Below are positions 1-64,000 of a stretch of 64,000 nucleotides of DNA, piece after piece (the first letter of the stretch is position 1; every line of letters starts with the position of its first letter). The DNA lies in NCBI GenBank assembly GCA_964550845.1, contig CAZKAD010000001.1, positions 21,342-85,341 of the forward strand. The letters run 5' to 3'. The position numbers and the translations under genes are program-made. The notes beneath the pieces were generated by a model. The model saw nothing but the letters and a program-made list of their open reading frames with translations. It did no database searches and was not told where the DNA came from. The DNA comes from an uncultured Gammaproteobacteria bacterium (GTDB lineage Bacteria; Patescibacteriota; Patescibacteriia; Magasanikbacterales; UBA922).

Positions 1-53
1 AGAATCCTCTCTCACAGTCATGTATATGGTTAAAAACACTCGCAATTGGTAAG

Positions 54-410
54 ATGATGTCAATAGTCAAATACTTTCGAGAGCAATTTCCCTCGGTGAA
101 GAAAATGAAATCCCATCTCGAGGTCACATACTTTTGGAACGGAAAAATGTTTTGTGTTCATGTACCAATTCGAATGCAATCAAAATTGCTGAATATTAAA
201 AATCAAGCAGATCAAGACATAACTGAAGAAGTTCGAAAATACCTTGGCCCGCATGAAGATTTTCATGGCTCTTTACATCATCTGCAAAAAGTTTTTACCG
301 AGCATGGTATGATTACACTCACTATGCTAAATGGAAAAGTTGAACTTCGGAACTTGGACGATTTTCATAATTACTTTTTTGGTCTTCATAAGACTTATGT
401 CAAAAACTGA
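54..410 (+). CDS. hypothetical protein (118 aa)
   Basis: ATG-initiated ORF with plausible composition and no recognisable motifs. Its last 14 nt overlap the next gene. Confidence 0.35.
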   Translation: MMSIVKYFREQFPSVKKMKSHLEVTYFWNGKMFCVHVPIRMQSKLLNIKNQADQDITEEVRKYLGPHEDFHGSLHHLQKVFTEHGMITLTMLNGKVELRNLDDFHNYFFGLHKTYVKN

Positions 411-1422
411 TATTTTACTCCATCAAATAAGACTTTATCATTACCATTACAATAGAAAAATGTCAATTAACTTCGAAATCTGGGAAGATAAAGTCTTATT
501 AGTTGAAGACTTCAATAACGATCTAAATCTTTTCTTGATTGATTTTAATCAATTGACTTTCAGGAATGTAATTTCTTTTTTCTCAATTGCCATTGATGGT
601 TATCTGCTTATTTTAACTCGGAAAAAGGTCTTTTTGCTTGATCGGAATATTCAAAGGGTGCAAAAACTTGATGTATATATTAATCATGCAATTAAATATG
701 AACGAGGAATTGCAATTATTGAACATATAGCAGGTTCAAGTTTGTTCCATTATTTTAGTTTTGATCCAGCAAAAGATAATTTTTTGATTCGAGAGCCTTT
801 CTTCACAGGATCTCTCGACGCAAAAACATACAACATTGTTGCTCGTGGGAACGAACTGATTCATTCTTATAAGCATGGGATCAATAGTATTGCACCAAAC
901 GGAAAGGATTACAAATTCAAGACTCTGTTTCCTTTTTTCGAAATTCTTAATCAACTCTTTGAATATAACGGATATATTTATTCATCTTCGTTTAAGCGCG
1001 ATTTGTTTAAAATAAATGATATCGATCCAAATAAAACTCAGGTAACTTTGTTTCATTCCATCTTGAAACCGGAAACTATTTTTCAAGATCGAAATTGGCT
1101 CATTTTAATCACATACGAAGGAATTCAAATTTTTGATATGGAAACAGAGACAATTTTTTGGCAATCTTCTTACTCACATCTTGATCAAAATATGTTACGT
1201 AATTCGGTCTACAAAAAGGGATTTGTCTGCCATTATGATACACATGGCACAAGTGTTCAAGTTTCGAAGTTAACCAATGCAATTGTCCCGATTGGCTTTC
1301 TTACTTTAATCGCAACAGGTCTAAGTTTTGTTGGAACGTCGGTGTGGTCTTCTTTTCTGATCAAAGATCTGTATGATCCTCGATTATTGGTGTTAATTTG
1401 GAGGATGGCTTTTTCAGATTAA
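397..1422 (+). CDS. LYDPRLL-tail family protein (LIW subtype)
   Basis: C-terminus FLIKDLYDPRLLVLIWRMAF matches the conserved tail of the paralog array at 37.7-46 kb and the gene at 62976..63767. The start is ATG 397 or alternatively ATG 460. Confidence 0.55.
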   Translation: MSKTDILLHQIRLYHYHYNRKMSINFEIWEDKVLLVEDFNNDLNLFLIDFNQLTFRNVISFFSIAIDGYLLILTRKKVFLLDRNIQRVQKLDVYINHAIKYERGIAIIEHIAGSSLFHYFSFDPAKDNFLIREPFFTGSLDAKTYNIVARGNELIHSYKHGINSIAPNGKDYKFKTLFPFFEILNQLFEYNGYIYSSSFKRDLFKINDIDPNKTQVTLFHSILKPETIFQDRNWLILITYEGIQIFDMETETIFWQSSYSHLDQNMLRNSVYKKGFVCHYDTHGTSVQVSKLTNAIVPIGFLTLIATGLSFVGTSVWSSFLIKDLYDPRLLVLIWRMAFSD

Positions 1423-1463
1423 TGTTTTCAATCTTTTCGGAGATTAAAAATTGATTACTTGAA

Positions 1464-2471
1464 ATGAAAATGAAAGTGAAAAGGCATCCAATGTACGATA
1501 TTGGTGCAAATTTCTTTATCTCGATTTATGGGGTTTTATTTTATCTTCTTTCGGTACTTTTAGTGAAAAGGGTCGATTTTGTCGAAAATTTGTTTTGGAT
1601 CTTTATAGGCAAACTCACCAATTGGCATTGGTATGCGATCGAACAAGACAAAGTTTATACAATACTCAATATGAGCTCTTACTCTTCAATTAAAGATCCA
1701 AGACTTGAGGCTGATTTCTTTATTTCCATCGGGAAATATTTTGTTCTTTGTGGTGCTCGGATGTTTCGGGATAGTGCTCATTTGTTTATCCATCAATCTC
1801 AATATGAGAAAATTTTTCTAGCTAGATGCTCTGACAAAAAAACAGAGAAAAAACTTGGTTTGATTGAGTTGTTTTATCGAACAGGGACTATTGATCAAAC
1901 AACTTACAAAAAACAATATTTTTCTGTCAAACATAATGAGTATAAATTTCAGACTGAAGTAATTGATCAAGTGTTAAAGATCTACGAACAAAAAGACAAA
2001 TGTGTCTGTGTTTTTAGTGGTCCTCCTCGAGCTTGCAAATCTTACACATCTCTATTGATCAACAAACGTTTTTCGACAAATGGAAATCATTCTTATTTTT
2101 GCGATTCATTTAATCCTACCGATCATGGGGATAATTTTTCTCTGCTATATTCGGTTGTCTCGCCGAAAAAGGAAAGTCCTTTGATTGTGATGCTGGAGGA
2201 ATTTGACGCAATTCTCTTAAACTTAGACAAAGAAAGATCTTTACATCTGAATCAAAGAGTAATGGTGCAGACAAAGAAAGATTGGAATCTCTTTCTCGAT
2301 AAATTTGATCGAGGGATGTATCCCCATGTCATTTTGGTAATGACAACCAACAAATCATTTGTCGAACTTGAACAATTTGACAAATCTTTTCTTCGCGAAG
2401 GGCGCGTAGATTTCAAGCACGAATTTCATCTTGAAGGGAAAAGTGTTGTCAAAATTGATTCCCAATCTTAA
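1464..2471 (+). CDS. divergent P-loop NTPase-like protein with N-terminal TM segment
   Basis: N-terminal hydrophobic helix. Degenerate Walker A FSGPPRACKSYT (GxxxxxKS) and a Walker B-like LIVMLEEFD. AAAATTGA at 1447-1454. Confidence 0.45.
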   Translation: MKMKVKRHPMYDIGANFFISIYGVLFYLLSVLLVKRVDFVENLFWIFIGKLTNWHWYAIEQDKVYTILNMSSYSSIKDPRLEADFFISIGKYFVLCGARMFRDSAHLFIHQSQYEKIFLARCSDKKTEKKLGLIELFYRTGTIDQTTYKKQYFSVKHNEYKFQTEVIDQVLKIYEQKDKCVCVFSGPPRACKSYTSLLINKRFSTNGNHSYFCDSFNPTDHGDNFSLLYSVVSPKKESPLIVMLEEFDAILLNLDKERSLHLNQRVMVQTKKDWNLFLDKFDRGMYPHVILVMTTNKSFVELEQFDKSFLREGRVDFKHEFHLEGKSVVKIDSQS

Positions 2472-2489
2472 GCATCATGAATAATTGTC

Positions 2490-2732
2490 ATGCAGTGCTC
2501 TTCACGACAAGTAGATCGAATCGTACTCAAACGATTAAGAAATCTCGATCGAAGTGTCTGTTGTATTCCAAAAGAATGTTCCTTTTTTCCAGATCGAGTG
2601 TTGTACATTATGACCGATTGGAGGGGAAATATTCGCAAACAAATATGGGTATTTGCAGATAAATTTGAATATCAAAATCGGAGATATCCGACTGTCGATA
2701 AATTACTCAAAGCAATTCATAGGGAATTATAA
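2490..2732 (+). CDS. small hypothetical protein (80 aa)
   Basis: The ORF ends immediately before terminator hairpin 2741-2764. A competing overlapping ORF 2477..2662 exists in another frame. Confidence 0.25.
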   Translation: MQCSSRQVDRIVLKRLRNLDRSVCCIPKECSFFPDRVLYIMTDWRGNIRKQIWVFADKFEYQNRRYPTVDKLLKAIHREL

Positions 2733-2740
2733 ACATCTTA

Positions 2741-2764
2741 TTTTTCACTCCAAGGAGTGAAAAA
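2741..2764. terminator. 3'-end palindromic hairpin TTTTTCACTCC-AA-GGAGTGAAAAA
   Basis: Perfect 11-bp inverted repeat between an upstream stop codon and the polB promoter, consistent with the mimivirus hairpin rule. Confidence 0.6.
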
Positions 2765-2769
2765 ATTGA
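2762..2769 (+). promoter_or_regulatory. AAAATTGA early-promoter octamer for polB
   Basis: Exact octamer 55 nt upstream of ATG 2824. Confidence 0.65.
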
Positions 2770-2823
2770 TCATTCTTTTTATTCTCAATTATATAAATAC
2801 CTCCTTCCAATTACCGTTTAAAA

Positions 2824-5781
2824 ATGTCACAGCTCACAACAGGAACTGCGTATATTTTTTCATGGTTTGCGGAAGATGACGGAATGATCCATGCATTCGG
2901 AATGACTCCAGAAAACGAAACTGTTCACTTAATTATTCTCAACTTTACTCGATATTGTTATATTGAATTACCTCCCGAAATTGACTGGGACAATCCAATT
3001 CATCAACGAAGTTTCCAAGAAGCTGTTGGATCAATGAATCAAGAAATTTATCCTCAACAAATGGTCTTTATGAAAAAGCATCGATTGTATCGAGCTCATA
3101 TGGTCAAAACCGATCAAGGTTATCAACGATGTTTATTCCCTTATCTTTTTGTTTGTTTCAAAACGCAAAAGGCAATGATTGATTTCACTCGTCGAGTTAG
3201 TTGGGGAATCTATATTGAATCAATTGGAAGAAAAATTAATTTACGTTCGCATGAACAAGACGCAAGTCCTTTTTTGCAACTCGCAGTTTGTCGCAACATC
3301 CCAATTACCGGTTGGATTGACTTCACTGGAGTGAAGCAATCCGATGACTGGAATAGCTCTTATTGTAAACATGAATATGTACTCAATTGGAATACACTGT
3401 CTGCTTCGAAAGACCAAAAATTGCTCAAGACTTTGCCCAAAGTTAAAATCGTTTCTTTTGATTGGGAGGCAAACTCAACCAATCATAATCGAATGCCAAA
3501 TGAAAAGAAGCCCGGAGATGTCTTGTTTCAATGTTCGATGAGTGTGTTTGAACATGGATCGGATAAAATCGAAAATCATCTTTTGACTCTTGGTTATCCT
3601 GATCCAGCGAAAGTAAGTGAAGGAAGAACCGATCCAGTCAAAATTCATCACTACGCAACTGAAGCTGACATTTTGGAAGGATTTGCCAAAATGATCATTG
3701 AGCTCGATCCACAAGTGATTACCGGATACAATATCATGGGCTGGGATTTCAATTATATGATTGCCCGCGCTAAACTAAACAATGTCTATCAATCATTTTC
3801 CCAATTTGGATACATCAAAGGAATGTCTGCGAAAGAAAAGAACATTACCTGGTCAAGCTCCGCATTTAGCAAACAAAGTTTTTCTTATCCTGCAATTGCC
3901 GGACGAATTATTATTGACATGCTTCCTGTGATTAAAAGAGGGTTTAAGTTTGCCAGTTACACGTTGAGTAATGTTTCAGTTGAAATCCTCGGGCCGAATC
4001 AAACCAAGGATCCTCTCACTCCACAAGGCATTTTCAAATGCTTTCAAATTGGATCACCTGAGACACTATCGATAGTAGGCAAGTATTGTGTGAGAGATTC
4101 CGAAGTCACTTCGTTTCTGTTCCAAAAACTCAAGACTTGGGTTGACAGCTGTCAAATGTCAAGTATTATGGGTGTTCCGATCTTTGATCTTTCGACACAA
4201 GGACAACAAGTTAAGATTTACGCTCAAATTTATCGAGATTGTTTTCTTAAGAATACGGTCGTTGAAAAGAATGGCTATGTCTGTGAAAAAGACGAGAGTT
4301 ATACCGGTGCAATCGTGTTGACACCTATTCCAGGTCTTCATGAAAATGTGGTTACGTTTGATTTCGCCAGTCTGTATCCATCAGTAATTGTGGAAAAGAA
4401 TATTTGTTATTCGACTTGGGTGATTGATCCAAATATTCCAGATGAAGATTGTCACGTACTTGAATGGGAGGATCATATTAATTGTCCTCATGATACCGAA
4501 AAAAGATCCGACAAAAAGAAAGTGATGTGTGCGAAACGTAAATATCGATTTCTTAAGACTCCGCAAGGAATTTTGCCAAATATTCTCACGCGATTGACTG
4601 CTGAAAGAAAGAAAGTGAAGAAAGAGCTCGAGGGGGTTGAAGAAAAGGAGAAGGAAGAAAAAGATCCTATGTTGAAGAAAGATTTGAAGATGTATGCAAC
4701 CATTCTTGACATGACTCAAATTGCAATTAAAACTGTATCCAATAGTATGTATGGTGTGATGGGTGTTACCGAAGGCCGACTGCCTTTTATGCCAGGTGCA
4801 ATGTCGACTACCGCTGGTGGTCGAGCTGCAATTATGAAAGCGAAGAAAATCATCCTTGATCGTCATCCTGGCAAAGTTATTTATGGTGATACCGATTCGT
4901 TGATGTATATCTTCGATGATATGAAGCGTTTCGAAGATGAAAAGGGGAAGATCGATTACAAAGCTCTTGAAAAGTTCTGCAACAAAGTGTCAGAGGAAAT
5001 CTCTTGTCACTTTGCAAAACCGATGAAACTCGAATTTGAAAACATTGCGGAACAATTCTTTATTTTAACCAAGAAAAGATACATTTCAAAACTCAGTAAT
5101 GGAAAAGTTAAAAAGCGAGGTATCATGTTAACTCGACGAGATAACGCCGCTTGCTCGAGAAAAGCTTATGAAGGATTGCTTAATCTTATCTTTCAAAAGG
5201 CACCCCTGGATAAAATTTTTGACTATATTGTTGAAGCTCTCAATCAAATCTATAGCCATTATTACCCAAGCAAAGATTATGCAATCACAAAGAGTATCAA
5301 AGACATCGATACTTACAAAGTCAAAGCTCTTTCAACCGAACTAGTCGCTCGTCAACGACAATTGAAGAATAAGTTTCTTCCTTATGTTGAACCAAACAAT
5401 CCACAGGCCTCGAAGATCGAAGATGAATACAAATTTCGATCTTTGCCAGCCCATGTTCAGTTGGCTGAAACAATGAGATCAAGAGGGTCAATTGTTGAGT
5501 CTGGAAGTCGATTTGCTTATGTAGTGACTACTAAAGGTGGTCCTTCGGGAAAAATGTGGCAAAAGATCGAAAGTCTTGAATATTATTCTCGTCATCAGGG
5601 AATGATCAATTTAGATAGCAATTACTATGGCAAGGCCCTGATTAATCCGTTTGATGAAGTACTTCAAATCATGTTCCAACGACAAAATTTTACTAAACAA
5701 CAACACAAAATTCGTCTGCAAAAATATGAGATGCTCCAAGAGCTGAAGAGATTGATGGCTCCTCAACTTATTGCTGAATAA
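2824..5781 (+). CDS. polB: family B DNA polymerase
   Basis: Exo motif FDWEA. Pol motif A DFASLYPS, motif B KTVSNSMYG and motif C YGDTDS. 985 aa, contiguous, no intein. Confidence 0.95.
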   Translation: MSQLTTGTAYIFSWFAEDDGMIHAFGMTPENETVHLIILNFTRYCYIELPPEIDWDNPIHQRSFQEAVGSMNQEIYPQQMVFMKKHRLYRAHMVKTDQGYQRCLFPYLFVCFKTQKAMIDFTRRVSWGIYIESIGRKINLRSHEQDASPFLQLAVCRNIPITGWIDFTGVKQSDDWNSSYCKHEYVLNWNTLSASKDQKLLKTLPKVKIVSFDWEANSTNHNRMPNEKKPGDVLFQCSMSVFEHGSDKIENHLLTLGYPDPAKVSEGRTDPVKIHHYATEADILEGFAKMIIELDPQVITGYNIMGWDFNYMIARAKLNNVYQSFSQFGYIKGMSAKEKNITWSSSAFSKQSFSYPAIAGRIIIDMLPVIKRGFKFASYTLSNVSVEILGPNQTKDPLTPQGIFKCFQIGSPETLSIVGKYCVRDSEVTSFLFQKLKTWVDSCQMSSIMGVPIFDLSTQGQQVKIYAQIYRDCFLKNTVVEKNGYVCEKDESYTGAIVLTPIPGLHENVVTFDFASLYPSVIVEKNICYSTWVIDPNIPDEDCHVLEWEDHINCPHDTEKRSDKKKVMCAKRKYRFLKTPQGILPNILTRLTAERKKVKKELEGVEEKEKEEKDPMLKKDLKMYATILDMTQIAIKTVSNSMYGVMGVTEGRLPFMPGAMSTTAGGRAAIMKAKKIILDRHPGKVIYGDTDSLMYIFDDMKRFEDEKGKIDYKALEKFCNKVSEEISCHFAKPMKLEFENIAEQFFILTKKRYISKLSNGKVKKRGIMLTRRDNAACSRKAYEGLLNLIFQKAPLDKIFDYIVEALNQIYSHYYPSKDYAITKSIKDIDTYKVKALSTELVARQRQLKNKFLPYVEPNNPQASKIEDEYKFRSLPAHVQLAETMRSRGSIVESGSRFAYVVTTKGGPSGKMWQKIESLEYYSRHQGMINLDSNYYGKALINPFDEVLQIMFQRQNFTKQQHKIRLQKYEMLQELKRLMAPQLIAE

Positions 5782-5833
5782 TTTTCTTTTCGAAGAAAGT
5801 TTAACTTTTTTCTTTTTCTCGTTCAGAAAAAGA

Positions 5834-7060
5834 ATGGGTGCAATTACATCAAACAATAAATTGACCGCAGCTGGAGCTCTCGATCTACAACAAAAACTTT
5901 ACGAAGTTCGAGAAAGTCTCAAGCAGAAATTCAAATATTCTGAAATTAAGTATTCAGATCTTGCTACAGATCCAGAAATATTTCGACAATATGAGGGTGG
6001 TCGATTCGAAATACATATTTTAGCCACTGTTAATAAGGGAGGAAAACCTTATGTTCTTCACACCCTTCTTCCCGATTTACGTGACGTTGAAGGATACAAG
6101 AATATTTTTTTGAGTTACATTCAAATTATTGAACAAGTTCAGCCTTATGTTTCGAAAACTTATCTCCCGGTGATGAAAGGATGGACTGTTATGAAGTATA
6201 ACATTGACGATCATGATATTTTTCTCCCTGCAATTGTGTATGAACCATTTGTTATAACTGATTCAGTCGCAAGTTGGGAAAGCGCGGAATTAACACCATA
6301 CAGCTGTCAAGATGTTTATCAATTTGCGATTAAATCATTTCAAACTTTGATTGTAACTAGAAATCTAAAAGCAGGTTGTCATTTCTCTCGATTTGCGACT
6401 TTCTTTGCTCTTAATGGAAAAGGACTTGTTATGCTTCCGGGCAAACCTTGTAACCAAGGAGCCAATAAATGTGATCAGGACTATTTTAATGATAAAAGTC
6501 CGGCTGCAATTGATGAAATTAATGATATTACTTATCTACTTATTCAATTGATGGTTGGAAATGGGGCAAATCAGTTCATCCAAAAAATAAGCTCTAACAC
6601 TAATCAAATCAATCAAGGAAAACAATTTCTCTCGCAACATGTTGGAAAACTTTGTCAATTGCTGCTCGAGCCTCTTCTCCAAACCGACATTTCAAATATC
6701 TATACTCCGGAAGCATATCTCGAGTATCTCCGATCGAAACCAGTTCTAGACATGTTCACCAAAGTCAGTGGAATTGAACAGACAGACGAAGATGTGCAAA
6801 AAATTGCCCAAGATCTCGCGCTAATTAAATCTGTAAATCAAACTGCATTTCAAGAATATTGTGGTTCTCGAGAACCTTTGAGAGAAGTACTCCGATCGAT
6901 GTTGAAATGTCTCGGAGAAGCAGACAAAACTTTATCTGCGGATGAAAAAGTCAAATTGATTAAGCAGATGATTTCAGATTCAAAAGTTAATCTTTTTGCC
7001 GTTTGCTACAAAGGCGAGGAACTCGAACAAGAAATATCCAATTTGGCAAACCAAGAATAA
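5834..7060 (+). CDS. hypothetical protein with N-terminal MGAITS (N-myristoylation consensus)
   Basis: First ATG after a TTG-started track ORF. MGxxxS at the N-terminus. No other motifs. Confidence 0.55.
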   Translation: MGAITSNNKLTAAGALDLQQKLYEVRESLKQKFKYSEIKYSDLATDPEIFRQYEGGRFEIHILATVNKGGKPYVLHTLLPDLRDVEGYKNIFLSYIQIIEQVQPYVSKTYLPVMKGWTVMKYNIDDHDIFLPAIVYEPFVITDSVASWESAELTPYSCQDVYQFAIKSFQTLIVTRNLKAGCHFSRFATFFALNGKGLVMLPGKPCNQGANKCDQDYFNDKSPAAIDEINDITYLLIQLMVGNGANQFIQKISSNTNQINQGKQFLSQHVGKLCQLLLEPLLQTDISNIYTPEAYLEYLRSKPVLDMFTKVSGIEQTDEDVQKIAQDLALIKSVNQTAFQEYCGSREPLREVLRSMLKCLGEADKTLSADEKVKLIKQMISDSKVNLFAVCYKGEELEQEISNLANQE

Positions 7061-7115
7061 TAATCTAGCAAAAAATTCAACTTTTTCTTTTTCTTTTCTT
7101 TCCAGAAAAGAAATC

Positions 7116-8768
7116 ATGGCGAATGTAAGTATTTACGATCTTTCTTTCAAAGGAAAGGAAAAACAGACCGGATGGTTTGGAGGAGAAACAATCGCAGAAA
7201 TTGACTCTGGACTCCAAATTACAAGCAAACAAGTCCTTCCGAATGAACAAATCTACAAGGCAGTGAAAAAAGTTCCTTCTGATAAGACTCTTCCAGATGA
7301 CTTTGTTGTCCAAGTTTTTTTTACCTTTGATGAACAAAGCTTTATTCGAAACAAGAATGCTGTCCGAATGATGAAGAAAATCAGTGACAATATGGCACCA
7401 AACGGATTTTATTCAATGCCCTCGTTACCTTTTGTCTATTCTTTCTATCCAAATGATCGTCAAGTGAATCAAAGGACCAATACTACCTACGCAATCATGA
7501 AACCTATCCCAATGTGGAGGCATATTCTCGACACTTCAACGCGAAAATTCCACTGGTTTATGTTCAATGCGCTTTCCACTTTGTTCTATCTTCACAAGCT
7601 CGGAATCATTCACCGAAATATCTCTCCCGACAGTGTCTACTTTGTAACTGACTCGAATGATAATCCTTCGATTTTTATTCATAATTTTGCTTCTGCTTGC
7701 TGGATGAATGATCAAACCGATTTAACCCAGATTGTGAAGTGTAATGAAACTGCTCCACTCCTCGACTACATCGATCCAGTCCTTCTTCCGAAGAGTCGAG
7801 TTCAACTTCAAAAGCTGCAACAACAAGCAGCGAGTAATTTGAGTGAGGCAAGAAAAAAGGAACTTATTGGTCAAATTGACCAGGCTCAGGCAGAATTCAA
7901 TAAGAAAAAGAATGATTTCAATGCGGCTGGAAAAGGAAATCAGATCCAGAATGACCCCAGTATGAAAGTGTTAAGGGAAAAAATTGGTAGATTGAGGGGA
8001 GAACTTGGCGGAGCTCCTCCGCGAGATGTACGTGATAATCAGGCGACTTATGCTCCATTCACTGACAAGTCTGATGTCTACGCAATGGGAATGTTATTTT
8101 ACCAAATTGTGACACAAGGAATTGGTTATGAAAACCAAAATCGTGATCCTTGGGATGAAGCTCTCGCTTCAAATATTGATTTTCCTCAAAATCAAGACAA
8201 GATTTATGCCTCAAGAAAATTGAGATTATCGCGATCAAATCTTGATGCCAGACTCCAAAATTTAATTCTCAAGATGATTCACCCAAATCCAGCACAACGC
8301 TGTGATGCTGAAGAGGGTCTTTTACAATTGATTGTTTCCGCGCCTGGTGCAATTGAGGAAAAAGTTGCCCAATTTAGAATCTCAAATATGGAAGGAGAGC
8401 CACAACGAGCAATTATGAGATTTCTTGGATCTCAATCTCATCCAGAAATTCCCAATTCGAACGAAGGTACGTTGGCTAAAAGAATGCAATTAAAATGGTC
8501 AGACATCGATCAACAAATTCAAAACAGTGAAGAGGCTGCGAATAAGTATGGTTCGATTCGAGAGCGAAAATTTAGTCCTGAACAACAAGGATCTTCATGG
8601 GGACAAGGTTTTTATAAGGCCGGTTTGGCTGCTGCACCTCTCGCAGTACCAGCCGCCGTAGCTGTATTTAATCCATTTGCTGCAGGTGCAATGGTTGCCG
8701 GAGCGGGTTTAATCAAAGTTCACGATCGGTTTCAACAGAAATTGTCACAACGATGGAGAAAAGGATAA
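7116..8768 (+). CDS. divergent protein-kinase-like protein (possible pseudokinase) with coiled-coil and Gly/Ala-rich hydrophobic C-terminus
   Basis: HRNISPDSV in place of HRDLKPxN, NFA in place of DFG, and DVYAMGMLFYQIV like subdomain IX. Upstream hairpin 7089-7112. Confidence 0.55.
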   Translation: MANVSIYDLSFKGKEKQTGWFGGETIAEIDSGLQITSKQVLPNEQIYKAVKKVPSDKTLPDDFVVQVFFTFDEQSFIRNKNAVRMMKKISDNMAPNGFYSMPSLPFVYSFYPNDRQVNQRTNTTYAIMKPIPMWRHILDTSTRKFHWFMFNALSTLFYLHKLGIIHRNISPDSVYFVTDSNDNPSIFIHNFASACWMNDQTDLTQIVKCNETAPLLDYIDPVLLPKSRVQLQKLQQQAASNLSEARKKELIGQIDQAQAEFNKKKNDFNAAGKGNQIQNDPSMKVLREKIGRLRGELGGAPPRDVRDNQATYAPFTDKSDVYAMGMLFYQIVTQGIGYENQNRDPWDEALASNIDFPQNQDKIYASRKLRLSRSNLDARLQNLILKMIHPNPAQRCDAEEGLLQLIVSAPGAIEEKVAQFRISNMEGEPQRAIMRFLGSQSHPEIPNSNEGTLAKRMQLKWSDIDQQIQNSEEAANKYGSIRERKFSPEQQGSSWGQGFYKAGLAAAPLAVPAAVAVFNPFAAGAMVAGAGLIKVHDRFQQKLSQRWRKG

Positions 8769-8772
8769 TGTT

Positions 8773-8831
8773 CCGAAAGACTCTTTGAAGTGGTTAAACG
8801 TCCGAAGAACTCTTTGAAGTGGTTAAACGTC
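8773..8831. repeat. 2 x 29-bp tandem repeat CCGAA(A/G)(G/A)ACTCTTTGAAGTGGTTAAACGT
   Basis: Direct repeat immediately after the stop at 8768. Member of the TTAAAC-core repeat family. Confidence 0.8.
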
Positions 8832-8880
8832 CCATAGACCAATTAAAAGAAAAGTCATCTTTTTAAACGAAAACTAAGTG

Positions 8881-9219
8881 ATGGCCGAGAACGTTGATTT
8901 TACTGAGATTAACAAACATATTGTTGCAATCACATCTCTTCGAAATCAATTGTCAAAATCGGAGAAAATTGATGAGATTACCAAGATCCGTAATCAAATC
9001 CTTGAGATCGAGGTCAAAATTTTGACCGAACGAGAAAAAGGCTTGAAGAATCTTCAAGTTCGAAAGGAACAGTTACTCCAGAAGACTGCACAGCTTCAAA
9101 TCGAACTCGATAATTCAAAGACTGAACTCGACTCATTAAATCTTCAAATTACTGCTCAAACTGACCGATATCGAAACTCGATCATGAAGCGTATGTTTGA
9201 CCTTGAAAATGACAAGTAA
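8881..9219 (+). CDS. small coiled-coil protein
   Basis: Heptad-rich, Lys/Glu/Leu-rich 113-aa ORF. Confidence 0.4.
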   Translation: MAENVDFTEINKHIVAITSLRNQLSKSEKIDEITKIRNQILEIEVKILTEREKGLKNLQVRKEQLLQKTAQLQIELDNSKTELDSLNLQITAQTDRYRNSIMKRMFDLENDK

Positions 9220-9275
9220 AAATTGTGAATGGACGAAAAATTGAGTTCCATTTTTCTTCCTCTCAAAAAGAAACC

Positions 9276-10253
9276 ATGCAACTCCTCGCCGAACCAAAAA
9301 ATAAGTTTGATCTTTTTACCATTAAGTACCCAAAGATTGAAGAGTTTGGTAACAAACAACTTTCAATGATGTGGCTTCCAGGGGAAATTTCATATGATAA
9401 AGATCGTCAGCACTTCGAGGAGTTGAAGGATGAAAGAATTCGTCATATTTTGAAGCGCATTATTGGTTTTTTCTTTACCAGTGATGGAATTGTATTCGCC
9501 AATCTTGATGAAAATTTCACAGAGGAGTTCAAGGCTCCAGAAATGAAATATCTTTTTGCAGCGATTTCAGCAATTGAAAGTATTCATGCAAAGTCGTACG
9601 GATTTCAACTCGATTCTCTAATTACAAATGTTGAAGAGAAACAAGAAATTATGGATGCAATTGTAAATATTCCATCGATTCGGAAGATGGCTGAATTTGC
9701 TATTAAATACATGGACCAGAGTCATCCTCTGGTTAATCGAATGGTTGCTTTTCTTTGTATTGAAGGCATTTTCTTTTCATCGCCATTTGCATTTATCTTT
9801 TGGATTCGAAAGTATATGCCGAAGAAATTCCCTGGAATCGTGGCAGCCAACGATTTTATTTCGAGAGATGAGAATCTCCACTGTGAAGCAAATGCTTACG
9901 TAATTAATCTCTTTGCTGAAGAAGGACAACTTGATTTCAAAAATGCTGAAAAAGTATTCAGAGAAGCGACACAAATTGCAATTGAGTTTGCCGAGGATAC
10001 TTTCCCGAATGATCTTCTCGGAATGACCGCAGCAATGATGATTACTCATATTAAATTTGTTGCCAATCGGTGGGCTCAAATTATCGGTTTGAAACGTCTG
10101 TATGATGAGGCTCAAAAAACTCCTTTTACTTTTATGGATAACATTGCTTTGACCAAGAAAGACAATATGTTTGAATCTCAAACTCTAACTGATTATCAAG
10201 GTGCACCAAATATGGAAGTTCACTTTGATTATTCATCAGCAGAGAACTTCTAA
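9276..10253 (+). CDS. ribonucleotide reductase small subunit (R2)
   Basis: IESIHAKSY, FLCIEGIFFSSPFAFIFW and the RDENLHCEA iron-ligand region. ATG chosen downstream of a GTG-started track ORF. Confidence 0.9.
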   Translation: MQLLAEPKNKFDLFTIKYPKIEEFGNKQLSMMWLPGEISYDKDRQHFEELKDERIRHILKRIIGFFFTSDGIVFANLDENFTEEFKAPEMKYLFAAISAIESIHAKSYGFQLDSLITNVEEKQEIMDAIVNIPSIRKMAEFAIKYMDQSHPLVNRMVAFLCIEGIFFSSPFAFIFWIRKYMPKKFPGIVAANDFISRDENLHCEANAYVINLFAEEGQLDFKNAEKVFREATQIAIEFAEDTFPNDLLGMTAAMMITHIKFVANRWAQIIGLKRLYDEAQKTPFTFMDNIALTKKDNMFESQTLTDYQGAPNMEVHFDYSSAENF

Positions 10254-10317
10254 GATTCGTGAATAAGAAATTACAATCTTTTCGAAAAAAAATAAAATCT
10301 TCCTCATACAAAATCTC

Positions 10318-10518
10318 ATGCATACCCCGATCGCTCTCGTTCTCGCTGTTGCTGCTGCAATCTCGTTGGTGATCAATCTCTATTATGTTGAGAAGGATCC
10401 CGCCAAAGCTAGAAAAGCTTTGATTGCTGCCGTAGTTTTGCTCGCCGTCTTGGCTCTTGTGTTGGTTCACAAGAAGTTCGGTAAGATGATGATGGGTCCT
10501 AGCTATGACATTATGTAA
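10318..10518 (+). CDS. small two-TM membrane protein (66 aa)
   Basis: Two hydrophobic helices. Ala/Leu/Val-rich, locally GC-rich codons. Confidence 0.4.
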   Translation: MHTPIALVLAVAAAISLVINLYYVEKDPAKARKALIAAVVLLAVLALVLVHKKFGKMMMGPSYDIM

Positions 10519-10552
10519 TTAGATATTGAATATTGGATATTGAATATAAATT

Positions 10553-10560
10553 TCGAAAAT
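10553..10560 (+). promoter_or_regulatory. AAAATTGA octamer
   Basis: 70 nt upstream of ATG 10628. Confidence 0.55.
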
Positions 10561-10627
10561 TGATTTCTTAATCAATCAATAATCAAACTTATTAGGAGTT
10601 TGATTATCTTTTCAAAAAGTAAAGGTT

Positions 10628-11158
10628 ATGAATGATGCAGCCAATGATATTTGTATTATTTGTCTGTCTCGCAAAGGTATAGCTAAATATTGTACACATT
10701 TCTATTGTGATATTTGTCTGAGAGAAATGTGCACAATTCGTCTTCAACATCATCAAAAATGTGGATGTGCAATTCCAGGTTGTATTGAATACGACCAAAA
10801 ACAAATTGATGCTATTCTTGACAATGAAGGCAAAACTGCACAAATTGAAGCTTATCTTCGACAACATGGACAAAAATGTACAAAGTGTCACGAATGGGTA
10901 ACCAAAGGTGATGGATGTAACTTTGTTAATTGTCGCTGTGGGTTATCATGGGATTGGCGTCATGGACCTCCAGATTTTGTTAATCAGACTTCTCCCTCTT
11001 CTTGGTGTTTTCGATGGTTTCGAGATGATACAAAAATTTTACTCGGGCAATTAAGTACGACTACGCTCAAAATGATTGAGCAAGAACTTACATTGCATAC
11101 ATCGAATAGAAGAGAATATTCAACTCGAAATATTCTTGAACATCTTAAGAAGTTGTAA
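10628..11158 (+). CDS. RING/IBR (RBR-like) zinc-finger protein, putative E3 ubiquitin ligase
   Basis: CIICL..CTHFYCDICL is RING-like. KCTKCHEWVTKGDGCNFVNCRCG resembles the IBR/Rcat C6HC module. Confidence 0.55.
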   Translation: MNDAANDICIICLSRKGIAKYCTHFYCDICLREMCTIRLQHHQKCGCAIPGCIEYDQKQIDAILDNEGKTAQIEAYLRQHGQKCTKCHEWVTKGDGCNFVNCRCGLSWDWRHGPPDFVNQTSPSSWCFRWFRDDTKILLGQLSTTTLKMIEQELTLHTSNRREYSTRNILEHLKKL

Positions 11159-11160
11159 TT

Positions 11161-11190
11161 CACAAAGTCACCTTCTGAGGTGACTTTGTG
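11161..11190. terminator. perfect 13-bp stem hairpin CACAAAGTCACCT-TCTG-AGGTGACTTTGTG
   Basis: Seen directly after stop 11158. Confidence 0.65.
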
Positions 11191-11265
11191 AAACTCTTTT
11201 TTGAGAAAAATGAGTTTTTTCTTTATCGAGAAGGGAAAATTTGCTCATCAACTTTTCAATCAGAA

Positions 11266-11715
11266 ATGAATCGAAATTTAGAGGCACTCCATCTAAAACC
11301 AACCTCGGCAGGCGTTCTTCTTGTTGCAAAGCATCACATTTTATTCGTCAAAGAAAAATCTTCAGACAAATGGGGACTTCCAAAAGGAAGTATTCAAAAA
11401 GATGAGTCAAAAGTCGATTGCTGGAAAAGAGAATTGAAAGAAGAAACTCAAATCGACATCGATCTTTATAAATATCGTGTTATCTGGAACAAAAGGATTA
11501 ATAGATACATTATTTACACTGTCATTCTATCAATTGACAATGAGACGTTCAACAAAATGAAAGCTCAAGAGTCGAAAAGCGAGGAGATTAACCAAGTTGA
11601 ATGGATCAAGATTGGTGAAATCCCTACTAACGTATACGATTCATTGAATTCAACGGCGAGGACTGCTATTTTTAGTATAAATCATCCATCATCACGCTCT
11701 TTTCGAAGAGAATGA
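11266..11715 (+). CDS. Nudix hydrolase (mRNA-decapping-enzyme-like)
   Basis: Nudix box GSIQKDESKVDCWKRELKEETQI fits Gx5Ex7REUxEE. The track ORF starts at GTG 11188; first ATG used. Confidence 0.7.
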   Translation: MNRNLEALHLKPTSAGVLLVAKHHILFVKEKSSDKWGLPKGSIQKDESKVDCWKRELKEETQIDIDLYKYRVIWNKRINRYIIYTVILSIDNETFNKMKAQESKSEEINQVEWIKIGEIPTNVYDSLNSTARTAIFSINHPSSRSFRRE

Positions 11716-11732
11716 ATCTATCAATTTGAAGA

Positions 11733-11740
11733 AAATTGAT
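11733..11740 (+). promoter_or_regulatory. AAAATTGA octamer
   Basis: 90 nt upstream of ATG 11830. Confidence 0.5.
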
Positions 11741-11829
11741 CTGCAAAAATTAACTTAATATAAAAACCTACCCGAAGGGATCTCGTTTTTCGGTTAAAGA
11801 GTTTTTCACTATTTGTACAGAGTTAAAGA

Positions 11830-12678
11830 ATGGTTCCCGCTCCCTTCAAAAGGTACACCATTACTTTTACTGTGGCAACCAACTGGACTATTAATCATGT
11901 TCTTTTCTTCTGGAAACATGACTTTCCAAAAATACAAGACATGTCAAATGTTCCTCTTGGTACAATTCTTTCATTGAAATACAAAGATGAAAATGGCCAT
12001 GTTCATCATCGAGGTCATGGAAAGAGCAATGATAAATGTTTTTCTAATACTACTTCTGTGAATGTTTTTGTTGGAAAAGTTATCAATGTTAAACTTCCAT
12101 CATTCGGTAAGATTCAAATTACCGGATGTCTCGAGGAGAGTCAAGCATATAAGGGAGTTCATGCAATTTGGAAAGCAATTCAAGCAATCGAAGAAAAGAA
12201 TCCTGGTTTTTGTAAATTACCTCCAGATGAACCACCAAAAATTATTTTCAATCCCGTGATGAACAATGTGAGTGTAAATATTGGTTTTGAAGTGAATCGA
12301 CAAAAGTTACAGACATTCTTGTATAGATGCAAAGAAATGGATTTCATTCTTCCGACCAAAGATGAGAGATATGCAGGAACAAAAGTAGAGACAAAAATTC
12401 AAGACATTTCTCATATTCCGCTGGTTAAACAAAGATTTCTCCAAGGAAAATGGTATTCTTCAAATGCGACCATGAATGACTTTCTAGCTCTCTTGAATGC
12501 AAAAAGTCGAAAAGAAGAGAGTCGAAAGACTCATCAACATGTCATTCTTATTTTTCATTCAGGTAAATTGATTTATATTGCTCCTCGATTTGAACTAATG
12601 CCGAAATTCTATGACTTTTTCCTCAAGCTCCTTCATGAGCATCGAAATGAAATTGAAGAAACTTGTCAAGCGCATTAA
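11830..12678 (+). CDS. hypothetical protein (282 aa)
   Basis: Long ATG ORF whose stop lies in a CATTAAAC context followed by TTAAAC-family repeats. Confidence 0.5.
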   Translation: MVPAPFKRYTITFTVATNWTINHVLFFWKHDFPKIQDMSNVPLGTILSLKYKDENGHVHHRGHGKSNDKCFSNTTSVNVFVGKVINVKLPSFGKIQITGCLEESQAYKGVHAIWKAIQAIEEKNPGFCKLPPDEPPKIIFNPVMNNVSVNIGFEVNRQKLQTFLYRCKEMDFILPTKDERYAGTKVETKIQDISHIPLVKQRFLQGKWYSSNATMNDFLALLNAKSRKEESRKTHQHVILIFHSGKLIYIAPRFELMPKFYDFFLKLLHEHRNEIEETCQAH

Positions 12679-12754
12679 ACTTTAAACCTTAAACTTTAAA
12701 TTCTCCTCAAGATTGATTAAATGTAAAGGATTCTTCTCCTCAAAAGGAAAAGAA

Positions 12755-12850
12755 TTAAACGTCTCTTCAAGACTGGTTAAACGTCTCTTCAAGACTGGTT
12801 AAACGTCTCTTCAAGACTGGTTAAACGTCTCTTCAAGACTGGTTAAACAT
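12755..12850. repeat. 4.3 x 22-bp tandem repeat TTAAACGTCTCTTCAAGACTGG
   Basis: Perfect direct repeats between convergent genes. Each unit has a GTCT-cttca-AGAC mini-hairpin. The last unit supplies the TAA stop of the minus-strand gene. Confidence 0.9.
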
Positions 12851-13553
12851 TCCCATTCAATTGATTAAACGGAAATTCAATTTCAATCTTCAAGTTCAAT
12901 GTAAGATCAGAAAGATACCATGCTTCTCCTCGTCGATGAATATACGGAGTTTTGAATCTTGGTGTTTCAAATTGGTCGAGAAGATACATATCATGGAATG
13001 GCACTTTTTTCAGTTTAAATAGACTATAATCTTCATTTTGGATCATAAAGATAAATTCTTTGGTTCGTGGAAAGAACCACAAAACTGTCTCTTTGTACTT
13101 ATCAAAAAACTTCCGAGTTTCTTGATCGCAGAGCTTAAATTGAATTGCGCGCGGATTATTTTGAATCCAGTCGGCGACAGAATCGAAGTTTTCGAATTCT
13201 ATCTGAAAACTTTTCGATCCAAGAAATGTCCATCGATTATTCCTCTTTTGGAATGATGGTGCAGGACAATCTGGAAAATTACTACTTGAGATTTGTGCAC
13301 TATAGATTAAATTATCATCACTCGATTCTCGAAGTTTAAACAAAGCTTTATTTTCGGTTCTCTTTTGATCAATCATTAAAATTTGATGCTCATTTTTCGA
13401 CCAGTAAATCTTGAGTGGAGTATAATACCCCTCGACTTTACTCACTTTAAGTTCAATCATTTTAATCATTTCGGAAGGCTTAGCCATCGGGGATGGTTGA
13501 AAGTTGTTCAAATTCCAAATCGAATCAATAAAATTAATCAATTTCTTATTCAT
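12843..13553 (-). CDS. hypothetical protein (236 aa)
   Basis: ATG chosen at 13553 to avoid overlap with the plus-strand gene at 13598. Stop embedded in the TTAAAC repeat. Confidence 0.45.
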   Translation of the reverse strand: MNKKLINFIDSIWNLNNFQPSPMAKPSEMIKMIELKVSKVEGYYTPLKIYWSKNEHQILMIDQKRTENKALFKLRESSDDNLIYSAQISSSNFPDCPAPSFQKRNNRWTFLGSKSFQIEFENFDSVADWIQNNPRAIQFKLCDQETRKFFDKYKETVLWFFPRTKEFIFMIQNEDYSLFKLKKVPFHDMYLLDQFETPRFKTPYIHRRGEAWYLSDLTLNLKIEIEFPFNQLNGNV

Positions 13554-13555
13554 CT

Positions 13556-13563
13556 TAAAAATT
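13556..13563 (+). promoter_or_regulatory. AAAATTGA octamer
   Basis: 35 nt upstream of ATG 13598. Confidence 0.5.
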
Positions 13564-13597
13564 GATTGCTTCCGAAGTGTCAAAGAGTAAAAACAAG

Positions 13598-13963
13598 ATG
13601 TGGGGGTTTTATGTTTTGATTGCAAGTATAACTTGTTGTATTCCAACGGCGTTTTGTTGCCTTTCATCAGAAAAAATGAAAAAAATGGAAGACCCGGTTT
13701 TACATGGAGAAGAATGGCGACCAAAATTTTCATCAACTCATGTCGAACAAAGATTATCGCCAATTGCGAATGAGGAAACAGATCGCCAAGAAATTTCATC
13801 AGAAGATGAAATTGAAGTCAAAATTTCAAATCCAACTCCTCCTTCATCACCGGTTCCCCCTTCATCACCGGTTCCCCCTTCATCACCGGTTCCGAGAAAT
13901 CGAACTGATATCAATTGGACGCCAGTCTTCGACGAAGATGATGATTATGAATATCTCGTTTAA
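13598..13963 (+). CDS. hypothetical protein with N-terminal hydrophobic segment and 3 x PPSSPV repeat
   Basis: 18-bp x3 in-frame tandem repeat at about 13845-13900. Acidic C-terminus. Confidence 0.4.
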   Translation: MWGFYVLIASITCCIPTAFCCLSSEKMKKMEDPVLHGEEWRPKFSSTHVEQRLSPIANEETDRQEISSEDEIEVKISNPTPPSSPVPPSSPVPPSSPVPRNRTDINWTPVFDEDDDYEYLV

Positions 13964-13980
13964 CCAATCCGTCAGGATGT

Positions 13981-14454
13981 TTAATTCTTCCATTCATTAA
14001 TATGTTTCTTACAATATCGATTTGGAAAGGGTAAATAAGAATTGTAGAGACCAAGCTTTTCCGCTTTGGCTAAAAGGCGATTGTTTATCTTTTCAAATTC
14101 AGGAGGATGTTCAGGATCGTCAGGAGGACCAACGAATTGTGAAGGAGTTAAAACGTGAGCTATTTCATGAAGATATGCATAAACAAGAAAATTCTCAAAA
14201 TAAGGAGAATTTTCTTCATTGCCGAGACAAAGATGTATTTCTGATTTACCAAGAGTGTAAGTATCAGATTTACTTGGGTAAACATCAATTTCAGCAATAA
14301 TTGGGTGAACAGGAGAAAGCTTTTCCTTCAATCTTTGAATACGAAGTTTATCATCTGGATGATGTGACTGGAACCGAATCGGCAACACATATTTCTCCTT
14401 CCATTTGTACCAAATTATGAACAACAAAATTACAAAAACGACGATCTCCTTCAT
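13981..14454 (-). CDS. putative HExxH zinc metallopeptidase with N-terminal TM anchor
   Basis: YLHEIAHVLT motif with a downstream Glu, and an N-terminal hydrophobic helix. SprT/Wss1-like at best. Confidence 0.45.
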   Translation of the reverse strand: MKEIVVFVILLFIIWYKWKEKYVLPIRFQSHHPDDKLRIQRLKEKLSPVHPIIAEIDVYPSKSDTYTLGKSEIHLCLGNEENSPYFENFLVYAYLHEIAHVLTPSQFVGPPDDPEHPPEFEKINNRLLAKAEKLGLYNSYLPFPNRYCKKHINEWKN

Positions 14455-14497
14455 CGCTAATCCCTAAGCTCTAATCTTTATCAAGCTGAGAAAAATT

Positions 14498-14716
14498 TCA
14501 ACCCGAAGGTTGTAATTTTGATTCTTTTTCCTTTTCTTTTAACGATTTCTTATTTTGATCGCTCTTACATTTACACTGTCGATTGATGATCACCGATTGA
14601 CATGTAATACAATATTTTGCAGGTGATGCAAGGCTTCCTTTTCTTGCACAAGTTGAACAAACTTGTGAATGATACGGAATTTCAGTGTCACAACTCGGAC
14701 AGATATTGGGATCCAT
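14498..14716 (-). CDS. small zinc-ribbon protein (72 aa)
   Basis: Three CxxC pairs. Upstream hairpin 14721-14747. Confidence 0.4.
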   Translation of the reverse strand: MDPNICPSCDTEIPYHSQVCSTCARKGSLASPAKYCITCQSVIINRQCKCKSDQNKKSLKEKEKESKLQPSG

Positions 14717-14764
14717 TTTATTTTTCTTCCTTTCTTAGGAAGAAAAATCATTTTTGTTATTGAT

Positions 14765-15553
14765 TTATCCATAGCGCAAACAGACATTTTTTATTTCATC
14801 TCCGTTCGATTCGACGACTAGAACATTGTCCCACAATCCAGGAAAGAAAATTATCTCTTTTTGCATTGAGCTATACCATACTGGCCGACTCGTTTCTATA
14901 AGAATAAGAGTAACGTCTTTCTTTTCTTTTGACAAGATTGGCCCAGATTTTGTAATGATATTTTCTGGTATGTGATCATAATTTGCCTGTTTCCGAAGAG
15001 CTTCTTCAAGCTGACTTACTTTCCATGTGGACATTTCAGAAATAAGTTCCATTCGAAATGAAGGATGTTGCTCGCTTTTTGGCTTAGGAATAACGTAATG
15101 GTCGTAAATTCCAGGAATTGCCACTCTCAAAATAAAATTAACTTCCTTTTTATCTACAAATTTGACAATTTTATTCAACCATGATCTATTGATTAATCCT
15201 CCAAAATACTTTTTGTTTGGCTCTCCTATAAACTGTTGGGCTTTATCTTGATGATAAATACTGTAAATACACTGTTTGTCACAGTAGATAAAATCATATT
15301 GTTTATATTTATTACACTCTCGACATTTCCCACATTGCTGGCAACTTTGATCAAATGAAAAAGTAACGCCAAATACACATGAATTTGAATAAAAATTAAA
15401 TGCCCTTGCTTCATGCATATACTGACCAATTGAACCTTTGTTGTCATAGAGTTCCTTCAATTCTGCATAACCAAGCTTGTTTAAAGCAATGAGATTCCGG
15501 TCAGAAAAATATTCATAATCATCAATATCAAATTGATGAAGTGTCACTAACAT
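14765..15553 (-). CDS. hypothetical Cys-rich protein (262 aa)
   Basis: ATG ORF with a CQQCGKCRECNKY cluster. Confidence 0.5.
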   Translation of the reverse strand: MLVTLHQFDIDDYEYFSDRNLIALNKLGYAELKELYDNKGSIGQYMHEARAFNFYSNSCVFGVTFSFDQSCQQCGKCRECNKYKQYDFIYCDKQCIYSIYHQDKAQQFIGEPNKKYFGGLINRSWLNKIVKFVDKKEVNFILRVAIPGIYDHYVIPKPKSEQHPSFRMELISEMSTWKVSQLEEALRKQANYDHIPENIITKSGPILSKEKKDVTLILIETSRPVWYSSMQKEIIFFPGLWDNVLVVESNGDEIKNVCLRYG

Positions 15554-15576
15554 ATTTTGTATAGTTAAATCGCGGT

Positions 15577-16212
15577 TTAATTATCATTTACACCAGATAG
15601 TTGAACATCAGGCATAAAGATCCATCGTCCCGGTTTGAGAAAAGGAAACGCGTCAACACAAACATTATAGTACGAGGCTGATTTTTGAGGATGAAAGTCA
15701 TTAAATTGGTCATTATTTCCAATAATGTTCAATGCAAAATCGTTACTGGCCACTTCAATCCCGATATAAAATAGCGAAGACACTTCTTTTCCCATTATTC
15801 GATGAAGCATTGGATACAACCCAGAATAAACCGGTTCAACTAAGAGCAGCTTCGAAATGGAATTTTTGCCATGAAAACGATGGAGAGATTGTTCAACTAA
15901 CTTTTGGAATTCCGGATGATCCAATTTGTCAAGATCTTCAAACTGATCTTCGGGATCAACGGTTTGTCCGATTTTTTCTGCAAGTTGGGGGCAAAGTTTT
16001 GTCTCAGGGAAAAGATGCGACTTTGGAACATATCGTGTTCCATACAATTGATTGAATCGATAATAATCTTGTTCGAATAGACTACTTAGATCTCGATCAT
16101 TAATTTTTGTCCAATCCACATCAAGCTTTGCATCTTGTTCGAGAAATTTGATCAGTTCATCCCGAGAGACAACTGAGCCGTAGAGTAAATACGCACCAGC
16201 AATTGTAGCCAT
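15577..16212 (-). CDS. hypothetical protein (211 aa)
   Basis: ATG ORF with no motifs. Confidence 0.5.
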   Translation of the reverse strand: MATIAGAYLLYGSVVSRDELIKFLEQDAKLDVDWTKINDRDLSSLFEQDYYRFNQLYGTRYVPKSHLFPETKLCPQLAEKIGQTVDPEDQFEDLDKLDHPEFQKLVEQSLHRFHGKNSISKLLLVEPVYSGLYPMLHRIMGKEVSSLFYIGIEVASNDFALNIIGNNDQFNDFHPQKSASYYNVCVDAFPFLKPGRWIFMPDVQLSGVNDN

Positions 16213-16274
16213 GTTTTGTTTATTGGAATGTTTTTAAGTTTGTTAAGCTAATTAAAGTGCTTCACAAAGTCTTC

Positions 16275-18797
16275 TCAAAATTCATTTTGAATTGGTATCA
16301 CAATCACGGGATCTTTGATTGCAGCCATCTTTAGAATCCGAAGTTGAGACTCAAGATCCTTAATCTTCTTTTCATAATCAAGTTGACGTCGTTTGAAATC
16401 ACTGGTTGTTTCTTGGAGTTTAAGTTGATTATTTTTCAAACCGTCTTCAAGTGTCTTAACATGTTGTTTCTTTCCTTCAAGTTGAGACTTCAGTTCTTCT
16501 TCGACAATCGATAATTTTGAATACTTTTCATGGAGTTGAAGGAGTTCTTCTTTTGTCTTTGTATCTTCCTCGGTTGGTTTCCACGTTTTACTCATATTCT
16601 CACGAAGAGTATTGTTTTCATCACACAAGTTAGCCACTTTACCTCGAAGTCCAATATTTTCTTCTTCTAAAGTTTGAGTTCGAACATTTGCAAATTTAAT
16701 TGCTTGTTCGGCAGTCTCATCTTTCTCTTTTAGCAATAAATCGACTTTACTCAATTGTCCTTCGAGTTGAGCAATTTTATCGAGATAATTTGTTTGATTC
16801 GCTCGAAGAGATTCAATTTCGATTATCTTTTGATTCAAATCATCCTGGCAATGTCGAAGATCATCTCGTGAACGATCCGCAACAGATCGAATATTTTCAA
16901 TTTCATTTTTCACTAATGAAATACTTTTCTGAAGTTCAGTGACTAACGCAGTTTTACTGTCAAGTTCTTCAGCCATCTTTTGGAATTGATCAAGTGATTC
17001 TTCATAATTAGCTGGCGTGAGAGTCGGTTGAACAATCAAATTGTATTCTTTCTTAAAGTCTTTCACATCGATACCTTTCTTTTCACAAAGTTCAATTAGC
17101 TTATTAAGATCTTTAGTCAAAGCTGAAATAATGATTTGTTGAGTAGCAAGTTTTTCATTCGCTTCAAAGAGAAGACGTTTGTATTCTTCAACATTCATTT
17201 CAAGATTAACCACCGGTTTGTTCAAAATGGTTTGAGTAATAGCACCAAATCTCAGCGTTGAAAGAGTTTCTTCATAATTGAATTTCGCAGGTGAACAAGT
17301 AATTACCAAATGAGTTTTACTGTTTCCACCGAGGGAATCGGTCAAAAGACGAGTCAATTTTGAATCTCGATATGGAATGAAACTCTTTTTTTCAGCCAAA
17401 CTTCGAATCACCAATCCAAGAGTCAATAATGATTTGTTAGTTGAACTGGCTTGCTTCAACAGCAATCCTTCAGCCTTTGTTTTCGCTACCTTTTCAGATC
17501 CGGCCAAATCGACAAACACTATTCGCGAGATAATTTTCTTTCCAGTCTTCAGTTCATTTTGTTGAAGATGCATCACCAGTACTGAATGACTTCTCGACGA
17601 ATGAGCGTTCATCGCCGTTTCAGCAACTGTTCGATTCAATTCTCCCTTTCTCATTACACGGACAGCATCTTCAAAACAATTGACATAAGTTTCAGTCACA
17701 TCTTCAATCCATAATCCTCGGAAACGATCCTCACGAATCTTTAGGTCATCGCGAAGAGGTGAGAGCAGATCTCGAATTCGCTCGAGATAAATTTCAACAT
17801 ATGACATGCTAACCAAAAATTCATATCCTTTTTTCCCACGAATCGCGGTAAATAAATCTTTGATTAACCGTGGAACTACACCCATCTCAGTTTCGGTTTT
17901 CCAGAGTTCTCCCTCCTGAGACAGAGCATCGGGATTGTCTACCGATGCAGCGTATCCAGTCATTGTAGTAGTTTTTCCTGAATTATGTGTAATAGTTCCA
18001 TCGGCAAGCAAAAATCGTTCAGGACGATCTTTAATCGGTTCAAGTTGAAATCCTGAATACAACCCCATTCCAACATCTTCAATTTCGAATGAATAAGTTT
18101 CAAGGCCCTTCGAGGCCGGTTCAAGGCCCTTCGGGGTTGGTCCAATTTTCTTATCCTCTTTTCCGATCATTCGAACTCCAAGATAATCTTGTTTATTCTT
18201 TTGTTTCAATAGTTCCTTGACTGACATATCAATCAGCTTTGACTCAAATTGGAGTGTCAAAACGTGATCAAGATTCACCGTGTAAAAACTTTTCTTTTTC
18301 ACATCTCGAATTTTAAACATATGTGAAATTCCAGTAAACAACTTGATCACTTCTCGAACATTTCCTTTTTCGTCAACAAGTTTGTCACCGACTTGAACAT
18401 CTCGTGCTTGAATAATAGATCCATCGATCAGTAAGATTAGTGTCTCAGGAGAAAGGCATCCAGACTGACCATAAGCAAAGATAGTTGCATTGTATCCTTG
18501 AAGAATCTCATCAAGTAAAGGTTTACCAACAGCTTGATATACTTGTTCTTGAGTTGCTTTTTCTTCAAACACTTTGTCGTAATAATATCGATTATCTTTT
18601 ACCTCTTGTGGAAGATTAACAACGTTCCCATTCACCACAATCATTCGATTACCTCCATTTTTTAATTCCGTTTCATTACAAGGGCGAAATCGACAAAAAA
18701 CTTTAACATTTCGATCATCTCTTGGCTCTGTCTCATCCGATTTTTTAGACTCTGGTTTAGACTCTCGGGGAGAAAATGGTTTTGATTTTGCTTTCAT
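16275..18797 (-). CDS. kinesin-like motor protein with coiled-coil tail, interrupted by a mini-intein in the P-loop
   Basis: VKVFCRFRP and IFAYGQSG, then CLSPETLILLIDG...LLADGTITHN, then SGKTTTMTG. Switch I NAHSSRSHS and switch II DLAGSE. About 400 aa of heptad-rich tail. Confidence 0.9.
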   Translation of the reverse strand: MKAKSKPFSPRESKPESKKSDETEPRDDRNVKVFCRFRPCNETELKNGGNRMIVVNGNVVNLPQEVKDNRYYYDKVFEEKATQEQVYQAVGKPLLDEILQGYNATIFAYGQSGCLSPETLILLIDGSIIQARDVQVGDKLVDEKGNVREVIKLFTGISHMFKIRDVKKKSFYTVNLDHVLTLQFESKLIDMSVKELLKQKNKQDYLGVRMIGKEDKKIGPTPKGLEPASKGLETYSFEIEDVGMGLYSGFQLEPIKDRPERFLLADGTITHNSGKTTTMTGYAASVDNPDALSQEGELWKTETEMGVVPRLIKDLFTAIRGKKGYEFLVSMSYVEIYLERIRDLLSPLRDDLKIREDRFRGLWIEDVTETYVNCFEDAVRVMRKGELNRTVAETAMNAHSSRSHSVLVMHLQQNELKTGKKIISRIVFVDLAGSEKVAKTKAEGLLLKQASSTNKSLLTLGLVIRSLAEKKSFIPYRDSKLTRLLTDSLGGNSKTHLVITCSPAKFNYEETLSTLRFGAITQTILNKPVVNLEMNVEEYKRLLFEANEKLATQQIIISALTKDLNKLIELCEKKGIDVKDFKKEYNLIVQPTLTPANYEESLDQFQKMAEELDSKTALVTELQKSISLVKNEIENIRSVADRSRDDLRHCQDDLNQKIIEIESLRANQTNYLDKIAQLEGQLSKVDLLLKEKDETAEQAIKFANVRTQTLEEENIGLRGKVANLCDENNTLRENMSKTWKPTEEDTKTKEELLQLHEKYSKLSIVEEELKSQLEGKKQHVKTLEDGLKNNQLKLQETTSDFKRRQLDYEKKIKDLESQLRILKMAAIKDPVIVIPIQNEF
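17982..18458 (-). mobile_element. mini-intein (159 aa; Cys1 ... His-Asn, +1 Ser) inserted between G and S of the kinesin Walker A GQSG^SGKT
   Basis: Block A CLSPETLILLIDG and terminal THN followed by S. The flanking exteins rejoin to the canonical AYGQSGSGKTTTM. No endonuclease domain. Contains a GC-rich 15-nt duplication (GLEPASKGLE). Confidence 0.8.
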
Positions 18798-18855
18798 CAA
18801 AAGCGATTTCTTTTCTTTTCTTTTCTTTCAGTGGAAAAAAGCTTTCTTTTTCTTG

Positions 18856-18863
18856 AAAATTGA
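18856..18863 (+). promoter_or_regulatory. AAAATTGA octamer
   Basis: 85 nt upstream of ATG 18949. Confidence 0.5.
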
Positions 18864-18880
18864 TAATTTTTCCAGATAAA

Positions 18881-18948
18881 TTAAACATCCTAAAGAACCG
18901 GTTAAACATTCGAAAGACCGGTTAAACATTCGAAAGGAAAATTAAACA
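18881..18948. repeat. about 3.5 x 20-21-bp tandem repeat TTAAACATTCGAAAGACCGG
   Basis: Located in the divergent region between the kinesin start and the Atg8 start. TTAAAC-core family. Confidence 0.8.
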
Positions 18949-19383
18949 ATGAGTTGGGCCGATATGTTTCGTAAAGGGGGTCGATTTTCCGAGGCTCTTC
19001 AAAAGCTCGAACAAAAAAGTCTTGAACAAAGACGAGTCGAAATCAAAAAAATTACCTTTCGATCTCCAGATTCTACTCCAGTAATCGTGATTCCTGAAAA
19101 TGGAATTCGGTTAGACAAAATGAAATATGTTTGTCCATCTGATGTTGACGTTGGACGATTGAATTACATTGTGACAAAGAAAATTCAATCAGCAACTCCA
19201 AATACCGAAAGGGCCTACTTCTTCTTTACTGAAGGAAAGCAAATTCCTCCGACAAGTCAATTGATCAAGGATCTATGCGCAAAAAATAAAAATGAAGATT
19301 TTTCTCTCCATCTTTATTTAACAGCTGAAGAAACGTTTGGATTTTCTTTTCCCATCCAAAATGAACATCCAGAAAGTCTTTGA
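18949..19383 (+). CDS. Atg8/LC3/GABARAP-family ubiquitin-like protein
   Basis: PVIVIPENGIRLDKMKYVCPSDVDVG and FFFTEGKQIPPTSQLIKDLCAKNKNEDFSLHLYLTAEETFG align with Atg8 (KYLVPSDLTVG, FFFVNN.IPPTSA.M..LY.EH.DEDGFLY..YS.E..FG). A conserved Gly is followed by a 13-aa tail. Confidence 0.8.
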   Translation: MSWADMFRKGGRFSEALQKLEQKSLEQRRVEIKKITFRSPDSTPVIVIPENGIRLDKMKYVCPSDVDVGRLNYIVTKKIQSATPNTERAYFFFTEGKQIPPTSQLIKDLCAKNKNEDFSLHLYLTAEETFGFSFPIQNEHPESL

Positions 19384-20113
19384 TGATTTCCGTCAAAAGC
19401 CCGGCCGATATCAAAAATTTCTGACTAAATTTGGTCGCGATTTGAAGGGTATTCAAATTGAGACCCTTGAACAATTTCGAAATGTAATTGATCAAATTCA
19501 AGTCAAAGATGATGGTAAAGACGATGGTATTGTTGCTCGAGGTAATGCAAGAGCTCGAGAAATTGATGAAGCGAGTCGAAGAAAAAAATTCCATGATCAT
19601 CTTTATTTTGATTTTGGGTGCTCTGATGGTAAATTGACCCTTGAGATTGCCAAACAGCTTAAGATTCCAACTGAAAATGTATATGGTGCTGATATGGCGT
19701 CGTTTACTGGAGTTAGAATTAACCCTGTGCTCCGTAAACAAAATTTTGAACTAATTGAAAAAGAGGGACAAAAATTGCCCTACAACGATCAAACTTTTGG
19801 TCTCGTGACATGTTTTCAAGTTTTGCATCATCTTCAATTTCCAGAATTGGCAATTGCCGAATTTCATCGAATCCTTCGAAAAGATGGAATGTTGATTATC
19901 CGTGAACATGATGCAAGAGAAGAGGATAAAAGATTGATTGATTTTGAACACTTGATTTATCCTCATGAAAACATCGAACAAACTTATATTGGCAATTATC
20001 ATCAAGCTTCTGAATGGGATCGAATGATGCTTAAACATGGATTTGTTGCATTTGGATTTACGATGACCAAAGGAGAAACTTTTTACTACACTCAATCTTA
20101 CTTGAAGATGTAA
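19361..20113 (+). CDS. class I SAM-dependent methyltransferase
   Basis: Motif I DFGCSDG, post-I YGADM, and LPYNDQTFGLVTCFQVLHHL. Start overlaps the Atg8 tail-coding region by 23 nt. Confidence 0.75.
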   Translation: MNIQKVFDDFRQKPGRYQKFLTKFGRDLKGIQIETLEQFRNVIDQIQVKDDGKDDGIVARGNARAREIDEASRRKKFHDHLYFDFGCSDGKLTLEIAKQLKIPTENVYGADMASFTGVRINPVLRKQNFELIEKEGQKLPYNDQTFGLVTCFQVLHHLQFPELAIAEFHRILRKDGMLIIREHDAREEDKRLIDFEHLIYPHENIEQTYIGNYHQASEWDRMMLKHGFVAFGFTMTKGETFYYTQSYLKM

Positions 20114-20129
20114 GATAGTAAAGACTTTT

Positions 20130-20149
20130 GTATTTCTTTCGAGAAATAC
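20130..20149. terminator. hairpin GTATTTC-TTTCGA-GAAATAC
   Basis: 7-bp perfect stem after stop 20113. Confidence 0.5.
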
Positions 20150-20196
20150 AAAATATATGAAATAATTGAAGTAAAGTATTCGGAGTAAAAACATAA

Positions 20197-20985
20197 TTAT
20201 ACCGATTGATAACTTTTCAACTTATCTCGAATTATTTTCCAATAAGGTTCTACACGGATGAGTGCTGATGTATGTCCTCCTCGGAAACAAAGGATTTGAC
20301 TCATTTTCGCTTCGGTACTTCCAAATGCGGGAGGAACTTGAAAGTCATCTTGAGCAACGACAAATAAATATAGATGTTTTGACAGTTGAATCATCTCAGC
20401 TAGTCCGGAGAGAAAAGAAGATTCCGGATGCATCGGTTGATAACGCTTTGCTCTCAGGGGAAGAAATCGAAGTGCTGGTGCTCCACGAAAAGGAGTATTA
20501 ATCGTAATTACTTGAGTTGAATATGGAATTGATTTTTCTGCAATCCAGGCTGCCAATAATCCTCCCATTGAAGTTCCAATTATGGCGCTGATTCTAATAC
20601 GTTCTCCATTCAAATCACACACAAGCTTATCGAGAAAGGAAAAATAATCATTAAACGAAAGATCTTTTCGAGAAAAATTCGGTAAAATAATTGAATGATG
20701 TGGGTAAATCTTTCTCAATTCGGGAAGAGTATAACTCCATTGAAGTGGACAACTTGAACTTCCGTGGATACAAATAATCACTTGCTCTTCAATTGATTTT
20801 TCCGGAAATTCGTGATAAGTTTGATCGGATACTTCAATAACATCATGTTGATCGGAGAAATCATGCCCAAAGCATCGTTTGAATAGATACACAATTTTTG
20901 CTGGAAGATCAAGCAATTCGTAGATCAATCCAGTTAAAGTAATGTATTGAACTGAAAATTGAAATAATTCTTTGAGAAAACCCAT
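20197..20985 (-). CDS. alpha/beta-hydrolase fold serine esterase/lipase
   Basis: Oxyanion HG (ICIHGSS), nucleophile elbow GTSMGG, and candidate Asp (VAQDD) and His (GGHTS). Confidence 0.7.
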   Translation of the reverse strand: MGFLKELFQFSVQYITLTGLIYELLDLPAKIVYLFKRCFGHDFSDQHDVIEVSDQTYHEFPEKSIEEQVIICIHGSSSCPLQWSYTLPELRKIYPHHSIILPNFSRKDLSFNDYFSFLDKLVCDLNGERIRISAIIGTSMGGLLAAWIAEKSIPYSTQVITINTPFRGAPALRFLPLRAKRYQPMHPESSFLSGLAEMIQLSKHLYLFVVAQDDFQVPPAFGSTEAKMSQILCFRGGHTSALIRVEPYWKIIRDKLKSYQSV

Positions 20986-21062
20986 AAAAAATAATTATCT
21001 ACTCTTGAAAAGGACTTTTTATCTTATAAAGAAGAAGTCCGATCAATTTATCCGATAACGAT

Positions 21063-22580
21063 ATGCAAGCTCTTCTTGATCAAATTGACGACTCAGTTCG
21101 TTCAATGGACGATGATATTCGAGTTTTGGTCGACAACCTTAAACAACTTAATACCGAAGATATTTTAGAAATACATCTTGATATCCTTTCGAAAAAGCTT
21201 TCCAACGTCCCAGACACTTTTGAGTCTCGAGATCAAGTGATTGAAGTTATTCTCGATTCATGTAAATATGCTGAAAAAATGCGGATTTTTAACGGTCATT
21301 CAAACGGAATTTACAACAACGTTTCGTATCCTTATGCAGTCGCAATTCAAACGATATGTTATTTTGACGTCTACGGAGAAATGACCAAACAAAGTTTGCT
21401 TGAATGCATTTCTTTTGTTGCTTTGTTGGAAGAACCTTCTTGTAGTGATGACTTGATCTCTGAATGGTATGAAGATAAAAAAGATATTCATCTCGAACAA
21501 TTTCAATATGCACTTCAATTTGCGTCGAAGATTCGAGACATTTATCTTCCTACACCAGATAGAGAGATTGGTTTATTCACTGGAGATTATCTCTCAGTTG
21601 AAGTTCACCAAAAAATAATCGAATTTCTGAAAAAGAATCGGTTTACTGACCGAGGATCTTATCTTGAATTACTTCCAGAAAAAGATCGTCAGGCATTTCT
21701 TGCTTTTTCGAGGATTACTCCACAATGGATAGCAAAAAGAGCTTTTGTACCTCATCAAGAAGATAAAAGTATGGAACAAGGTTCTCACGCACTTGTTCGA
21801 AGATGGATTGATCCTGAAACTCATGAATATTACGTTGTTAAAACATACGGAATTAATTCTGAATACAACGCTGGTCTTCGAGAACTTCTCGCATTTCATA
21901 TCTTTTCACATCCGAATATTATTCGATGTCATAGCTGGGCAGTGAATGAAGATTTTACTGCACTTCAATTTTTCCTCGAAGATGGAGGTGAAGAAGTGAA
22001 CAATAAATATACCAGTGTAAGATGGATCAAAAAATATGTTCCACAAATTCTTCGTGCTCTTCGTCACATTCATACTCGAGGTTTTGCTTATCGTGACTTA
22101 AAAATGTGTAATCTTGTCTTTCAGAGGGGAAAAGTGAAACTGATTGATCTTGGAATGATGAGAAGAACAGTTACTTTTGGAGGATCGAATGAAATGATGG
22201 CTTTCGGAGTCGGTCCAGCCGAAGTATTTGAAGGCAGAACCATTTATCCTGGTTCGGTTGATATTTGGTCACTTGGAATACTCATGTGTGTGCTGTACAA
22301 AAAGAATCTCGCTATTGGCTATGGTAAATGTAAGATTATGCCTCCTTGGAATAAAAGATCACGAATTCGAGTCTTGTGTATCAAGGATTTTCTTGAGATA
22401 CTGACCAAAGATGAATCCGAAGAACTTGAATCTTTTCAAGAGAAATATCCGGGCTATGGTAATGTCGCCTTTACCATTTCAGAAGTTCGTCATCAAAAAC
22501 TTCTCGCGTTGATTCGAAGATGCTTTCAAAAAGATTCCCCCACTGCTGGAGAACTACTTCGAGATCGATTCTTTCATTAA
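21063..22580 (+). CDS. serine/threonine protein kinase with N-terminal helical domain
   Basis: YVVKT, YRDLKMCNLV, IDLGMM and SVDIWSLGIL. Confidence 0.85.
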   Translation: MQALLDQIDDSVRSMDDDIRVLVDNLKQLNTEDILEIHLDILSKKLSNVPDTFESRDQVIEVILDSCKYAEKMRIFNGHSNGIYNNVSYPYAVAIQTICYFDVYGEMTKQSLLECISFVALLEEPSCSDDLISEWYEDKKDIHLEQFQYALQFASKIRDIYLPTPDREIGLFTGDYLSVEVHQKIIEFLKKNRFTDRGSYLELLPEKDRQAFLAFSRITPQWIAKRAFVPHQEDKSMEQGSHALVRRWIDPETHEYYVVKTYGINSEYNAGLRELLAFHIFSHPNIIRCHSWAVNEDFTALQFFLEDGGEEVNNKYTSVRWIKKYVPQILRALRHIHTRGFAYRDLKMCNLVFQRGKVKLIDLGMMRRTVTFGGSNEMMAFGVGPAEVFEGRTIYPGSVDIWSLGILMCVLYKKNLAIGYGKCKIMPPWNKRSRIRVLCIKDFLEILTKDESEELESFQEKYPGYGNVAFTISEVRHQKLLALIRRCFQKDSPTAGELLRDRFFH

Positions 22581-22622
22581 ACGTTCCCGAAGAACTGGTT
22601 AAAAGACTTTCAAAAATAAAGT

Positions 22623-22647
22623 AAACATTCCTCTCGAGGAATGTTTA
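22623..22647. terminator. palindrome TAAACATTCCTC-TCGA-GAGGAATGTTTA
   Basis: Perfect 10-12 bp stem between convergent genes. Confidence 0.6.
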
Positions 22648-22655
22648 AGAGATAA

Positions 22656-23144
22656 TTAAGCTTTCTCAATTCTTAACCTCAGCATATAAACAAATGGATT
22701 GCGTAAATCTTGAACTATTTCAAGCAGATCTTTTCGCCGCTGTTCAAATTCTGATATCTTGAAATTTGTATACTTCGAATCGAGAAAGTTGTCAAGAAAA
22801 TCGGCAAGTTTAATTAACAGTGCATCTTCAGAAAGAGATGGTATTTTCTTTTTCATGTAGGCAAGTTTACCTACTTGAGCAATTTCGATTGGATTGTTGG
22901 TCAATTCTTTCACCAGCTTCATTACACGTTCAGAAAATTTCTTCTGGAGTTCCTCTGGTGTTGTTTTAGTATCTTCAAGTGTATCATGGAGCAAGGCAGC
23001 AACTAAAACTTCTTCGTCTTGTATCCCTTCTTGTCGTAGAATTGATGCAACACTACAACAATGAATCTGATAAGACATTCCATTTCCTTTTCTTTTTTGA
23101 CCATCATGCTTTTCGACAATGAATTGCAAAGCTTTTTGAATCAT
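22656..23144 (-). CDS. HD-domain protein, MESH1/HDDC3-like (p)ppGpp hydrolase homolog
   Basis: ALQFIVEKHDGQKRKGNGMSYQIHCCSVASILRQEGIQDEEVLVAALLHDTLEDT matches the SpoT/RelA hydrolase signature (H.GQ.R..G.PYI.H...VA.IL......D...I.AALLHD..EDT). Confidence 0.7.
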   Translation of the reverse strand: MIQKALQFIVEKHDGQKRKGNGMSYQIHCCSVASILRQEGIQDEEVLVAALLHDTLEDTKTTPEELQKKFSERVMKLVKELTNNPIEIAQVGKLAYMKKKIPSLSEDALLIKLADFLDNFLDSKYTNFKISEFEQRRKDLLEIVQDLRNPFVYMLRLRIEKA

Positions 23145-23161
23145 TTTGATTAGTTTGAGAT

Positions 23162-23168
23162 AAATTGA
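23162..23168 (+). promoter_or_regulatory. AAATTGA motif (plus) for the kinase at 23217
   Basis: Divergent promoter pair. A second copy on the minus strand at 23198-23205 serves the HD-domain gene. Confidence 0.5.
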
Positions 23169-23216
23169 TTTTTATTTCCGAGAGAAAGAAGGGTAAATCA
23201 ATTTATTTCATCAGCG

Positions 23217-24566
23217 ATGAAAGCTCGATTTTTAAAGTTGACTCTTATTCCAAATCCGGCAAACTATCGAACAAAATATATCAGTTACATGAGTCAAATC
23301 GCCGTTAAACTGAATATTGAAGATAATATTTTGATTGGTGCAATTGAACTTTTTGATCGACTGCCGTATATTTCCGAAGAATGTTCATTTTTGTTTGCGT
23401 TTGGATGTTTTTATTTAGCTGTACTTCTTTACGAAGGGGGCAACGACATTCGAGAAAAATTGCCTCGATGTTGCAAAGGTGTTTATGAAATTGGTGATTT
23501 GACCAAGATAGTAGATACTTTGGTGGTTGAAATCATGACATGGTTACCTGCACCTATTTATCCAAATAGCTTTTCAAGAGCCTATCATATCGTTACTGGA
23601 AAGCATTTAACGAAAGAAGAAGAACGCTCACTCGTTTTGATTTATCTTAAACAATCAAGTACTCTTGAATCAACTGAATTGAAAACTTTAGCTCTTCCTG
23701 AAAATCAACAAAAGAGAATCAAAGAATTTATGAATCAACCAAGTAAAAATTCTTTGTTTCAAGAGTATCATCCGGATTTTCAAAAAGGCAATTTGCTTGG
23801 ATCAGGTGAATGGGGTCGTGTTGTTGCTCATCCAAATGAATGGGGGAAAGTGATTAAAAAATCACTCAACAAAGAAGAAGCATATGAAACTTTTGTCCGA
23901 GAGATTGCACTGCTCTCTTCAATTAGTCACCCTCACATTATTAAAATGCACGGATGGAGTTACAATGAAGGCAAATTTTATCTCATTCTCGATAAAGGAA
24001 TACCAATTAAATTAACTTCAAGAACAATTCAACAAGAGGGATCTAAACTTCTTCGAGCTCTTGATCATCTTCATTCACAAGGATTTATTCATCGCGACTT
24101 GAAACCAGATAATATATTGTATGTGAATGAAAATATTACTCTTTGTGATTTCGGGATTACTAGAACTCAAGCAAGACGAGGATTGACTGGTATGAGAGTG
24201 CCAGCTGCAAATATCCCTCCCGAAATGCTTAAACAAAGAAAATACAATTACGATTCTGCAGTCGATATTTGGGCTTTCGGATTGTTAGTTGCCTGGATGG
24301 TTAAAGATTTTATTTTTAGTGATATTGTCGAAGATAAGGATAGTCATCATAAAATTCAAATGCAAATAATTGGATTCAAGACTGGTTACAAATTTCCAGA
24401 TAAACAACACACTCCGAGATATTCCCTTCATGACATTGAGAACGAAGACGCAAGAGACTTAATTGAAAGATGTCTGACTGATTGTCCACAACAAAGACCG
24501 AAAGCGAAAGATTTAATTAATCATCCTTTTTTAACCAGTCCCGAAGGGACGTTTAAGGCAAAGTAA
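23217..24566 (+). CDS. serine/threonine protein kinase with about 190-aa N-terminal (possibly cyclin-like) domain
   Basis: GSGEWGRVV, VIKK, HRDLKPDNIL, DFG and DIWAFGLL. Confidence 0.85.
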   Translation: MKARFLKLTLIPNPANYRTKYISYMSQIAVKLNIEDNILIGAIELFDRLPYISEECSFLFAFGCFYLAVLLYEGGNDIREKLPRCCKGVYEIGDLTKIVDTLVVEIMTWLPAPIYPNSFSRAYHIVTGKHLTKEEERSLVLIYLKQSSTLESTELKTLALPENQQKRIKEFMNQPSKNSLFQEYHPDFQKGNLLGSGEWGRVVAHPNEWGKVIKKSLNKEEAYETFVREIALLSSISHPHIIKMHGWSYNEGKFYLILDKGIPIKLTSRTIQQEGSKLLRALDHLHSQGFIHRDLKPDNILYVNENITLCDFGITRTQARRGLTGMRVPAANIPPEMLKQRKYNYDSAVDIWAFGLLVAWMVKDFIFSDIVEDKDSHHKIQMQIIGFKTGYKFPDKQHTPRYSLHDIENEDARDLIERCLTDCPQQRPKAKDLINHPFLTSPEGTFKAK

Positions 24567-24609
24567 GTAAAACTGATTTCCTTTTCTCTCGAGAAATGGA
24601 AAAAATAAA

Positions 24610-25014
24610 ATGTCAGTTCAAACTCAAATCGAAACTGAATGGCAATCGATTTGTCAATCAATTCCTTCTTTGTTGAAGAAGAAATCAACCTGGATTTTAT
24701 TGGATCATGTGAAAGGTCCAATTGAATACTTTCTCTTTACCAACACGGAAAGACTTTGTTTTTGGAAAATTTGGTTTGCTCATTCTCTTGATTTAATCGG
24801 AACATCTTATTACCTGGATCAAGAAAATCCGATTGATATTTGTGAATCATTACTGAGAAATTTTAACAATTCTGAAGAGATGATTGAGAAAATGGAGATT
24901 AACTTTGAACAATATATGCAACAACGAAAAGACAGACACGAATATCTTCAATTAAAGAAGAGAGAATATGGTCAACGTCGAAGAGAACGTCTTCGTGAGA
25001 TGACGCTGGTCTAA
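24610..25014 (+). CDS. hypothetical protein (134 aa)
   Basis: ATG ORF. Upstream hairpin TTTCTC-TCGA-GAGAAA at about 24584. Confidence 0.45.
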   Translation: MSVQTQIETEWQSICQSIPSLLKKKSTWILLDHVKGPIEYFLFTNTERLCFWKIWFAHSLDLIGTSYYLDQENPIDICESLLRNFNNSEEMIEKMEINFEQYMQQRKDRHEYLQLKKREYGQRRRERLREMTLV

Positions 25015-25076
25015 TTACTTTTCATCAAACATTTTATTCTTTTTGAAGAATAAAAATATTTTTCCGTTTCACATCT

Positions 25077-25547
25077 TTACATAAATTGGCGGAGATTCTT
25101 CTTTGCAATTTGATCTTCAATATTGACTCGAATATCATCATCGGGAGGAACAAAGTTCGGCGGTTTGTTCCATTTACCTCGTTCATCTTGGAATCCACCT
25201 GGACCGAACTTTGTCATATTGGCTTGATGAACTAGATCCCAAATTGGTTGAGGATTAATTCCAGTGTTACTCAAATGTTGAGCTGCGTAATAAATAATAT
25301 CAATGAGAGCATCAACTTCCTCAGTCAAATCTTTTGCCTCGGCAAGTTCTTGCAATTCATCTTGAATCATCTGTGTAATAAACTTTCGATCAATGGTTGC
25401 ACATCCGGTTGGCTGATTGATACAATTGTTGCGAGTTTGTGTAAATTCGAGACAATCTTGGAAAATTGACTTTCTTTGAAGACGAATTTCTCGTCTCAAT
25501 TTTCGACGTTGATTTTTCGAGATATGCTTTGGAGGACGATAAGGCAT
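25077..25547 (-). CDS. all-alpha NTP pyrophosphohydrolase-like protein (MazG/DCTPP1/HisE-like, tentative)
   Basis: ELQELAEAKDLTEEVDALIDIIYYAAQHL resembles the EExxE...D acidic metal-binding helix pair of the MazG family. Confidence 0.4.
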   Translation of the reverse strand: MPYRPPKHISKNQRRKLRREIRLQRKSIFQDCLEFTQTRNNCINQPTGCATIDRKFITQMIQDELQELAEAKDLTEEVDALIDIIYYAAQHLSNTGINPQPIWDLVHQANMTKFGPGGFQDERGKWNKPPNFVPPDDDIRVNIEDQIAKKNLRQFM

Positions 25548-25586
25548 TATTCGGCAGGTTTCTTTCTAATCAAAAATTGTTCAAAT

Positions 25587-25612
25587 CAATTTTTATGTCT
25601 GCGAAAAATTGA
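25587..25612. promoter_or_regulatory. back-to-back AAAATTGA octamers (minus-strand copy 25587-25594, plus-strand copy 25605-25612)
   Basis: Divergent promoters for the genes starting at 25547 (-) and 25662 (+). Confidence 0.6.
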
Positions 25613-25661
25613 TTTGGAAAGTCGGCGTCCATTTAACAAGATTCTTTCTTTGGAAAGGAAA

Positions 25662-27386
25662 ATGGACTACAAATCGGACGACCAGATCGAACTCGATAAA
25701 ATCATTGCTGATTGGAAAAGATTCCTTGAGAATGGAAAGATTCGCCCGACCTTAAATGAACTGGAAAATTTTCCCGATGGAATTGTGATTAGCAACCTTG
25801 TAAAACATGCTGGTGCCTACGGTGCGATTGGTATTTTTGAATTTTCAACTCGACCAAACATTCCATTTGTTTACAAAATTTCAACTGAACCAGGATTTAA
25901 TCTTCGCCATGAAATGGCCAATCTCGATATTCTTCGTGGATCACGAGAATGGTGTCCACATTTCTGTGAGAGTTATGGAATGGTCAATGTCAAAGTTGAT
26001 CCAGAAGGAGGATCTTTGTTCAAAGATAGCGACACTGCAATCAAGAGTGATGTTGCATTGATGGAATTTATCCCTGGTGATGCATTTAGTAAATCGATTG
26101 CGGATCTCTCTCATGATCAAATTGTTTCGGTACTTCAACAAACTCTGTTAGCAGTTGATATTATGCAAACAAAATTTCAAATGACGCATTACGATTTGCA
26201 TACTTCGAATGTAATGTTGATTTGTTGTCATCCCGATACTGTGTTCGTCTACAAATGGAAGGGTCGAACATTTGTAATTCCAACCAGAGGAGTTGTACCT
26301 GTGATTATTGATTTTGGTTTTGCTTATTCGAACTTGCTCGAAGGTCGATTTTATGGACTGATGTCGTTTACCAACGACGGATGTCTTGGTTGTCAGACTG
26401 ATGAAGGCTATGACGCTCGTGTCTTTCTAATTGACACTGTTGATGAGCTCGAAAGACTCGATAAATATCGAAGTCTTCAAACTCTGCTCCGAGATATTTA
26501 CCCGGCCAAGAGTTTTGATCCTCGAACTGGAGAAGAAATGCTCGATTTTGATCCAAAGTCTGGACGTGGTAATGATAAGTTTAATCCTGCCACCAAACGT
26601 GTCGAAGATTTGATTCTTGACATCGAAGAGGAGAAAAAGATTTCCAACTTTCTAGTTGATTTTGTTGAAGCGGACAGTGATTCTGGTAATTCAAGTGATT
26701 CAGAATCGAAGAGTCGTTCTCGATCAAGAAGTCGTTCTTCGCGAAGTTCTGAAAGTTCCGATCGGGACGTTTACTACAATTGTACTTATCTAGTTGAATT
26801 GATTCAAAGCCTTCAAGAATATCCACTCAAATTAACCGGCACACTCAAGACTCATTACAAAGATTTCCGTGCTGCTTACATTGCTTTTGCGAAACAATTT
26901 GTTCACTACGAAAAAACAGTCAAAACCAATTTCCTTCGGTTCCTCATTTTGCGTAATATTGTTGATGCTGCTCATCGAGCTTTGCAAGAAGAAAAAGGAG
27001 TGAATGAAACTTTCCGAAAAACATTCTTCATGCTCATGAATGAAAGTTGTAAGTTTTACACTCCTCCTTCGGAAGTCGATGTTGATATTTTATTGAAATC
27101 AATGGTTGATATGTCAAAGATTATTGTCAATGGAATTAGTCAAGATCTCAAAATGATTAATCGTAAACGAACAAATCGATATCGAATTCAAACCCTTGAA
27201 ATTTTTGATCGAGTTGAAACACGTGTCGACCAGAATTTCAATGTTGAAGGTCCAATTTACATTTGGGATATCGATCAAAAGAAAAAGTCTTCTTTTCAAC
27301 TCACCAATGAACAGCTTATCGAGATAAAGAAAATGAAAAGAAAGAGTGCAGGTCTGATTCGAATTCTTGAAAAACATGCCAGTTAA
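25662..27386 (+). CDS. protein-kinase-like protein with Ser/Arg-rich acidic insert
   Basis: HYDLHTSNVML, IIDFGFAY and an SDSESKSRSRSRSSRSSESSD stretch. The track ORF started at TTG 25476. Confidence 0.55.
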   Translation: MDYKSDDQIELDKIIADWKRFLENGKIRPTLNELENFPDGIVISNLVKHAGAYGAIGIFEFSTRPNIPFVYKISTEPGFNLRHEMANLDILRGSREWCPHFCESYGMVNVKVDPEGGSLFKDSDTAIKSDVALMEFIPGDAFSKSIADLSHDQIVSVLQQTLLAVDIMQTKFQMTHYDLHTSNVMLICCHPDTVFVYKWKGRTFVIPTRGVVPVIIDFGFAYSNLLEGRFYGLMSFTNDGCLGCQTDEGYDARVFLIDTVDELERLDKYRSLQTLLRDIYPAKSFDPRTGEEMLDFDPKSGRGNDKFNPATKRVEDLILDIEEEKKISNFLVDFVEADSDSGNSSDSESKSRSRSRSRSSRSSESSDRDVYYNCTYLVELIQSLQEYPLKLTGTLKTHYKDFRAAYIAFAKQFVHYEKTVKTNFLRFLILRNIVDAAHRALQEEKGVNETFRKTFFMLMNESCKFYTPPSEVDVDILLKSMVDMSKIIVNGISQDLKMINRKRTNRYRIQTLEIFDRVETRVDQNFNVEGPIYIWDIDQKKKSSFQLTNEQLIEIKKMKRKSAGLIRILEKHAS

Positions 27387-27588
27387 ATTGGCTCCATTAC
27401 AAGAAATGTTATTGTATTATGTGCCTCAAAAAATTGCATGGGTAGTCAATCAGAAATCGCAAAATTTCACATCTTGACTGCTTAAAGTGCCTACTGTCTA
27501 GGTTCAATTAAGCATATGTTTTTGAATTTTCTATGGAAAATTCAATCGATTTCCCTTCGATTTTCCTCATTTCCGTCAAAAAATTTCA

Positions 27589-27861
27589 TCAAAGAGTCAT
27601 CCATTTAATAAGTAACCATCGTGGCTTTTCGGGAGGCCATTCTTGATAGTCAAAGTAGAGAGATGGAATATGAGATGTCACTACATAAAGCTCTTTCCGA
27701 GTATAAATATCCTTTGCATTCAAATACCATTTTACTCCATCATCAAATTGCACCGCAAAATCTTCCATCACAATACAAGCATTCCATCTTAAATTTAAGC
27801 GGAAATAATTGTAGGTCATCTTGAATAAAACAATCCATCCGCAAACAGCTTGATAGATCAT
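27589..27861 (-). CDS. small hypothetical protein (90 aa)
   Basis: ATG ORF in an ambiguous region. Confidence 0.25.
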   Translation of the reverse strand: MIYQAVCGWIVLFKMTYNYFRLNLRWNACIVMEDFAVQFDDGVKWYLNAKDIYTRKELYVVTSHIPSLYFDYQEWPPEKPRWLLIKWMTL

Positions 27862-27906
27862 AGATCATAAAGATTACTTTTTCTAAGTAATCTTTTTTTA
27901 ATTTCA

Positions 27907-28128
27907 TTACAATGAACTGAATGGGTATGGGAGACGAGTATTATTCCAAAATCCGTTGGGATCGAGAGAACCTCTCGATTTTCGGGGAGTATATACCGTT
28001 CTACTTACATTATTGTAATTTTGTTTTCGATGAACTCCAGCTTTCATCATCACTGATCTCATCATCAATCCAAGTAACACTACCGAAAGCAAAATTATTG
28101 CAATTGCGACAAGCCAACCCGGATCCAT
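27907..28128 (-). CDS. small single-TM protein (73 aa)
   Basis: N-terminal hydrophobic helix. Confidence 0.3.
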   Translation of the reverse strand: MDPGWLVAIAIILLSVVLLGLMMRSVMMKAGVHRKQNYNNVSRTVYTPRKSRGSLDPNGFWNNTRLPYPFSSL

Positions 28129-28175
28129 TGCGGTTTCTAAAAGGAAGAAAAAATTATTACAAATCGATGAACATT

Positions 28176-28841
28176 TTATCGCGGAATTAATGTATAAGTC
28201 AAAAGGAAAATTCTTGCTGCAAGTTGGTTATAAGTATGCGCATCAATTTGTGGAACAGAACCTATCTCTGTGTGTGATGGATCGGACAATCCTTGAACAA
28301 CAGTATTTACTGGCTGTTTAGTTCGAAGAGTTGTATGCAATGGAAAGTACCCAGTTCCAAGTTTAAGGAAAATTCGTTGGGTATCATTCGGTCCAAGGTA
28401 TTGATAGAGATCTCCTTCAATTACAGATTGATCAAGATCAATTGCAGAAAACATTCCAATTCGAATCAGCATAGCAGGTCCGTATCCATCAACTAAATGA
28501 TTAGCTGAAACGTATCTGTACATTGTGGTTGATCTTCCTGCAACTGGTTGAACACTGTTATTTAGGTACACCACTTCTTGGTTATTATATTTCTCAGAGC
28601 GATTTGATATTGTTCCATCGCTGTAGACAACTAAAATTGGCCATTCTCCATCAGTCGGCTGAGAGTTGAATGCGGCTTTGAGTGTATACACATCTTCAGC
28701 GAGAAGATATCCAACAATTTGCTTCTTTGCTACTTGATTTGATCCTTTTGCTCTTAATTTTGGGCTGTTGATTACTCCATATACAATTGCAAGGAGGAGT
28801 AACAAAATTGCAAGAAAGACAATTCCAATTTTGAGCGGCAT
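28176..28841 (-). CDS. type II membrane protein (N-terminal TM anchor)
   Basis: Leu-rich TM at residues 5-25. Confidence 0.5.
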   Translation of the reverse strand: MPLKIGIVFLAILLLLLAIVYGVINSPKLRAKGSNQVAKKQIVGYLLAEDVYTLKAAFNSQPTDGEWPILVVYSDGTISNRSEKYNNQEVVYLNNSVQPVAGRSTTMYRYVSANHLVDGYGPAMLIRIGMFSAIDLDQSVIEGDLYQYLGPNDTQRIFLKLGTGYFPLHTTLRTKQPVNTVVQGLSDPSHTEIGSVPQIDAHTYNQLAARIFLLTYTLIPR

Positions 28842-28872
28842 TTTATGGATTAAAGAAAATTAAAATTGGAAA

Positions 28873-29415
28873 TTACATCATCAAATATTGGAAATCAGAA
28901 TCGCGAGTCACACTAAAAGCACCTAGACTCTCTTTACCAGGAATAACAAATGTATCTCCATCTCGAAGTTTTTTGCCATATTGAGCAGGAAGATTAATAA
29001 TGATATCCTTATAAGTATCAACTACCCGGTATTCGAATGATTCATCGGTGAAAGGAGGTACATAACGTTGCTCAAGTGAGTAAACGGTATCATCACTGGT
29101 CGAAACTGAGCTTAAAATACCGACGCGTTCCCAGTTTCGAGACAAGTTTCTCGGTGCTGCCCCATAAAAACGAAGAGGTCCTTCAAGGCCCTTGGTGATT
29201 GGAATCGCATGAACATTTGCTCCAGTCAAGATTTCTCCCATCGGAGGTTGCTCAAAAGTTTGATAATATGGCGGTGAGGTGTATTGAGATCTTCGAGGAG
29301 GGCGAGGCGCCGATGTGTCGAGATTGTGAGCAATTTGCAATCCTTTTGTATAGAGGTAGATAAAAGTGAATGCAACAATAGTCATCAATCCGGCGATGAT
29401 AGCGAGTAAGATCAT
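28873..29415 (-). CDS. membrane protein (N-terminal TM, Pro-rich linker)
   Basis: Same architecture as its neighbour. Confidence 0.5.
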   Translation of the reverse strand: MILLAIIAGLMTIVAFTFIYLYTKGLQIAHNLDTSAPRPPRRSQYTSPPYYQTFEQPPMGEILTGANVHAIPITKGLEGPLRFYGAAPRNLSRNWERVGILSSVSTSDDTVYSLEQRYVPPFTDESFEYRVVDTYKDIIINLPAQYGKKLRDGDTFVIPGKESLGAFSVTRDSDFQYLMM

Positions 29416-29446
29416 TTCTTTTCCTTTGTTCAGAAAAAGAAAAAGA

Positions 29447-29454
29447 AAAATTGA
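29447..29454 (+). promoter_or_regulatory. AAAATTGA octamer
   Basis: 35 nt upstream of ATG 29487. Confidence 0.55.
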
Positions 29455-29486
29455 TTTCTTTGAAATTGCTCAATTAGAGATCAAAC

Positions 29487-47116: not shown

Positions 47117-50100
47117 TTAACAGATCTTGTTTCGAATTCCTTTAACCAAGGGATCATTTGGACCGAAAATTCGGTGAATCACGTTTCCTTGACCAACTCT
47201 TCCGACTGTTTCGTAGTGATTATTGTCTCGATAAGAAACTAACACAATGCTTGGTCTTCCTTCGGTATAACTACAATCAACTGGAATTGGTTTTCCATCT
47301 TCATCAAGCAAATAGATATCATGGCGAATAAATTCAGACAAAATTTCAAGTACTTCGAGACCAACTTCATTGCCACTCGTTCCAAGATTATCAATGAAAT
47401 TTGCATACGCTTCTTGTTCGGCGAGCTCAAAGATTTTCTTCAAATCAAGCAAACCTCCAGCAGACAAATCTTTTCGAAGAGCTTGTAGTTGAAATGTATT
47501 TTCGAGTTCTTTTTTGTAAACTTCGATCATCTTTGATTGAAGAACTTTATCTTGTTCAAGACGAAGTAAATATTTTTCAAGCTGATATTGATTTCCCATC
47601 ATTGCAACCAAATTGGCTCGACGGCCAAGAAAACCTTCGTTTTTATTGGTCAAATAATAGTGAACAATTGAGTCAAAGCCTGGAACTTTTCTTCCAAATC
47701 CCATTCGTGCAATTCTTCCTTCTCCAACTTTCTTCCATTGGGCAATTGGAATGTTGACTGTTTTTCTCCAATTTTTGACGAACTCTTTCTTCTCATCGTC
47801 TTTCATTTTACGATAATCGATACTTAATGCTGTCTGTAAGGCATGGAAGAAATCATTTCCATCTACAAGAGTACCTGTACGAACCAATCCTTTCTCTTCA
47901 AGAACGATACTGTATACTTTATTCTTTCCAGGGTCAATTGGTTGAAGCGCAAGATCTTCTTGGATATTTACTCCACGAGCAAATCCGGTCAACGGATAGT
48001 AACTTTCTCGAACAAAGAGGAAAGATCGATACAGTCGAGCAAGTTGTTGTTCTTCAGGATCGAGCCATATCGGAGGTGAAAAGATCTCACTCTTTTCAAG
48101 TTTGAATCCGATTGTTTTCATTTTGTCGACGAAGTAATCCCAGTCAACAAGATATTCAATTTGCGTCTCAGCGACTGTCTGACTTCCTTTGTATTGATAT
48201 TCAAGTCCCTTGTTAAATAGAATATTTCCGGAAAATGGTTGATACAATCTCTTCAAAGTCACATTTCCAAGCTGGACAATCCCCTTTTCAAGTATTCGCC
48301 GAGTCGCTTGTCCATCAATGGTGGTTCCAAGGAAATATCCATTTTTCTCAACACTTTCATCAAGTGTTTGAAGAAGACCGTTGAGTGGATCTTCGTTTTC
48401 AAAGAAGAATGACAGCACAAAGAATGAAGTGGCAACTTGGACACGAGATCCGCGCAAAGCTTTCACAATTGTTTCAGTATCTTGCGCTCGAGCTTGAATA
48501 TCAATCAAATTTAGTCGTTGATTGCGAAATTCCATTTCGCTTGCTCTTTGTTTCAATTCGAGGAGAAACTCCGGATTTGGTTCAATTGCAATCAGTCTCG
48601 CTACATGAGCAGTGTAATATTTCATCAAATCTCCTCCTTTTCCAGAACCCAGATCAAGGATAGTTCTTTCGGGGCAGTACAGATTAATCAATTCTCGTTT
48701 AATCGTATTGCTAAACTTACGGAAAGCATCTCGATCTGAACTTTGTTTCAAGGCATTAATTAGTTCTTGTTCGGTGAGAGGATTTTGAATATCAATCCAA
48801 ACGTCTTTTGCAATGTCAACGTAATTTGGTTCAGTTTTATCTGGACGTGCCTTCACCAGTTCAAAAGTTCCGTTGTGCCAACGATATTCTCCAATCTTTG
48901 GAGGATAAAATTTGCTGCGAATGGTACCACGAAAGCCAGGAGGTGTAAAATGAATCAAACCATTTTTACCACCAACCATCAAATTGTACATTTCACCATA
49001 GACTTTCACTGCTGCAAAATCAATGGTCAATTCGTGGACTGGTTTCCACTTATAAGTATGGAAATTTAAATAAGGTTCTGCAATTGGAGTGAGAATTAAA
49101 CCATCATAATTAGGATTATTTCGAATCTCGTTCAACAATTGTTCAGTGTCTTCGGCAATTTGATAAGTCATGAAAAATTGTTTCTTAATGATATCAACAT
49201 CACGCAGACTATTGACCAATTGCTCAATGTATTCAAATCTCTTATCAAGAGTCAATTGACGGACATCTCGATCATGAAGGCAAATCATATCAAAGATATG
49301 AACTTGATTCTTAAAGAATTCACAATCAAAGATTGTTCCATCAAGATCTTCACGAATCTTACTTCGAAAGAGTTCGATGTTACCTTTCATTCCAGCCAGA
49401 AAAAGTTTTTGATCTGTAATAATCCCAATCATCCGCACTCCATTTAATTTTTTAGTCACTGCGTAGGCAGAGAGGTTTAAATTCCATCGTTTCAAATTGA
49501 TCGGTTGAGGAAGACCACGTTTGAACAAAACTGATTCGTCGAACTTTGCGCCATCTTGTTGTTTGAAAAAATTATTAAAGAAGCGAAGTGCGACTTTTGT
49601 ATCAACATTAATCTTCTCTTTGAGAGCATCAAAAGAAGCCCAGATCAACTTAAGTGGCATAAAGAAGGTTTTCAAATCAATATTCTTTGAAAAATATTCA
49701 ACTTCAACTTCATAACTCTCTTGAGTTGAAGTCATCTCAATTGAATGTGAAGCATCCTTAGCAAAGAAAGTAACTCGAGATTTTTCACGAGTCATTTGAA
49801 TTGATCCTGGTTCATCTTGAGTAGGTATTTCCTCTGAAGTGACTAAGTCGATCTTAATAGTATATTCTCCTTGAACTCGATCAAACAAAGTGAATCTCGA
49901 CTTCATCATTTTCCTCACTTTGGTTATTGGTACGTTATCAGTTAAAACTTCTTCAATTCGGATATTATTATCTGACAATTGTGCAAATGTCTTGGAAAAT
50001 TTCCCCTGTTGATAGAGATCAGAATCAGTAATAATTTTGAGTAGCCACATCCATCTCTTTTGATCAGCATTCGGAAATCCAGCCTGAGCTTTACCTTGAT

Positions 50101-50239
50101 AAATAAACCCAAGTCGAGCTTCAATCTCGGTATTTGGTTTACCGAGACTTTCTTTCAACACCGATTGAATTCGATTACAAACATCCGGTTGGATGCCAAT
50201 CTTCGAATTCCCGAGGATCTCTGCAGCACATTGATCCAT
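47117..50239 (-). CDS. trifunctional mRNA capping enzyme (triphosphatase, guanylyltransferase, N7-methyltransferase) with extra C-terminal domain
   Basis: TTM motif EIEARLG. GTase motif I as KLNGVR, III DGTIFDCEF, IV DGLILTP, V YKWKP. MTase ILDLGSGKGGDLMKY. C-terminal about 290 aa with a DGNDFFHAL...NNHYE OTU-like pattern. Minus-strand AAAATTGA at 50272-50279, 33 nt upstream of the ATG. Confidence 0.9.
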   Translation of the reverse strand: MDQCAAEILGNSKIGIQPDVCNRIQSVLKESLGKPNTEIEARLGFIYQGKAQAGFPNADQKRWMWLLKIITDSDLYQQGKFSKTFAQLSDNNIRIEEVLTDNVPITKVRKMMKSRFTLFDRVQGEYTIKIDLVTSEEIPTQDEPGSIQMTREKSRVTFFAKDASHSIEMTSTQESYEVEVEYFSKNIDLKTFFMPLKLIWASFDALKEKINVDTKVALRFFNNFFKQQDGAKFDESVLFKRGLPQPINLKRWNLNLSAYAVTKKLNGVRMIGIITDQKLFLAGMKGNIELFRSKIREDLDGTIFDCEFFKNQVHIFDMICLHDRDVRQLTLDKRFEYIEQLVNSLRDVDIIKKQFFMTYQIAEDTEQLLNEIRNNPNYDGLILTPIAEPYLNFHTYKWKPVHELTIDFAAVKVYGEMYNLMVGGKNGLIHFTPPGFRGTIRSKFYPPKIGEYRWHNGTFELVKARPDKTEPNYVDIAKDVWIDIQNPLTEQELINALKQSSDRDAFRKFSNTIKRELINLYCPERTILDLGSGKGGDLMKYYTAHVARLIAIEPNPEFLLELKQRASEMEFRNQRLNLIDIQARAQDTETIVKALRGSRVQVATSFFVLSFFFENEDPLNGLLQTLDESVEKNGYFLGTTIDGQATRRILEKGIVQLGNVTLKRLYQPFSGNILFNKGLEYQYKGSQTVAETQIEYLVDWDYFVDKMKTIGFKLEKSEIFSPPIWLDPEEQQLARLYRSFLFVRESYYPLTGFARGVNIQEDLALQPIDPGKNKVYSIVLEEKGLVRTGTLVDGNDFFHALQTALSIDYRKMKDDEKKEFVKNWRKTVNIPIAQWKKVGEGRIARMGFGRKVPGFDSIVHYYLTNKNEGFLGRRANLVAMMGNQYQLEKYLLRLEQDKVLQSKMIEVYKKELENTFQLQALRKDLSAGGLLDLKKIFELAEQEAYANFIDNLGTSGNEVGLEVLEILSEFIRHDIYLLDEDGKPIPVDCSYTEGRPSIVLVSYRDNNHYETVGRVGQGNVIHRIFGPNDPLVKGIRNKIC

Positions 50240-50354
50240 TGCTTTTATTTCGAGAAAGAAAAAGGAAGATTTCAATTTTCTTTGGAAAAGTGAAAATGGA
50301 TCTTATTTTAGTCTTAATCCTTGAACAGACTTTATATCGAGATTAAGACTAAGA

Positions 50355-50747
50355 TTAAAATAAAAGGGTTGGATTTTGTGGCTGTTGAGCAGGAACTTTA
50401 TCCATAAAAATTTTGATTAGTTTAATTAAGTCTGGATGCAATTTGGCTAAGTCAAAACTGACCATTTTTGGTTTGACAGTCAGTTGCAGAAAATCATTTA
50501 GTCCAAACAAATGACTATGAATTCGGATCAGCATATAAATATTATTTTGTATGTCTGGTCCAAGAGTCTTTTCTTTTGATCGAGTTTTAACATCTTCATA
50601 CAATTGTTCCATTTCTTTTTCATTTAATGGAGCTCGTTGAGCAATCAACGGGGCCAGATTTGCATAAAGAGGATATTGATTTGTGTATGGAGTAATCGAA
50701 GTAATCGAAGTACTTGTTACGGTTGTTTTGGAGTCGTTGACTGACAT
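50355..50747 (-). CDS. hypothetical protein (130 aa)
   Basis: ATG ORF. A 56-codon ORF in another frame lies just upstream with its own promoter-like motif. Confidence 0.45.
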   Translation of the reverse strand: MSVNDSKTTVTSTSITSITPYTNQYPLYANLAPLIAQRAPLNEKEMEQLYEDVKTRSKEKTLGPDIQNNIYMLIRIHSHLFGLNDFLQLTVKPKMVSFDLAKLHPDLIKLIKIFMDKVPAQQPQNPTLLF

Positions 50748-50887
50748 TGCGGTGAAATGGTGAGTTTTTCAAACTGAGCTGCAAGTACAACTTCTTGAGT
50801 AGCTGAATACGTAGAGGGAATAATTACTGAGTTTGGAATAGAAGGAAGAGATGTTGTTCCCGGATAAATCCGAATCGGTTGGCTCAT

Positions 50888-50895
50888 AAAATTGA
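50888..50895 (+). promoter_or_regulatory. AAAATTGA octamer
   Basis: 66 nt upstream of ATG 50961. Confidence 0.55.
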
Positions 50896-50960
50896 TTTTA
50901 CTTTCTGGATTGAGAGATCAAATCAATTTATTTGTTTATTTATTCAAGTGAAAAAAGGAG

Positions 50961-51533
50961 ATGAAATTCTATGCAGTTGCAGTCGGTCGTGTACCAGGGA
51001 TTTATACATCTTGGCCTGAAGCGCAAAAACAAATTCATGGCTATTCAGGAGCGAAATATAAGTCTTTTTCTGAGAAATCTCAAGCCGAGACCTATATGAA
51101 ACTTTTTGTTCATCGAGATGAAGAGAAAAAAGAAGATCGCCACATTATCTACACCGATGGTAGCGCGGTAAATGGAACTGCTGGAGCTGCTGCTGTTTCG
51201 CTGGAGAAGAAATTGGTTTACTACGGAAGACCATCCGGTGAACAGACGAATAATCGAGGAGAACTTTCCGGCATTCGTCTTGCTCTTTGTTTTGAAGGTT
51301 CTTTATTGATCTATTCTGACTCAGAATATGCAATTGGTGTAATCACTGGAAGTCTTGCTGCAAAGAAGAATCTTGATTTAATCGAGATTATTCGAAAGGA
51401 AATGGCCGGTCGAGATATCGTTTTTCGCAAAGTGCTTGCTCATTCTGGAGTTGAAGGGAATGAATTGGCCGATCATTACGCGGATAAAGGACGATCTTTA
51501 TCTGAAGGTACAATTGTACAAGAAAAACTTTAA
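50961..51533 (+). CDS. ribonuclease H1 with N-terminal hybrid-binding domain
   Basis: FYAVAVGRVPGIYTSWPEAQKQIHGYSGAKYKSF (RNase H1 HBD) and IIYTDGSAVNG...DSEYAIG. Stop in a CTTTAACC context. Confidence 0.85.
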   Translation: MKFYAVAVGRVPGIYTSWPEAQKQIHGYSGAKYKSFSEKSQAETYMKLFVHRDEEKKEDRHIIYTDGSAVNGTAGAAAVSLEKKLVYYGRPSGEQTNNRGELSGIRLALCFEGSLLIYSDSEYAIGVITGSLAAKKNLDLIEIIRKEMAGRDIVFRKVLAHSGVEGNELADHYADKGRSLSEGTIVQEKL

Positions 51534-51569
51534 CCAACCCTTTAGACGTTCAAACGTCTCTCGGACTGG

Positions 51570-52055
51570 TTAAATACGATTATCTTTTCGAAGATCTTGT
51601 TCGAACTTTTCGAGTTGTCGGCAAAAATATAAATTCGGAGAAGCAACTTCGCGCTTAGATTTAATTGATTTTAATATCTCCTGAAATGGTTTCTTTTCCG
51701 ACCACATTAAATAACCTGCTAATATTGATGCAGATCGAGAAATTCCTTGTGCACAATGAATTAATACCGCTTCTCCATTTTTAAGATGTTGATCAATAAT
51801 TGGAATAATTTTTGGAAGAATAGTTAGAATGTCTTGTTGATGATCATCATTCATACTCAGAAAGTAATGAGTAAGATTTTGATGGCCAAAAAGTTTTGAT
51901 TCTACTTCAATGGCACAATTAACTACAACTGTAATGTTCAACTGTTGCAAGAGCCAAATTGAATTTGCCATCTTGGCATTACCAAGGAAAAGATTTTTTC
52001 TTATTTCTGCACCAGCAAATCTTGCCGGTTGAGCAAATACTGCGCGGTTGAGCAT
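51570..52055 (-). CDS. dual-specificity protein phosphatase
   Basis: HCAQGISRSAS (HCxxGxxRS). Start moved to ATG 52055 to clear the upstream gene's stop. Confidence 0.8.
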   Translation of the reverse strand: MLNRAVFAQPARFAGAEIRKNLFLGNAKMANSIWLLQQLNITVVVNCAIEVESKLFGHQNLTHYFLSMNDDHQQDILTILPKIIPIIDQHLKNGEAVLIHCAQGISRSASILAGYLMWSEKKPFQEILKSIKSKREVASPNLYFCRQLEKFEQDLRKDNRI

Positions 52056-52147
52056 ATTTTTCTTTCTTCGAGAAGAAAGAAAATGTTTTAAATATGACAA
52101 CGAGTTTTTAAGGACGTTTAACCACTTCAGAGAGTCCTTCGGGACGT

Positions 52148-53866
52148 TTAAAGAAATGAGGCGCAATGTTGCAACTGATCGGCGTTTATTTTTCTTCCAA
52201 CCGCTGCATTTGGAATAGTTTGGAGGTCCATTGGAGGTGCGCTTGGAATTTGAAGTGCTCGAGGGATAAGCTGATCGACTACAGGAGCTGATGTCGGAGT
52301 TGGAGCCATGCTCAGTTGTGGTACACCCGATTGTGATGGAGCCATACTCAACCGACCAGCTTGAGCTGAAGTCATCAAAGGAAAGCCTGGGACACTTCTT
52401 CCGGAACCTTGTGAGACTGACATTGCCCGAACTGAAGATTTGTTCAAACCAAAAGTGGCCTGAAGAGCGGGAGAAACTGAGCTTCTTGCTTTTCTTCGAA
52501 TCGATCGAACCAATGAATCCTTTTTCTTCTTTGAGATATTTTCAATCCCCATTTGCTGAGCAATTTCTTTCAAGTCAGCCACCTTCAATTCTCGAAGCTC
52601 AGTCGTTGAAGGAATCTCCATTGATCGATCGTCAACAATTTTTGGTTGATCGACTACTCCAGCTACACCAATATCCTTGTTGAGCAAAATTCGTCTCAAA
52701 GAGCGAGGAGAATATCTTGAATATCCCCTGACACCTTCAGCCTTGGCGAGCTCTCGAAGGTCACCCACGCTCAGATCTTGAACCACAGATTCGTAATCTC
52801 GGACGTTGTATTTACGTGGTGAAATAGCTCTTACTGATTTCTGTTTGATCTTTTCAATTAAATCAATTTTCTTCAAATCCTTCTCATCGATAACGTTGAG
52901 ATCTTTTGCAATTTTGTGTAGGGCTTTTGCACTCTTCAAACTCAAGTTAACTTCTCCACTTTCATTTCCAATCAACAAAGGTCGTCGAGGGCTCTTCAAT
53001 CCGTAAGGAACATCCGCCTCGGGCAATGATTTGGCGATATCAAGAAACATCTCACGCATGATGGCCAATGCTTCTTTGCGAGATGATCCACTTGGAACCT
53101 TGACACCAATCTTTTTTCCGAAACTCACCATTTCTTTGACCTTCATATCGAGAACATCTTGCCAAGCAATTCCGTCAAGAGACAGATCTTCAACTCTTGG
53201 AGCAACTTTTGATCCTCGCAATTGAGGCAAACTGTTCGGGTCGACTTTGATTCGTTGAGCGAAAGAATTCAAAGCTGCTTGAGAACCATAGACCGGACGA
53301 GAATTGATTTCAACGCGAGCTGAGTCTTTAGGCAAACCTCGAGGAATGTCACAGTCTTGTTTATCAAGATTGCAAATGAGTTCATCACGACATCCGACAA
53401 AGTCACCTTCCGAACTCACATTCAAATTACATTTTTCACTGTCGAGGAAAGCCAACAGAGCACTTCTCAACAATTTCAGATCTCTATCACTGTCACGAAA
53501 TTGGGAATATCCAGGCATATTCACTTTCTTCGCAATTTCCTTCAGGCCTGAGATATAAGGTTCTTCGATAATTTTTTGTCTCATCACTGCACGTCGACCT
53601 TGTTTGGTTCGGCTTTCTTTTTGTTCTGCGCGTCCAGAAACAAACGATTTGGCTGCGAGAAGAGTTTCACGCATCACTTCTCTTTTTTGAGATGGAGTTC
53701 GATATTTCCGATTCAATTCAGCCAAGCAGCTTTCATCACAACTTTCGATTGCGAGGAGAAATTGTTTCCAAATTTGATCTACTTCCTCTGATTCGAGGTA
53801 AAGAATATCGTTCGGGGTTGCGACTTTAGCAAATCTTGATTCAGGATCTAAGCGAATGTTCGACAT
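52148..53866 (-). CDS. GC-rich protein with about five SAP/Rho-N-like helix-extended-helix motifs and a Pro/Ala/Ser-rich tail
   Basis: Repeats such as LRELAKAEGVRGYSRYSPRSLRRIL and LKEIAQQMGIENISKKKKDSLVRSI. About 48% GC versus about 35% for the window. Confidence 0.6.
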   Translation of the reverse strand: MSNIRLDPESRFAKVATPNDILYLESEEVDQIWKQFLLAIESCDESCLAELNRKYRTPSQKREVMRETLLAAKSFVSGRAEQKESRTKQGRRAVMRQKIIEEPYISGLKEIAKKVNMPGYSQFRDSDRDLKLLRSALLAFLDSEKCNLNVSSEGDFVGCRDELICNLDKQDCDIPRGLPKDSARVEINSRPVYGSQAALNSFAQRIKVDPNSLPQLRGSKVAPRVEDLSLDGIAWQDVLDMKVKEMVSFGKKIGVKVPSGSSRKEALAIMREMFLDIAKSLPEADVPYGLKSPRRPLLIGNESGEVNLSLKSAKALHKIAKDLNVIDEKDLKKIDLIEKIKQKSVRAISPRKYNVRDYESVVQDLSVGDLRELAKAEGVRGYSRYSPRSLRRILLNKDIGVAGVVDQPKIVDDRSMEIPSTTELRELKVADLKEIAQQMGIENISKKKKDSLVRSIRRKARSSVSPALQATFGLNKSSVRAMSVSQGSGRSVPGFPLMTSAQAGRLSMAPSQSGVPQLSMAPTPTSAPVVDQLIPRALQIPSAPPMDLQTIPNAAVGRKINADQLQHCASFL

Positions 53867-53933
53867 CGTCTTTTGGGTAGCGATTTAATTTCTAGAAATA
53901 ATTTTTGAAGATTTGAATTTTTCTTCGGGGGAG

Positions 53934-54000
53934 ATTAAACGTCCCGAAGGACTGATTAAACGTCCAAAGGACTGATTAAACGTCCCGAAGGACTGATTAA
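53934..54000. repeat. 3 x 21-bp tandem repeat ATTAAACGTCCCGAAGGACTG
   Basis: Units contain GTCC-cgaa-GGAC. The array abuts the RPB1 promoter. Confidence 0.85.
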
Positions 54001-54008
54001 AAAATTGA
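54001..54008 (+). promoter_or_regulatory. AAAATTGA octamer for RPB1
   Basis: 50 nt upstream of ATG 54051. Confidence 0.6.
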
Positions 54009-54050
54009 TGAAACTTTTCAATCTCTCTTTGAAAAAGATATAGATATCCA

Positions 54051-56987
54051 ATGCAGATTGGAGAGGTGGTTGTACGTCTCCTATCACCAGAAGAAATATG
54101 TGCCTTTTCTGTTTGTGAGGTAAAGTATGAGAAGATTCGAAAGAACGATGATAATACTGAAACTCCAGCTGATCCAAGACTTGGAACTCTTGATGAAACA
54201 CCATGCAAAACATGTGGATGTGAATTTCGAGACTGTCCAGGGCACTTTGGTCATATTGTACTTGCAACGCCTATCATTCATCCTCTTGATCGATTTCCGA
54301 TTATTACGGCCGAACTTCTTTCTTGTTTTTGTAGCAATTGTTGTAGATTGCTAGTAACCCGAGAGATGTTAATGATTGAGCGAATAGGTAAATTGCAGAA
54401 AAATAAACGTCTCGCTAAAATCGTAGCTCTTTGTACGAAAATGGGTATTTGTTATCACTGTAATCAAAAAACATTGAAATATAAGCTTGATACCAGCTCG
54501 GGAAGAGCCAAAATCTATTCTCAAATAAAAACGATCACCGGAAACGATGATACCCCAGTTGAGATTCCCGTTGAACAAATTTACAACATTTTCTCCAGAG
54601 TCTTAGATGATGATCTTAAATTGCTTGGAATCAATCCAAAACAATTTCATCCCAAGAATTTGATTATACGTATCTTACCTGTATTGCCATTGAAAACAAT
54701 GCCTTATATTGTTACAGATAATGAAAAGAGAGAAGATGATTTAATGACTTTCTATCGAAATATCCTTAAGGTTAATTCAAGAATTCTTTCTCATTCATAT
54801 GTTGATCTTGACAAAGAGATTAGCAGTCTTGTCTTTTACATCAGTAATTTTATGGATAATTCAAAAAAGAAAGTTCGCCAACCGAACGGAAGAGCACATA
54901 AATCACTTCGTGAACTTCTTTCAAGTAAAAAAGGTCTACCCCGTATGTGCCTCCTTGGTAAAAGAGTGCACTATTCAAGTCGTACTGTAATTGGAGGTGA
55001 TCCAACTCTTGCGACTGACGAAATCTTTATTCCAAATTGCATTGCTTCAACTGTTTCTGTTCCAGAAACAGTCACTTCGTTCTCAAAAACCAAGCTTGAA
55101 GCACTGTTGAATAAGGGAGAGATTAATTTTATCTCTCGAATCGAGAATGGAACGAAGCGTGTACTCAATCCAAGAATTGCAACCAAAACACAAGGAACAA
55201 TCTTACTTCCGGGTGACAGAGTCTTTCGAAATGAGGTTGAAGTTAAACTTCAACGGAGCGGAGATTTACGCCAAGGAGATCGAATTGTCCGAAAAGTGCT
55301 TAAAAATGGTCAAACAATTGAAGAAACTCTACACGCCGAAGAACCAAAGAAAAGATCTTTCCTTCTTCATGATGGAGATATTGCCCATCGATGGTTACAG
55401 AATGGAGACTGGGTGATTGTCAATCGACAGCCTTCTCTTCATGCTCAATCAATGCTTGGACTCAAAGTAAAACGAACCAATCAGAAACCTGGGAAATATA
55501 CATTTGAAGAACGATCAATTCGTCTTCCTCCAGATGCAATTACTCCTTTGAATGCAGATTTTGATGGTGATGAAAGTAATGTTCACAATCCACAAAATTT
55601 AATGGCAAAATCAGAATATGCAGTTTTAATTAACATTGCTAACAACATTATTGCGAATCAATCTTCAAGACCTTTGATTGGATTGGTGCAAGATGCTCTG
55701 ATTGGATGTTGGAAAATGACACAAGGATGGGTCCCAATTCCAGTCAGCTTGTTTCAAGATATGATTGTCACTGCAAATATCAGTCTTGAGAGAATTGATC
55801 AAGTCCGGCAAGTATATCAAAGGATTTTCGGCGATGGAGATAAATATCTCTATACTGGAAGAGGTATATTGTCGACTGCATTGCCAATTACTTTCAATTA
55901 TAGCTCAAAGAGCAAATCTTATAACTCAGAATCTCTTCAAATTGAAAGAGGTGTAATAATTTCTGGAGCTTATGGAAAAAGCTCGGTTGGAAATCGAAAC
56001 GGAGCAATCCATCATTTTCTCCGAGAAAAAGAAGCGATTCAATTTCTGACTAAAACTCATACTCTTGCTTACGCGTGGGTAGTTCAAAATGCAATCGGTG
56101 TTGGATTATCTGATTGTATTCCTCCGATTGTAGATAACTTCGGAATGATTCCACAAGCGCGCGAACATATTGAAGCAAGTTATCTGAATGCTGTCATTTC
56201 AGAAGAAATTATTTCAGGACGAATCGCGGAACTCTCAGTTTGTCGCGTCTTGAATAATGCTCGTAATGTTGGTCACAAGATTGCCAGTGAATTGATCGGA
56301 AATTCAAATCGAATCAAGCAAATGATTGATGCCGGGTCAAAAGGATCAATGAACAATTTGACTCAAATCATGGTAGCACTTGGACAAAACACCGTGTACA
56401 ACAGACGAATTCCAATGACAAATATTGATGGACTTCGTACATTGCCACATTTTTCAGCCAATAAAGATAATCTGGCTAAAAAATATGAAGAAAGAGGTTT
56501 TATTGATACTTCGTTCTTCAATGGATTGAATCCAATCCAATTCTTTAATCACGCCCAAACCGGCCGTGAAGGTATTGTTAATACCGGTGTCACTACTCGA
56601 GGTTTCGGATACATTCAGAGAAAACTCACTGCATTGTTGAAGAATATCACTATTGCTCAAGATTTTACTGTTCGAGATTGTGGAACAAATCAAATTGTTC
56701 AATTCATTTATGGAGAATTTGGTTTTGCTCCTTCGAAACAAAATCGAGATAAAGGTCAACTTTATGTTGATATCACGACAGCAATTGATAAAATTACAAT
56801 CGAATATGAACTTAAGCATCAGATTGAAGAAATTTCACTCTCAGAACAACAGAAGAGAGATGCTCAAGAAGAAATTGAAGCTGATCGAATCTCGATTGCA
56901 TCAGGTGCAAGTGATAATGATGGTTCTGCCTCAGAAGATTCTATCTCCAACGCAAGTGGAGATGAAAATGATTTTGATGACTTTTAA
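54051..56987 (+). CDS. DNA-directed RNA polymerase largest subunit (RPB1), N-terminal about 65% only
   Basis: N-terminal Zn site C..C...CPGHFGH, catalytic NADFDGDE, bridge helix TGREGIVNTGVTTRGFGYIQRKL. Ends after the bridge helix with an acidic/Ser tail. No trigger-loop or C-terminal domains. Confidence 0.9.
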   Translation: MQIGEVVVRLLSPEEICAFSVCEVKYEKIRKNDDNTETPADPRLGTLDETPCKTCGCEFRDCPGHFGHIVLATPIIHPLDRFPIITAELLSCFCSNCCRLLVTREMLMIERIGKLQKNKRLAKIVALCTKMGICYHCNQKTLKYKLDTSSGRAKIYSQIKTITGNDDTPVEIPVEQIYNIFSRVLDDDLKLLGINPKQFHPKNLIIRILPVLPLKTMPYIVTDNEKREDDLMTFYRNILKVNSRILSHSYVDLDKEISSLVFYISNFMDNSKKKVRQPNGRAHKSLRELLSSKKGLPRMCLLGKRVHYSSRTVIGGDPTLATDEIFIPNCIASTVSVPETVTSFSKTKLEALLNKGEINFISRIENGTKRVLNPRIATKTQGTILLPGDRVFRNEVEVKLQRSGDLRQGDRIVRKVLKNGQTIEETLHAEEPKKRSFLLHDGDIAHRWLQNGDWVIVNRQPSLHAQSMLGLKVKRTNQKPGKYTFEERSIRLPPDAITPLNADFDGDESNVHNPQNLMAKSEYAVLINIANNIIANQSSRPLIGLVQDALIGCWKMTQGWVPIPVSLFQDMIVTANISLERIDQVRQVYQRIFGDGDKYLYTGRGILSTALPITFNYSSKSKSYNSESLQIERGVIISGAYGKSSVGNRNGAIHHFLREKEAIQFLTKTHTLAYAWVVQNAIGVGLSDCIPPIVDNFGMIPQAREHIEASYLNAVISEEIISGRIAELSVCRVLNNARNVGHKIASELIGNSNRIKQMIDAGSKGSMNNLTQIMVALGQNTVYNRRIPMTNIDGLRTLPHFSANKDNLAKKYEERGFIDTSFFNGLNPIQFFNHAQTGREGIVNTGVTTRGFGYIQRKLTALLKNITIAQDFTVRDCGTNQIVQFIYGEFGFAPSKQNRDKGQLYVDITTAIDKITIEYELKHQIEEISLSEQQKRDAQEEIEADRISIASGASDNDGSASEDSISNASGDENDFDDF

Positions 56988-56996
56988 CAAATTTTT

Positions 56997-57018
56997 TATT
57001 TACTCCGAGGAGTAAATA
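56997..57018. terminator. hairpin TATTTACTCC-GA-GGAGTAAATA
   Basis: Perfect 10-bp stem after the RPB1-fragment stop. Confidence 0.6.
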
Positions 57019-57048
57019 ATTAATAATTATCGGATATCGATTATTAGC

Positions 57049-64000: not shown

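Follow-up and report, generated by a model that had tools for sequence, protein, structure and literature searches.

A probable endonuclease-free mini-intein in the Walker A motif of a kinesin encoded by a giant virus

Introduction

The stretch of DNA analyzed in the present study (64,000 nucleotides in total, hereafter the window) carries a kinesin gene in which the Walker A motif, or P-loop, of the motor is divided by 159 residues. This arrangement raises the questions of what the insert is, how a functional motor may be obtained from such a precursor, and where the insert came from. The original prediction regarded it as a mini-intein in a giant-virus gene and considered an intein in a kinesin to be a rarity.

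The Walker A motif is a well-documented hotspot for inteins, with known examples in DnaB (site b), MCM (site a), and RFC-S (site a) (PMC4760082). An intein in a kinesin has been reported from the eukaryote Anaeramoeba, and the same study describes how inteins have spread from one P-loop to another in proteins that are unrelated, with Nucleocytoviricota argued to be the vectors (Gallot-Lavallee et al., PNAS 2023, PMC10710043). No other published kinesin intein was found in the literature, and none was found to be described from a virus.

Results

Regarding the host, the gene encodes a motor domain at the N terminus, followed by a coiled-coil stalk and an IAK-like tail with the end ...VIVIPIQNEF. 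The open reading frame on the minus strand extends over 16275..18800 when a TTG at 18800, one codon upstream of the ATG, is taken as the start, giving 841 aa. The Pfam Kinesin profile (PF00225) matched the precursor with an E value of 3.7e-95 in two stretches flanking the insert. Switch I (NAHSSRSH), switch II (DLAGSE), the neck, the coiled coil, and the tail are all located in the C-extein, and the features that define a kinesin motor (a P-loop of the form GQ[ST]xSGK[ST], SSRSH in switch I, DLAGSE in switch II, an N-terminal motor, and a stalk) are present, the P-loop being complete only once the insert is removed. The closest relatives were metagenomic, kinesin-1-like proteins with 59-66% identity, and the best named homologs were kinesin heavy chains (KIF5) with 44-45% identity; IMG/VR yielded no close match to the protein over its whole length, and the exact protein, with either start codon, had no entry in the assembly index. 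The window also encodes PolB, an mRNA capping enzyme, and RPB1, which are hallmark genes of Nucleocytoviricota, and on a 368-kb MAG contig an orthologous kinesin and PolB are approximately 3 kb apart. The host motor is kinesin-1-like and belongs to a giant virus (Nucleocytoviricota), in agreement with the viral context originally proposed. A PIQNE tail common to the kinesin and a neighboring ATG8 homolog was judged to be coincidental, the match being short and the kinesin part belonging to the conserved IAK-like tail.

The insert was found exactly where the original prediction had placed it (Table 1), as 477 nt in frame between G113 and S273 of the precursor. The translated junctions read ...NATIFAYGQSG / CLSPETLILLIDG...(159 aa)...LLADGTITHN / SGKTTTMTG, with the codons of Cys1, Asn159, and Ser+1 at 18456-18458, 17982-17984, and 17979-17981, respectively. 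The insertion point parts residues 4 and 5 of Walker A (GxxG/xGK[ST]), and deletion of the insert in silico restored GQSGSGKTTTM, as had been claimed. Of the 120 nearest kinesins, 118 had a contiguous P-loop, the only interrupted ones being P0019 and P0029, and 13 had the exact GQSGSGKT. The GC content of the intein (37.7%) differed little from the 36.7% of the exteins, which marks the intein as a long-standing resident.

Table 1. Positions in the window of the kinesin gene, its exteins, and the parts of the intein
Feature	Position	Strand	Basis
Kinesin precursor gene	16275..18797	-	Open reading frame listing and translation; 840 aa from ATG at 18797
N-extein, residues 1-113, ending ...IFAYGQSG (first half of Walker A)	18459..18797	-	Translation; alignment with intein-free orthologs P0001, P0002, and P0015
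Class-1 mini-intein, HINT fold, 159 aa, without endonuclease	17982..18458	-	Pfam, PDB matches, AF2, Foldseek
Block A, C1-LSPETLILLIDG; Cys1 as first nucleophile	18420..18458	-	Residue-for-residue alignment with PI-SceI CFAKGTNVLMADG
Block B, FYTVNLDHVLTL; N62 and H65	18252..18287	-	Alignment A2
Variable linker, intein residues 97-120 (MIGKEDKKIGPTPKGLEPASKGLE)	18099..18170	-	Alignment A3; AF2 disorder at 103-115
In-frame 21-nt tandem duplication, PTPKGLE/PASKGLE	18099..18140	-	Repeat units 18099-18119 and 18120-18140, 18/21 identical
Block F, MGLYSGFQLEPIKDRPERFLL	18006..18068	-	Alignments A1 and A2; aligns to PI-SceI YYGITLSDDSDHQFLL
Block G, ADGTITHN (H158, N159), with Ser+1 as first C-extein residue	17979..18005	-	Sequence read; H158 and N159 invariant in A2
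C-extein, SGKTTTM... (second half of Walker A) to stop codon	16275..17981	-	Translation; Pfam Kinesin profile positions 85-327

The identity of the insert was supported by family profiles, solved structures, and structural modeling. Pfam assigned it to Hom_end_hint (PF05203) with 44.2 bits against a curated cut-off of 32.1 (E 3e-11). An exhaustive HMMER search was needed to find relatives because a word-indexed homology search returned no matches with the intein alone as the query and two fragments only with the kinesin-intein alignment; it matched 2,414 library proteins at E<=1e-3, the best at 1.4e-21. In the PDB, both ends of the insert matched the PI-SceI and Prp8 inteins by sequence. An AF2 model built from a 26-sequence alignment (pLDDT 90.5, pTM 0.84; single-sequence AlphaFold gave a pLDDT of 33.6) consisted of one HINT domain, with a core above a pLDDT of 90, and a 13-residue disordered loop, pLDDT being below 50 at residues 103-115 only. 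Foldseek returned 62 PDB matches to this model at E<=1e-3, headed by 6mx6, 6mwy, and 1gpp (E 8e-11 to 2e-10); those listed were mostly inteins, with a few other HINT proteins, such as the Hedgehog autoprocessing domain and bacterial intein-like domains, lower down. Structural matches in BFVD included giant-virus and phage proteins bearing inteins.

Each of the features originally named was found in the sequence (Cys1 with a block A pattern, the terminal His-Asn, and Ser+1), and blocks A, B, F, and G could be aligned with PI-SceI and with 25 related mini-inteins, which together with the window intein constitute the 26 sequences of alignment A2. All six invariant columns of A2 (C1, H65, L67, G136, H158, and N159) are kept, while two of the nine nearly invariant positions are changed (G29D and D31K). 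Block B reads N62-L-D-H65, in which N62 is nearly invariant; this is the NxxH variant of TxxH, which is common across the aligned relatives and is also the form found in PI-SceI. In block F, G136 and L150 are conserved in the alignment GLYSGFQL...RFLL, but Glu replaces the usual His (DGNHRFLL in relatives) and a lineage-specific insert of 4 aa is present. This His is also missing (Gly) in the closest relative, P0019, and in P0249. Cys1 is the sole cysteine of the intein.

In accordance with the original prediction, neither Pfam nor the AF2 model revealed a homing endonuclease in the insert; Pfam at E<=1 gave Hint models only, and the LAGLIDADG profiles PF05204 and PF14528 were absent. A free-standing homing endonuclease was not found in the ten neighboring ORFs, nor was a second copy found in the window with a profile of this intein family. 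Considering the in-frame insertion, Cys1 with block A, the block B His, block G with Ser+1, and the predicted HINT fold, the insert is a canonical class-1 mini-intein as judged from its sequence, and its mechanism appears to be entirely conventional.

Among the solved structures, the Saccharomyces cerevisiae VMA1 intein (PI-SceI) was the best match by sequence, block A aligning without gaps (CFAKGTNVLMADGSI... versus CLSPETLILLIDGSI...) and blocks F and G aligning as well, and its domain I (1gpp) was a top structural match. PI-SceI differs in being 454 aa with a LAGLIDADG endonuclease and in having Cys rather than Ser at position +1. The possibility that the VMA1 intein occupies the same Walker A position was ruled out by the alignment to 9cop_A and 1jva, in which the VMA1 junction is VG/CGER. 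The Prp8 mini-inteins of Cryptococcus neoformans and C. gattii (6mx6 and 6mwy) were also top structural matches (E 8e-11, target-normalized TM 0.81). Similar to the window intein, they belong to the eukaryotic and viral intein pool and are HINT domains of comparable size that naturally lack an endonuclease, and they also matched by sequence (E about 1e-3). However, the identity was only about 24%, and their host is the spliceosomal protein Prp8, with a different insertion site.

Other viral kinesins were then considered, as the original prediction had suggested. At least 17 other kinesins on virus-like metagenomic contigs carry an intein at the identical site (P0019, P0029, P0152, P0157, P0161, P0164, P0165, P0168, P0181, P0183, P0198, P0249, P0266, P0269, and L091-L093), and two hosts within L091-L093 belong to the published genomes GVMAG-M-3300023174-150 and GVMAG-M-3300009068-46. 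The junction in these kinesins is YGQTG/C...N/[ST]GK[ST], and the inteins of L091 and L093 terminate in Arg-Asn instead of His-Asn. In IMG/VR, a junction-specific pattern yielded three kinesins with an intein; no kinesin was among the 80 best loci with a ...THN/[ST]GK junction. Therefore, the novelty initially attached to a kinesin intein was overstated, because same-site examples are common in metagenomic and GVMAG data, the Anaeramoeba case has been published, and P-loops are a classic intein site.

Many of the same-site kinesin inteins are 240-384 aa in length and contain LAGLIDADG; the Pfam profile Hom_end (PF05204) scored 25.8 bits in P0152 against a cut-off of 21.1, and P0161 and P0165 scored below the cut-off. 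The window intein is divergent from this group, with a longer linker, the tandem duplication, and the 4-aa insert in block F. It shared 35-41% identity with the same-site kinesin inteins, 57% with P0019 over the 55 aa available, and at most 46% with any full-length relative. P0019 is also the closest kinesin, with 72% identity in the motor and an intein at the same site, whereas P0001 and P0002, with 68% identity, lack the intein, and P0019 is 82% identical to the intein-free P0002. This patchy distribution across close kinesins is typical of inteins.

These comparisons bear on the reading of the insert as a lineage-specific loop of this kinesin or as an artefact of assembly or chimera formation. 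Nothing beyond the bare presence of an insertion speaks for such a reading; close orthologs lack the insert, independent contigs from other samples contain inteins at the identical kinesin site, the composition of the insert matches that of its host gene, and the Pfam, PDB, fold, and catalytic-residue evidence all point to an intein. We regard this reading as refuted by these tests and its residual probability as negligible.

The linker of the window intein is at the position where longer same-site relatives hold the LAGLIDADG domain, according to alignment A3, which includes the endonuclease-bearing kinesin inteins P0152, P0198, and P0266. The GC-rich direct duplication noted in the original prediction was confirmed: the only two copies of TTCAAGGCCCTTCGRGG in the window are those at 18099-18115 and 18120-18136, where chance would give 0.01 matches, and the GC content of the duplication (64% against a window mean of 36%) places it among the top 0.07% of 42-nt windows. 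In P0019, the closest intein, the corresponding position holds no more than KTLEGN. Slippage within a linker free of constraint is the best explanation for the duplication, which does not appear to be of interest in its own right.

Discussion

The results of the present study make it very probable that the insert is a class-1 mini-intein devoid of an endonuclease, which removes itself from the P-loop of a viral kinesin; it may descend from a LAGLIDADG-bearing family at the same site. Splicing itself is suggested by the conservation of the catalytic residues in the sequence and by the intact host motor. A single precursor of 840 aa would be translated with its ATP-binding loop split, and for this reason would be unable to act as a motor. 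An N-S acyl shift at Cys1, assisted by Asn62 and His65 of block B, would generate a thioester with Gly-1, which Ser+1 would attack to form a branched ester. Cyclization of Asn159, with the assistance of His158, would then release the intein, and an O-N shift would create the Gly-Ser peptide bond, leaving a kinesin of 681 aa in which the GQSGSGKT P-loop is whole. The rest of the kinesin is intact, as shown by its Pfam match and by switch I, switch II, and a tail conserved with orthologs. This speaks for selection acting on a motor obtainable by splicing alone.

The replacement of the block F His by Glu, the 4-aa insertion, and the altered nearly invariant positions G29D and D31K indicate that splicing could be slow or impaired. 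Carried further, these changes, together with the expanded linker and the recent duplication inside it, would fit a decayed relic, in which the intein is dead and the kinesin has been inactivated or retained for a function independent of its ATPase; since the kinesin is an accessory rather than a core viral gene, a non-splicing insert would be easier to tolerate here than in PolB. We consider this to be improbable because every invariant catalytic position is kept, the frame is open over 2.5 kb with motor motifs and a tail conserved with orthologs, the HINT core is modeled with high confidence, and the closest related intein similarly lacks the block F His.

Conditional splicing was proposed earlier for the P-loop intein of mycobacterial DnaB. 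A similar role may be envisaged here, in which the intein serves as a post-translational switch or timer that holds the kinesin ATPase off until a redox, temperature, or partner cue; because the insert sits in the catalytic P-loop, splicing would gate kinesin activity. Many independent viral kinesins have an intein at this site, and P-loop inteins have been argued to be selectively retained and able to sense stress (PMC4760082; PMC6195587). On the other hand, with Cys1 as the sole cysteine of the intein, an intramolecular disulfide trap is not evident, close orthologs do well without the intein, and the patchy distribution together with the endonuclease-bearing relatives fits a selfish homing element. 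A regulatory role is unlikely, and self-removal of an endonuclease-free mini-intein is the preferred reading.

Regarding ancestry, the window intein would derive from the LAGLIDADG-bearing intein family that is found at this kinesin site in other giant-virus-like genomes and that also occupies Walker A in helicases and further ATPases. In the lineage of the window, the endonuclease may have been lost, as opposed to never having been present, leaving a disordered linker in which the 21-nt duplication would have arisen later by slippage. Descent from an endonuclease-bearing kinesin intein is plausible rather than proven because identity does not exceed 46% and a crude NJ tree of the splicing domains gave no clear grouping of the window intein with other kinesin inteins, the monophyly of which was poorly resolved. 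In this tree, the window intein was no closer to other kinesin inteins than to topoisomerase II or helicase inteins.

A wider and more tentative possibility is a promiscuous pool of giant-virus inteins, in which LAGLIDADG endonucleases recognize DNA coding for Walker A and non-allelic jumps occur between unrelated NTPases (kinesin, SNF2/DEAD, PIF1 and UvrD helicases, and AAA and packaging ATPases), with viral kinesins acting as a bridge to cytoskeletal genes of eukaryotes (the Anaeramoeba kinesin and dyneins, for instance). This is supported by the finding that 26 of 140 related inteins are located at the identical G/xGK[ST] position (about 70 more are at GK/[ST]), that their hosts are unrelated proteins, and that the window intein is no closer to kinesin inteins than to those in topoisomerase II or helicases. 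The Anaeramoeba kinesin intein shares a kinesin host with the present one, but that host is a eukaryotic nuclear gene; the P-loop cluster 1 of that study is assigned to class 3 (PMC10710043), and the window intein belongs to class 1. The P-loop inteins of DnaB, MCM, and RFC-S also lie inside an NTPase Walker A such that ATP binding needs splicing; however, their hosts are bacterial or archaeal replication proteins, whereas the window host is a eukaryote-type cytoskeletal motor in a virus, and the likeness is one of site.

A cytoskeletal motor is hereby added to the proteins known as intein hosts in viruses. Since Anaeramoeba inteins have been proposed to arrive via giant viruses, viral kinesin inteins at a defined site offer a concrete and testable link. 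Furthermore, intein-free, endonuclease-bearing, and endonuclease-less alleles form a natural series at the kinesin site in closely related viral genes, which may be used to investigate the intein homing cycle and a possible non-allelic spread between P-loops. From a practical point of view, the window intein represents a compact mini-intein of the Cys1/Ser+1 type.

Mini-Intein in the P-Loop of a Viral Kinesin

The insert in the kinesin-1-like ORF is a class-1 mini-intein with Cys1, His-Asn, and Ser+1, since its sequence, relatives, catalytic residues, fold, and lack of an endonuclease agree as several independent tests. In translation, its junctions read ...GYNATIFAYGQSG/CLSPETL...(159 aa)...DGTITHN/SGKTTTMTGY... 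(slashes mark insertion points), and deletion of the insert leaves GQSGSGKTTTM. The original prediction of a mini-intein splitting the Walker A P-loop, with excision restoring this loop, was correct, and its coordinates were exact. The kinesin motor PF00225 was found by Pfam in two stretches on either side of the insert (E 3.7e-95), and the rest of the kinesin was present, with switch I (NAHSSRSH), switch II (DLAGSE), a neck, a long coiled coil, and an IAK-like tail.

The 159 aa alone matched PF05203 Hom_end_hint with 44.2 bits (curated cut-off, 32.1 bits). The top matches among PDB sequences were PI-SceI (VMA1 intein, E 7e-5) and then fungal Prp8 inteins; the pair CFAKGTNVLMADGSI and CLSPETLILLIDGSI was aligned at the N terminus of PI-SceI and of the window intein, and FELQEL..YYGITL....HQFLLANQVVVHN of PI-SceI was aligned with FEIEDV..LYSGFQL....ERFLLADGTITHN at the C terminus. 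When 1.84 billion representative proteins were scanned exhaustively with HMMER, 2,414 matched the intein at E<=1e-3, of which 83 reached E<=1e-10; the strongest match had E 1.4e-21 with ~42% identity. All six invariant columns of a 26-member mini-intein alignment (C1, H65 in block B, L67, G136, H158, and N159) were kept, and the regions of blocks A, B, F, and G aligned with PI-SceI and/or this set, block F being variant.

An AlphaFold2 model obtained with the 26-member alignment as input (pLDDT 90.5, pTM 0.84) consisted of one HINT domain and a single disordered loop. Foldseek superposed it on Cryptococcus Prp8 inteins (E 8e-11, TM 0.81), and PI-SceI domain I was also a structural match. The PDB matches listed were mostly inteins, the remainder being related HINT domains, while BFVD matches included proteins with inteins from klosneuviruses, pithovirus-like and marseillevirus-like MAGs, and phages. 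As had been proposed, no endonuclease domain was found in the insert by Pfam, which returned Hint models alone at E<=1.

Features of the window discussed in the text
Feature	Position	Strand	Remarks
Family B DNA polymerase (PolB)	2824-5781	plus	985 aa, without intein
Protein-kinase-domain ORF	6996-8768	plus
TBP-like	11830-12678		weak match
Kinesin ORF	16275-18800	minus	uninterrupted; 841 aa from TTG, 840 aa from ATG at 18797
Kinesin tail ..PVIVIPIQNEF	16275-16322	minus
Ser+1 codon	17979-17981	minus	first C-extein residue
Asn159 codon	17982-17984	minus	window intein
Intein insert	17982-18458	minus	159 aa
Linker MIGKEDKKIGPTPKGLEPASKGLE	18099-18170	minus	intein residues 97-120; exactly at relatives' endonuclease insertion point
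TTCAAGGCCCTTCGRGG, two copies	18099-18115, 18120-18136
Cys1 codon	18456-18458	minus	window intein
TTTCT x4.4 run	18807-18828		kinesin-ATG8 homologue intergenic region
20-nt tandem repeat TTAAACATTCGAAAGAACCGG	18881-18936		inside intergenic 18874-18948; 2.7 copies, 91% match
ATG8/LC3-family ubiquitin-like protein	18949-19383	plus	144 aa; Pfam PF02991, E 2.3e-16
ATG8-homologue tail ..FSFPIQNEHPESL	19327-19383	plus
Protein-kinase-domain ORF	21063-22580	plus
HD-domain protein	22656-23144	minus
Protein-kinase-domain ORF	23217-24566	plus
mRNA capping enzyme	47117-50275	minus	giant-virus gene
RPB1	54051-56987	plus	ORF of only 978 aa

Occupancy of the Site Among Kinesins

A query with the spliced motor retrieved 7,828 kinesins, and the P-loop was uninterrupted in 118 of the 120 best (GQTSSGKT in 51, GQTGSGKT in 31, GQSGSGKT in 13, and others). 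The closest full-length relatives, P0001-P0018 (59-66% identity, ~650 aa), were without the insert; one of these, P0015, lies ~3 kb from PolB on a 368-kb MAG contig (GCA_964602595.1), a closeness much like that in the window. The PolB of that contig (1,449 aa; L003, 2643-6992) carries an intein and its kinesin does not, the reverse of the window.

The remaining two of the 120, P0029 (GQTG/CLDPDT...142 aa...TVTHN/SGKTHTM) and P0019, which is cut by a contig end (...GRFLIHDGTITHN/SGKTTTMTG), were interrupted by an intein at exactly this point. The kinesin of the window is most similar to P0019 (72% over the motor), which nevertheless is 82% identical to intein-free P0002; such a patchy distribution is as expected for a mobile intein. 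The same junction was found in 12 further kinesins among the 150 best intein representatives (inteins of 138-384 aa), and a junction-specific scan of IMG/VR added three kinesin inteins from a different subfamily, two of them on contigs from already published giant-virus MAGs (GVMAG-M-3300023174-150 and GVMAG-M-3300009068-46). Kinesins of this subfamily on GVMAG and IMG/VR contigs (L091, 3644-6541; L093, 7566-10388; motif HIPFRDSKLTxILKESLGGNSKT) have endonuclease-bearing inteins at the same site, which end in Arg-Asn (..NVLRN/SGKSHTM) instead of the usual His-Asn. The contigs with intein-bearing kinesins were gene-dense, intron-free, and virus-like; among them were a JGI contig of 48.8 kb and a GenBank contig of 37.6 kb encoding a histone doublet, dUTPase, and Rpb6. 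A lineage-specific kinesin loop, the alternative to an intein, is contradicted by the intein hallmarks of the insert and by these same-site inteins on other virus-like contigs.

Proposed Endonuclease History and the GC-Rich Linker

Several same-site kinesin inteins possess a LAGLIDADG domain, with an LLAGIIDGDG motif readable in the sequence; Pfam detected PF05204 Hom_end in P0152 (25.8 bits, cut-off 21.1) and more weakly in P0161 and P0165. In an alignment with the endonuclease-bearing kinesin inteins P0152, P0198, and P0266, this domain was inserted straight after a conserved K-G-[IV], the position that the linker occupies in the window intein, and residues 103-115 were the only low-confidence segment in the AlphaFold model. 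The simplest history would be the usual intein cycle, in which an endonuclease-bearing intein invades, becomes fixed, and loses its endonuclease.

The GC-rich direct duplication, described as atypical for this AT-rich genome, is real: TTCAAGGCCCTTCGRGG had no further copies in the rest of the window (0.01 matches expected by chance), and the whole forms an in-frame tandem repeat with 21-nt units, which agree at 18/21 positions and encode PTPKGLE/PASKGLE. At 64%, against ~36% throughout the window, the GC content of the repeat is about 4 SD over the mean, a level reached at seven other spots in the window, and derives from Pro/Ala/Gly content and the minority codons CCG, GGC, GCC, and TCG, all of them doubled by the duplication. 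P0019 has KTLEGN alone at this position. We read the duplication as a slippage event in an unconstrained loop.

Expected Splicing

From the catalytic residues and the intactness of an otherwise useless motor, we infer that the window kinesin is spliced, since a precursor with an 18-kDa domain dividing the phosphate-binding loop could not be an active ATPase. Class-1 chemistry would proceed by an N-S shift at Cys1, transesterification to Ser+1, cyclization of Asn159 assisted by His158, and an O-N shift, and would thereby remove the intein and ligate Gly113 to Ser273 in a 681-aa kinesin. Two of nine nearly invariant positions in the 26-member alignment were altered (G29D and D31K), and block F, DGNHRFLL in relatives, is EPIKDRPERFLL in the window intein, with His replaced by Glu and four residues inserted. 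The family does not strictly require this His, since P0019, the closest related intein, and P0249 have Gly there. A regulatory role through conditional splicing is improbable and has no specific support, and the fact that Cys1 is the sole cysteine of the intein speaks against it.

Without an endonuclease, the window intein would no longer be capable of homing on its own, and endonuclease-bearing relatives in co-infecting viruses could keep up pressure on the kinesin site, an idea put forward for the inteins of Bodo saltans virus (PMC5871332).

Relationship to Other Inteins and Published Cases

Among 140 related inteins mapped at both termini, 26 shared the junction of the window intein, G/xGK[ST], while 32 were at GxxxxGK/[ST], 39 at other ...GK/ junctions, mostly Walker A-like, and 20 at GQFG/[ST]R of topoisomerase II. 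Proteins with an intein at precisely this Walker A position included an AAA ATPase as well as helicases of the SNF2/ResIII/DEAD, PIF1, and UvrD types. Kinesin inteins clustered in part in a crude NJ tree (P0152, P0266, P0157, P0029, and P0181, 50-62% identity), and the window intein, on a long branch with <=46% identity to any full-length relative, was equally close to topoisomerase II/helicase inteins and kinesin inteins. This is compatible with, but not proof of, non-allelic spread among P-loops. The VMA1 intein was rejected as a Walker A case because its junction is VG/CGER. Packaging-ATPase-like proteins (P0130, P0133, P0135, P0141, P0188, P0254, P0125, and P0127) have two inteins within one Walker A motif (GKPG/intein/TGK/intein/TTL), inserted three residues apart.

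P-loops are classic intein sites, such as DnaB-b, MCM-a, and RFC-a (PMC4760082), and kinesins are already known from viruses, with a particularly high prevalence in Imitervirales (PMC10583209; PMC9732441). The window element is a conventional mini-intein at a conventional kind of site with an ordinary mechanism; the novelty lies in the host, a viral cytoskeletal motor, and in the recognition that inteins with and without an endonuclease recurrently occupy this site in giant-virus kinesins. A report on the eukaryote Anaeramoeba describes a kinesin intein, calls cytoskeletal hosts a new category, and contains the proposal that giant viruses are intein vectors (PMC10710043); no other kinesin intein was found in the searchable literature, and a 2026 paper cataloguing GVMAGs is silent on both inteins and kinesin. 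A viral kinesin intein therefore seems not to have been described in publications, although public data, 2020-era GVMAGs among them, plainly contain examples. The rarity originally suggested is overstated, given the dozens of unpublished examples and the Anaeramoeba precedent.

Viral Setting and Neighboring Genes

The window originates from a giant virus, and PolB, an mRNA capping enzyme, and RPB1 are among its genes. RPB1 seems split or truncated because its C-terminal half is not adjacent to the ORF, which contains Pfam domains 1-4, with domain 2 matched in two stretches, and the first 64 positions of domain 5, followed by an acidic Ser/Asp tail.

LC3 vesicles are transported by kinesin-1, and the pairing of an ATG8 homologue with a kinesin-1-like motor may, by this analogy, be regarded as suggestive. 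The homologue retains the ...ETFG processing motif, beyond which a 13-aa tail extends, and is transcribed divergently from the kinesin across a 148-nt promoter region, in which the 20-nt repeat may be a shared regulatory element. A viral Atg8 was reported for PelV-1 (PMC12338748). The tails of both proteins share PIQNE (13/15 nt identical), which is probably a coincidence. Three protein-kinase-domain ORFs are located within 20 kb.

What the first reader, a model, noticed from the sequence alone, without database searches (positions are those of the whole stretch)
18949..19383. Virus-encoded Atg8/LC3/GABARAP homolog
The ORF aligns along its whole length with Atg8: KYVCPSDVDVG versus KYLVPSDLTVG, and FFFTEGKQIPPTSQLIKDLCAKNKNEDFSLHLYLTAEETFG versus [40 protein letters not shown]. 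The conserved Gly is followed by a 13-aa extension that an Atg4-like protease would remove. That removable tail is the part overlapped by the start of the downstream methyltransferase gene. I am not aware of Atg8 orthologs described in nucleocytoviruses. An RBR-like E3 (10628..11158) and an OTU-like domain on the capping enzyme are also in the window, so the virus may manipulate host ubiquitin-like conjugation or autophagy.
Basis: partly seen in the sequence, partly recalled or inferred. Interest (0 to 1): 0.75.

Follow-up and report, generated by a model that had tools for sequence, protein, structure and literature searches.

The report
Giant-virus Atg8 homolog, divergent lineage
An uncultivated giant virus carries a real, selectively maintained copy of the autophagy membrane-tagging protein Atg8, but such viral copies are already known and turn out to be common, so this is a divergent new member rather than a first.

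Summary
The ORF at 18949..19383 (+), 144 aa, is a genuine Atg8/GABARAP-family protein. Pfam ATG8 matches end to end (60 bits against a cutoff of 27). The best solved structures are GATE-16/GABARAP, and the AlphaFold model (pLDDT 85) matches only Atg8-family structures. The Phe-Gly end is followed by a disordered 13-residue tail. The gene is under strong purifying selection (dN/dS about 0.1). It sits among giant-virus core genes in a genome that uses the mimivirid AAAATTGA promoter motif.

The novelty claim fails. Viral ATG8 has been reported (Karki & Aylward 2023; PelV-1 2025), and I found 296 Atg8-encoding stretches on IMG/VR viral contigs. Pestiviruses also carry LC3 insertions.

The tail is a by-product of evolution. 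A sister virus (59% identical, same gene order) ends TFG-CD-stop. The window lacks the 12 nt that carry that stop, so translation runs through former spacer into the methyltransferase gene's start, giving a 23-nt overlap.

New here: this lineage alone changes near-invariant residues of the LIR-docking W-site (F104S, R28S, Y106H). Placement among other Atg8s is unresolved. About 58% of the sampled viral Atg8s end exactly at Gly.

No Atg4, Atg3 or Atg7 is encoded in the window. The RBR claim is unproven and the OTU claim is unsupported.

The parts
18949..19383 (+). Atg8/GABARAP-family gene, 144 codons plus stop
   Evidence: ORF. Pfam PF02991 full-length match at 60.3 bits. PDB best hits are GATE-16/GABARAP. 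AF2 model plus Foldseek. dN/dS 0.08-0.12. It is the only Atg8-like ORF in a six-frame scan of the window.
18949..19341 (+). Predicted mature form, Met1-Gly131: three N-terminal helices (aa 3-8, 14-20, 25-38) followed by a beta-grasp core ending in Phe130-Gly131
   Evidence: Secondary structure and pLDDT. Alignment of F130/G131 with yeast F115/G116.
19342..19380 (+). 13-residue tail after the Gly (FSFPIQNEHPESL). It is disordered and is translated from former intergenic spacer (first 6 codons) plus the out-of-frame 5' end of the methyltransferase gene (last 7 codons).
   Evidence: pLDDT about 50. 12-nt deletion relative to the sister virus removes the TAA stop. The tail is kept in three strain lineages.
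19361..20113 (+). Downstream SAM-dependent methyltransferase gene. Its first 23 nt overlap the end of the Atg8 ORF.
   Evidence: Pfam Methyltransf_11/23/25. Start at ATG 19361 from gene calls and sister alignment.
18856..18863 (+). AAAATTGA octamer (mimivirid early-promoter-type motif), 86-93 nt upstream of the Atg8 ATG
   Evidence: Sequence. The motif lies upstream of 19 of 51 genes, 20 observed against 1.6 expected. It is conserved upstream of Atg8 in strains L094 and L089.
18880..18937 (+). Local tandem repeat of about 20 nt (ACCGGTTAAACATTCGAAAG: two exact copies plus one degenerate) between the promoter motif and the ATG. It is strain-specific.
   Evidence: There is one copy in L094 and none in L089.
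16275..18797 (-). Divergently transcribed kinesin gene with a Hint intein in the motor P-loop. It is the conserved neighbour of the Atg8 gene in this virus and its sister.
   Evidence: Pfam Kinesin, Microtub_bd, Hom_end_hint. Synteny in L083-L088 and L094.
16278..16313 (-). Kinesin C-terminal 12 residues, DPVIVIPIQNEF. They share PVIVIP and PIQNE with the Atg8. Whether they belong to the same system is unproven.
   Evidence: This is a post-hoc observation.

Best explanation
This is a functional Atg8/GABARAP-family ubiquitin-like protein encoded by an uncultivated Imitervirales-type giant virus. Shown: family membership, fold, an intact Phe-Gly conjugation end, strong purifying selection, viral genomic context, and a conserved upstream early-promoter-type motif. 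Inferred: it is made as a precursor, and host Atg4 clips the disordered 13-residue tail after Gly131. Host Atg7, Atg3 and Atg12-Atg5-Atg16 then link it to phosphatidylethanolamine on membranes. This gives the virus its own supply of the membrane tag during infection, to build or redirect autophagosome-like membranes for the virus factory, the virion membrane or egress. The W-site of its LIR-docking groove is remodelled (F104S, R28S, Y106H, L50V), so it probably recruits a partner set different from that of the host's Atg8. The tail itself has no function. It is a tolerated by-product of losing the stop codon, and it is tolerable precisely because it is removed or irrelevant.
For: Family and fold. 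Conjugation-relevant residues are kept: F77, F79, Y49, K46, K48, F115 and G116 in yeast numbering. The residue after the Gly is Phe, as in human GATE-16. The tail is disordered and arose from a 12-nt deletion that removed the stop, while the sister virus keeps a 2-residue tail, so both need clipping. dN/dS is 0.08-0.12 with dS 0.22-0.66 across three strains. The viral context includes PolB, RNR, capping enzyme, Rpb1 and FEN1. AAAATTGA is enriched, with a conserved copy upstream of the gene. No Atg4, Atg3, Atg7, Atg5 or Atg12 domain occurs in any ORF of 150 aa or more in the window, so the host machinery would be needed. Precedents: host Atg8 is found in purified coccolithovirus virions, and autophagy is needed for their release (PMC4233938). 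Pestiviruses carry cell-derived LC3 insertions (PMC12908451; BFVD hit Q8B512). From my own knowledge, not from a tool: ATG4 cleaves after the Gly of LC3/GABARAP regardless of what follows (C-terminal fusion reporters; pestivirus LC3-NS3 processing, Fricke et al. 2004), and natural tails range from 0 to about 21 residues.
Against: No experiment shows cleavage, lipidation, or even expression. The W-site changes (F104 to S/T in 0 of 314 other Atg8s; R28 to S/N in 2 of 314; Y106 to H in 0 of 314) show that the protein has left the canonical interaction mode, and these changes could also impair recognition by host enzymes. Only 64 kb of a genome of at least 259 kb was examined, so virus-encoded processing or conjugating enzymes elsewhere are not excluded. 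Most other viral Atg8s are pre-primed, ending at Gly (37 of 64). This lineage has given up that shortcut, which is odd for a protein whose point is rapid conjugation. The host is unknown.
Confidence: 0.6

Rival explanations
1. It is a decoy or inhibitor that is not conjugated. The viral Atg8 stays soluble, with its tail uncleaved or its core not accepted by host E1/E2. It would act by titrating host Atg4/Atg7/Atg3 or selected autophagy receptors, which would blunt antiviral autophagy (xenophagy) rather than building membranes.
For: Substitutions that are unique or nearly so occur at near-invariant positions of the docking groove: F104S, R28S, Y106H, L50V, V51C. The sister additionally has P52D and F79I, showing relaxed constraint on residues used by the canonical machinery. 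The lineage carries a tail, whereas 58% of sampled viral homologs are pre-primed. There is an extra N-terminal helix and a 3-residue insertion after alpha3.
Against: F130-G131 and the preceding E-x-T are strictly kept in the query, the sister and all strains. That would be unnecessary for a soluble binder. K46, K48, Y49, F77, E17, I21, P30 and I32 are kept. The tail sequence is accidental, which fits a removed segment better than a functional blocking cap.
Confidence: 0.25
2. It is an adaptor for the neighbouring viral kinesin and acts independently of autophagy. The Atg8-like protein, historically a microtubule-associated protein family, would bind the kinesin's conserved C-terminal tail and couple membranes, factories or virions to microtubule transport.
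For: The divergent kinesin | Atg8 gene pair is conserved between this virus and a sister whose Atg8 is only 59% identical. The kinesin's last 12 residues share PVIVIP and PIQNE with the Atg8, and each of these occurs nowhere else in the six-frame translation of the window. A random 12-mer shares a 5-mer with the Atg8 at a rate of 7.6e-4. The kinesin tail is under purifying selection. A remodelled W-site lacking F104 could suit an all-aliphatic, CLIR-like motif such as VIVI; this last point is inference.
Against: The pattern was spotted post hoc. The exact PVIVIP match is not kept in the sister kinesin (PVVERNIVTP). The PIQNE in the Atg8 lies in the accidental tail, which the sister lacks. Sequence similarity between two proteins is not evidence that they bind each other. 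Only 1 of 80 other viral Atg8 loci has a kinesin-like hit within about 8 kb. Synteny over the whole 20 kb is conserved between the two viruses, so the adjacency is not special.
Confidence: 0.1
3. It is not a viral gene. It would be host DNA mis-assembled into a viral contig, or a decaying pseudogene picked up recently.
For: Atg8 is a universal eukaryotic gene and giant-virus bins can contain host contigs. Contigs with this gene also sit inside two NCBI genome assemblies.
Against: The same gene in the same gene order occurs on independent contigs from at least 8 samples, and in a sister virus, flanked on both sides by viral genes. The gene has no introns, lies in a region that is 94% coding, and has a viral promoter motif upstream. 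dN/dS is about 0.1. Identity to any cellular Atg8 is at most 43%.
Confidence: 0.02

Closest known systems
Cellular Atg8 family, GABARAP/GATE-16 (GABARAPL2) branch
   Same: Full-length Pfam ATG8 match. 38-43% identity to the best cellular sequences. Same fold, with TM-score normalised to target of 0.75-0.84. It keeps K46, K48, Y49, P52, E17, I21, P30, I32, F77 and F79, and the TFG|F end is identical to that of GATE-16.
   Different: It has 14 extra N-terminal residues forming a third helix, a 3-residue deletion in the beta1-beta2 loop, and a 3-residue insertion after alpha3. Substitutions that are unique or nearly so occur at F104 (S), Y106 (H), R28 (S) and L50 (V). It has a 13-residue tail. 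It is encoded by a virus, and no donor lineage can be resolved.
Atg8 homologs of other nucleocytoviruses (vESP ATG8 of Karki & Aylward 2023; PelV-1 gene PelV1_394; 296 IMG/VR stretches found here)
   Same: Same family, also intronless and embedded in AT-rich, densely coding giant-virus contigs.
   Different: Only 28-40% identical to them, and it does not group with any of them with support; bootstrap beyond the query and sister pair is below 30%. 37 of 64 sampled viral homologs end exactly at Gly and keep F104, R28 and Y106, whereas this lineage has a tail and a remodelled W-site.
LC3/GATE-16/GABARAP insertions in cytopathogenic pestivirus polyproteins (BVDV)
   Same: An Atg8-family sequence carried in a viral genome, followed by more polypeptide after the Gly. 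The BFVD hit Q8B512 is 36% identical. LC3 insertions are cited in PMC12908451. Cleavage after the Gly by host ATG4 is the functional point; this is from my own knowledge (Fricke et al. 2004).
   Different: The pestivirus insertions are recent, nearly unchanged host cDNA captured by RNA recombination and used purely as a protease site to release NS3. Here the gene is an old, divergent, free-standing DNA-virus gene under its own purifying selection, and the tail after the Gly is a meaningless 13-mer.
Hijacking of host-encoded Atg8 by coccolithovirus EhV (Schatz et al. 2014, PMC4233938)
   Same: A giant virus that depends on Atg8-decorated membranes for assembly and egress. This is the likeliest kind of use.
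   Different: EhV uses the host's protein, whereas this virus brings its own divergent copy.
'Ubiquitin-like proteins' of Marseillevirus and Pithovirus (BFVD A0A481YW55, A0A481YU40, W5S5B8, D2XB42)
   Same: Atg8-like fold by Foldseek: E from 1e-9 to 4e-6, TM-score normalised to target of 0.68-0.86.
   Different: Only 18-25% identical and 100-146 aa long. They are not annotated as Atg8, and I did not examine their sequences for the Phe-Gly end or the docking site.

Membership tests
Atg8/LC3/GABARAP family (Pfam PF02991) | Sequence match to the family profile above the curated threshold, over its full length | tested here: met
   60.3 bits against a cutoff of 27, E 2.3e-16, model positions 1-104 of 104 on aa 27-131. 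112 PDB Atg8-family sequences match at E of 1 or less, with the best at 6e-16.
Atg8/LC3/GABARAP family (Pfam PF02991) | Ubiquitin-like beta-grasp core preceded by the two Atg8-specific N-terminal alpha-helices | tested here: met
   The AF2 model (pLDDT 84.8) has helices at aa 14-20 and 25-38 before the beta-grasp, plus an extra, lower-confidence helix at aa 3-8. The top 50 Foldseek PDB hits are all Atg8-family structures and none is plain ubiquitin.
Atg8/LC3/GABARAP family (Pfam PF02991) | C-terminal aromatic-Gly (yeast F115-G116), the site of Atg4 cleavage and PE conjugation | tested here: met
   F130-G131 align with F115-G116. They are invariant in the query, the sister and all strains.
Atg8/LC3/GABARAP family (Pfam PF02991) | Surface used by Atg4/Atg7/Atg3 (yeast F77, F79, Y49, L50) | tested here: met
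   F91, F93 and Y60 are kept, and L50 becomes V61, a conservative change. The sister has F79I.
Atg8/LC3/GABARAP family (Pfam PF02991) | Canonical LIR/AIM docking site: W-site (HP1: E17, I21, P30, I32, K48, L50, F104), L-site (HP2: Y49, V51, P52, L55, F60, V63), and basic contacts R28, K46, R67 | tested here: inconclusive
   The L-site is conservatively kept (Y, C, P, V, L, I), and K46 and K48 are kept. In and around the W-site, F104 is S (0 of 314 other Atg8s have S or T), R28 is S (2 of 314 have S; none has N) and L50 is V. Next to the site, Y106 is H (0 of 314). The groove is present but remodelled, and binding was not tested.
Atg8/LC3/GABARAP family (Pfam PF02991) | Actual processing by Atg4 and lipidation to phosphatidylethanolamine | not testable with these tools
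   This needs biochemistry or cell biology. No Atg4, Atg3 or Atg7 domain is in the window.
GABARAP subfamily (as opposed to the LC3 subfamily) | Groups with GABARAP/GATE-16/yeast Atg8 rather than with LC3 | tested here: inconclusive
   The best PDB and Foldseek hits are GATE-16/GABARAP. It lacks the LC3-type longer N-terminus and loop. The bootstrapped NJ tree gives no supported placement.
A common clade of nucleocytovirus Atg8s | Monophyly with other viral Atg8 sequences | tested here: inconclusive
   The query and sister pair has 98.5% bootstrap. The next node has 29% and deeper nodes 6% or less. The nearest sequences are a mix of unlabelled metagenomic and viral ones. This is NJ on 112 columns; no ML tree was possible.
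Pre-primed (Gly-terminal) viral Atg8s | ORF ends exactly at the conjugated Gly | tested here: not met
   The query has 13 residues after the Gly and the sister has 2. 37 of 64 sampled IMG/VR viral homologs have none.
Nucleocytoviricota, Imitervirales-type genome (context of the gene) | Giant-virus core genes plus the AAAATTGA early-promoter octamer enriched upstream of genes | tested here: met
   PolB, RNR small subunit, capping enzyme, Rpb1, FEN1/XPG and a helicase are present. AAAATTGA lies upstream of 19 of 51 genes, 20 observed against 1.6 expected. That this motif is typical of mimivirids is from my own knowledge (Suhre et al. 2005). PolB has no named relatives, so no family is assigned.

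The most novel reading that the evidence does not exclude
This lineage's Atg8 has been rewired away from the host's LIR network: its W-site has lost F104, R28 and Y106. It would instead dock the conserved aliphatic C-terminal tail of the virus's own neighbouring kinesin (DPVI[VL]IPIQNEF). Once host enzymes lipidate it, the virus would have a private membrane-to-motor coupling system for moving factory membranes or virions along host microtubules, insulated from host autophagy receptors.
Probability: 0.06. Interest if true: 0.8.

Novelty: new member of a known kind. Interest (0 to 1): 0.35.

Why it matters
Viral Atg8 genes have so far been mentioned only in surveys and genome descriptions, and none has been studied functionally. 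This work shows three things. They are common on giant-virus contigs. Most of those sampled are already primed for conjugation, ending at the Gly. At least one lineage, under strong purifying selection, has kept the conjugation end while remodelling the cargo-docking pocket. That makes it a natural separation-of-function variant, useful for asking which Atg8 activities a virus needs: membrane tagging or receptor binding. It also gives a clean example of a C-terminal Atg8 tail arising from accidental stop loss, which supports the view that whatever follows the Gly is functionally irrelevant.

Tried and rejected
1. The word-indexed homology search with the single protein found only its own 90% cluster. 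The exhaustive HMMER search was needed to find the sister cluster.
2. IMG/VR scans with the query alone and with the sister alone found no close relatives. A 20-sequence profile was too diverse for the pattern scan. A 6-sequence profile worked.
3. megablast of the locus against the phage collection found nothing, as expected for a eukaryotic virus.
4. Donor lineage: the bootstrapped NJ tree could not place the query and sister pair, and no ML software was available.
5. Virus taxonomy: all PolB relatives are unnamed metagenomic sequences, one of them mis-binned as Pelagibacteraceae. Literature searches for the sample and assembly accessions found nothing.
6. The upstream TTAAACA repeat as a general promoter motif: rejected. 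It occurs upstream of this gene only and varies among strains.
7. OTU domain on the capping enzyme: no Pfam hit at E of 0.1 or less and no PDB hit at E of 1 or less.
8. RBR E3 at 10628: no Pfam hit, and the best PDB match is RNF216 at E 0.3.
9. Kinesin linkage as a general property of viral Atg8 loci: rejected, with 1 of 80 loci positive.
10. The Tupanvirus paper that mentions Atg8 concerns only the host gene.
Full report
OBSERVATION. It matches the Pfam ATG8 model over the model's full length: positions 1-104 of 104 on aa 27-131, 60.3 bits against a curated cutoff of 27, E 2.3e-16. Among solved structures, the best sequence matches are human GABARAPL2/GATE-16, GABARAP, and plant, insect and yeast Atg8, with E down to 6e-16. 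These alignments run to the very end of the reference proteins, including the terminal TFG|F. Gly131 is followed by 13 residues, FSFPIQNEHPESL. A local HMM scan of all six frames finds no second Atg8-like ORF in the window.

FOLD. I built a 55-sequence alignment and obtained an AlphaFold2 model with mean pLDDT 84.8, above 90 through the core. It shows helices at aa 3-8, 14-20 and 25-38, then a beta-grasp: strands at 43-49, 59-62, 88-93 and 120-128, and helices at 68-77 and 106-113. Residues 132-144 are disordered, with pLDDT about 50. In a Foldseek search of the PDB, the top 50 hits are all GABARAP, GATE-16, LGG-1 or Atg8 structures, with TM-score normalised to target of 0.63-0.84 (except one 247-residue chain at 0.39) and rmsd of 1.5-5.3 Å (most under 4 Å) over roughly 110-130 alignment columns. 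Compared with canonical Atg8s, the protein has about 14 extra N-terminal residues forming a third helix of lower confidence. It also has a 3-residue deletion in the beta1-beta2 loop and a 3-residue insertion (ATP) after alpha3.

GENOMIC CONTEXT. The window is giant-virus DNA. It encodes family-B DNA polymerase, ribonucleotide reductase small subunit, NUDIX hydrolase, FEN1/XPG, a trifunctional-type mRNA capping enzyme, RNA polymerase Rpb1, RNase H, a dual-specificity phosphatase, a serine recombinase, several Ser/Thr kinases, and a kinesin interrupted by a Hint intein. About 94% of the window is covered by ORFs of 100 aa or more. The octamer AAAATTGA occurs 20 times in the 100 nt upstream of 19 of the 51 ORFs, against 1.6 expected. 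From my own knowledge, this is the hallmark early-promoter element of mimivirids (Suhre et al. 2005), so I call the genome Imitervirales-type. PolB has no named relatives: the sister virus is at 76% identity and everything else is at or below 54%, all metagenomic. The lineage is therefore uncultivated, and I do not assign a family. One AAAATTGA copy lies at 18856-18863, 86-93 nt upstream of the Atg8 ATG, and it is conserved in two diverged strains.

IS IT A LIVE GENE? The exact protein is in public databases, with a 90%-identity cluster of 11 members from NCBI, JGI, ENA and Logan assemblies. I recovered the DNA of three strain lineages. Nei-Gojobori dN/dS over codons 1-131 is 0.08-0.12 at dS of 0.22-0.66, which indicates strong purifying selection. 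The gene order kinesin(-) | Atg8(+) | methyltransferase(+) | alpha/beta-hydrolase(-) | kinase | HD | kinase recurs on independent contigs from many samples. Contamination by host DNA and pseudogene status are effectively excluded.

RELATIVES. An exhaustive HMMER search of 1.84 billion cluster representatives found 1110 hits at E of 0.001 or less, but only one close cluster, P0012 (59% identity, 136 aa). Everything else is at or below 43% identity. P0012 comes from a sister virus with the same gene order across at least 20 kb. It shares the N-terminal extension, the short loop and the post-alpha3 insertion, and it ends TFG-CD. In a bootstrapped NJ tree of 178 sequences and 112 columns, the query and sister pair has 98.5% support. 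The next node has 29% and deeper ones 6% or less. No donor lineage can be named, and I cannot say whether this lineage shares an origin with other viral Atg8s.

THE TAIL. Aligning the Atg8-methyltransferase junction of the window with that of the sister shows how the tail arose. The sister reads ...ACT TTT GGT TGT GAT TAA, followed by a 22-nt spacer and then the methyltransferase ATG. The window lacks 12 nt (TTGTGATTAAAA) that contain the sister's TAA stop. Its Atg8 frame therefore continues through what is spacer in the sister (FSFPIQ) and then, out of frame, through the first 20 nt of the methyltransferase gene (NEHPESL) to a TGA. The methyltransferase starts at ATG 19361 (MNIQK..., matching MNIQA... 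in the sister). The overlap is thus 23 nt, and only the last 7 tail codons are involved. The tail is kept in all three strains, so the stop loss predates their divergence. Its sequence is accidental. This fits a segment that is removed or irrelevant, but it does not prove removal. From my own knowledge, ATG4 proteases cleave after the Gly whatever follows (LC3 fusion reporters; pestivirus LC3-NS3), and natural tails range from 0 to about 21 residues, so a 13-mer is no obstacle.

FUNCTIONAL RESIDUES. I mapped yeast Atg8 numbering onto the query and onto 314 other Atg8s: 64 viral, 136 metagenomic representatives and 114 mostly named cellular sequences. Residues that are kept: E17, I21, P30, I32, K46, K48, Y49, P52, F77, F79, F115 and G116. 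Conservative changes: L50V, V51C, L55V, F60L, V63I and R67K. Radical, lineage-specific changes: F104 is S in the query and T in the sister, while none of the 314 others has S or T. Y106 is H in both, and in none of the 314. R28 is S in the query and N in the sister, and only 2 of the 314 have S. F104, L50 and R28 line or flank the W-site (HP1) that receives the aromatic residue of LIR/AIM motifs. The conjugation end and the E1/E2/Atg4 face look intact, whereas the cargo and adaptor docking pocket has been remodelled. Whether it still binds canonical LIRs is untested.

MACHINERY. None of the 51 ORFs of 150 aa or more shows an Atg4 (Peptidase_C54), Atg3, Atg7, Atg5, Atg12 or Atg16 domain. Within this 64 kb, at least, the virus would rely on host enzymes. 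The rest of the genome (a contig of at least 259 kb) was not available to me.

WHAT IS ALREADY KNOWN. Karki & Aylward (bioRxiv 10.1101/2023.07.11.548585) include ATG8 among eukaryotic signature proteins present in more than five nucleocytovirus genomes. They note its tree as an exception to the pattern of late-branching viral clades. The PelV-1 preprint (PMC12338748) annotates an Atg8 gene, PelV1_394, in an isolated dinoflagellate virus and discusses possible roles. My profile scan of IMG/VR found 296 stretches on viral contigs that encode Atg8 relatives. The 80 loci retained are AT-rich (median GC 0.32) and densely coding (median 88%). Many are labelled as giant-virus MAGs, on contigs of up to 393 kb, and one lies within 3 kb of an intein-containing Rpb1 gene. 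In the viral structure library BFVD, the model matches a BVDV polyprotein fragment carrying an Atg8-family insertion (36% identity) and the 'ubiquitin-like proteins' of Marseillevirus and Pithovirus. Cell-derived LC3 insertions in pestiviruses are cited in PMC12908451. Schatz et al. 2014 (PMC4233938) showed that a coccolithovirus needs an autophagy-like process for release and packages host Atg8 in virions. No paper in the library reports a functional study of a giant-virus-encoded Atg8.

A PATTERN AMONG VIRAL ATG8s. Among the 64 distinct proteins encoded by the 80 retained IMG/VR loci, 37 end exactly at the conjugated Gly. A further 19 have 1-5 extra residues, 6 have 6-20, and 2 have more than 20; one of these carries a 94-residue Cys-rich extension. 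More than half of the sampled viral homologs are therefore pre-primed and would bypass Atg4. This lineage is in the minority that is not. The sample is the best-scoring 80 of 296, so the fraction is indicative only.

MECHANISM. I judge the most likely mechanism to be the following (about 0.6). The gene, possibly an early one, produces a precursor. Host Atg4 removes the tail, and host Atg7, Atg3 and the E3-like complex attach Gly131 to PE. The virus thereby supplies its own membrane tag for autophagosome-like membranes used in factory or virion-membrane formation or in egress, with a docking pocket tuned to non-canonical partners. The shown steps are family, fold, the intact Phe-Gly end, selection and context. 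All biochemical steps are inferred. The main rival (about 0.25) is a soluble decoy that titrates host autophagy factors. The remodelled pocket and the loss of pre-priming favour this rival, but the strict conservation of F-G argues against it. A third idea (about 0.1) is a link to the neighbouring kinesin, described below.

AN UNEXPLAINED DETAIL. The neighbouring, divergently transcribed kinesin ends with DPVIVIPIQNEF. PVIVIP is also beta1 of the Atg8 (aa 44-49), and PIQNE also occurs in the Atg8 tail (aa 135-139). Each k-mer occurs only at these two places in the six-frame translation of the window. A random 12-mer of the window's amino-acid composition shares any 5-mer with the Atg8 at a rate of 7.6e-4. 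The codons differ at synonymous sites, so this is not a recent DNA duplication. The kinesin tail is conserved: DPVILIPIQNEF in a strain with four synonymous changes, and ...NIVTPIQNEN in the sister. Several points argue against over-reading this. I noticed it post hoc. The Atg8-side PIQNE lies in the accidental tail, which the sister lacks. Similarity is not evidence of binding. Only 1 of 80 other viral Atg8 loci has a kinesin-like hit nearby. I record it as a lead, not a finding.

SIDE CLAIMS. The ORF at 10628..11158 has a RING-like N-terminus (CIICL...CTHFYCDIC) and an IBR/Rcat-like segment (KCTKCHEWVTKGDGCNFVNCRCG). It has no Pfam hit at E of 0.1 or less, and its best PDB match is the RBR ligase RNF216 at E 0.3. 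The RBR reading is plausible but unproven. The capping enzyme shows guanylyltransferase and N7-methyltransferase domains only. Its C-terminal 337 residues have no Pfam or PDB match, so I find no support for an OTU domain.

VERDICT. The finding is a new, divergent member of an already recognised but functionally unstudied class, giant-virus Atg8 homologs. It is not the first of its kind. The tail-overlap story reduces to an accidental stop loss. The points with some value are the uniquely remodelled W-site under strong purifying selection, the frequency of pre-primed viral Atg8s, and the possible kinesin link. Interest is 0.35.

Noticed in passing
window 16275..18797 (-), intein at about aa 114-270: The viral kinesin carries a Hint-type intein inserted in the motor-domain P-loop (...GQSG|CLSPETL...THN|SGKT...). 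The same arrangement is present in the sister virus and in strains.
   Followed up: partly
window 16278..16313 (-) compared with 19078..19095 and 19351..19365 (+): The kinesin C-terminal tail DPVIVIPIQNEF shares PVIVIP and PIQNE with the adjacent Atg8. Each k-mer occurs only at these two places in the window. The tail is conserved in a strain and partly in the sister virus. The cause is unexplained.
   Followed up: partly
whole window; for example 18856..18863: The AAAATTGA octamer lies within 100 nt upstream of 19 of 51 ORFs (20 copies against 1.6 expected). This indicates mimivirid-type early promoters in an otherwise unclassified virus.
   Followed up: partly
window 18880..18937: A tandem repeat of about 20 nt (ACCGGTTAAACATTCGAAAG) lies just upstream of the Atg8 start. 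Copy number differs between strains (2-3, 1 or 0), and it is not found elsewhere in the window.
   Followed up: yes
window ORFs starting at 331, 37757, 39320, 40031, 40690, 41417, 42278, 43720, 44488, 45249 (-) and 62976 (-): A multi-copy paralogous gene family shares motifs such as ELYDPR/LYDPRL, FLT[RK]ELYDP and GEKVDHGYDPLGELVA. Most copies form a tandem cluster at 39-46 kb. There is no Pfam match.
   Followed up: no
window 10628..11158 (+): A small Cys-rich ORF has a RING-like N-terminus and an IBR/Rcat-like segment.
   Followed up: partly
window 47117..50275 (-), C-terminal 337 aa (47117..48130): The C-terminal third of the capping enzyme has no detectable domain in Pfam or by PDB sequence search.
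   Followed up: partly
window 33280..33771 and 33768..34415 (+): The DHH and DHHA1 domains (weak, sub-threshold Pfam matches) lie on two consecutive ORFs that overlap by 4 nt. This could be a split phosphoesterase gene or a frameshift.
   Followed up: no
window 54051..56987 (+): The Rpb1 ORF ends after only the first 64 of 267 positions of domain 5. The large RNA polymerase subunit therefore seems to be split or interrupted here.
   Followed up: no
IMG/VR loci L003-L082; for example L033/L034 at 8001 onward; protein P0013: Among sampled viral Atg8 homologs, 37 of 64 end exactly at the conjugated Gly. One pair carries a 94-residue Cys-rich extension after the Gly. One metagenomic protein (P0013, 211 aa) is a tandem double Atg8.
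   Followed up: partly
L002 (GCA_013565595.1, JACCDK010778307.1); L092/L094 (GCA_020049755.1, JAHZTO010001768.1, 39 kb contig): Contigs of this same virus sit inside two NCBI genome assemblies of unidentified organisms. This is a possible clue to the host or to the sample type.
   Followed up: no
BFVD entries A0A481YW55, A0A481YU40, W5S5B8, D2XB42: The 'ubiquitin-like proteins' of Marseillevirus and Pithovirus match the model as an Atg8-like fold (E from 1e-9 to 4e-6) at only 18-25% identity. They may be unrecognised Atg8-like proteins in isolated giant viruses.
   Followed up: no
L095 (JGI 3300038404), 1706..3499 and 4913..5664: In this strain's contig the methyltransferase is called as two ORFs (130 and 139 aa) and the kinesin as only 597 aa. 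This could reflect frameshifts, assembly errors or gene decay.
   Followed up: no

Follow-up and report, generated by a model that had tools for sequence, protein, structure and literature searches.

A small alarmone hydrolase of the single-domain RelA/SpoT type encoded by a eukaryotic large DNA virus

It is not settled whether (p)ppGpp acts as a signal anywhere but in bacteria and plastids. There are reports of ppGpp in metazoans, and MESH1 hydrolyses it, but the phenotypes of MESH1 are confounded by its NADPH-phosphatase activity. Asp91 confers monophosphatase activity on Mesh1: in variant D91A the activity on ppGp dropped 26-fold while ppGpp hydrolysis was little changed (PMC11554896), a rule that comes from one study of one enzyme. 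In the MESH1-NADPH complex, W138, H141, R142 and Y146 contact the nicotinamide riboside (bioRxiv 10.1101/325266). Mesh1-L, which stands sister to Mesh1 (classification of Atkinson 2011, PMC3153485), has a 'messy' phylogeny prone to horizontal gene transfer and no defined nicotinamide-riboside motif. XccSAH, an enzyme of the Mesh1-L type, retains the Asp but not this motif and prefers alarmones over NADPH about 1000-fold in kcat/Km; as it still hydrolyses NADPH slowly, that reaction does not strictly depend on the motif (PMC9765508).

In a stretch of 64,000 nucleotides, hereafter the window, a first-pass annotation had pointed to a 162-residue protein of MESH1 size that carries the full (p)ppGpp-hydrolase HD signature and is encoded by a eukaryotic virus. 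The gene and its two neighbours are as follows.

22656..23144, minus strand: small alarmone hydrolase (SAH) gene; ATG start, 162 aa, one RelA/SpoT-type HD hydrolase domain, stop codon at 22656-22658
23217..24566, plus strand: Ser/Thr protein kinase of 449 aa, divergent from the SAH gene (Pkinase E=1.5e-42), equally placed in the related loci L001, L002 and L095
21063..22580, plus strand: Ser/Thr protein kinase of 505 aa, convergent with the SAH gene (Pkinase E=1.6e-24), equally placed in L095

The annotated signature is complete: the translation of this minus-strand frame contains KHDGQKRKGNGMSYQIH and VAALLHDTLEDT together with the HD motifs and the ED diad. Pfam HD_4 (PF13328) matches at E=1.1e-16 with 61.4 bits, above its curated threshold of 27.2, NCBIfam spoT_relA (TIGR00691, positions 1-120) matches with E=4e-21, and phmmer against the PDB finds Lmo0812 (1e-16) and human MESH1 (3.6e-16). 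The AF2 model has a pLDDT of 95.8. Its best fold matches are human and fly MESH1 (TM 0.85), with human MESH1 (3nr1) at the top of the Foldseek list (TMq 0.85, rmsd 2.5 Å, about 32% identity). Each of the 33 PDB matches with E<=0.001 is a hydrolase of the Mesh1, SAH, Rel or SpoT kind, and the first generic HD protein appears at rank 50 (E=0.04); the view that would have undermined the annotation, namely that generic HD phosphohydrolases are the closest structures, thus does not hold. A profile built from the viral SAH and its 60 nearest homologues gave 211 bits for MESH1 and 191 for Drosophila Mesh1, and at most 114 for the other solved SAH and Rel structures (Lmo0812 114, RelH-Cg 102, PaSAH 95, Aph1 59). 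By this profile the viral protein is nearer to Mesh1 than to the paSpo, pbcSpo, Aph1 or RelH types, which places it in the Mesh1/Mesh1-L super-group. It consists of the hydrolase domain alone, with neither an N-terminal extension nor synthetase, TGS or ACT domains, and the flanking genes encode kinases rather than RSH parts. Profile scores and dN/dS put the match far above chance. At the level of sequence and structural model, the reading frame is confirmed as a small alarmone hydrolase of the single-domain RSH type.

Comparison with MESH1 centres on three sets of codons.

22983..22988, minus strand: His53-Asp54, the metal-binding HD dyad (human MESH1 H61-D62); invariant columns in alignments of 61 and 124 sequences
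22971-22976, minus strand: Glu57-Asp58, the ED diad (human E65, D66); invariant columns in the same two alignments
22896..22898, minus strand: Asn83 (codon AAC), at the position of the Mesh1 phosphatase determinant Asp91 in the alignment to MESH1

The 2H2D Mn2+ site is intact, with H28, H53, D54 and D115 (human H35, H61, D62 and D122) all in invariant columns, and base-stacking Arg18/Lys19 are kept, as are Tyr25 and Asn119 (human R24, K25, Y32 and N126). MESH1 numbering equals viral numbering plus 8, gap-free from H53/H61 to T82/T90. Asn occupies the Asp91 position throughout the viral clade (the window copy, P0001, P0002 and P0003) and in jumbo-phage and archaeal relatives; from the IMG/VR alignment, whose C-terminal columns (W138, R142, Y146) look misaligned, only the Asp91 column was taken. 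Asn is able to ligate metal through its carbonyl oxygen. The nicotinamide-riboside motif (W138, H141, R142, E145, Y146) is mostly gone: only E145 is kept, as E132. The alpha8-alpha9 loop that carries Trp138 is deleted, leaving this region a net 6 residues shorter, and H141 is replaced by K, R142 by I, Y146 by F, K97 by Q and W149 by Arg. Since Asp91, the Trp138 loop and other nicotinamide-riboside contacts are absent, the viral SAH is probably a poor monophosphatase for NADPH, CoA or ppGp.

Outside the viral clade, identity to the viral SAH reaches at most about 52%. Among the nearest relatives are SAHs on metagenomic jumbo-phage-like contigs (51-52%), one archaeal contig, named proteins of Methanosarcina, Paraburkholderia and Novimethylophilus (named archaeal and bacterial proteins share about 42-50%) and the SAH of the Burkholderia jumbo phage BcepSauron (46%). 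An alignment-based scan of IMG/VR found 452 viral stretches that encode SAH relatives; with the viral SAH as a single query, IMG/VR gave no match and the GTDB genomes gave one cyanobacterial locus only, at 35% identity. In distance-based neighbour-joining (NJ) trees of about 170 columns, the viral clade was monophyletic in 99/100 bootstraps, nested in a clade of at least 20 tips that all lack Asp91 in 100/100, and separate from human and fly Mesh1 in 100/100. The enclosing clade is made up of SAHs of the Asn/Ser type, which come from jumbo phages, archaea and bacteria. Of the features that define Mesh1 sensu stricto (Asp91, the nicotinamide-riboside motif, grouping with eukaryotic Mesh1 in NJ trees), the viral protein has none. 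Its residue differences from MESH1 and its separate grouping in the trees lead us to predict a pyrophosphohydrolase rather than an NADPH phosphatase. Derivation from a eukaryotic host Mesh1 was considered and discarded in view of the residues and the NJ trees.

The window encodes PolB, a capping enzyme with guanylyltransferase and N7-methyltransferase (GTase+N7-MTase), Rpb1 and kinesin, and judged by its genes it is part of a eukaryotic large DNA virus (NCLDV). An assignment to Mimiviridae, initially drawn from the promoter motif AAAATTGA, was dropped because of the PolB matches and because this motif also occurs in the DNApol promoter of iridovirus IIV-6. In a Foldseek search of BFVD with the PolB model (pLDDT 90.4), the named matches that came out best were to Marseillevirus-like and Pithovirus-like MAGs and to an iridovirus, at 26-29% identity; for Klosneuvirus, Hokovirus and Megavirus the identity was no more than 18-21%. 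The names of PolB homologues gave no taxonomic information. The lineage is an uncultivated NCLDV, possibly a Pimascovirales-like one. Pfam domains of the neighbouring genes revealed no RSH synthetase or toxin partner near the SAH gene. L002, L003 and L004 have a gene called on the side that corresponds to the convergent kinase. The contexts of P0046 and P0022 contain LRR and LRR-kinase neighbours, which gave no assignment to virus, eukaryote or bacterium.

By composition and codon use (GC 0.35, GC3 0.28, codon-usage correlation with other viral genes r=0.82) the SAH gene is a resident viral gene. Its kinase-flanked position is kept in orthologues of only 57-59% identity, and the common synteny was found in independent assemblies from different samples. 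Orthologue comparisons gave dN/dS values of 0.109, from 26 synonymous and 13 nonsynonymous changes, and of 0.168, which places the gene under purifying selection. Thirteen variants at >=90% identity occur across many metagenomes, with no catalytic changes among the full-length ones compared; the window copy alone has N84, where the other full-length cluster members have D84 (11/11).

The first-pass annotation had also described divergent transcription from a kinase gene via back-to-back AAATTGA motifs. Divergent transcription is borne out by the Ser/Thr kinase on the plus strand, which is separated from the SAH gene by a 72-nt spacer. Both motifs are present (23162-23168, plus strand; 23198-23204, minus strand) and promoter-like, but their geometry is interleaved rather than back-to-back, each octamer adjoining the start codon of the other gene and lying 55-60 nt upstream of its own. 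The elements around the gene are the following.

23198..23205, minus strand: promoter-like octamer TAAATTGA, in sense orientation for SAH, 60 nt upstream of the SAH ATG
23161..23168, plus strand: octamer TAAATTGA, in sense orientation for the kinase, whose ATG follows 55 nt downstream; the distance to the SAH ATG is just about 18 nt
22622..22647, no strand assigned: perfect 12+12-nt palindrome TAAACATTCCTC/GAGGAATGTTTA, 9 nt beyond the stop codon of SAH, within the 75 nt that separate SAH from the convergent kinase

Both spacer octamers match AAAATTGA at 7/8 positions, a motif tied to early genes in mimivirus and present too in the IIV-6 promoter (PMC5294985). A sense motif lies <=120 nt upstream of 24/58 genes, compared with 4.6+/-2.1 for random windows. 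The SAH-side octamer is kept in place as TAAATTGA in L095 and L002 and as AAAAATTGA in L003/L004 (perfect in L003), while the remaining spacer has diverged. Solely from the 7/8 motif match, we infer early transcription of SAH from an (A/T)AAATTGA element. The palindrome is a candidate hairpin signal for the 3' ends of both SAH and the convergent kinase. The palindrome recurs in L095, where a C>T and a G>A change compensate each other, and L002 and L003 have a different palindrome at the equivalent place. The hairpin is present in the predicted MFE and centroid folds; since folding energy by itself is not significant (z-score -1.2 for the 80-nt stretch), the proposal is based on conservation and the compensatory change.

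Overall, we conclude with moderate confidence that this is a catalytically competent SAH of the prokaryote/jumbo-phage Asn/Ser-type branch, which an uncultivated NCLDV lineage acquired horizontally and keeps by purifying selection, and which acts as a cytosolic (p)ppGpp/(p)ppApp hydrolase. The protein, a RelA/SpoT-type HD domain that stands alone and depends on Mn2+, would have been taken up from the prokaryotic or phage world. Its gene would be under early transcription from the (A/T)AAATTGA element, and the enzyme would work in the host cytoplasm or the virus factory as a (p)ppGpp/(p)ppApp 3'-pyrophosphohydrolase. More speculatively, it could keep alarmones low in the infected cell, so that virus replication would escape a stringent-like brake acting on translation GTPases and on the supply of purine nucleotides. 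A further proposal, which we regard as rather unlikely, sees in it a natural 'separation-of-function' Mesh1-like hydrolase that retained the alarmone pyrophosphohydrolase and lost the NADPH-phosphatase determinants; (p)ppGpp, or else a related nucleotide or tRNA with a 3'-pyrophosphate, would then be a growth-limiting or antiviral signal in the protist cytoplasm that viruses have to remove.

The first-pass annotation had suggested, with metazoan MESH1 as its model, that the viral copy could modulate host stress or ferroptosis pathways or nucleotide pools. As a MESH1-like monophosphatase, the viral enzyme would remove a phosphate from NADPH (or CoA, PAPS) in the cytosol of the host and thereby shift the redox balance or ferroptosis-like death. 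MESH1 is indeed the top structural and profile match, the residues for adenine and the scissile phosphate (R24, K25, Y32, N126) are conserved in addition to E145, a Mesh1-L enzyme without the riboside motif slowly hydrolyses NADPH (PMC9765508), MESH1 binds PAPS (9chy) and CoA is a MESH1 substrate (PMC13221220). However, Asn replaces Asp91 in all clade members, W138 is deleted, H141, R142, Y146, K97 and W149 are replaced, and the clade falls with non-Asp prokaryotic and phage SAHs in 100/100 bootstraps; draining NADPH would presumably also be of little gain to a virus that needs dNTP synthesis. This part of the annotation finds no support in the residues or in the prokaryotic and jumbo-phage relatives, and we consider such an activity unlikely. 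The company of jumbo phages could instead suggest a counter-defence enzyme that reverses a host RelA/SpoT-type toxin or immune effector, either by stripping the toxSAS 3'-pyrophosphate from tRNA CCA ends or by degrading toxic (pp)pApp. Such roles are known for phage and antitoxin SAHs in bacteria: for the 'HD-alarmone PDEases' of jumbo phages, a role against immunity based on alarmones has been predicted (PMC7824862), and toxSAS toxins are neutralised by the PaSpo SAH of phage SSU5 (PMC9712102). The closest SAH relatives are found in jumbo phages, and the 452 IMG/VR stretches extend the list of virus-encoded relatives. Against this, eukaryotic hosts have no known RSH-type immune effector, a synthetase or toxin partner is absent nearby, and a phage-specific target cannot account for a gene that eukaryotic viruses retained while its copies diverged to 57% identity. 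We therefore judge counter-defence to be quite improbable. That the gene is a non-functional passenger, decaying or unexpressed after a recent horizontal transfer or brought in by an assembly chimera, would fit the many orphan transfers in NCLDV genomes and the N84 unique to the window copy, yet it is strongly disfavoured and has hardly any probability in our estimate: dN/dS is 0.11-0.17 with all catalytic residues intact, composition and codon use fit the virus, the octamer and the 3' palindrome (the latter with its compensatory change) are conserved, and the synteny recurs in the independent assemblies.

A constrained virus-encoded SAH without NADPH determinants is indirect evidence that alarmone-type nucleotides matter in the eukaryotic cytoplasm, and the enzyme would serve as a ppGpp-selective hydrolase tool for separating alarmone from NADPH activities. 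It also links the counter-alarmone enzymes of jumbo phages to eukaryotic giant viruses. If the separation-of-function proposal is true, the long-term retention of the enzyme in giant viruses of eukaryotes, and separately of SAHs in Clandestinovirus, Terrestrivirus and a GVMAG, would mark alarmones or related 3'-pyrophosphorylated molecules as a real signal of the protist cytoplasm. If the protein is merely a promiscuous HD hydrolase, it would be an ordinary metabolic gene gained horizontally.

Among described systems, metazoan MESH1/HDDC3 (PDB 3nr1, 5vxa, 9chy; Drosophila Mesh1 3nqw) shares with the viral SAH the single-domain all-alpha HD fold (179 and 162 aa, respectively), the 2H2D site, the ED diad, identical R24/K25, Y32, K119 and N126, and the absence of a targeting peptide; the viral enzyme differs in having Asn83 for Asp91, in the deleted Trp138 loop and in its separate placement in trees. 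Mesh1-L and prokaryotic orphan SAHs (Xanthomonas XccSAH, Methanosarcina/Methanococcoides) are likewise stand-alone hydrolases, whereas the viral protein forms a separate branch, comes from a eukaryotic virus, has Asn instead of the Asp reported for XccSAH and has a shorter C-terminus. Jumbo-phage 'HD-alarmone phosphodiesterases' and other phage SAHs (BcepSauron, Vibrio phages; PaSpo of phage SSU5) are also encoded by viruses, and the nearest jumbo-phage SAHs have Asn91 and the loop deletion in common with it. However, the hosts of jumbo phages are bacteria, for which the existence of (p)ppGpp, (p)ppApp and toxSAS is established, while the virus of the window has a eukaryotic host. In our searches of the literature on giant viruses/NCLDV and Clandestinovirus in combination with MESH1, SpoT and ppGpp, a description of an NCLDV SAH was not found. 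SAH-like proteins are already annotated in giant viruses, namely Clandestinovirus A0A8F8KL62 ('(P)ppGpp synthetase/hydrolase'), Terrestrivirus A0A3G4ZP49 and GVMAG-S-1062768-28 (L031). The first two share the fold of the viral SAH (TMq 0.90 and 0.83) at about 27-30% identity, and the L031 protein is 38% identical and surrounded by genes typical of NCLDVs (RNR small subunit, collagen-repeat, GT2, ankyrin). These three are distant in sequence and probably represent independent acquisitions. As homologues are annotated in Clandestinovirus, Terrestrivirus and the GVMAG, the SAH of the window adds to a kind of giant-virus protein that is already known.

The 162-aa ORF 22656..23144 (minus strand, ATG start) encodes a RelA/SpoT-type hydrolase. 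The (p)ppGpp-hydrolase HD signature claimed for it in the first-pass annotation was borne out: the strings KHDGQKRKGNGMSYQIH and VAALLHDTLEDT are present, Pfam HD_4 (PF13328, the RelA/SpoT hydrolase domain) reaches 61.4 bits where the gathering score is 27.2 (E=1.1e-16), and NCBIfam spoT_relA matches over positions 1-120 (E=4e-21). With phmmer, 23 solved RelA/SpoT-homologue (RSH) hydrolases were matched, headed by Listeria Lmo0812 (1e-16), human MESH1/HDDC3 (3.6e-16) and Drosophila Mesh1 (7.6e-15). We also scored solved proteins with a profile built from the viral protein and its 60 nearest homologues.

Profile scores of solved proteins
Human MESH1 (full length, residues 4-173): 211 bits
Fly Mesh1: 191 bits
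Lmo0812: 114 bits
Long Rel enzymes: about 110 bits
Corynebacterium RelH: 102 bits
PaSAH: 95 bits
(p)ppApp hydrolase Aph1: 59 bits

The protein is a member of the Mesh1/Mesh1-L super-group (Atkinson et al. 2011, PMC3153485) within the small alarmone hydrolases (SAHs). An AlphaFold2 model built on the 61-sequence alignment A1 is an all-helical domain (pLDDT 95.8, pTM 0.91). Its top Foldseek match in the PDB is human MESH1 (3nr1; TMq 0.85, rmsd 2.5 Å, 32% identity), followed by MESH1 in complex with PAPS and with NADPH and by fly Mesh1, and after these by SAHs of bacteria and the hydrolase domains of Rel/SpoT. Each of the 33 matches at E<=0.001 is an RSH hydrolase and no generic HD protein appears before rank 50, so the assignment to the SpoT type rather than to generic HD phosphohydrolases stands. 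Because the protein begins directly with helix 1, there is no space for a transit or signal peptide. In the family alignments all invariant or near-invariant columns are retained, among them the residues of the 2H2D Mn2+ site and of the ED diad, the Arg/Lys that stack on the base and those in contact with phosphate (MESH1 contacts: bioRxiv 10.1101/325266; SpoT counterparts: PMC11554896).

Active-site residues kept in the viral protein
H13, Q16, R18, K19, Y25, H28, H53, D54: human H19, Q22, R24, K25, Y32, H35, H61, D62
E57, D58, T59, K112, D115, N119, D122: human E65, D66, T67, K119, D122, N126, D129

The carrier is a nucleocytoplasmic large DNA virus (NCLDV), in agreement with the eukaryotic-virus setting proposed earlier: the window, from a contig of 259,314 bp, encodes a family-B DNA polymerase (PolB), a fused GTase/N7-MTase capping enzyme, Rpb1, a kinesin and several Ser/Thr kinases. 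The best named BFVD matches of the PolB AlphaFold model (pLDDT 90.4) were Marseillevirus-like and Pithovirus-like MAGs and an iridovirus (26-29% identity), compared with only 18-21% for Klosneuvirus, Hokovirus and Megavirus. Mimiviridae, suggested by the promoter motif, were dropped on this ground, and the matches point to an uncultivated NCLDV, possibly Pimascovirales-like. Several genes of the window have features of their own:

2824-5781, plus: PolB, 985 aa without intein; close relatives (95% and 54% identical) have 1451-1465 aa with intein PF14890, making the intein polymorphic (present/absent) within the lineage
16275-18800, minus: kinesin, 841 aa, with a Hint segment (PF05203 at residues 114-189, and PT-HINT) between motor-domain stretches 30-113 and 272-524, which looks like an intein
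52148-53866, minus: 572-aa protein whose residues 422-455 match a Rho_N (SAP-like) domain; the GC content is locally raised here (0.42 vs 0.36)
54051-56987, plus: Rpb1 ORF of only 978 aa that stops inside domain 5, suggesting that the largest RNA polymerase subunit is split or interrupted

The exact SAH protein and 12 variants at least 90% identical occur on contigs of many independent metagenomes, and the orthologues P0002 (59% identical) and P0003 (57%) have the same location between opposite-strand genes. Where complete, the neighbours are Ser/Thr kinases, as in comparison locus L095; a kinase also lies at one flank in locus L002. Nei-Gojobori dN/dS is 0.109 for the window against L095 (26 synonymous and 13 nonsynonymous differences) and 0.168 for L002 against L003, and composition is virus-like (GC 0.35, GC3 0.28, codon usage correlated at r=0.82 with that of the viral genes pooled). 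Recurrence, kept position, low dN/dS and composition thus make it very unlikely that the gene is a decaying passenger or the product of a chimeric assembly. The flanking kinases (21063-22580 and 23217-24566, both plus) each carry an N-terminal extension of ~190-230 aa without Pfam match, that of the 449-aa kinase looking cyclin-box-like by eye; a third kinase-like ORF lies at 6996-8768. Two genes from the SAH, with synteny kept in L001 and L095, 25077-25547 (minus) encodes a second nucleotide-pyrophosphate hydrolase, a MazG-like/PRA-PH all-alpha NTP pyrophosphohydrolase (E=2.9e-10).

Outside the viral clade, identity to the SAH is about 52% or lower. Named profile-search matches were Methanosarcina, Paraburkholderia and Novimethylophilus proteins, and one archaeal relative adjoins RpoB/RpoH and TrmB. 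Where the best-scoring relatives are on long contigs, they are surrounded by arrays of small genes on one strand, with HNH, R2K, dCMP deaminase and radical-SAM genes, and these contigs look like jumbo phages of 115-330 kb; tblastn against GenBank phages gave 145 records, the best being Burkholderia jumbo phage BcepSauron (46% over 122 aa). In neighbor-joining (NJ) trees the viral clade was monophyletic in 99/100 bootstraps. In 100/100 it fell within a clade of at least 20 tips consisting only of sequences without Asp91, the Mesh1 phosphatase determinant, and in 100/100 apart from human and fly Mesh1. By this placement the gene derives from the SAH pool of prokaryotes and phages rather than from the Mesh1 of a eukaryotic host. 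The contigs of two relatives, P0046 and P0022 (L012, L014), carry many LRR and LRR-kinase genes and mostly give no Pfam matches; these relatives may be further eukaryotic-virus or protist copies.

SAH relatives are encoded on 452 viral stretches in IMG/VR, and in nearly all of the best 80 of these the Asp91 position is Ser or Asn. One of the 452 belongs to the giant-virus MAG GVMAG-S-1062768-28 (L031 7974-8576): its SAH-like protein has 200 aa, is 38% identical and has Thr in place of Asp91, and the gene lies near those for an RNR small subunit, a glycosyltransferase, and collagen-repeat and ankyrin proteins, an ankyrin-repeat gene being adjacent. The structure search of BFVD ranks a Clandestinovirus protein first (TMq 0.90; annotation '(P)ppGpp synthetase/hydrolase') and also finds an HD protein of Terrestrivirus. 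Giant-virus SAH-like genes are thus already in public annotation; our literature search found no discussion of them. The gene is an uncharacterised new addition to a known enzyme family; its carrier is unusual, and annotations of other giant viruses provide precedents.

AAATTGA occurs 94 times in the window (65.8±8.1 expected) and AAAATTGA 40 times (25.9±5.0 expected). The signal is chiefly positional: 24/58 predicted genes have a sense-orientation motif within 120 nt upstream of the ATG, against 4.6±2.1 (maximum 12, 2000 trials) for random 120-nt windows, with a median position of -55 and the extended consensus (A/T)AAATTGAT(T/C)T.

23198-23205, minus: octamer TAAATTGA, promoter-like, at -60 from the SAH ATG
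23161-23168, plus: octamer TAAATTGA of the divergent kinase, at -55 from its ATG
22622-22647: perfect 12+12-nt palindrome, nine nt beyond the SAH stop codon

The divergent kinase and AAATTGA-type motifs described earlier were found; instead of standing back-to-back, the motifs are interleaved, each adjoining the other gene's ATG. L095 and L002 keep the SAH octamer at this position, and L003/L004 have it as a perfect AAAAATTGA, within a diverged spacer. The AAAATTGA octamer precedes 45% of mimivirus genes, is associated with early genes and is present as well in the DNApol promoter of the iridovirus IIV-6 (PMC5294985). The palindrome recurs in L095 with a compensatory C>T/G>A pair, and L002 and L003 have a different one at the equivalent position; the folding energy of the region alone is not significant (z=-1.2). 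The palindrome resembles the hairpin rule by which mimivirus transcripts take their 3' ends.

The SAH is probably an early-expressed, Mn2+-dependent enzyme of the cytosol or virus factory that would remove the 3'-pyrophosphate from (p)ppGpp/(p)ppApp-type nucleotides and hold alarmone levels low in the infected cell. The weakest link is where the host's alarmone would come from: candidates are an RSH of an organelle, a cytosolic synthetase yet to be identified, as in metazoans, and bacteria taken up as prey or living as symbionts. The 'HD-alarmone PDEases' of jumbo phages are proposed to counteract alarmones (PMC7824862). The phage relatives also make counter-defence against RSH-type toxins plausible, with tRNA 3'-pyrophosphate or (pp)pApp as substrate, but no such toxin system is known in eukaryotes and we regard this as quite unlikely. 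That the gene is a non-functional passenger is hardly credible, being contradicted by selection and conservation.

A MESH1-like phosphatase of NADPH, CoA or PAPS is unlikely as well, despite the fold. Mesh1 favours 3'-monophosphate substrates, with Asp91 standing in for the substrate beta-phosphate at the second metal site; D91A causes a 26-fold loss on ppGp and affects ppGpp hydrolysis little, and SpoT, without the Asp, is a pyrophosphohydrolase (Zhou et al. 2024, PMC11554896). The stretch from H53/H61 to T82/T90 aligns gap-free, so viral Asn83 (codon AAC, 22896-22898, minus) occupies the Asp91 position, as Asn does in all viral-clade members. The adjoining Asn84 (22893-22895, minus) is strain-specific, being Asp in the other 11 full-length members of the at least 90% identical cluster and in both distant orthologues. 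Compared with the MESH1-NADPH complex (bioRxiv 10.1101/325266), most nicotinamide-riboside (NR) contacts are also lost.

NR contacts of human MESH1 in the viral protein
K97: Gln
W138: within a 5-residue deletion of the alpha8-alpha9 loop
H141: Lys
R142: Ile
E145: kept
Y146: Phe
W149: Arg

Asn83, the lost NR motif and the separation from Mesh1 in the trees argue against the MESH1-like NADPH action proposed in the first-pass annotation, of which the RelA/SpoT-type hydrolase part stands. Among 120 homologues, 80 have both Asp91 and Trp138; Asp91 is absent in 39, most of which also lack the Trp. The Mesh1-L enzyme XccSAH retains the Asp without the NR motif and acts on NADPH with 3.6e2 M-1 s-1 compared with 5e5-1e6 for alarmones (PMC9765508). 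Since the viral SAH lacks both features, it should be an alarmone pyrophosphohydrolase more selective still than XccSAH. It has the look of a natural Mesh1-like enzyme selective for ppGpp that viruses of eukaryotes have kept.

Follow-up and report, generated by a model that had tools for sequence, protein, structure and literature searches.

An RPB1 gene that ends near the archaeal A'/A'' boundary points to a two-piece largest RNA polymerase subunit in an uncultured giant virus

The largest subunit of the multisubunit RNA polymerases is not always a single polypeptide. In archaea it consists of two, Rpo1N (A') and Rpo1C (A''), with the break falling after the bridge helix and before the trigger loop, and their genes are neighbours, the N gene coming first (loci L146, L143, L148 and L152). 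The cyanobacterial and chloroplast β' subunit, divided into rpoC1 and rpoC2, is another natural two-gene fission of this subunit, with the genes again adjacent and the cut at a different place. Among large DNA viruses, a split RPB1 is already known in the iridovirus IIV-6 and in the ascoviruses. ORFs 176R and 343L of IIV-6 are listed together as the largest subunit (PMC1783846), and the ascovirus pairs DpAV4a 89/70, SfAV1a 8/67, HvAV3e 11/82 and TnAV2c 42/110 match 176R and 343L separately, while IIV-3 has a single ORF, 90L, instead of the pair (PMC2712680). The Marseilleviridae-type RPB1 also appears in genome annotation as an N-terminal ORF and a separate C-terminal ORF (PMC5413956). In the Marseilleviridae these ORFs lie side by side and are spliced into one mRNA across a group I intron that Rfam recognises. 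We found no explicit discussion in the literature of the site at which giant-virus RPB1 is cut.

The window analysed here, a stretch of 64,000 nucleotides, comes from an uncultured giant virus (Nucleocytoviricota) and encodes, at 54051-56987, the front two-thirds only of the largest RNA polymerase subunit. The features of the locus used below are the following.

54001-54008, plus strand: AAAATTGA, promoter-like motif, 43 nt before the ATG
54051-56987, plus strand: RPB1 N-piece gene in the ORF listing, ATG start, 978 aa plus TAA, equivalent of archaeal Rpo1N/A'
54204-54245, plus strand: first zinc site (Zn1), C52-x2-C55-x6-C62-x2-H65, read from the translation and invariant in clade alignment A1
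55551-55574, plus strand: catalytic Mg-binding motif NADFDGDE, aa 501-508, read from the translation
56538-56648, plus strand: bridge helix, aa ~830-866, FFNHAQTGREGIVNTGVTTRGFGYIQRKLTALLKNI, aligned to yeast Rpb1
56739-56810, plus strand: final stretch of homology, aa ~897-920, up to the split point (archaeal alignments)
56811-56984, plus strand: clade-specific Ser/Asp-rich tail, aa 921-978, ending ...ENDFDDF (clade alignment and codon comparison)
56996-57019, no strand assigned: palindromic hairpin TTATTTACTC-CGAG-GAGTAAATAA, between two convergent stop codons
57049-57642, minus strand: convergent ORF of 197 aa in the ORF listing, which closes the transcription unit

The product of 54051-56987 contains Rpb1 domains 1 to 4 in order, all above the Pfam gathering score (172.8, 118.3, 58.2 and 55.1 bits against cut-offs of 39.7, 25.3, 28.9 and 24.8, respectively), with Rpb1_1 at aa 2-299 (1.5e-50), Rpb1_3 at 532-689 and Rpb1_4 at 728-818; Rpb1_2 is also matched. 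Domain 5 is matched at aa 825-889 only, which corresponds to profile positions 1-64 of 267, and the 978-aa polypeptide has neither a trigger loop nor a C-terminal cleft/jaw. The N-terminal Zn site, the NADFDGDE loop and the bridge helix, which the initial annotation had noted in this ORF, are all present in the translation, in the Pfam matches or in the alignment to the yeast and S. pombe proteins. Indeed, the Zn2 cysteines C92, C94, C97, C134 and C137 occupy invariant columns of alignment A1, as do N501, D503, D505, G506, D507 and E508 of the catalytic motif, and yeast and S. pombe Rpb1 can be aligned to the bridge helix residue by residue, as far as position 874/880. No intein family (Hint or homing-endonuclease domain) was matched in the ORF by Pfam. 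Inteins are carried by some of its homologues (P0034, P0036 and P0047).

The protein has 871 homologues at E<=1e-10. Its best matches among solved structures are Pol II Rpb1 (6e-107), followed by archaeal Rpo1N/A' chains (5e-89 to 1e-78), and, measured by these scores, it is nearer to the eukaryotic subunit than to archaeal A'. An AlphaFold2 model of the N piece, built from an 11-sequence alignment, was poor (mean pLDDT 44.6, pTM 0.26). None of the 120 best matches is named as an iridovirus or ascovirus protein, although eukaryotic Pol II (29-30% identity) is among them, which suggests that the virus and the iridoviruses are probably not closely related. The viral N piece, a stand-alone ORF of about 1000 aa, may be comparable to 176R of IIV-6. 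Genes for a DUF5757 protein and for a Rho_N-domain protein also lie in the window; in ranaviruses, too, a Rho-domain protein occurs with the transcription machinery.

Is the shortness of this ORF genuine? A frameshift, a premature stop or a misassembly could have shortened a once full-length RPB1, and a frameshift near position 56900 had been raised at the outset; all that speaks for such an artefact or decay is that the ORF is shorter than full-length RPB1s. However, the identical end point recurs in assemblies made independently (NCBI, Logan, ENA and JGI), and no homology continues downstream in the other frames. In the cluster formed at 90% identity, 11 of the 12 members are 978-980 aa long and derive from near-identical strains, the twelfth being a 100-aa ENA fragment. 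The same stop, length and tail are found in relatives at 96% (L005) and 68% identity (L001), both of which share the TAA and the neighbouring genes with the RPB1 locus of the window, and in all 11 members of the wider clade, the most distant of which are 35% identical. This conservation excludes a frameshift or an assembly error. Furthermore, the codon differences from L005 are mostly silent in the body of the gene (302 synonymous, 42 non-synonymous) as well as in the tail (17 and 2, respectively), and such a synonymous excess is not that of a decaying gene. Judged from these comparisons the truncation is genuine, and we give practically no credence to an artefact.

The Ser/Asp tail that follows the last homologous residue had been described as non-homologous. 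Its presence is confirmed, but within the clade to which the virus belongs it is conserved: P0002-P0011 and P0123 all have it, including its SP/TP motifs and the terminal D-F/Y-D-F/Y-D-D. The codon counts given above indicate that the tail is under purifying selection. The lineage represented by the giant-virus contig L006 is devoid of this tail, its N piece ending ...QYELNAK.

The surroundings of the ORF fit a self-contained gene. The AAAATTGA motif, which we take to resemble the early-promoter motif of mimivirus, is present in 40 copies in the window versus 25.9 +/- 5 expected, and 23 copies are followed within 100 nt by an ATG ORF (at least 100 aa) on their own strand, as only ~6% of positions are; it also precedes the PolB (2762) and helicase (57696) genes. 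At the other end, the hairpin at 56996-57019 has an AT-rich stem of 10 bp and a loop of 4 nt (-11.3 kcal/mol, z = -3.0). It is identical in L005, and L001 has a different hairpin (TCCCC-GT-GGGGA) at the same position. It is probably the 3'-end signal of both convergent genes. The hairpin terminator of the initial annotation is therefore there as a hairpin, but not as a canonical terminator: a T-run is missing and the intrinsic-terminator scan makes no call, which led us to reject a bacterial-type reading. In appearance it matches the hairpins found at 3' ends in giant viruses, not a canonical bacterial terminator. The convergent gene noted downstream is the 197-aa ORF on the minus strand, conserved in L005 (74% identity) and matched by no Pfam family. 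The N piece thus has a promoter-like motif and a 3' hairpin of its own, the latter conserved in position, which supports its being a transcription unit in its own right.

Where does the homology stop with respect to the archaeal cut? Residue 897 of the viral protein corresponds to residue 860 of the 880-aa Sulfolobus Rpo1N (2pmz_A, 2waq_A), and residue 901 to residue 886 of the 906-aa Thermococcus A' (4qiw_A). The C-termini of the viral N pieces and of archaeal A' are thus only a few residues apart. The split homologues mostly stop 0-20 aa from query position ~920, and the stand-alone viral C pieces match archaeal A''/Rpo1C to its last residues. Pfam domain 5 is divided between the two kinds of protein in a complementary way, positions 1-64 being found in the N piece and 34-261 and 62-263 in C pieces. 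Differences from archaea are also apparent. No C piece lies within the 54 kb upstream or the 7 kb downstream of the viral N gene, in L006 the C gene comes before the N gene, and the viral N piece, unlike archaeal A', bears the additional conserved acidic tail.

The same division is widespread in related viruses. Of the 115 closest homologues of the N part, 85 are split, and most of these break off at this position. Metagenomes are very rich in stand-alone C pieces that contain the trigger loop: 1635 relatives were found at E<=1e-5, the 120 listed all consisting of domain 5 only (349-903 aa), and 149 of the best 150 cluster representatives (50% identity) lack the N-terminal 800 aa. Both pieces can be seen together in L006, where the C piece (6864-8495) lies upstream of the N piece (9971-12697), 1.5 kb apart and with a thymidine kinase gene between them, and in the virus bin GVMAG-M-3300023184-134, where they are on different contigs. 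The full-length giant-virus RPB1s (for example P0025, P0038, P0061, P0086, ASFV 8q3b and vaccinia rpo147 6rfl) share domains 1-4 and the bridge helix with the protein studied here at 29-35% identity, but run on for another 420-520 aa within one ORF. Several full-length forms are nested among split ones in a rough, unsupported NJ tree.

The trigger loop and the C-terminal regions had been reported as absent from the window, and our searches in all frames bear this out on both sides of the N gene, over 54 kb before it and 7 kb after it. With tblastn, ten full-length RPB1s matched the window by their N-terminal ~890 residues only, and when all 1075 stop-to-stop fragments of at least 30 aa from the six frames were scanned with a C-terminal profile HMM of ~480 positions, the best E-value was 0.28. 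Within the clade, no C piece was found within 10 kb on either side of the RPB1 N piece of a relative at 68% identity (the P0002 virus), nor, by the Pfam labels of called genes only, in the flank of its PolB, from 10 kb upstream; none was found from -10 to +19 kb at the P0121 virus, in the flanks of the P0008, P0010, P0005 and P0003 loci (HMM scans), or in the 38 kb of JGI contig Ga0209770_10000020, which was extended via LRR paralogues. Scans of IMG/VR with P0121 and with a clade-specific N-piece motif recovered no member of the clade, and a trigger-loop DNA pattern run on GTDB genomes returned only A'' genes of archaea and C pieces that belong to other giant-virus lineages and had been mis-binned. 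The search with C-piece representatives gave a star-like diversity at 35-47% identity, in which the window's clade is not distinguishable. L092, L093 and L147 were considered as clade members and rejected, as their flanks share only a weak dual-specificity phosphatase domain match; L147 was rejected also on its 53% identity to another lineage.

An intron would be one way to reconcile a short ORF with a complete enzyme. Giant viruses are known to have introns (PMC7136201), and a group I intron of the Marseilleviridae type, a spliceosomal intron or trans-splicing could yield a mature mRNA for a full-length RPB1; splicing to a downstream exon had indeed been named as a finding that would overturn a split subunit. 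However, no C-terminal exon is present in any frame, either in the window or within 10 kb on either side of the locus in six relatives, and a permissive Rfam scan (E<=1) of 53500-58500 returned two chance-level matches, neither of them an intron, which excludes such an exon and intron over these stretches. The stop codon and the 58 codons past the end of homology are conserved and under purifying selection, and the conserved hairpin and the convergent gene follow directly. The locus differs in this from that of the Marseilleviridae, which have an adjacent C ORF and an Rfam-recognised intron; here the N piece is followed by an unrelated convergent ORF. Moreover, the C piece of L006 lies upstream of the N piece, and ordinary cis-splicing therefore cannot join the two. 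We consider splicing into a single RPB1 very unlikely.

The lack of a C piece in the own-clade DNA examined could also mean that the virus encodes none, the enzyme then working without a trigger loop, or this part, or the whole late function, being derived from the host. But that DNA is only a fraction of each genome, and a stand-alone C piece is present in every related lineage checked. All multisubunit RNA polymerases possess, to our knowledge, a trigger loop and a C-terminal cleft/jaw, which argues against an enzyme devoid of them, and the strong purifying selection on the N piece fits a working enzyme. The chance that no C piece is encoded by the virus seems to us very small.

Our preferred reading, which we hold to be very probable by analogy with the archaeal enzyme and with the related viruses, is that the largest subunit would be produced from two genes and its pieces assembled non-covalently. 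The two separately encoded pieces presumed by the initial annotation are supported by the conserved truncation, by the lack of an intron and by the separate C genes of relatives, the virus's own C piece being presumed from these. The gene at 54051-56987 would be complete and independently transcribed, and would give an N-terminal polypeptide of about 112 kDa with the clamp, the Zn sites, the NADFDGDE loop of the active site, the funnel and the bridge helix. A second gene outside the window, presumably elsewhere in the 259 kb genome, would supply the other 430-560 aa, which comprise the trigger loop, the remainder of the cleft/jaw and the last part of Pfam domain 5. Both polypeptides would then associate non-covalently in the multisubunit enzyme, as archaeal Rpo1N and Rpo1C do.

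A broader proposal is that the cut at the A'/A'' boundary is ancestral for a large part of the Nucleocytoviricota and was inherited from a pre-fusion archaeal-type polymerase, the full-length viral RPB1s being secondary fusions. The cut in the same residue window across many deep lineages, the preponderance of stand-alone forms among the best C-piece cluster representatives and the scatter of full-length forms inside split clades of the unsupported NJ tree are compatible with it. We regard this as unlikely on present data; if true, the A'/A'' cut in these viruses would not be a repeated secondary fission.

In conclusion, the 978-aa ORF should be annotated as a complete gene and not as a fragment, and the use of RPB1 as a phylogenetic marker requires that the partner piece first be located and concatenated. 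The acidic Ser/Thr-Pro tail of the N piece, which is clade-specific and conserved, is a candidate docking element. The probable split RPB1 of this virus overturns nothing in current understanding, and adds a deep uncultured giant-virus lineage to those with a two-polypeptide catalytic subunit. That its cut is shared with archaea indicates that this site is a naturally permissive break point in the enzyme.

The open reading frame at 54051-56987 (+) encodes 978 aa, in which Pfam recognizes Rpb1 domains 1 to 4 in order and then only profile positions 1-64 of the 267 of domain 5. The protein has both Zn sites near its N terminus, the loop NADFDGDE at aa 501-508 and a bridge helix at aa ~830-866; these elements vary little or not at all across relatives. 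The initial annotation, according to which RPB1 is encoded only through the bridge helix, is thus confirmed. The window comes from a giant virus (Nucleocytoviricota) and carries, besides the N piece:

2824-5781, family B DNA polymerase (PolB)
16275-18800 (-), kinesin, 841 aa (Pfam Kinesin, 3.7e-95)
47117-50275, capping enzyme/methyltransferase
52148-53866 (-), Rho_N (SAP-like) domain protein, 572 aa
ribonucleotide reductase small subunit
XPG nuclease
RNase H
dual-specificity phosphatase
SNF2-type helicase
DUF5757 protein
several Ser/Thr kinases

The PolB (identical to protein P0398, 100% identity) and the N piece (P0510) both belong to a 259,314-bp contig at NCBI. Within its P-loop the kinesin harbors a mini-intein of ~165 aa (...FAYGQSG / CLSPETL...DGTITHN / SGKTTTM), which contains a Hint domain and has Cys as its first residue, His-Asn as its last two and Ser at +1. 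The window PolB (985 aa) is without an intein and its 95% identical counterpart from another sample (P0399, 1465 aa) bears one, so that presence of the PolB intein varies among close strains; an intein-bearing PolB was also found at locus L135.

Where is the subunit cut? Aligned with Sulfolobus Rpo1N (880 residues), window aa 897 falls on residue 860; aligned with Thermococcus A' (906 residues), window aa 901 falls on residue 886. Homology of the viral N pieces stops at ~aa 920. On these alignments the cut separates the bridge helix from the trigger loop and is at most a few residues away from the A'/A'' boundary of archaea. The stand-alone C piece of a related giant-virus locus (L006, 6864-8495, 543 aa) matches archaeal A''/Rpo1C to its last residues, and also aligns with the trigger-loop region of bacterial beta'. 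The split of Pfam domain 5 is complementary: the N piece has positions 1-64, whereas C pieces have 34-261 or 62-263.

The trigger loop and C-terminal regions, noted at the outset as absent from the window, were sought in two ways that agree: alignment with ten full-length RPB1 proteins is confined to their first ~890 residues, and a C-terminal profile HMM (~480 positions, from 15 full-length RPB1s) matched none of the 1075 six-frame window fragments of at least 30 aa (best E-value 0.28). An intron had been considered as an alternative to a genuine split, but a permissive Rfam scan of 53500-58500 found neither a group I nor any other intron. The other alternative, a sequencing frameshift, fails because the stop, the length and the tail are conserved across independent assemblies and relatives. 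The 90%-identity cluster of the N piece has 12 members, drawn from assemblies of NCBI, Logan and ENA; 11 are 978-980 aa long and the remaining one is a 100-aa fragment. The TAA stop and the neighboring genes, whose conserved order takes in the genes of the Rho_N protein, the N piece, the helicase and the DUF5757 protein, are common to the window, to the locus of a 96%-identity relative (L005) and to those of a 68%-identity relative (L001-L004), and the alignment of eight further relatives at 35-42% identity reaches the very end of the window ORF. Between the window and L005, codon differences in the enzyme body number 302 synonymous and 42 non-synonymous, and in the last 58 codons 17 and 2, respectively; such a bias means that the Ser/Asp tail is translated and under constraint. 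The truncation is neither an error nor a pseudogene.

This tail (56811-56984) is acidic, with Ser/Thr-Pro, and ends in D-F-D-D-F; its consensus across the clade comprises SP/TP motifs and a terminal D-F/Y-D-F/Y-D-D. It had been described as non-homologous; a Ser/Asp tail is indeed present, yet it is conserved within the virus's own clade. Acidic, aromatic-ended tails dock partner proteins in bacterial SSB and phage T7 gp2.5, and the viral tail resembles them. It is a candidate docking element that would bind either the C piece or factors of transcription and capping.

Split forms are widespread. Among the 115 closest homologues with near-full coverage, 85 end at the same cut. With the L006 C piece as query, 1635 relatives scored at E<=1e-5; the best 120 of these all contain domain 5 only (349-903 aa, some intein-bearing), and the N-terminal 800 aa are missing in 149 of the best 150 representatives of 50%-identity clusters. 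On the IMG/VR contig GVMAG-S-3300010158-109 (L006) the two pieces share a strand and are separated by 1.5 kb, with the C piece upstream and a thymidine kinase gene between; since the C piece precedes the N piece, ordinary splicing is ruled out there. In bin GVMAG-M-3300023184-134 the two pieces lie on separate contigs. No C piece of the window's own clade turned up in the window, in flanking DNA of six relatives or in one extended JGI contig, and no representative of the clade was found in IMG/VR. From universal conservation and from all neighboring lineages, we infer that a C-piece gene exists in the window's genome. The proposal of two separately encoded pieces is thus supported by the conserved truncation, the archaeal-type cut and the separate C pieces of relatives.

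A rough NJ tree shows the window's clade as monophyletic, with all its members split, and places several full-length forms (P0025, the P0038/P0061 group and the P0086 group) among split ones. By this placement, the split/fused state has switched on more than one occasion, by fission, fusion or both. In the gene table of the P0244 contig (JGI 3300059473, 78.7 kb), the second-largest subunit, RPB2, is also split, its genes of 735 and 329 aa being separated by a 264-aa gene, and a stand-alone RPB1 C piece lies ~1.4 kb away. Stand-alone C pieces of giant-virus type also occur in GTDB genomes (L147, L145/L149, L151, L154) labeled Methanobacteriota archaeon BH3, 'bacterium WB9_2_064', Spirochaetia MS495-79 and Rhodospirillaceae MED674, probably on viral contigs that were mis-binned. 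In archaea, A' and A'' are normally separate genes. A Woesearchaeota MAG contig (CAYICV010000063.1, L144, 536-4018 (-)) has A'-like and A''-like parts in one 1161-aa frame, and the largest subunit of this archaeon would thus be fused.

As judged from its flanks, the N-piece gene is a self-contained transcription unit. The motif AAAATTGA, which matches the octamer of the mimivirus early promoter, stands 43 nt 5' of the ATG. It occurs 40 times in the window (for example at 1447, 2762, 29447, 32215, 37714, 39981, 54001 and 57696) versus 25.9 expected, and 23 of the 40 copies lie at most 100 nt upstream of a same-strand ORF start, where ~6% are expected; it is likely a promoter motif. Nine bases past the stop, between the convergent stop codons of two genes, lies a hairpin (10-bp stem, 4-nt loop, -11.3 kcal/mol, z = -3.0), identical in L005 and replaced by a different one at the same place in L001. 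The initial annotation of a canonical terminator followed by a convergent gene holds for the hairpin and the gene; the canonical bacterial reading was rejected, as the hairpin has no T-run and is not called by an intrinsic-terminator scan. It resembles instead the 3'-end hairpins of giant viruses, the 'hairpin rule' (PMC5413956).

The divergent region between the Rho_N gene and the N piece, a pairing kept in L001 and L005, contains a 21-nt tandem repeat of 3.3 copies (53933-54001). The repeat core, GGACTGATTAAACGTCC, is found again in two further intergenic regions (59528-59566 and 34469), giving 5 matches with up to 2 mismatches versus 0.03 expected. In ranaviruses a Rho-domain protein is associated with the transcription and replication machinery (PMC8734342). 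Downstream of the N piece, independent assemblies of the 68% relative (L001/L002; ENA NODE_21, NODE_78) both stop 12,469 bp beyond the locus, and these identical ends suggest a genome terminus or repeat boundary.

The arrangement is of an already known kind. In the core-gene table of IIV-6, 176R and 343L together stand for the largest subunit (PMC1783846); four ascoviruses have separate orthologues of each, and IIV-3 has one ORF (PMC2712680). Marseilleviridae annotations look similar, but there a group I intron lies between, and joins, adjacent RPB1 ORFs (PMC5413956), a feature that the window locus lacks. Marker-gene pipelines for giant viruses already concatenate split genes (PMC7136201). 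By analogy, the viral split subunit would be functionally equivalent to the archaeal Rpo1N/Rpo1C pair; however, the archaeal genes are adjacent whereas the viral pieces are not, and the window N piece is closer in sequence to Pol II than to archaeal Rpo1N. In conclusion, the observation of an RPB1 gene that stops after the bridge helix is confirmed, and its reading as one piece of a split subunit is supported. What is perhaps less appreciated is the residue-level match of the viral cut to the archaeal one, the prevalence of split RPB1 among metagenomic giant viruses, and the clade-specific, conserved acidic tail on the N piece.
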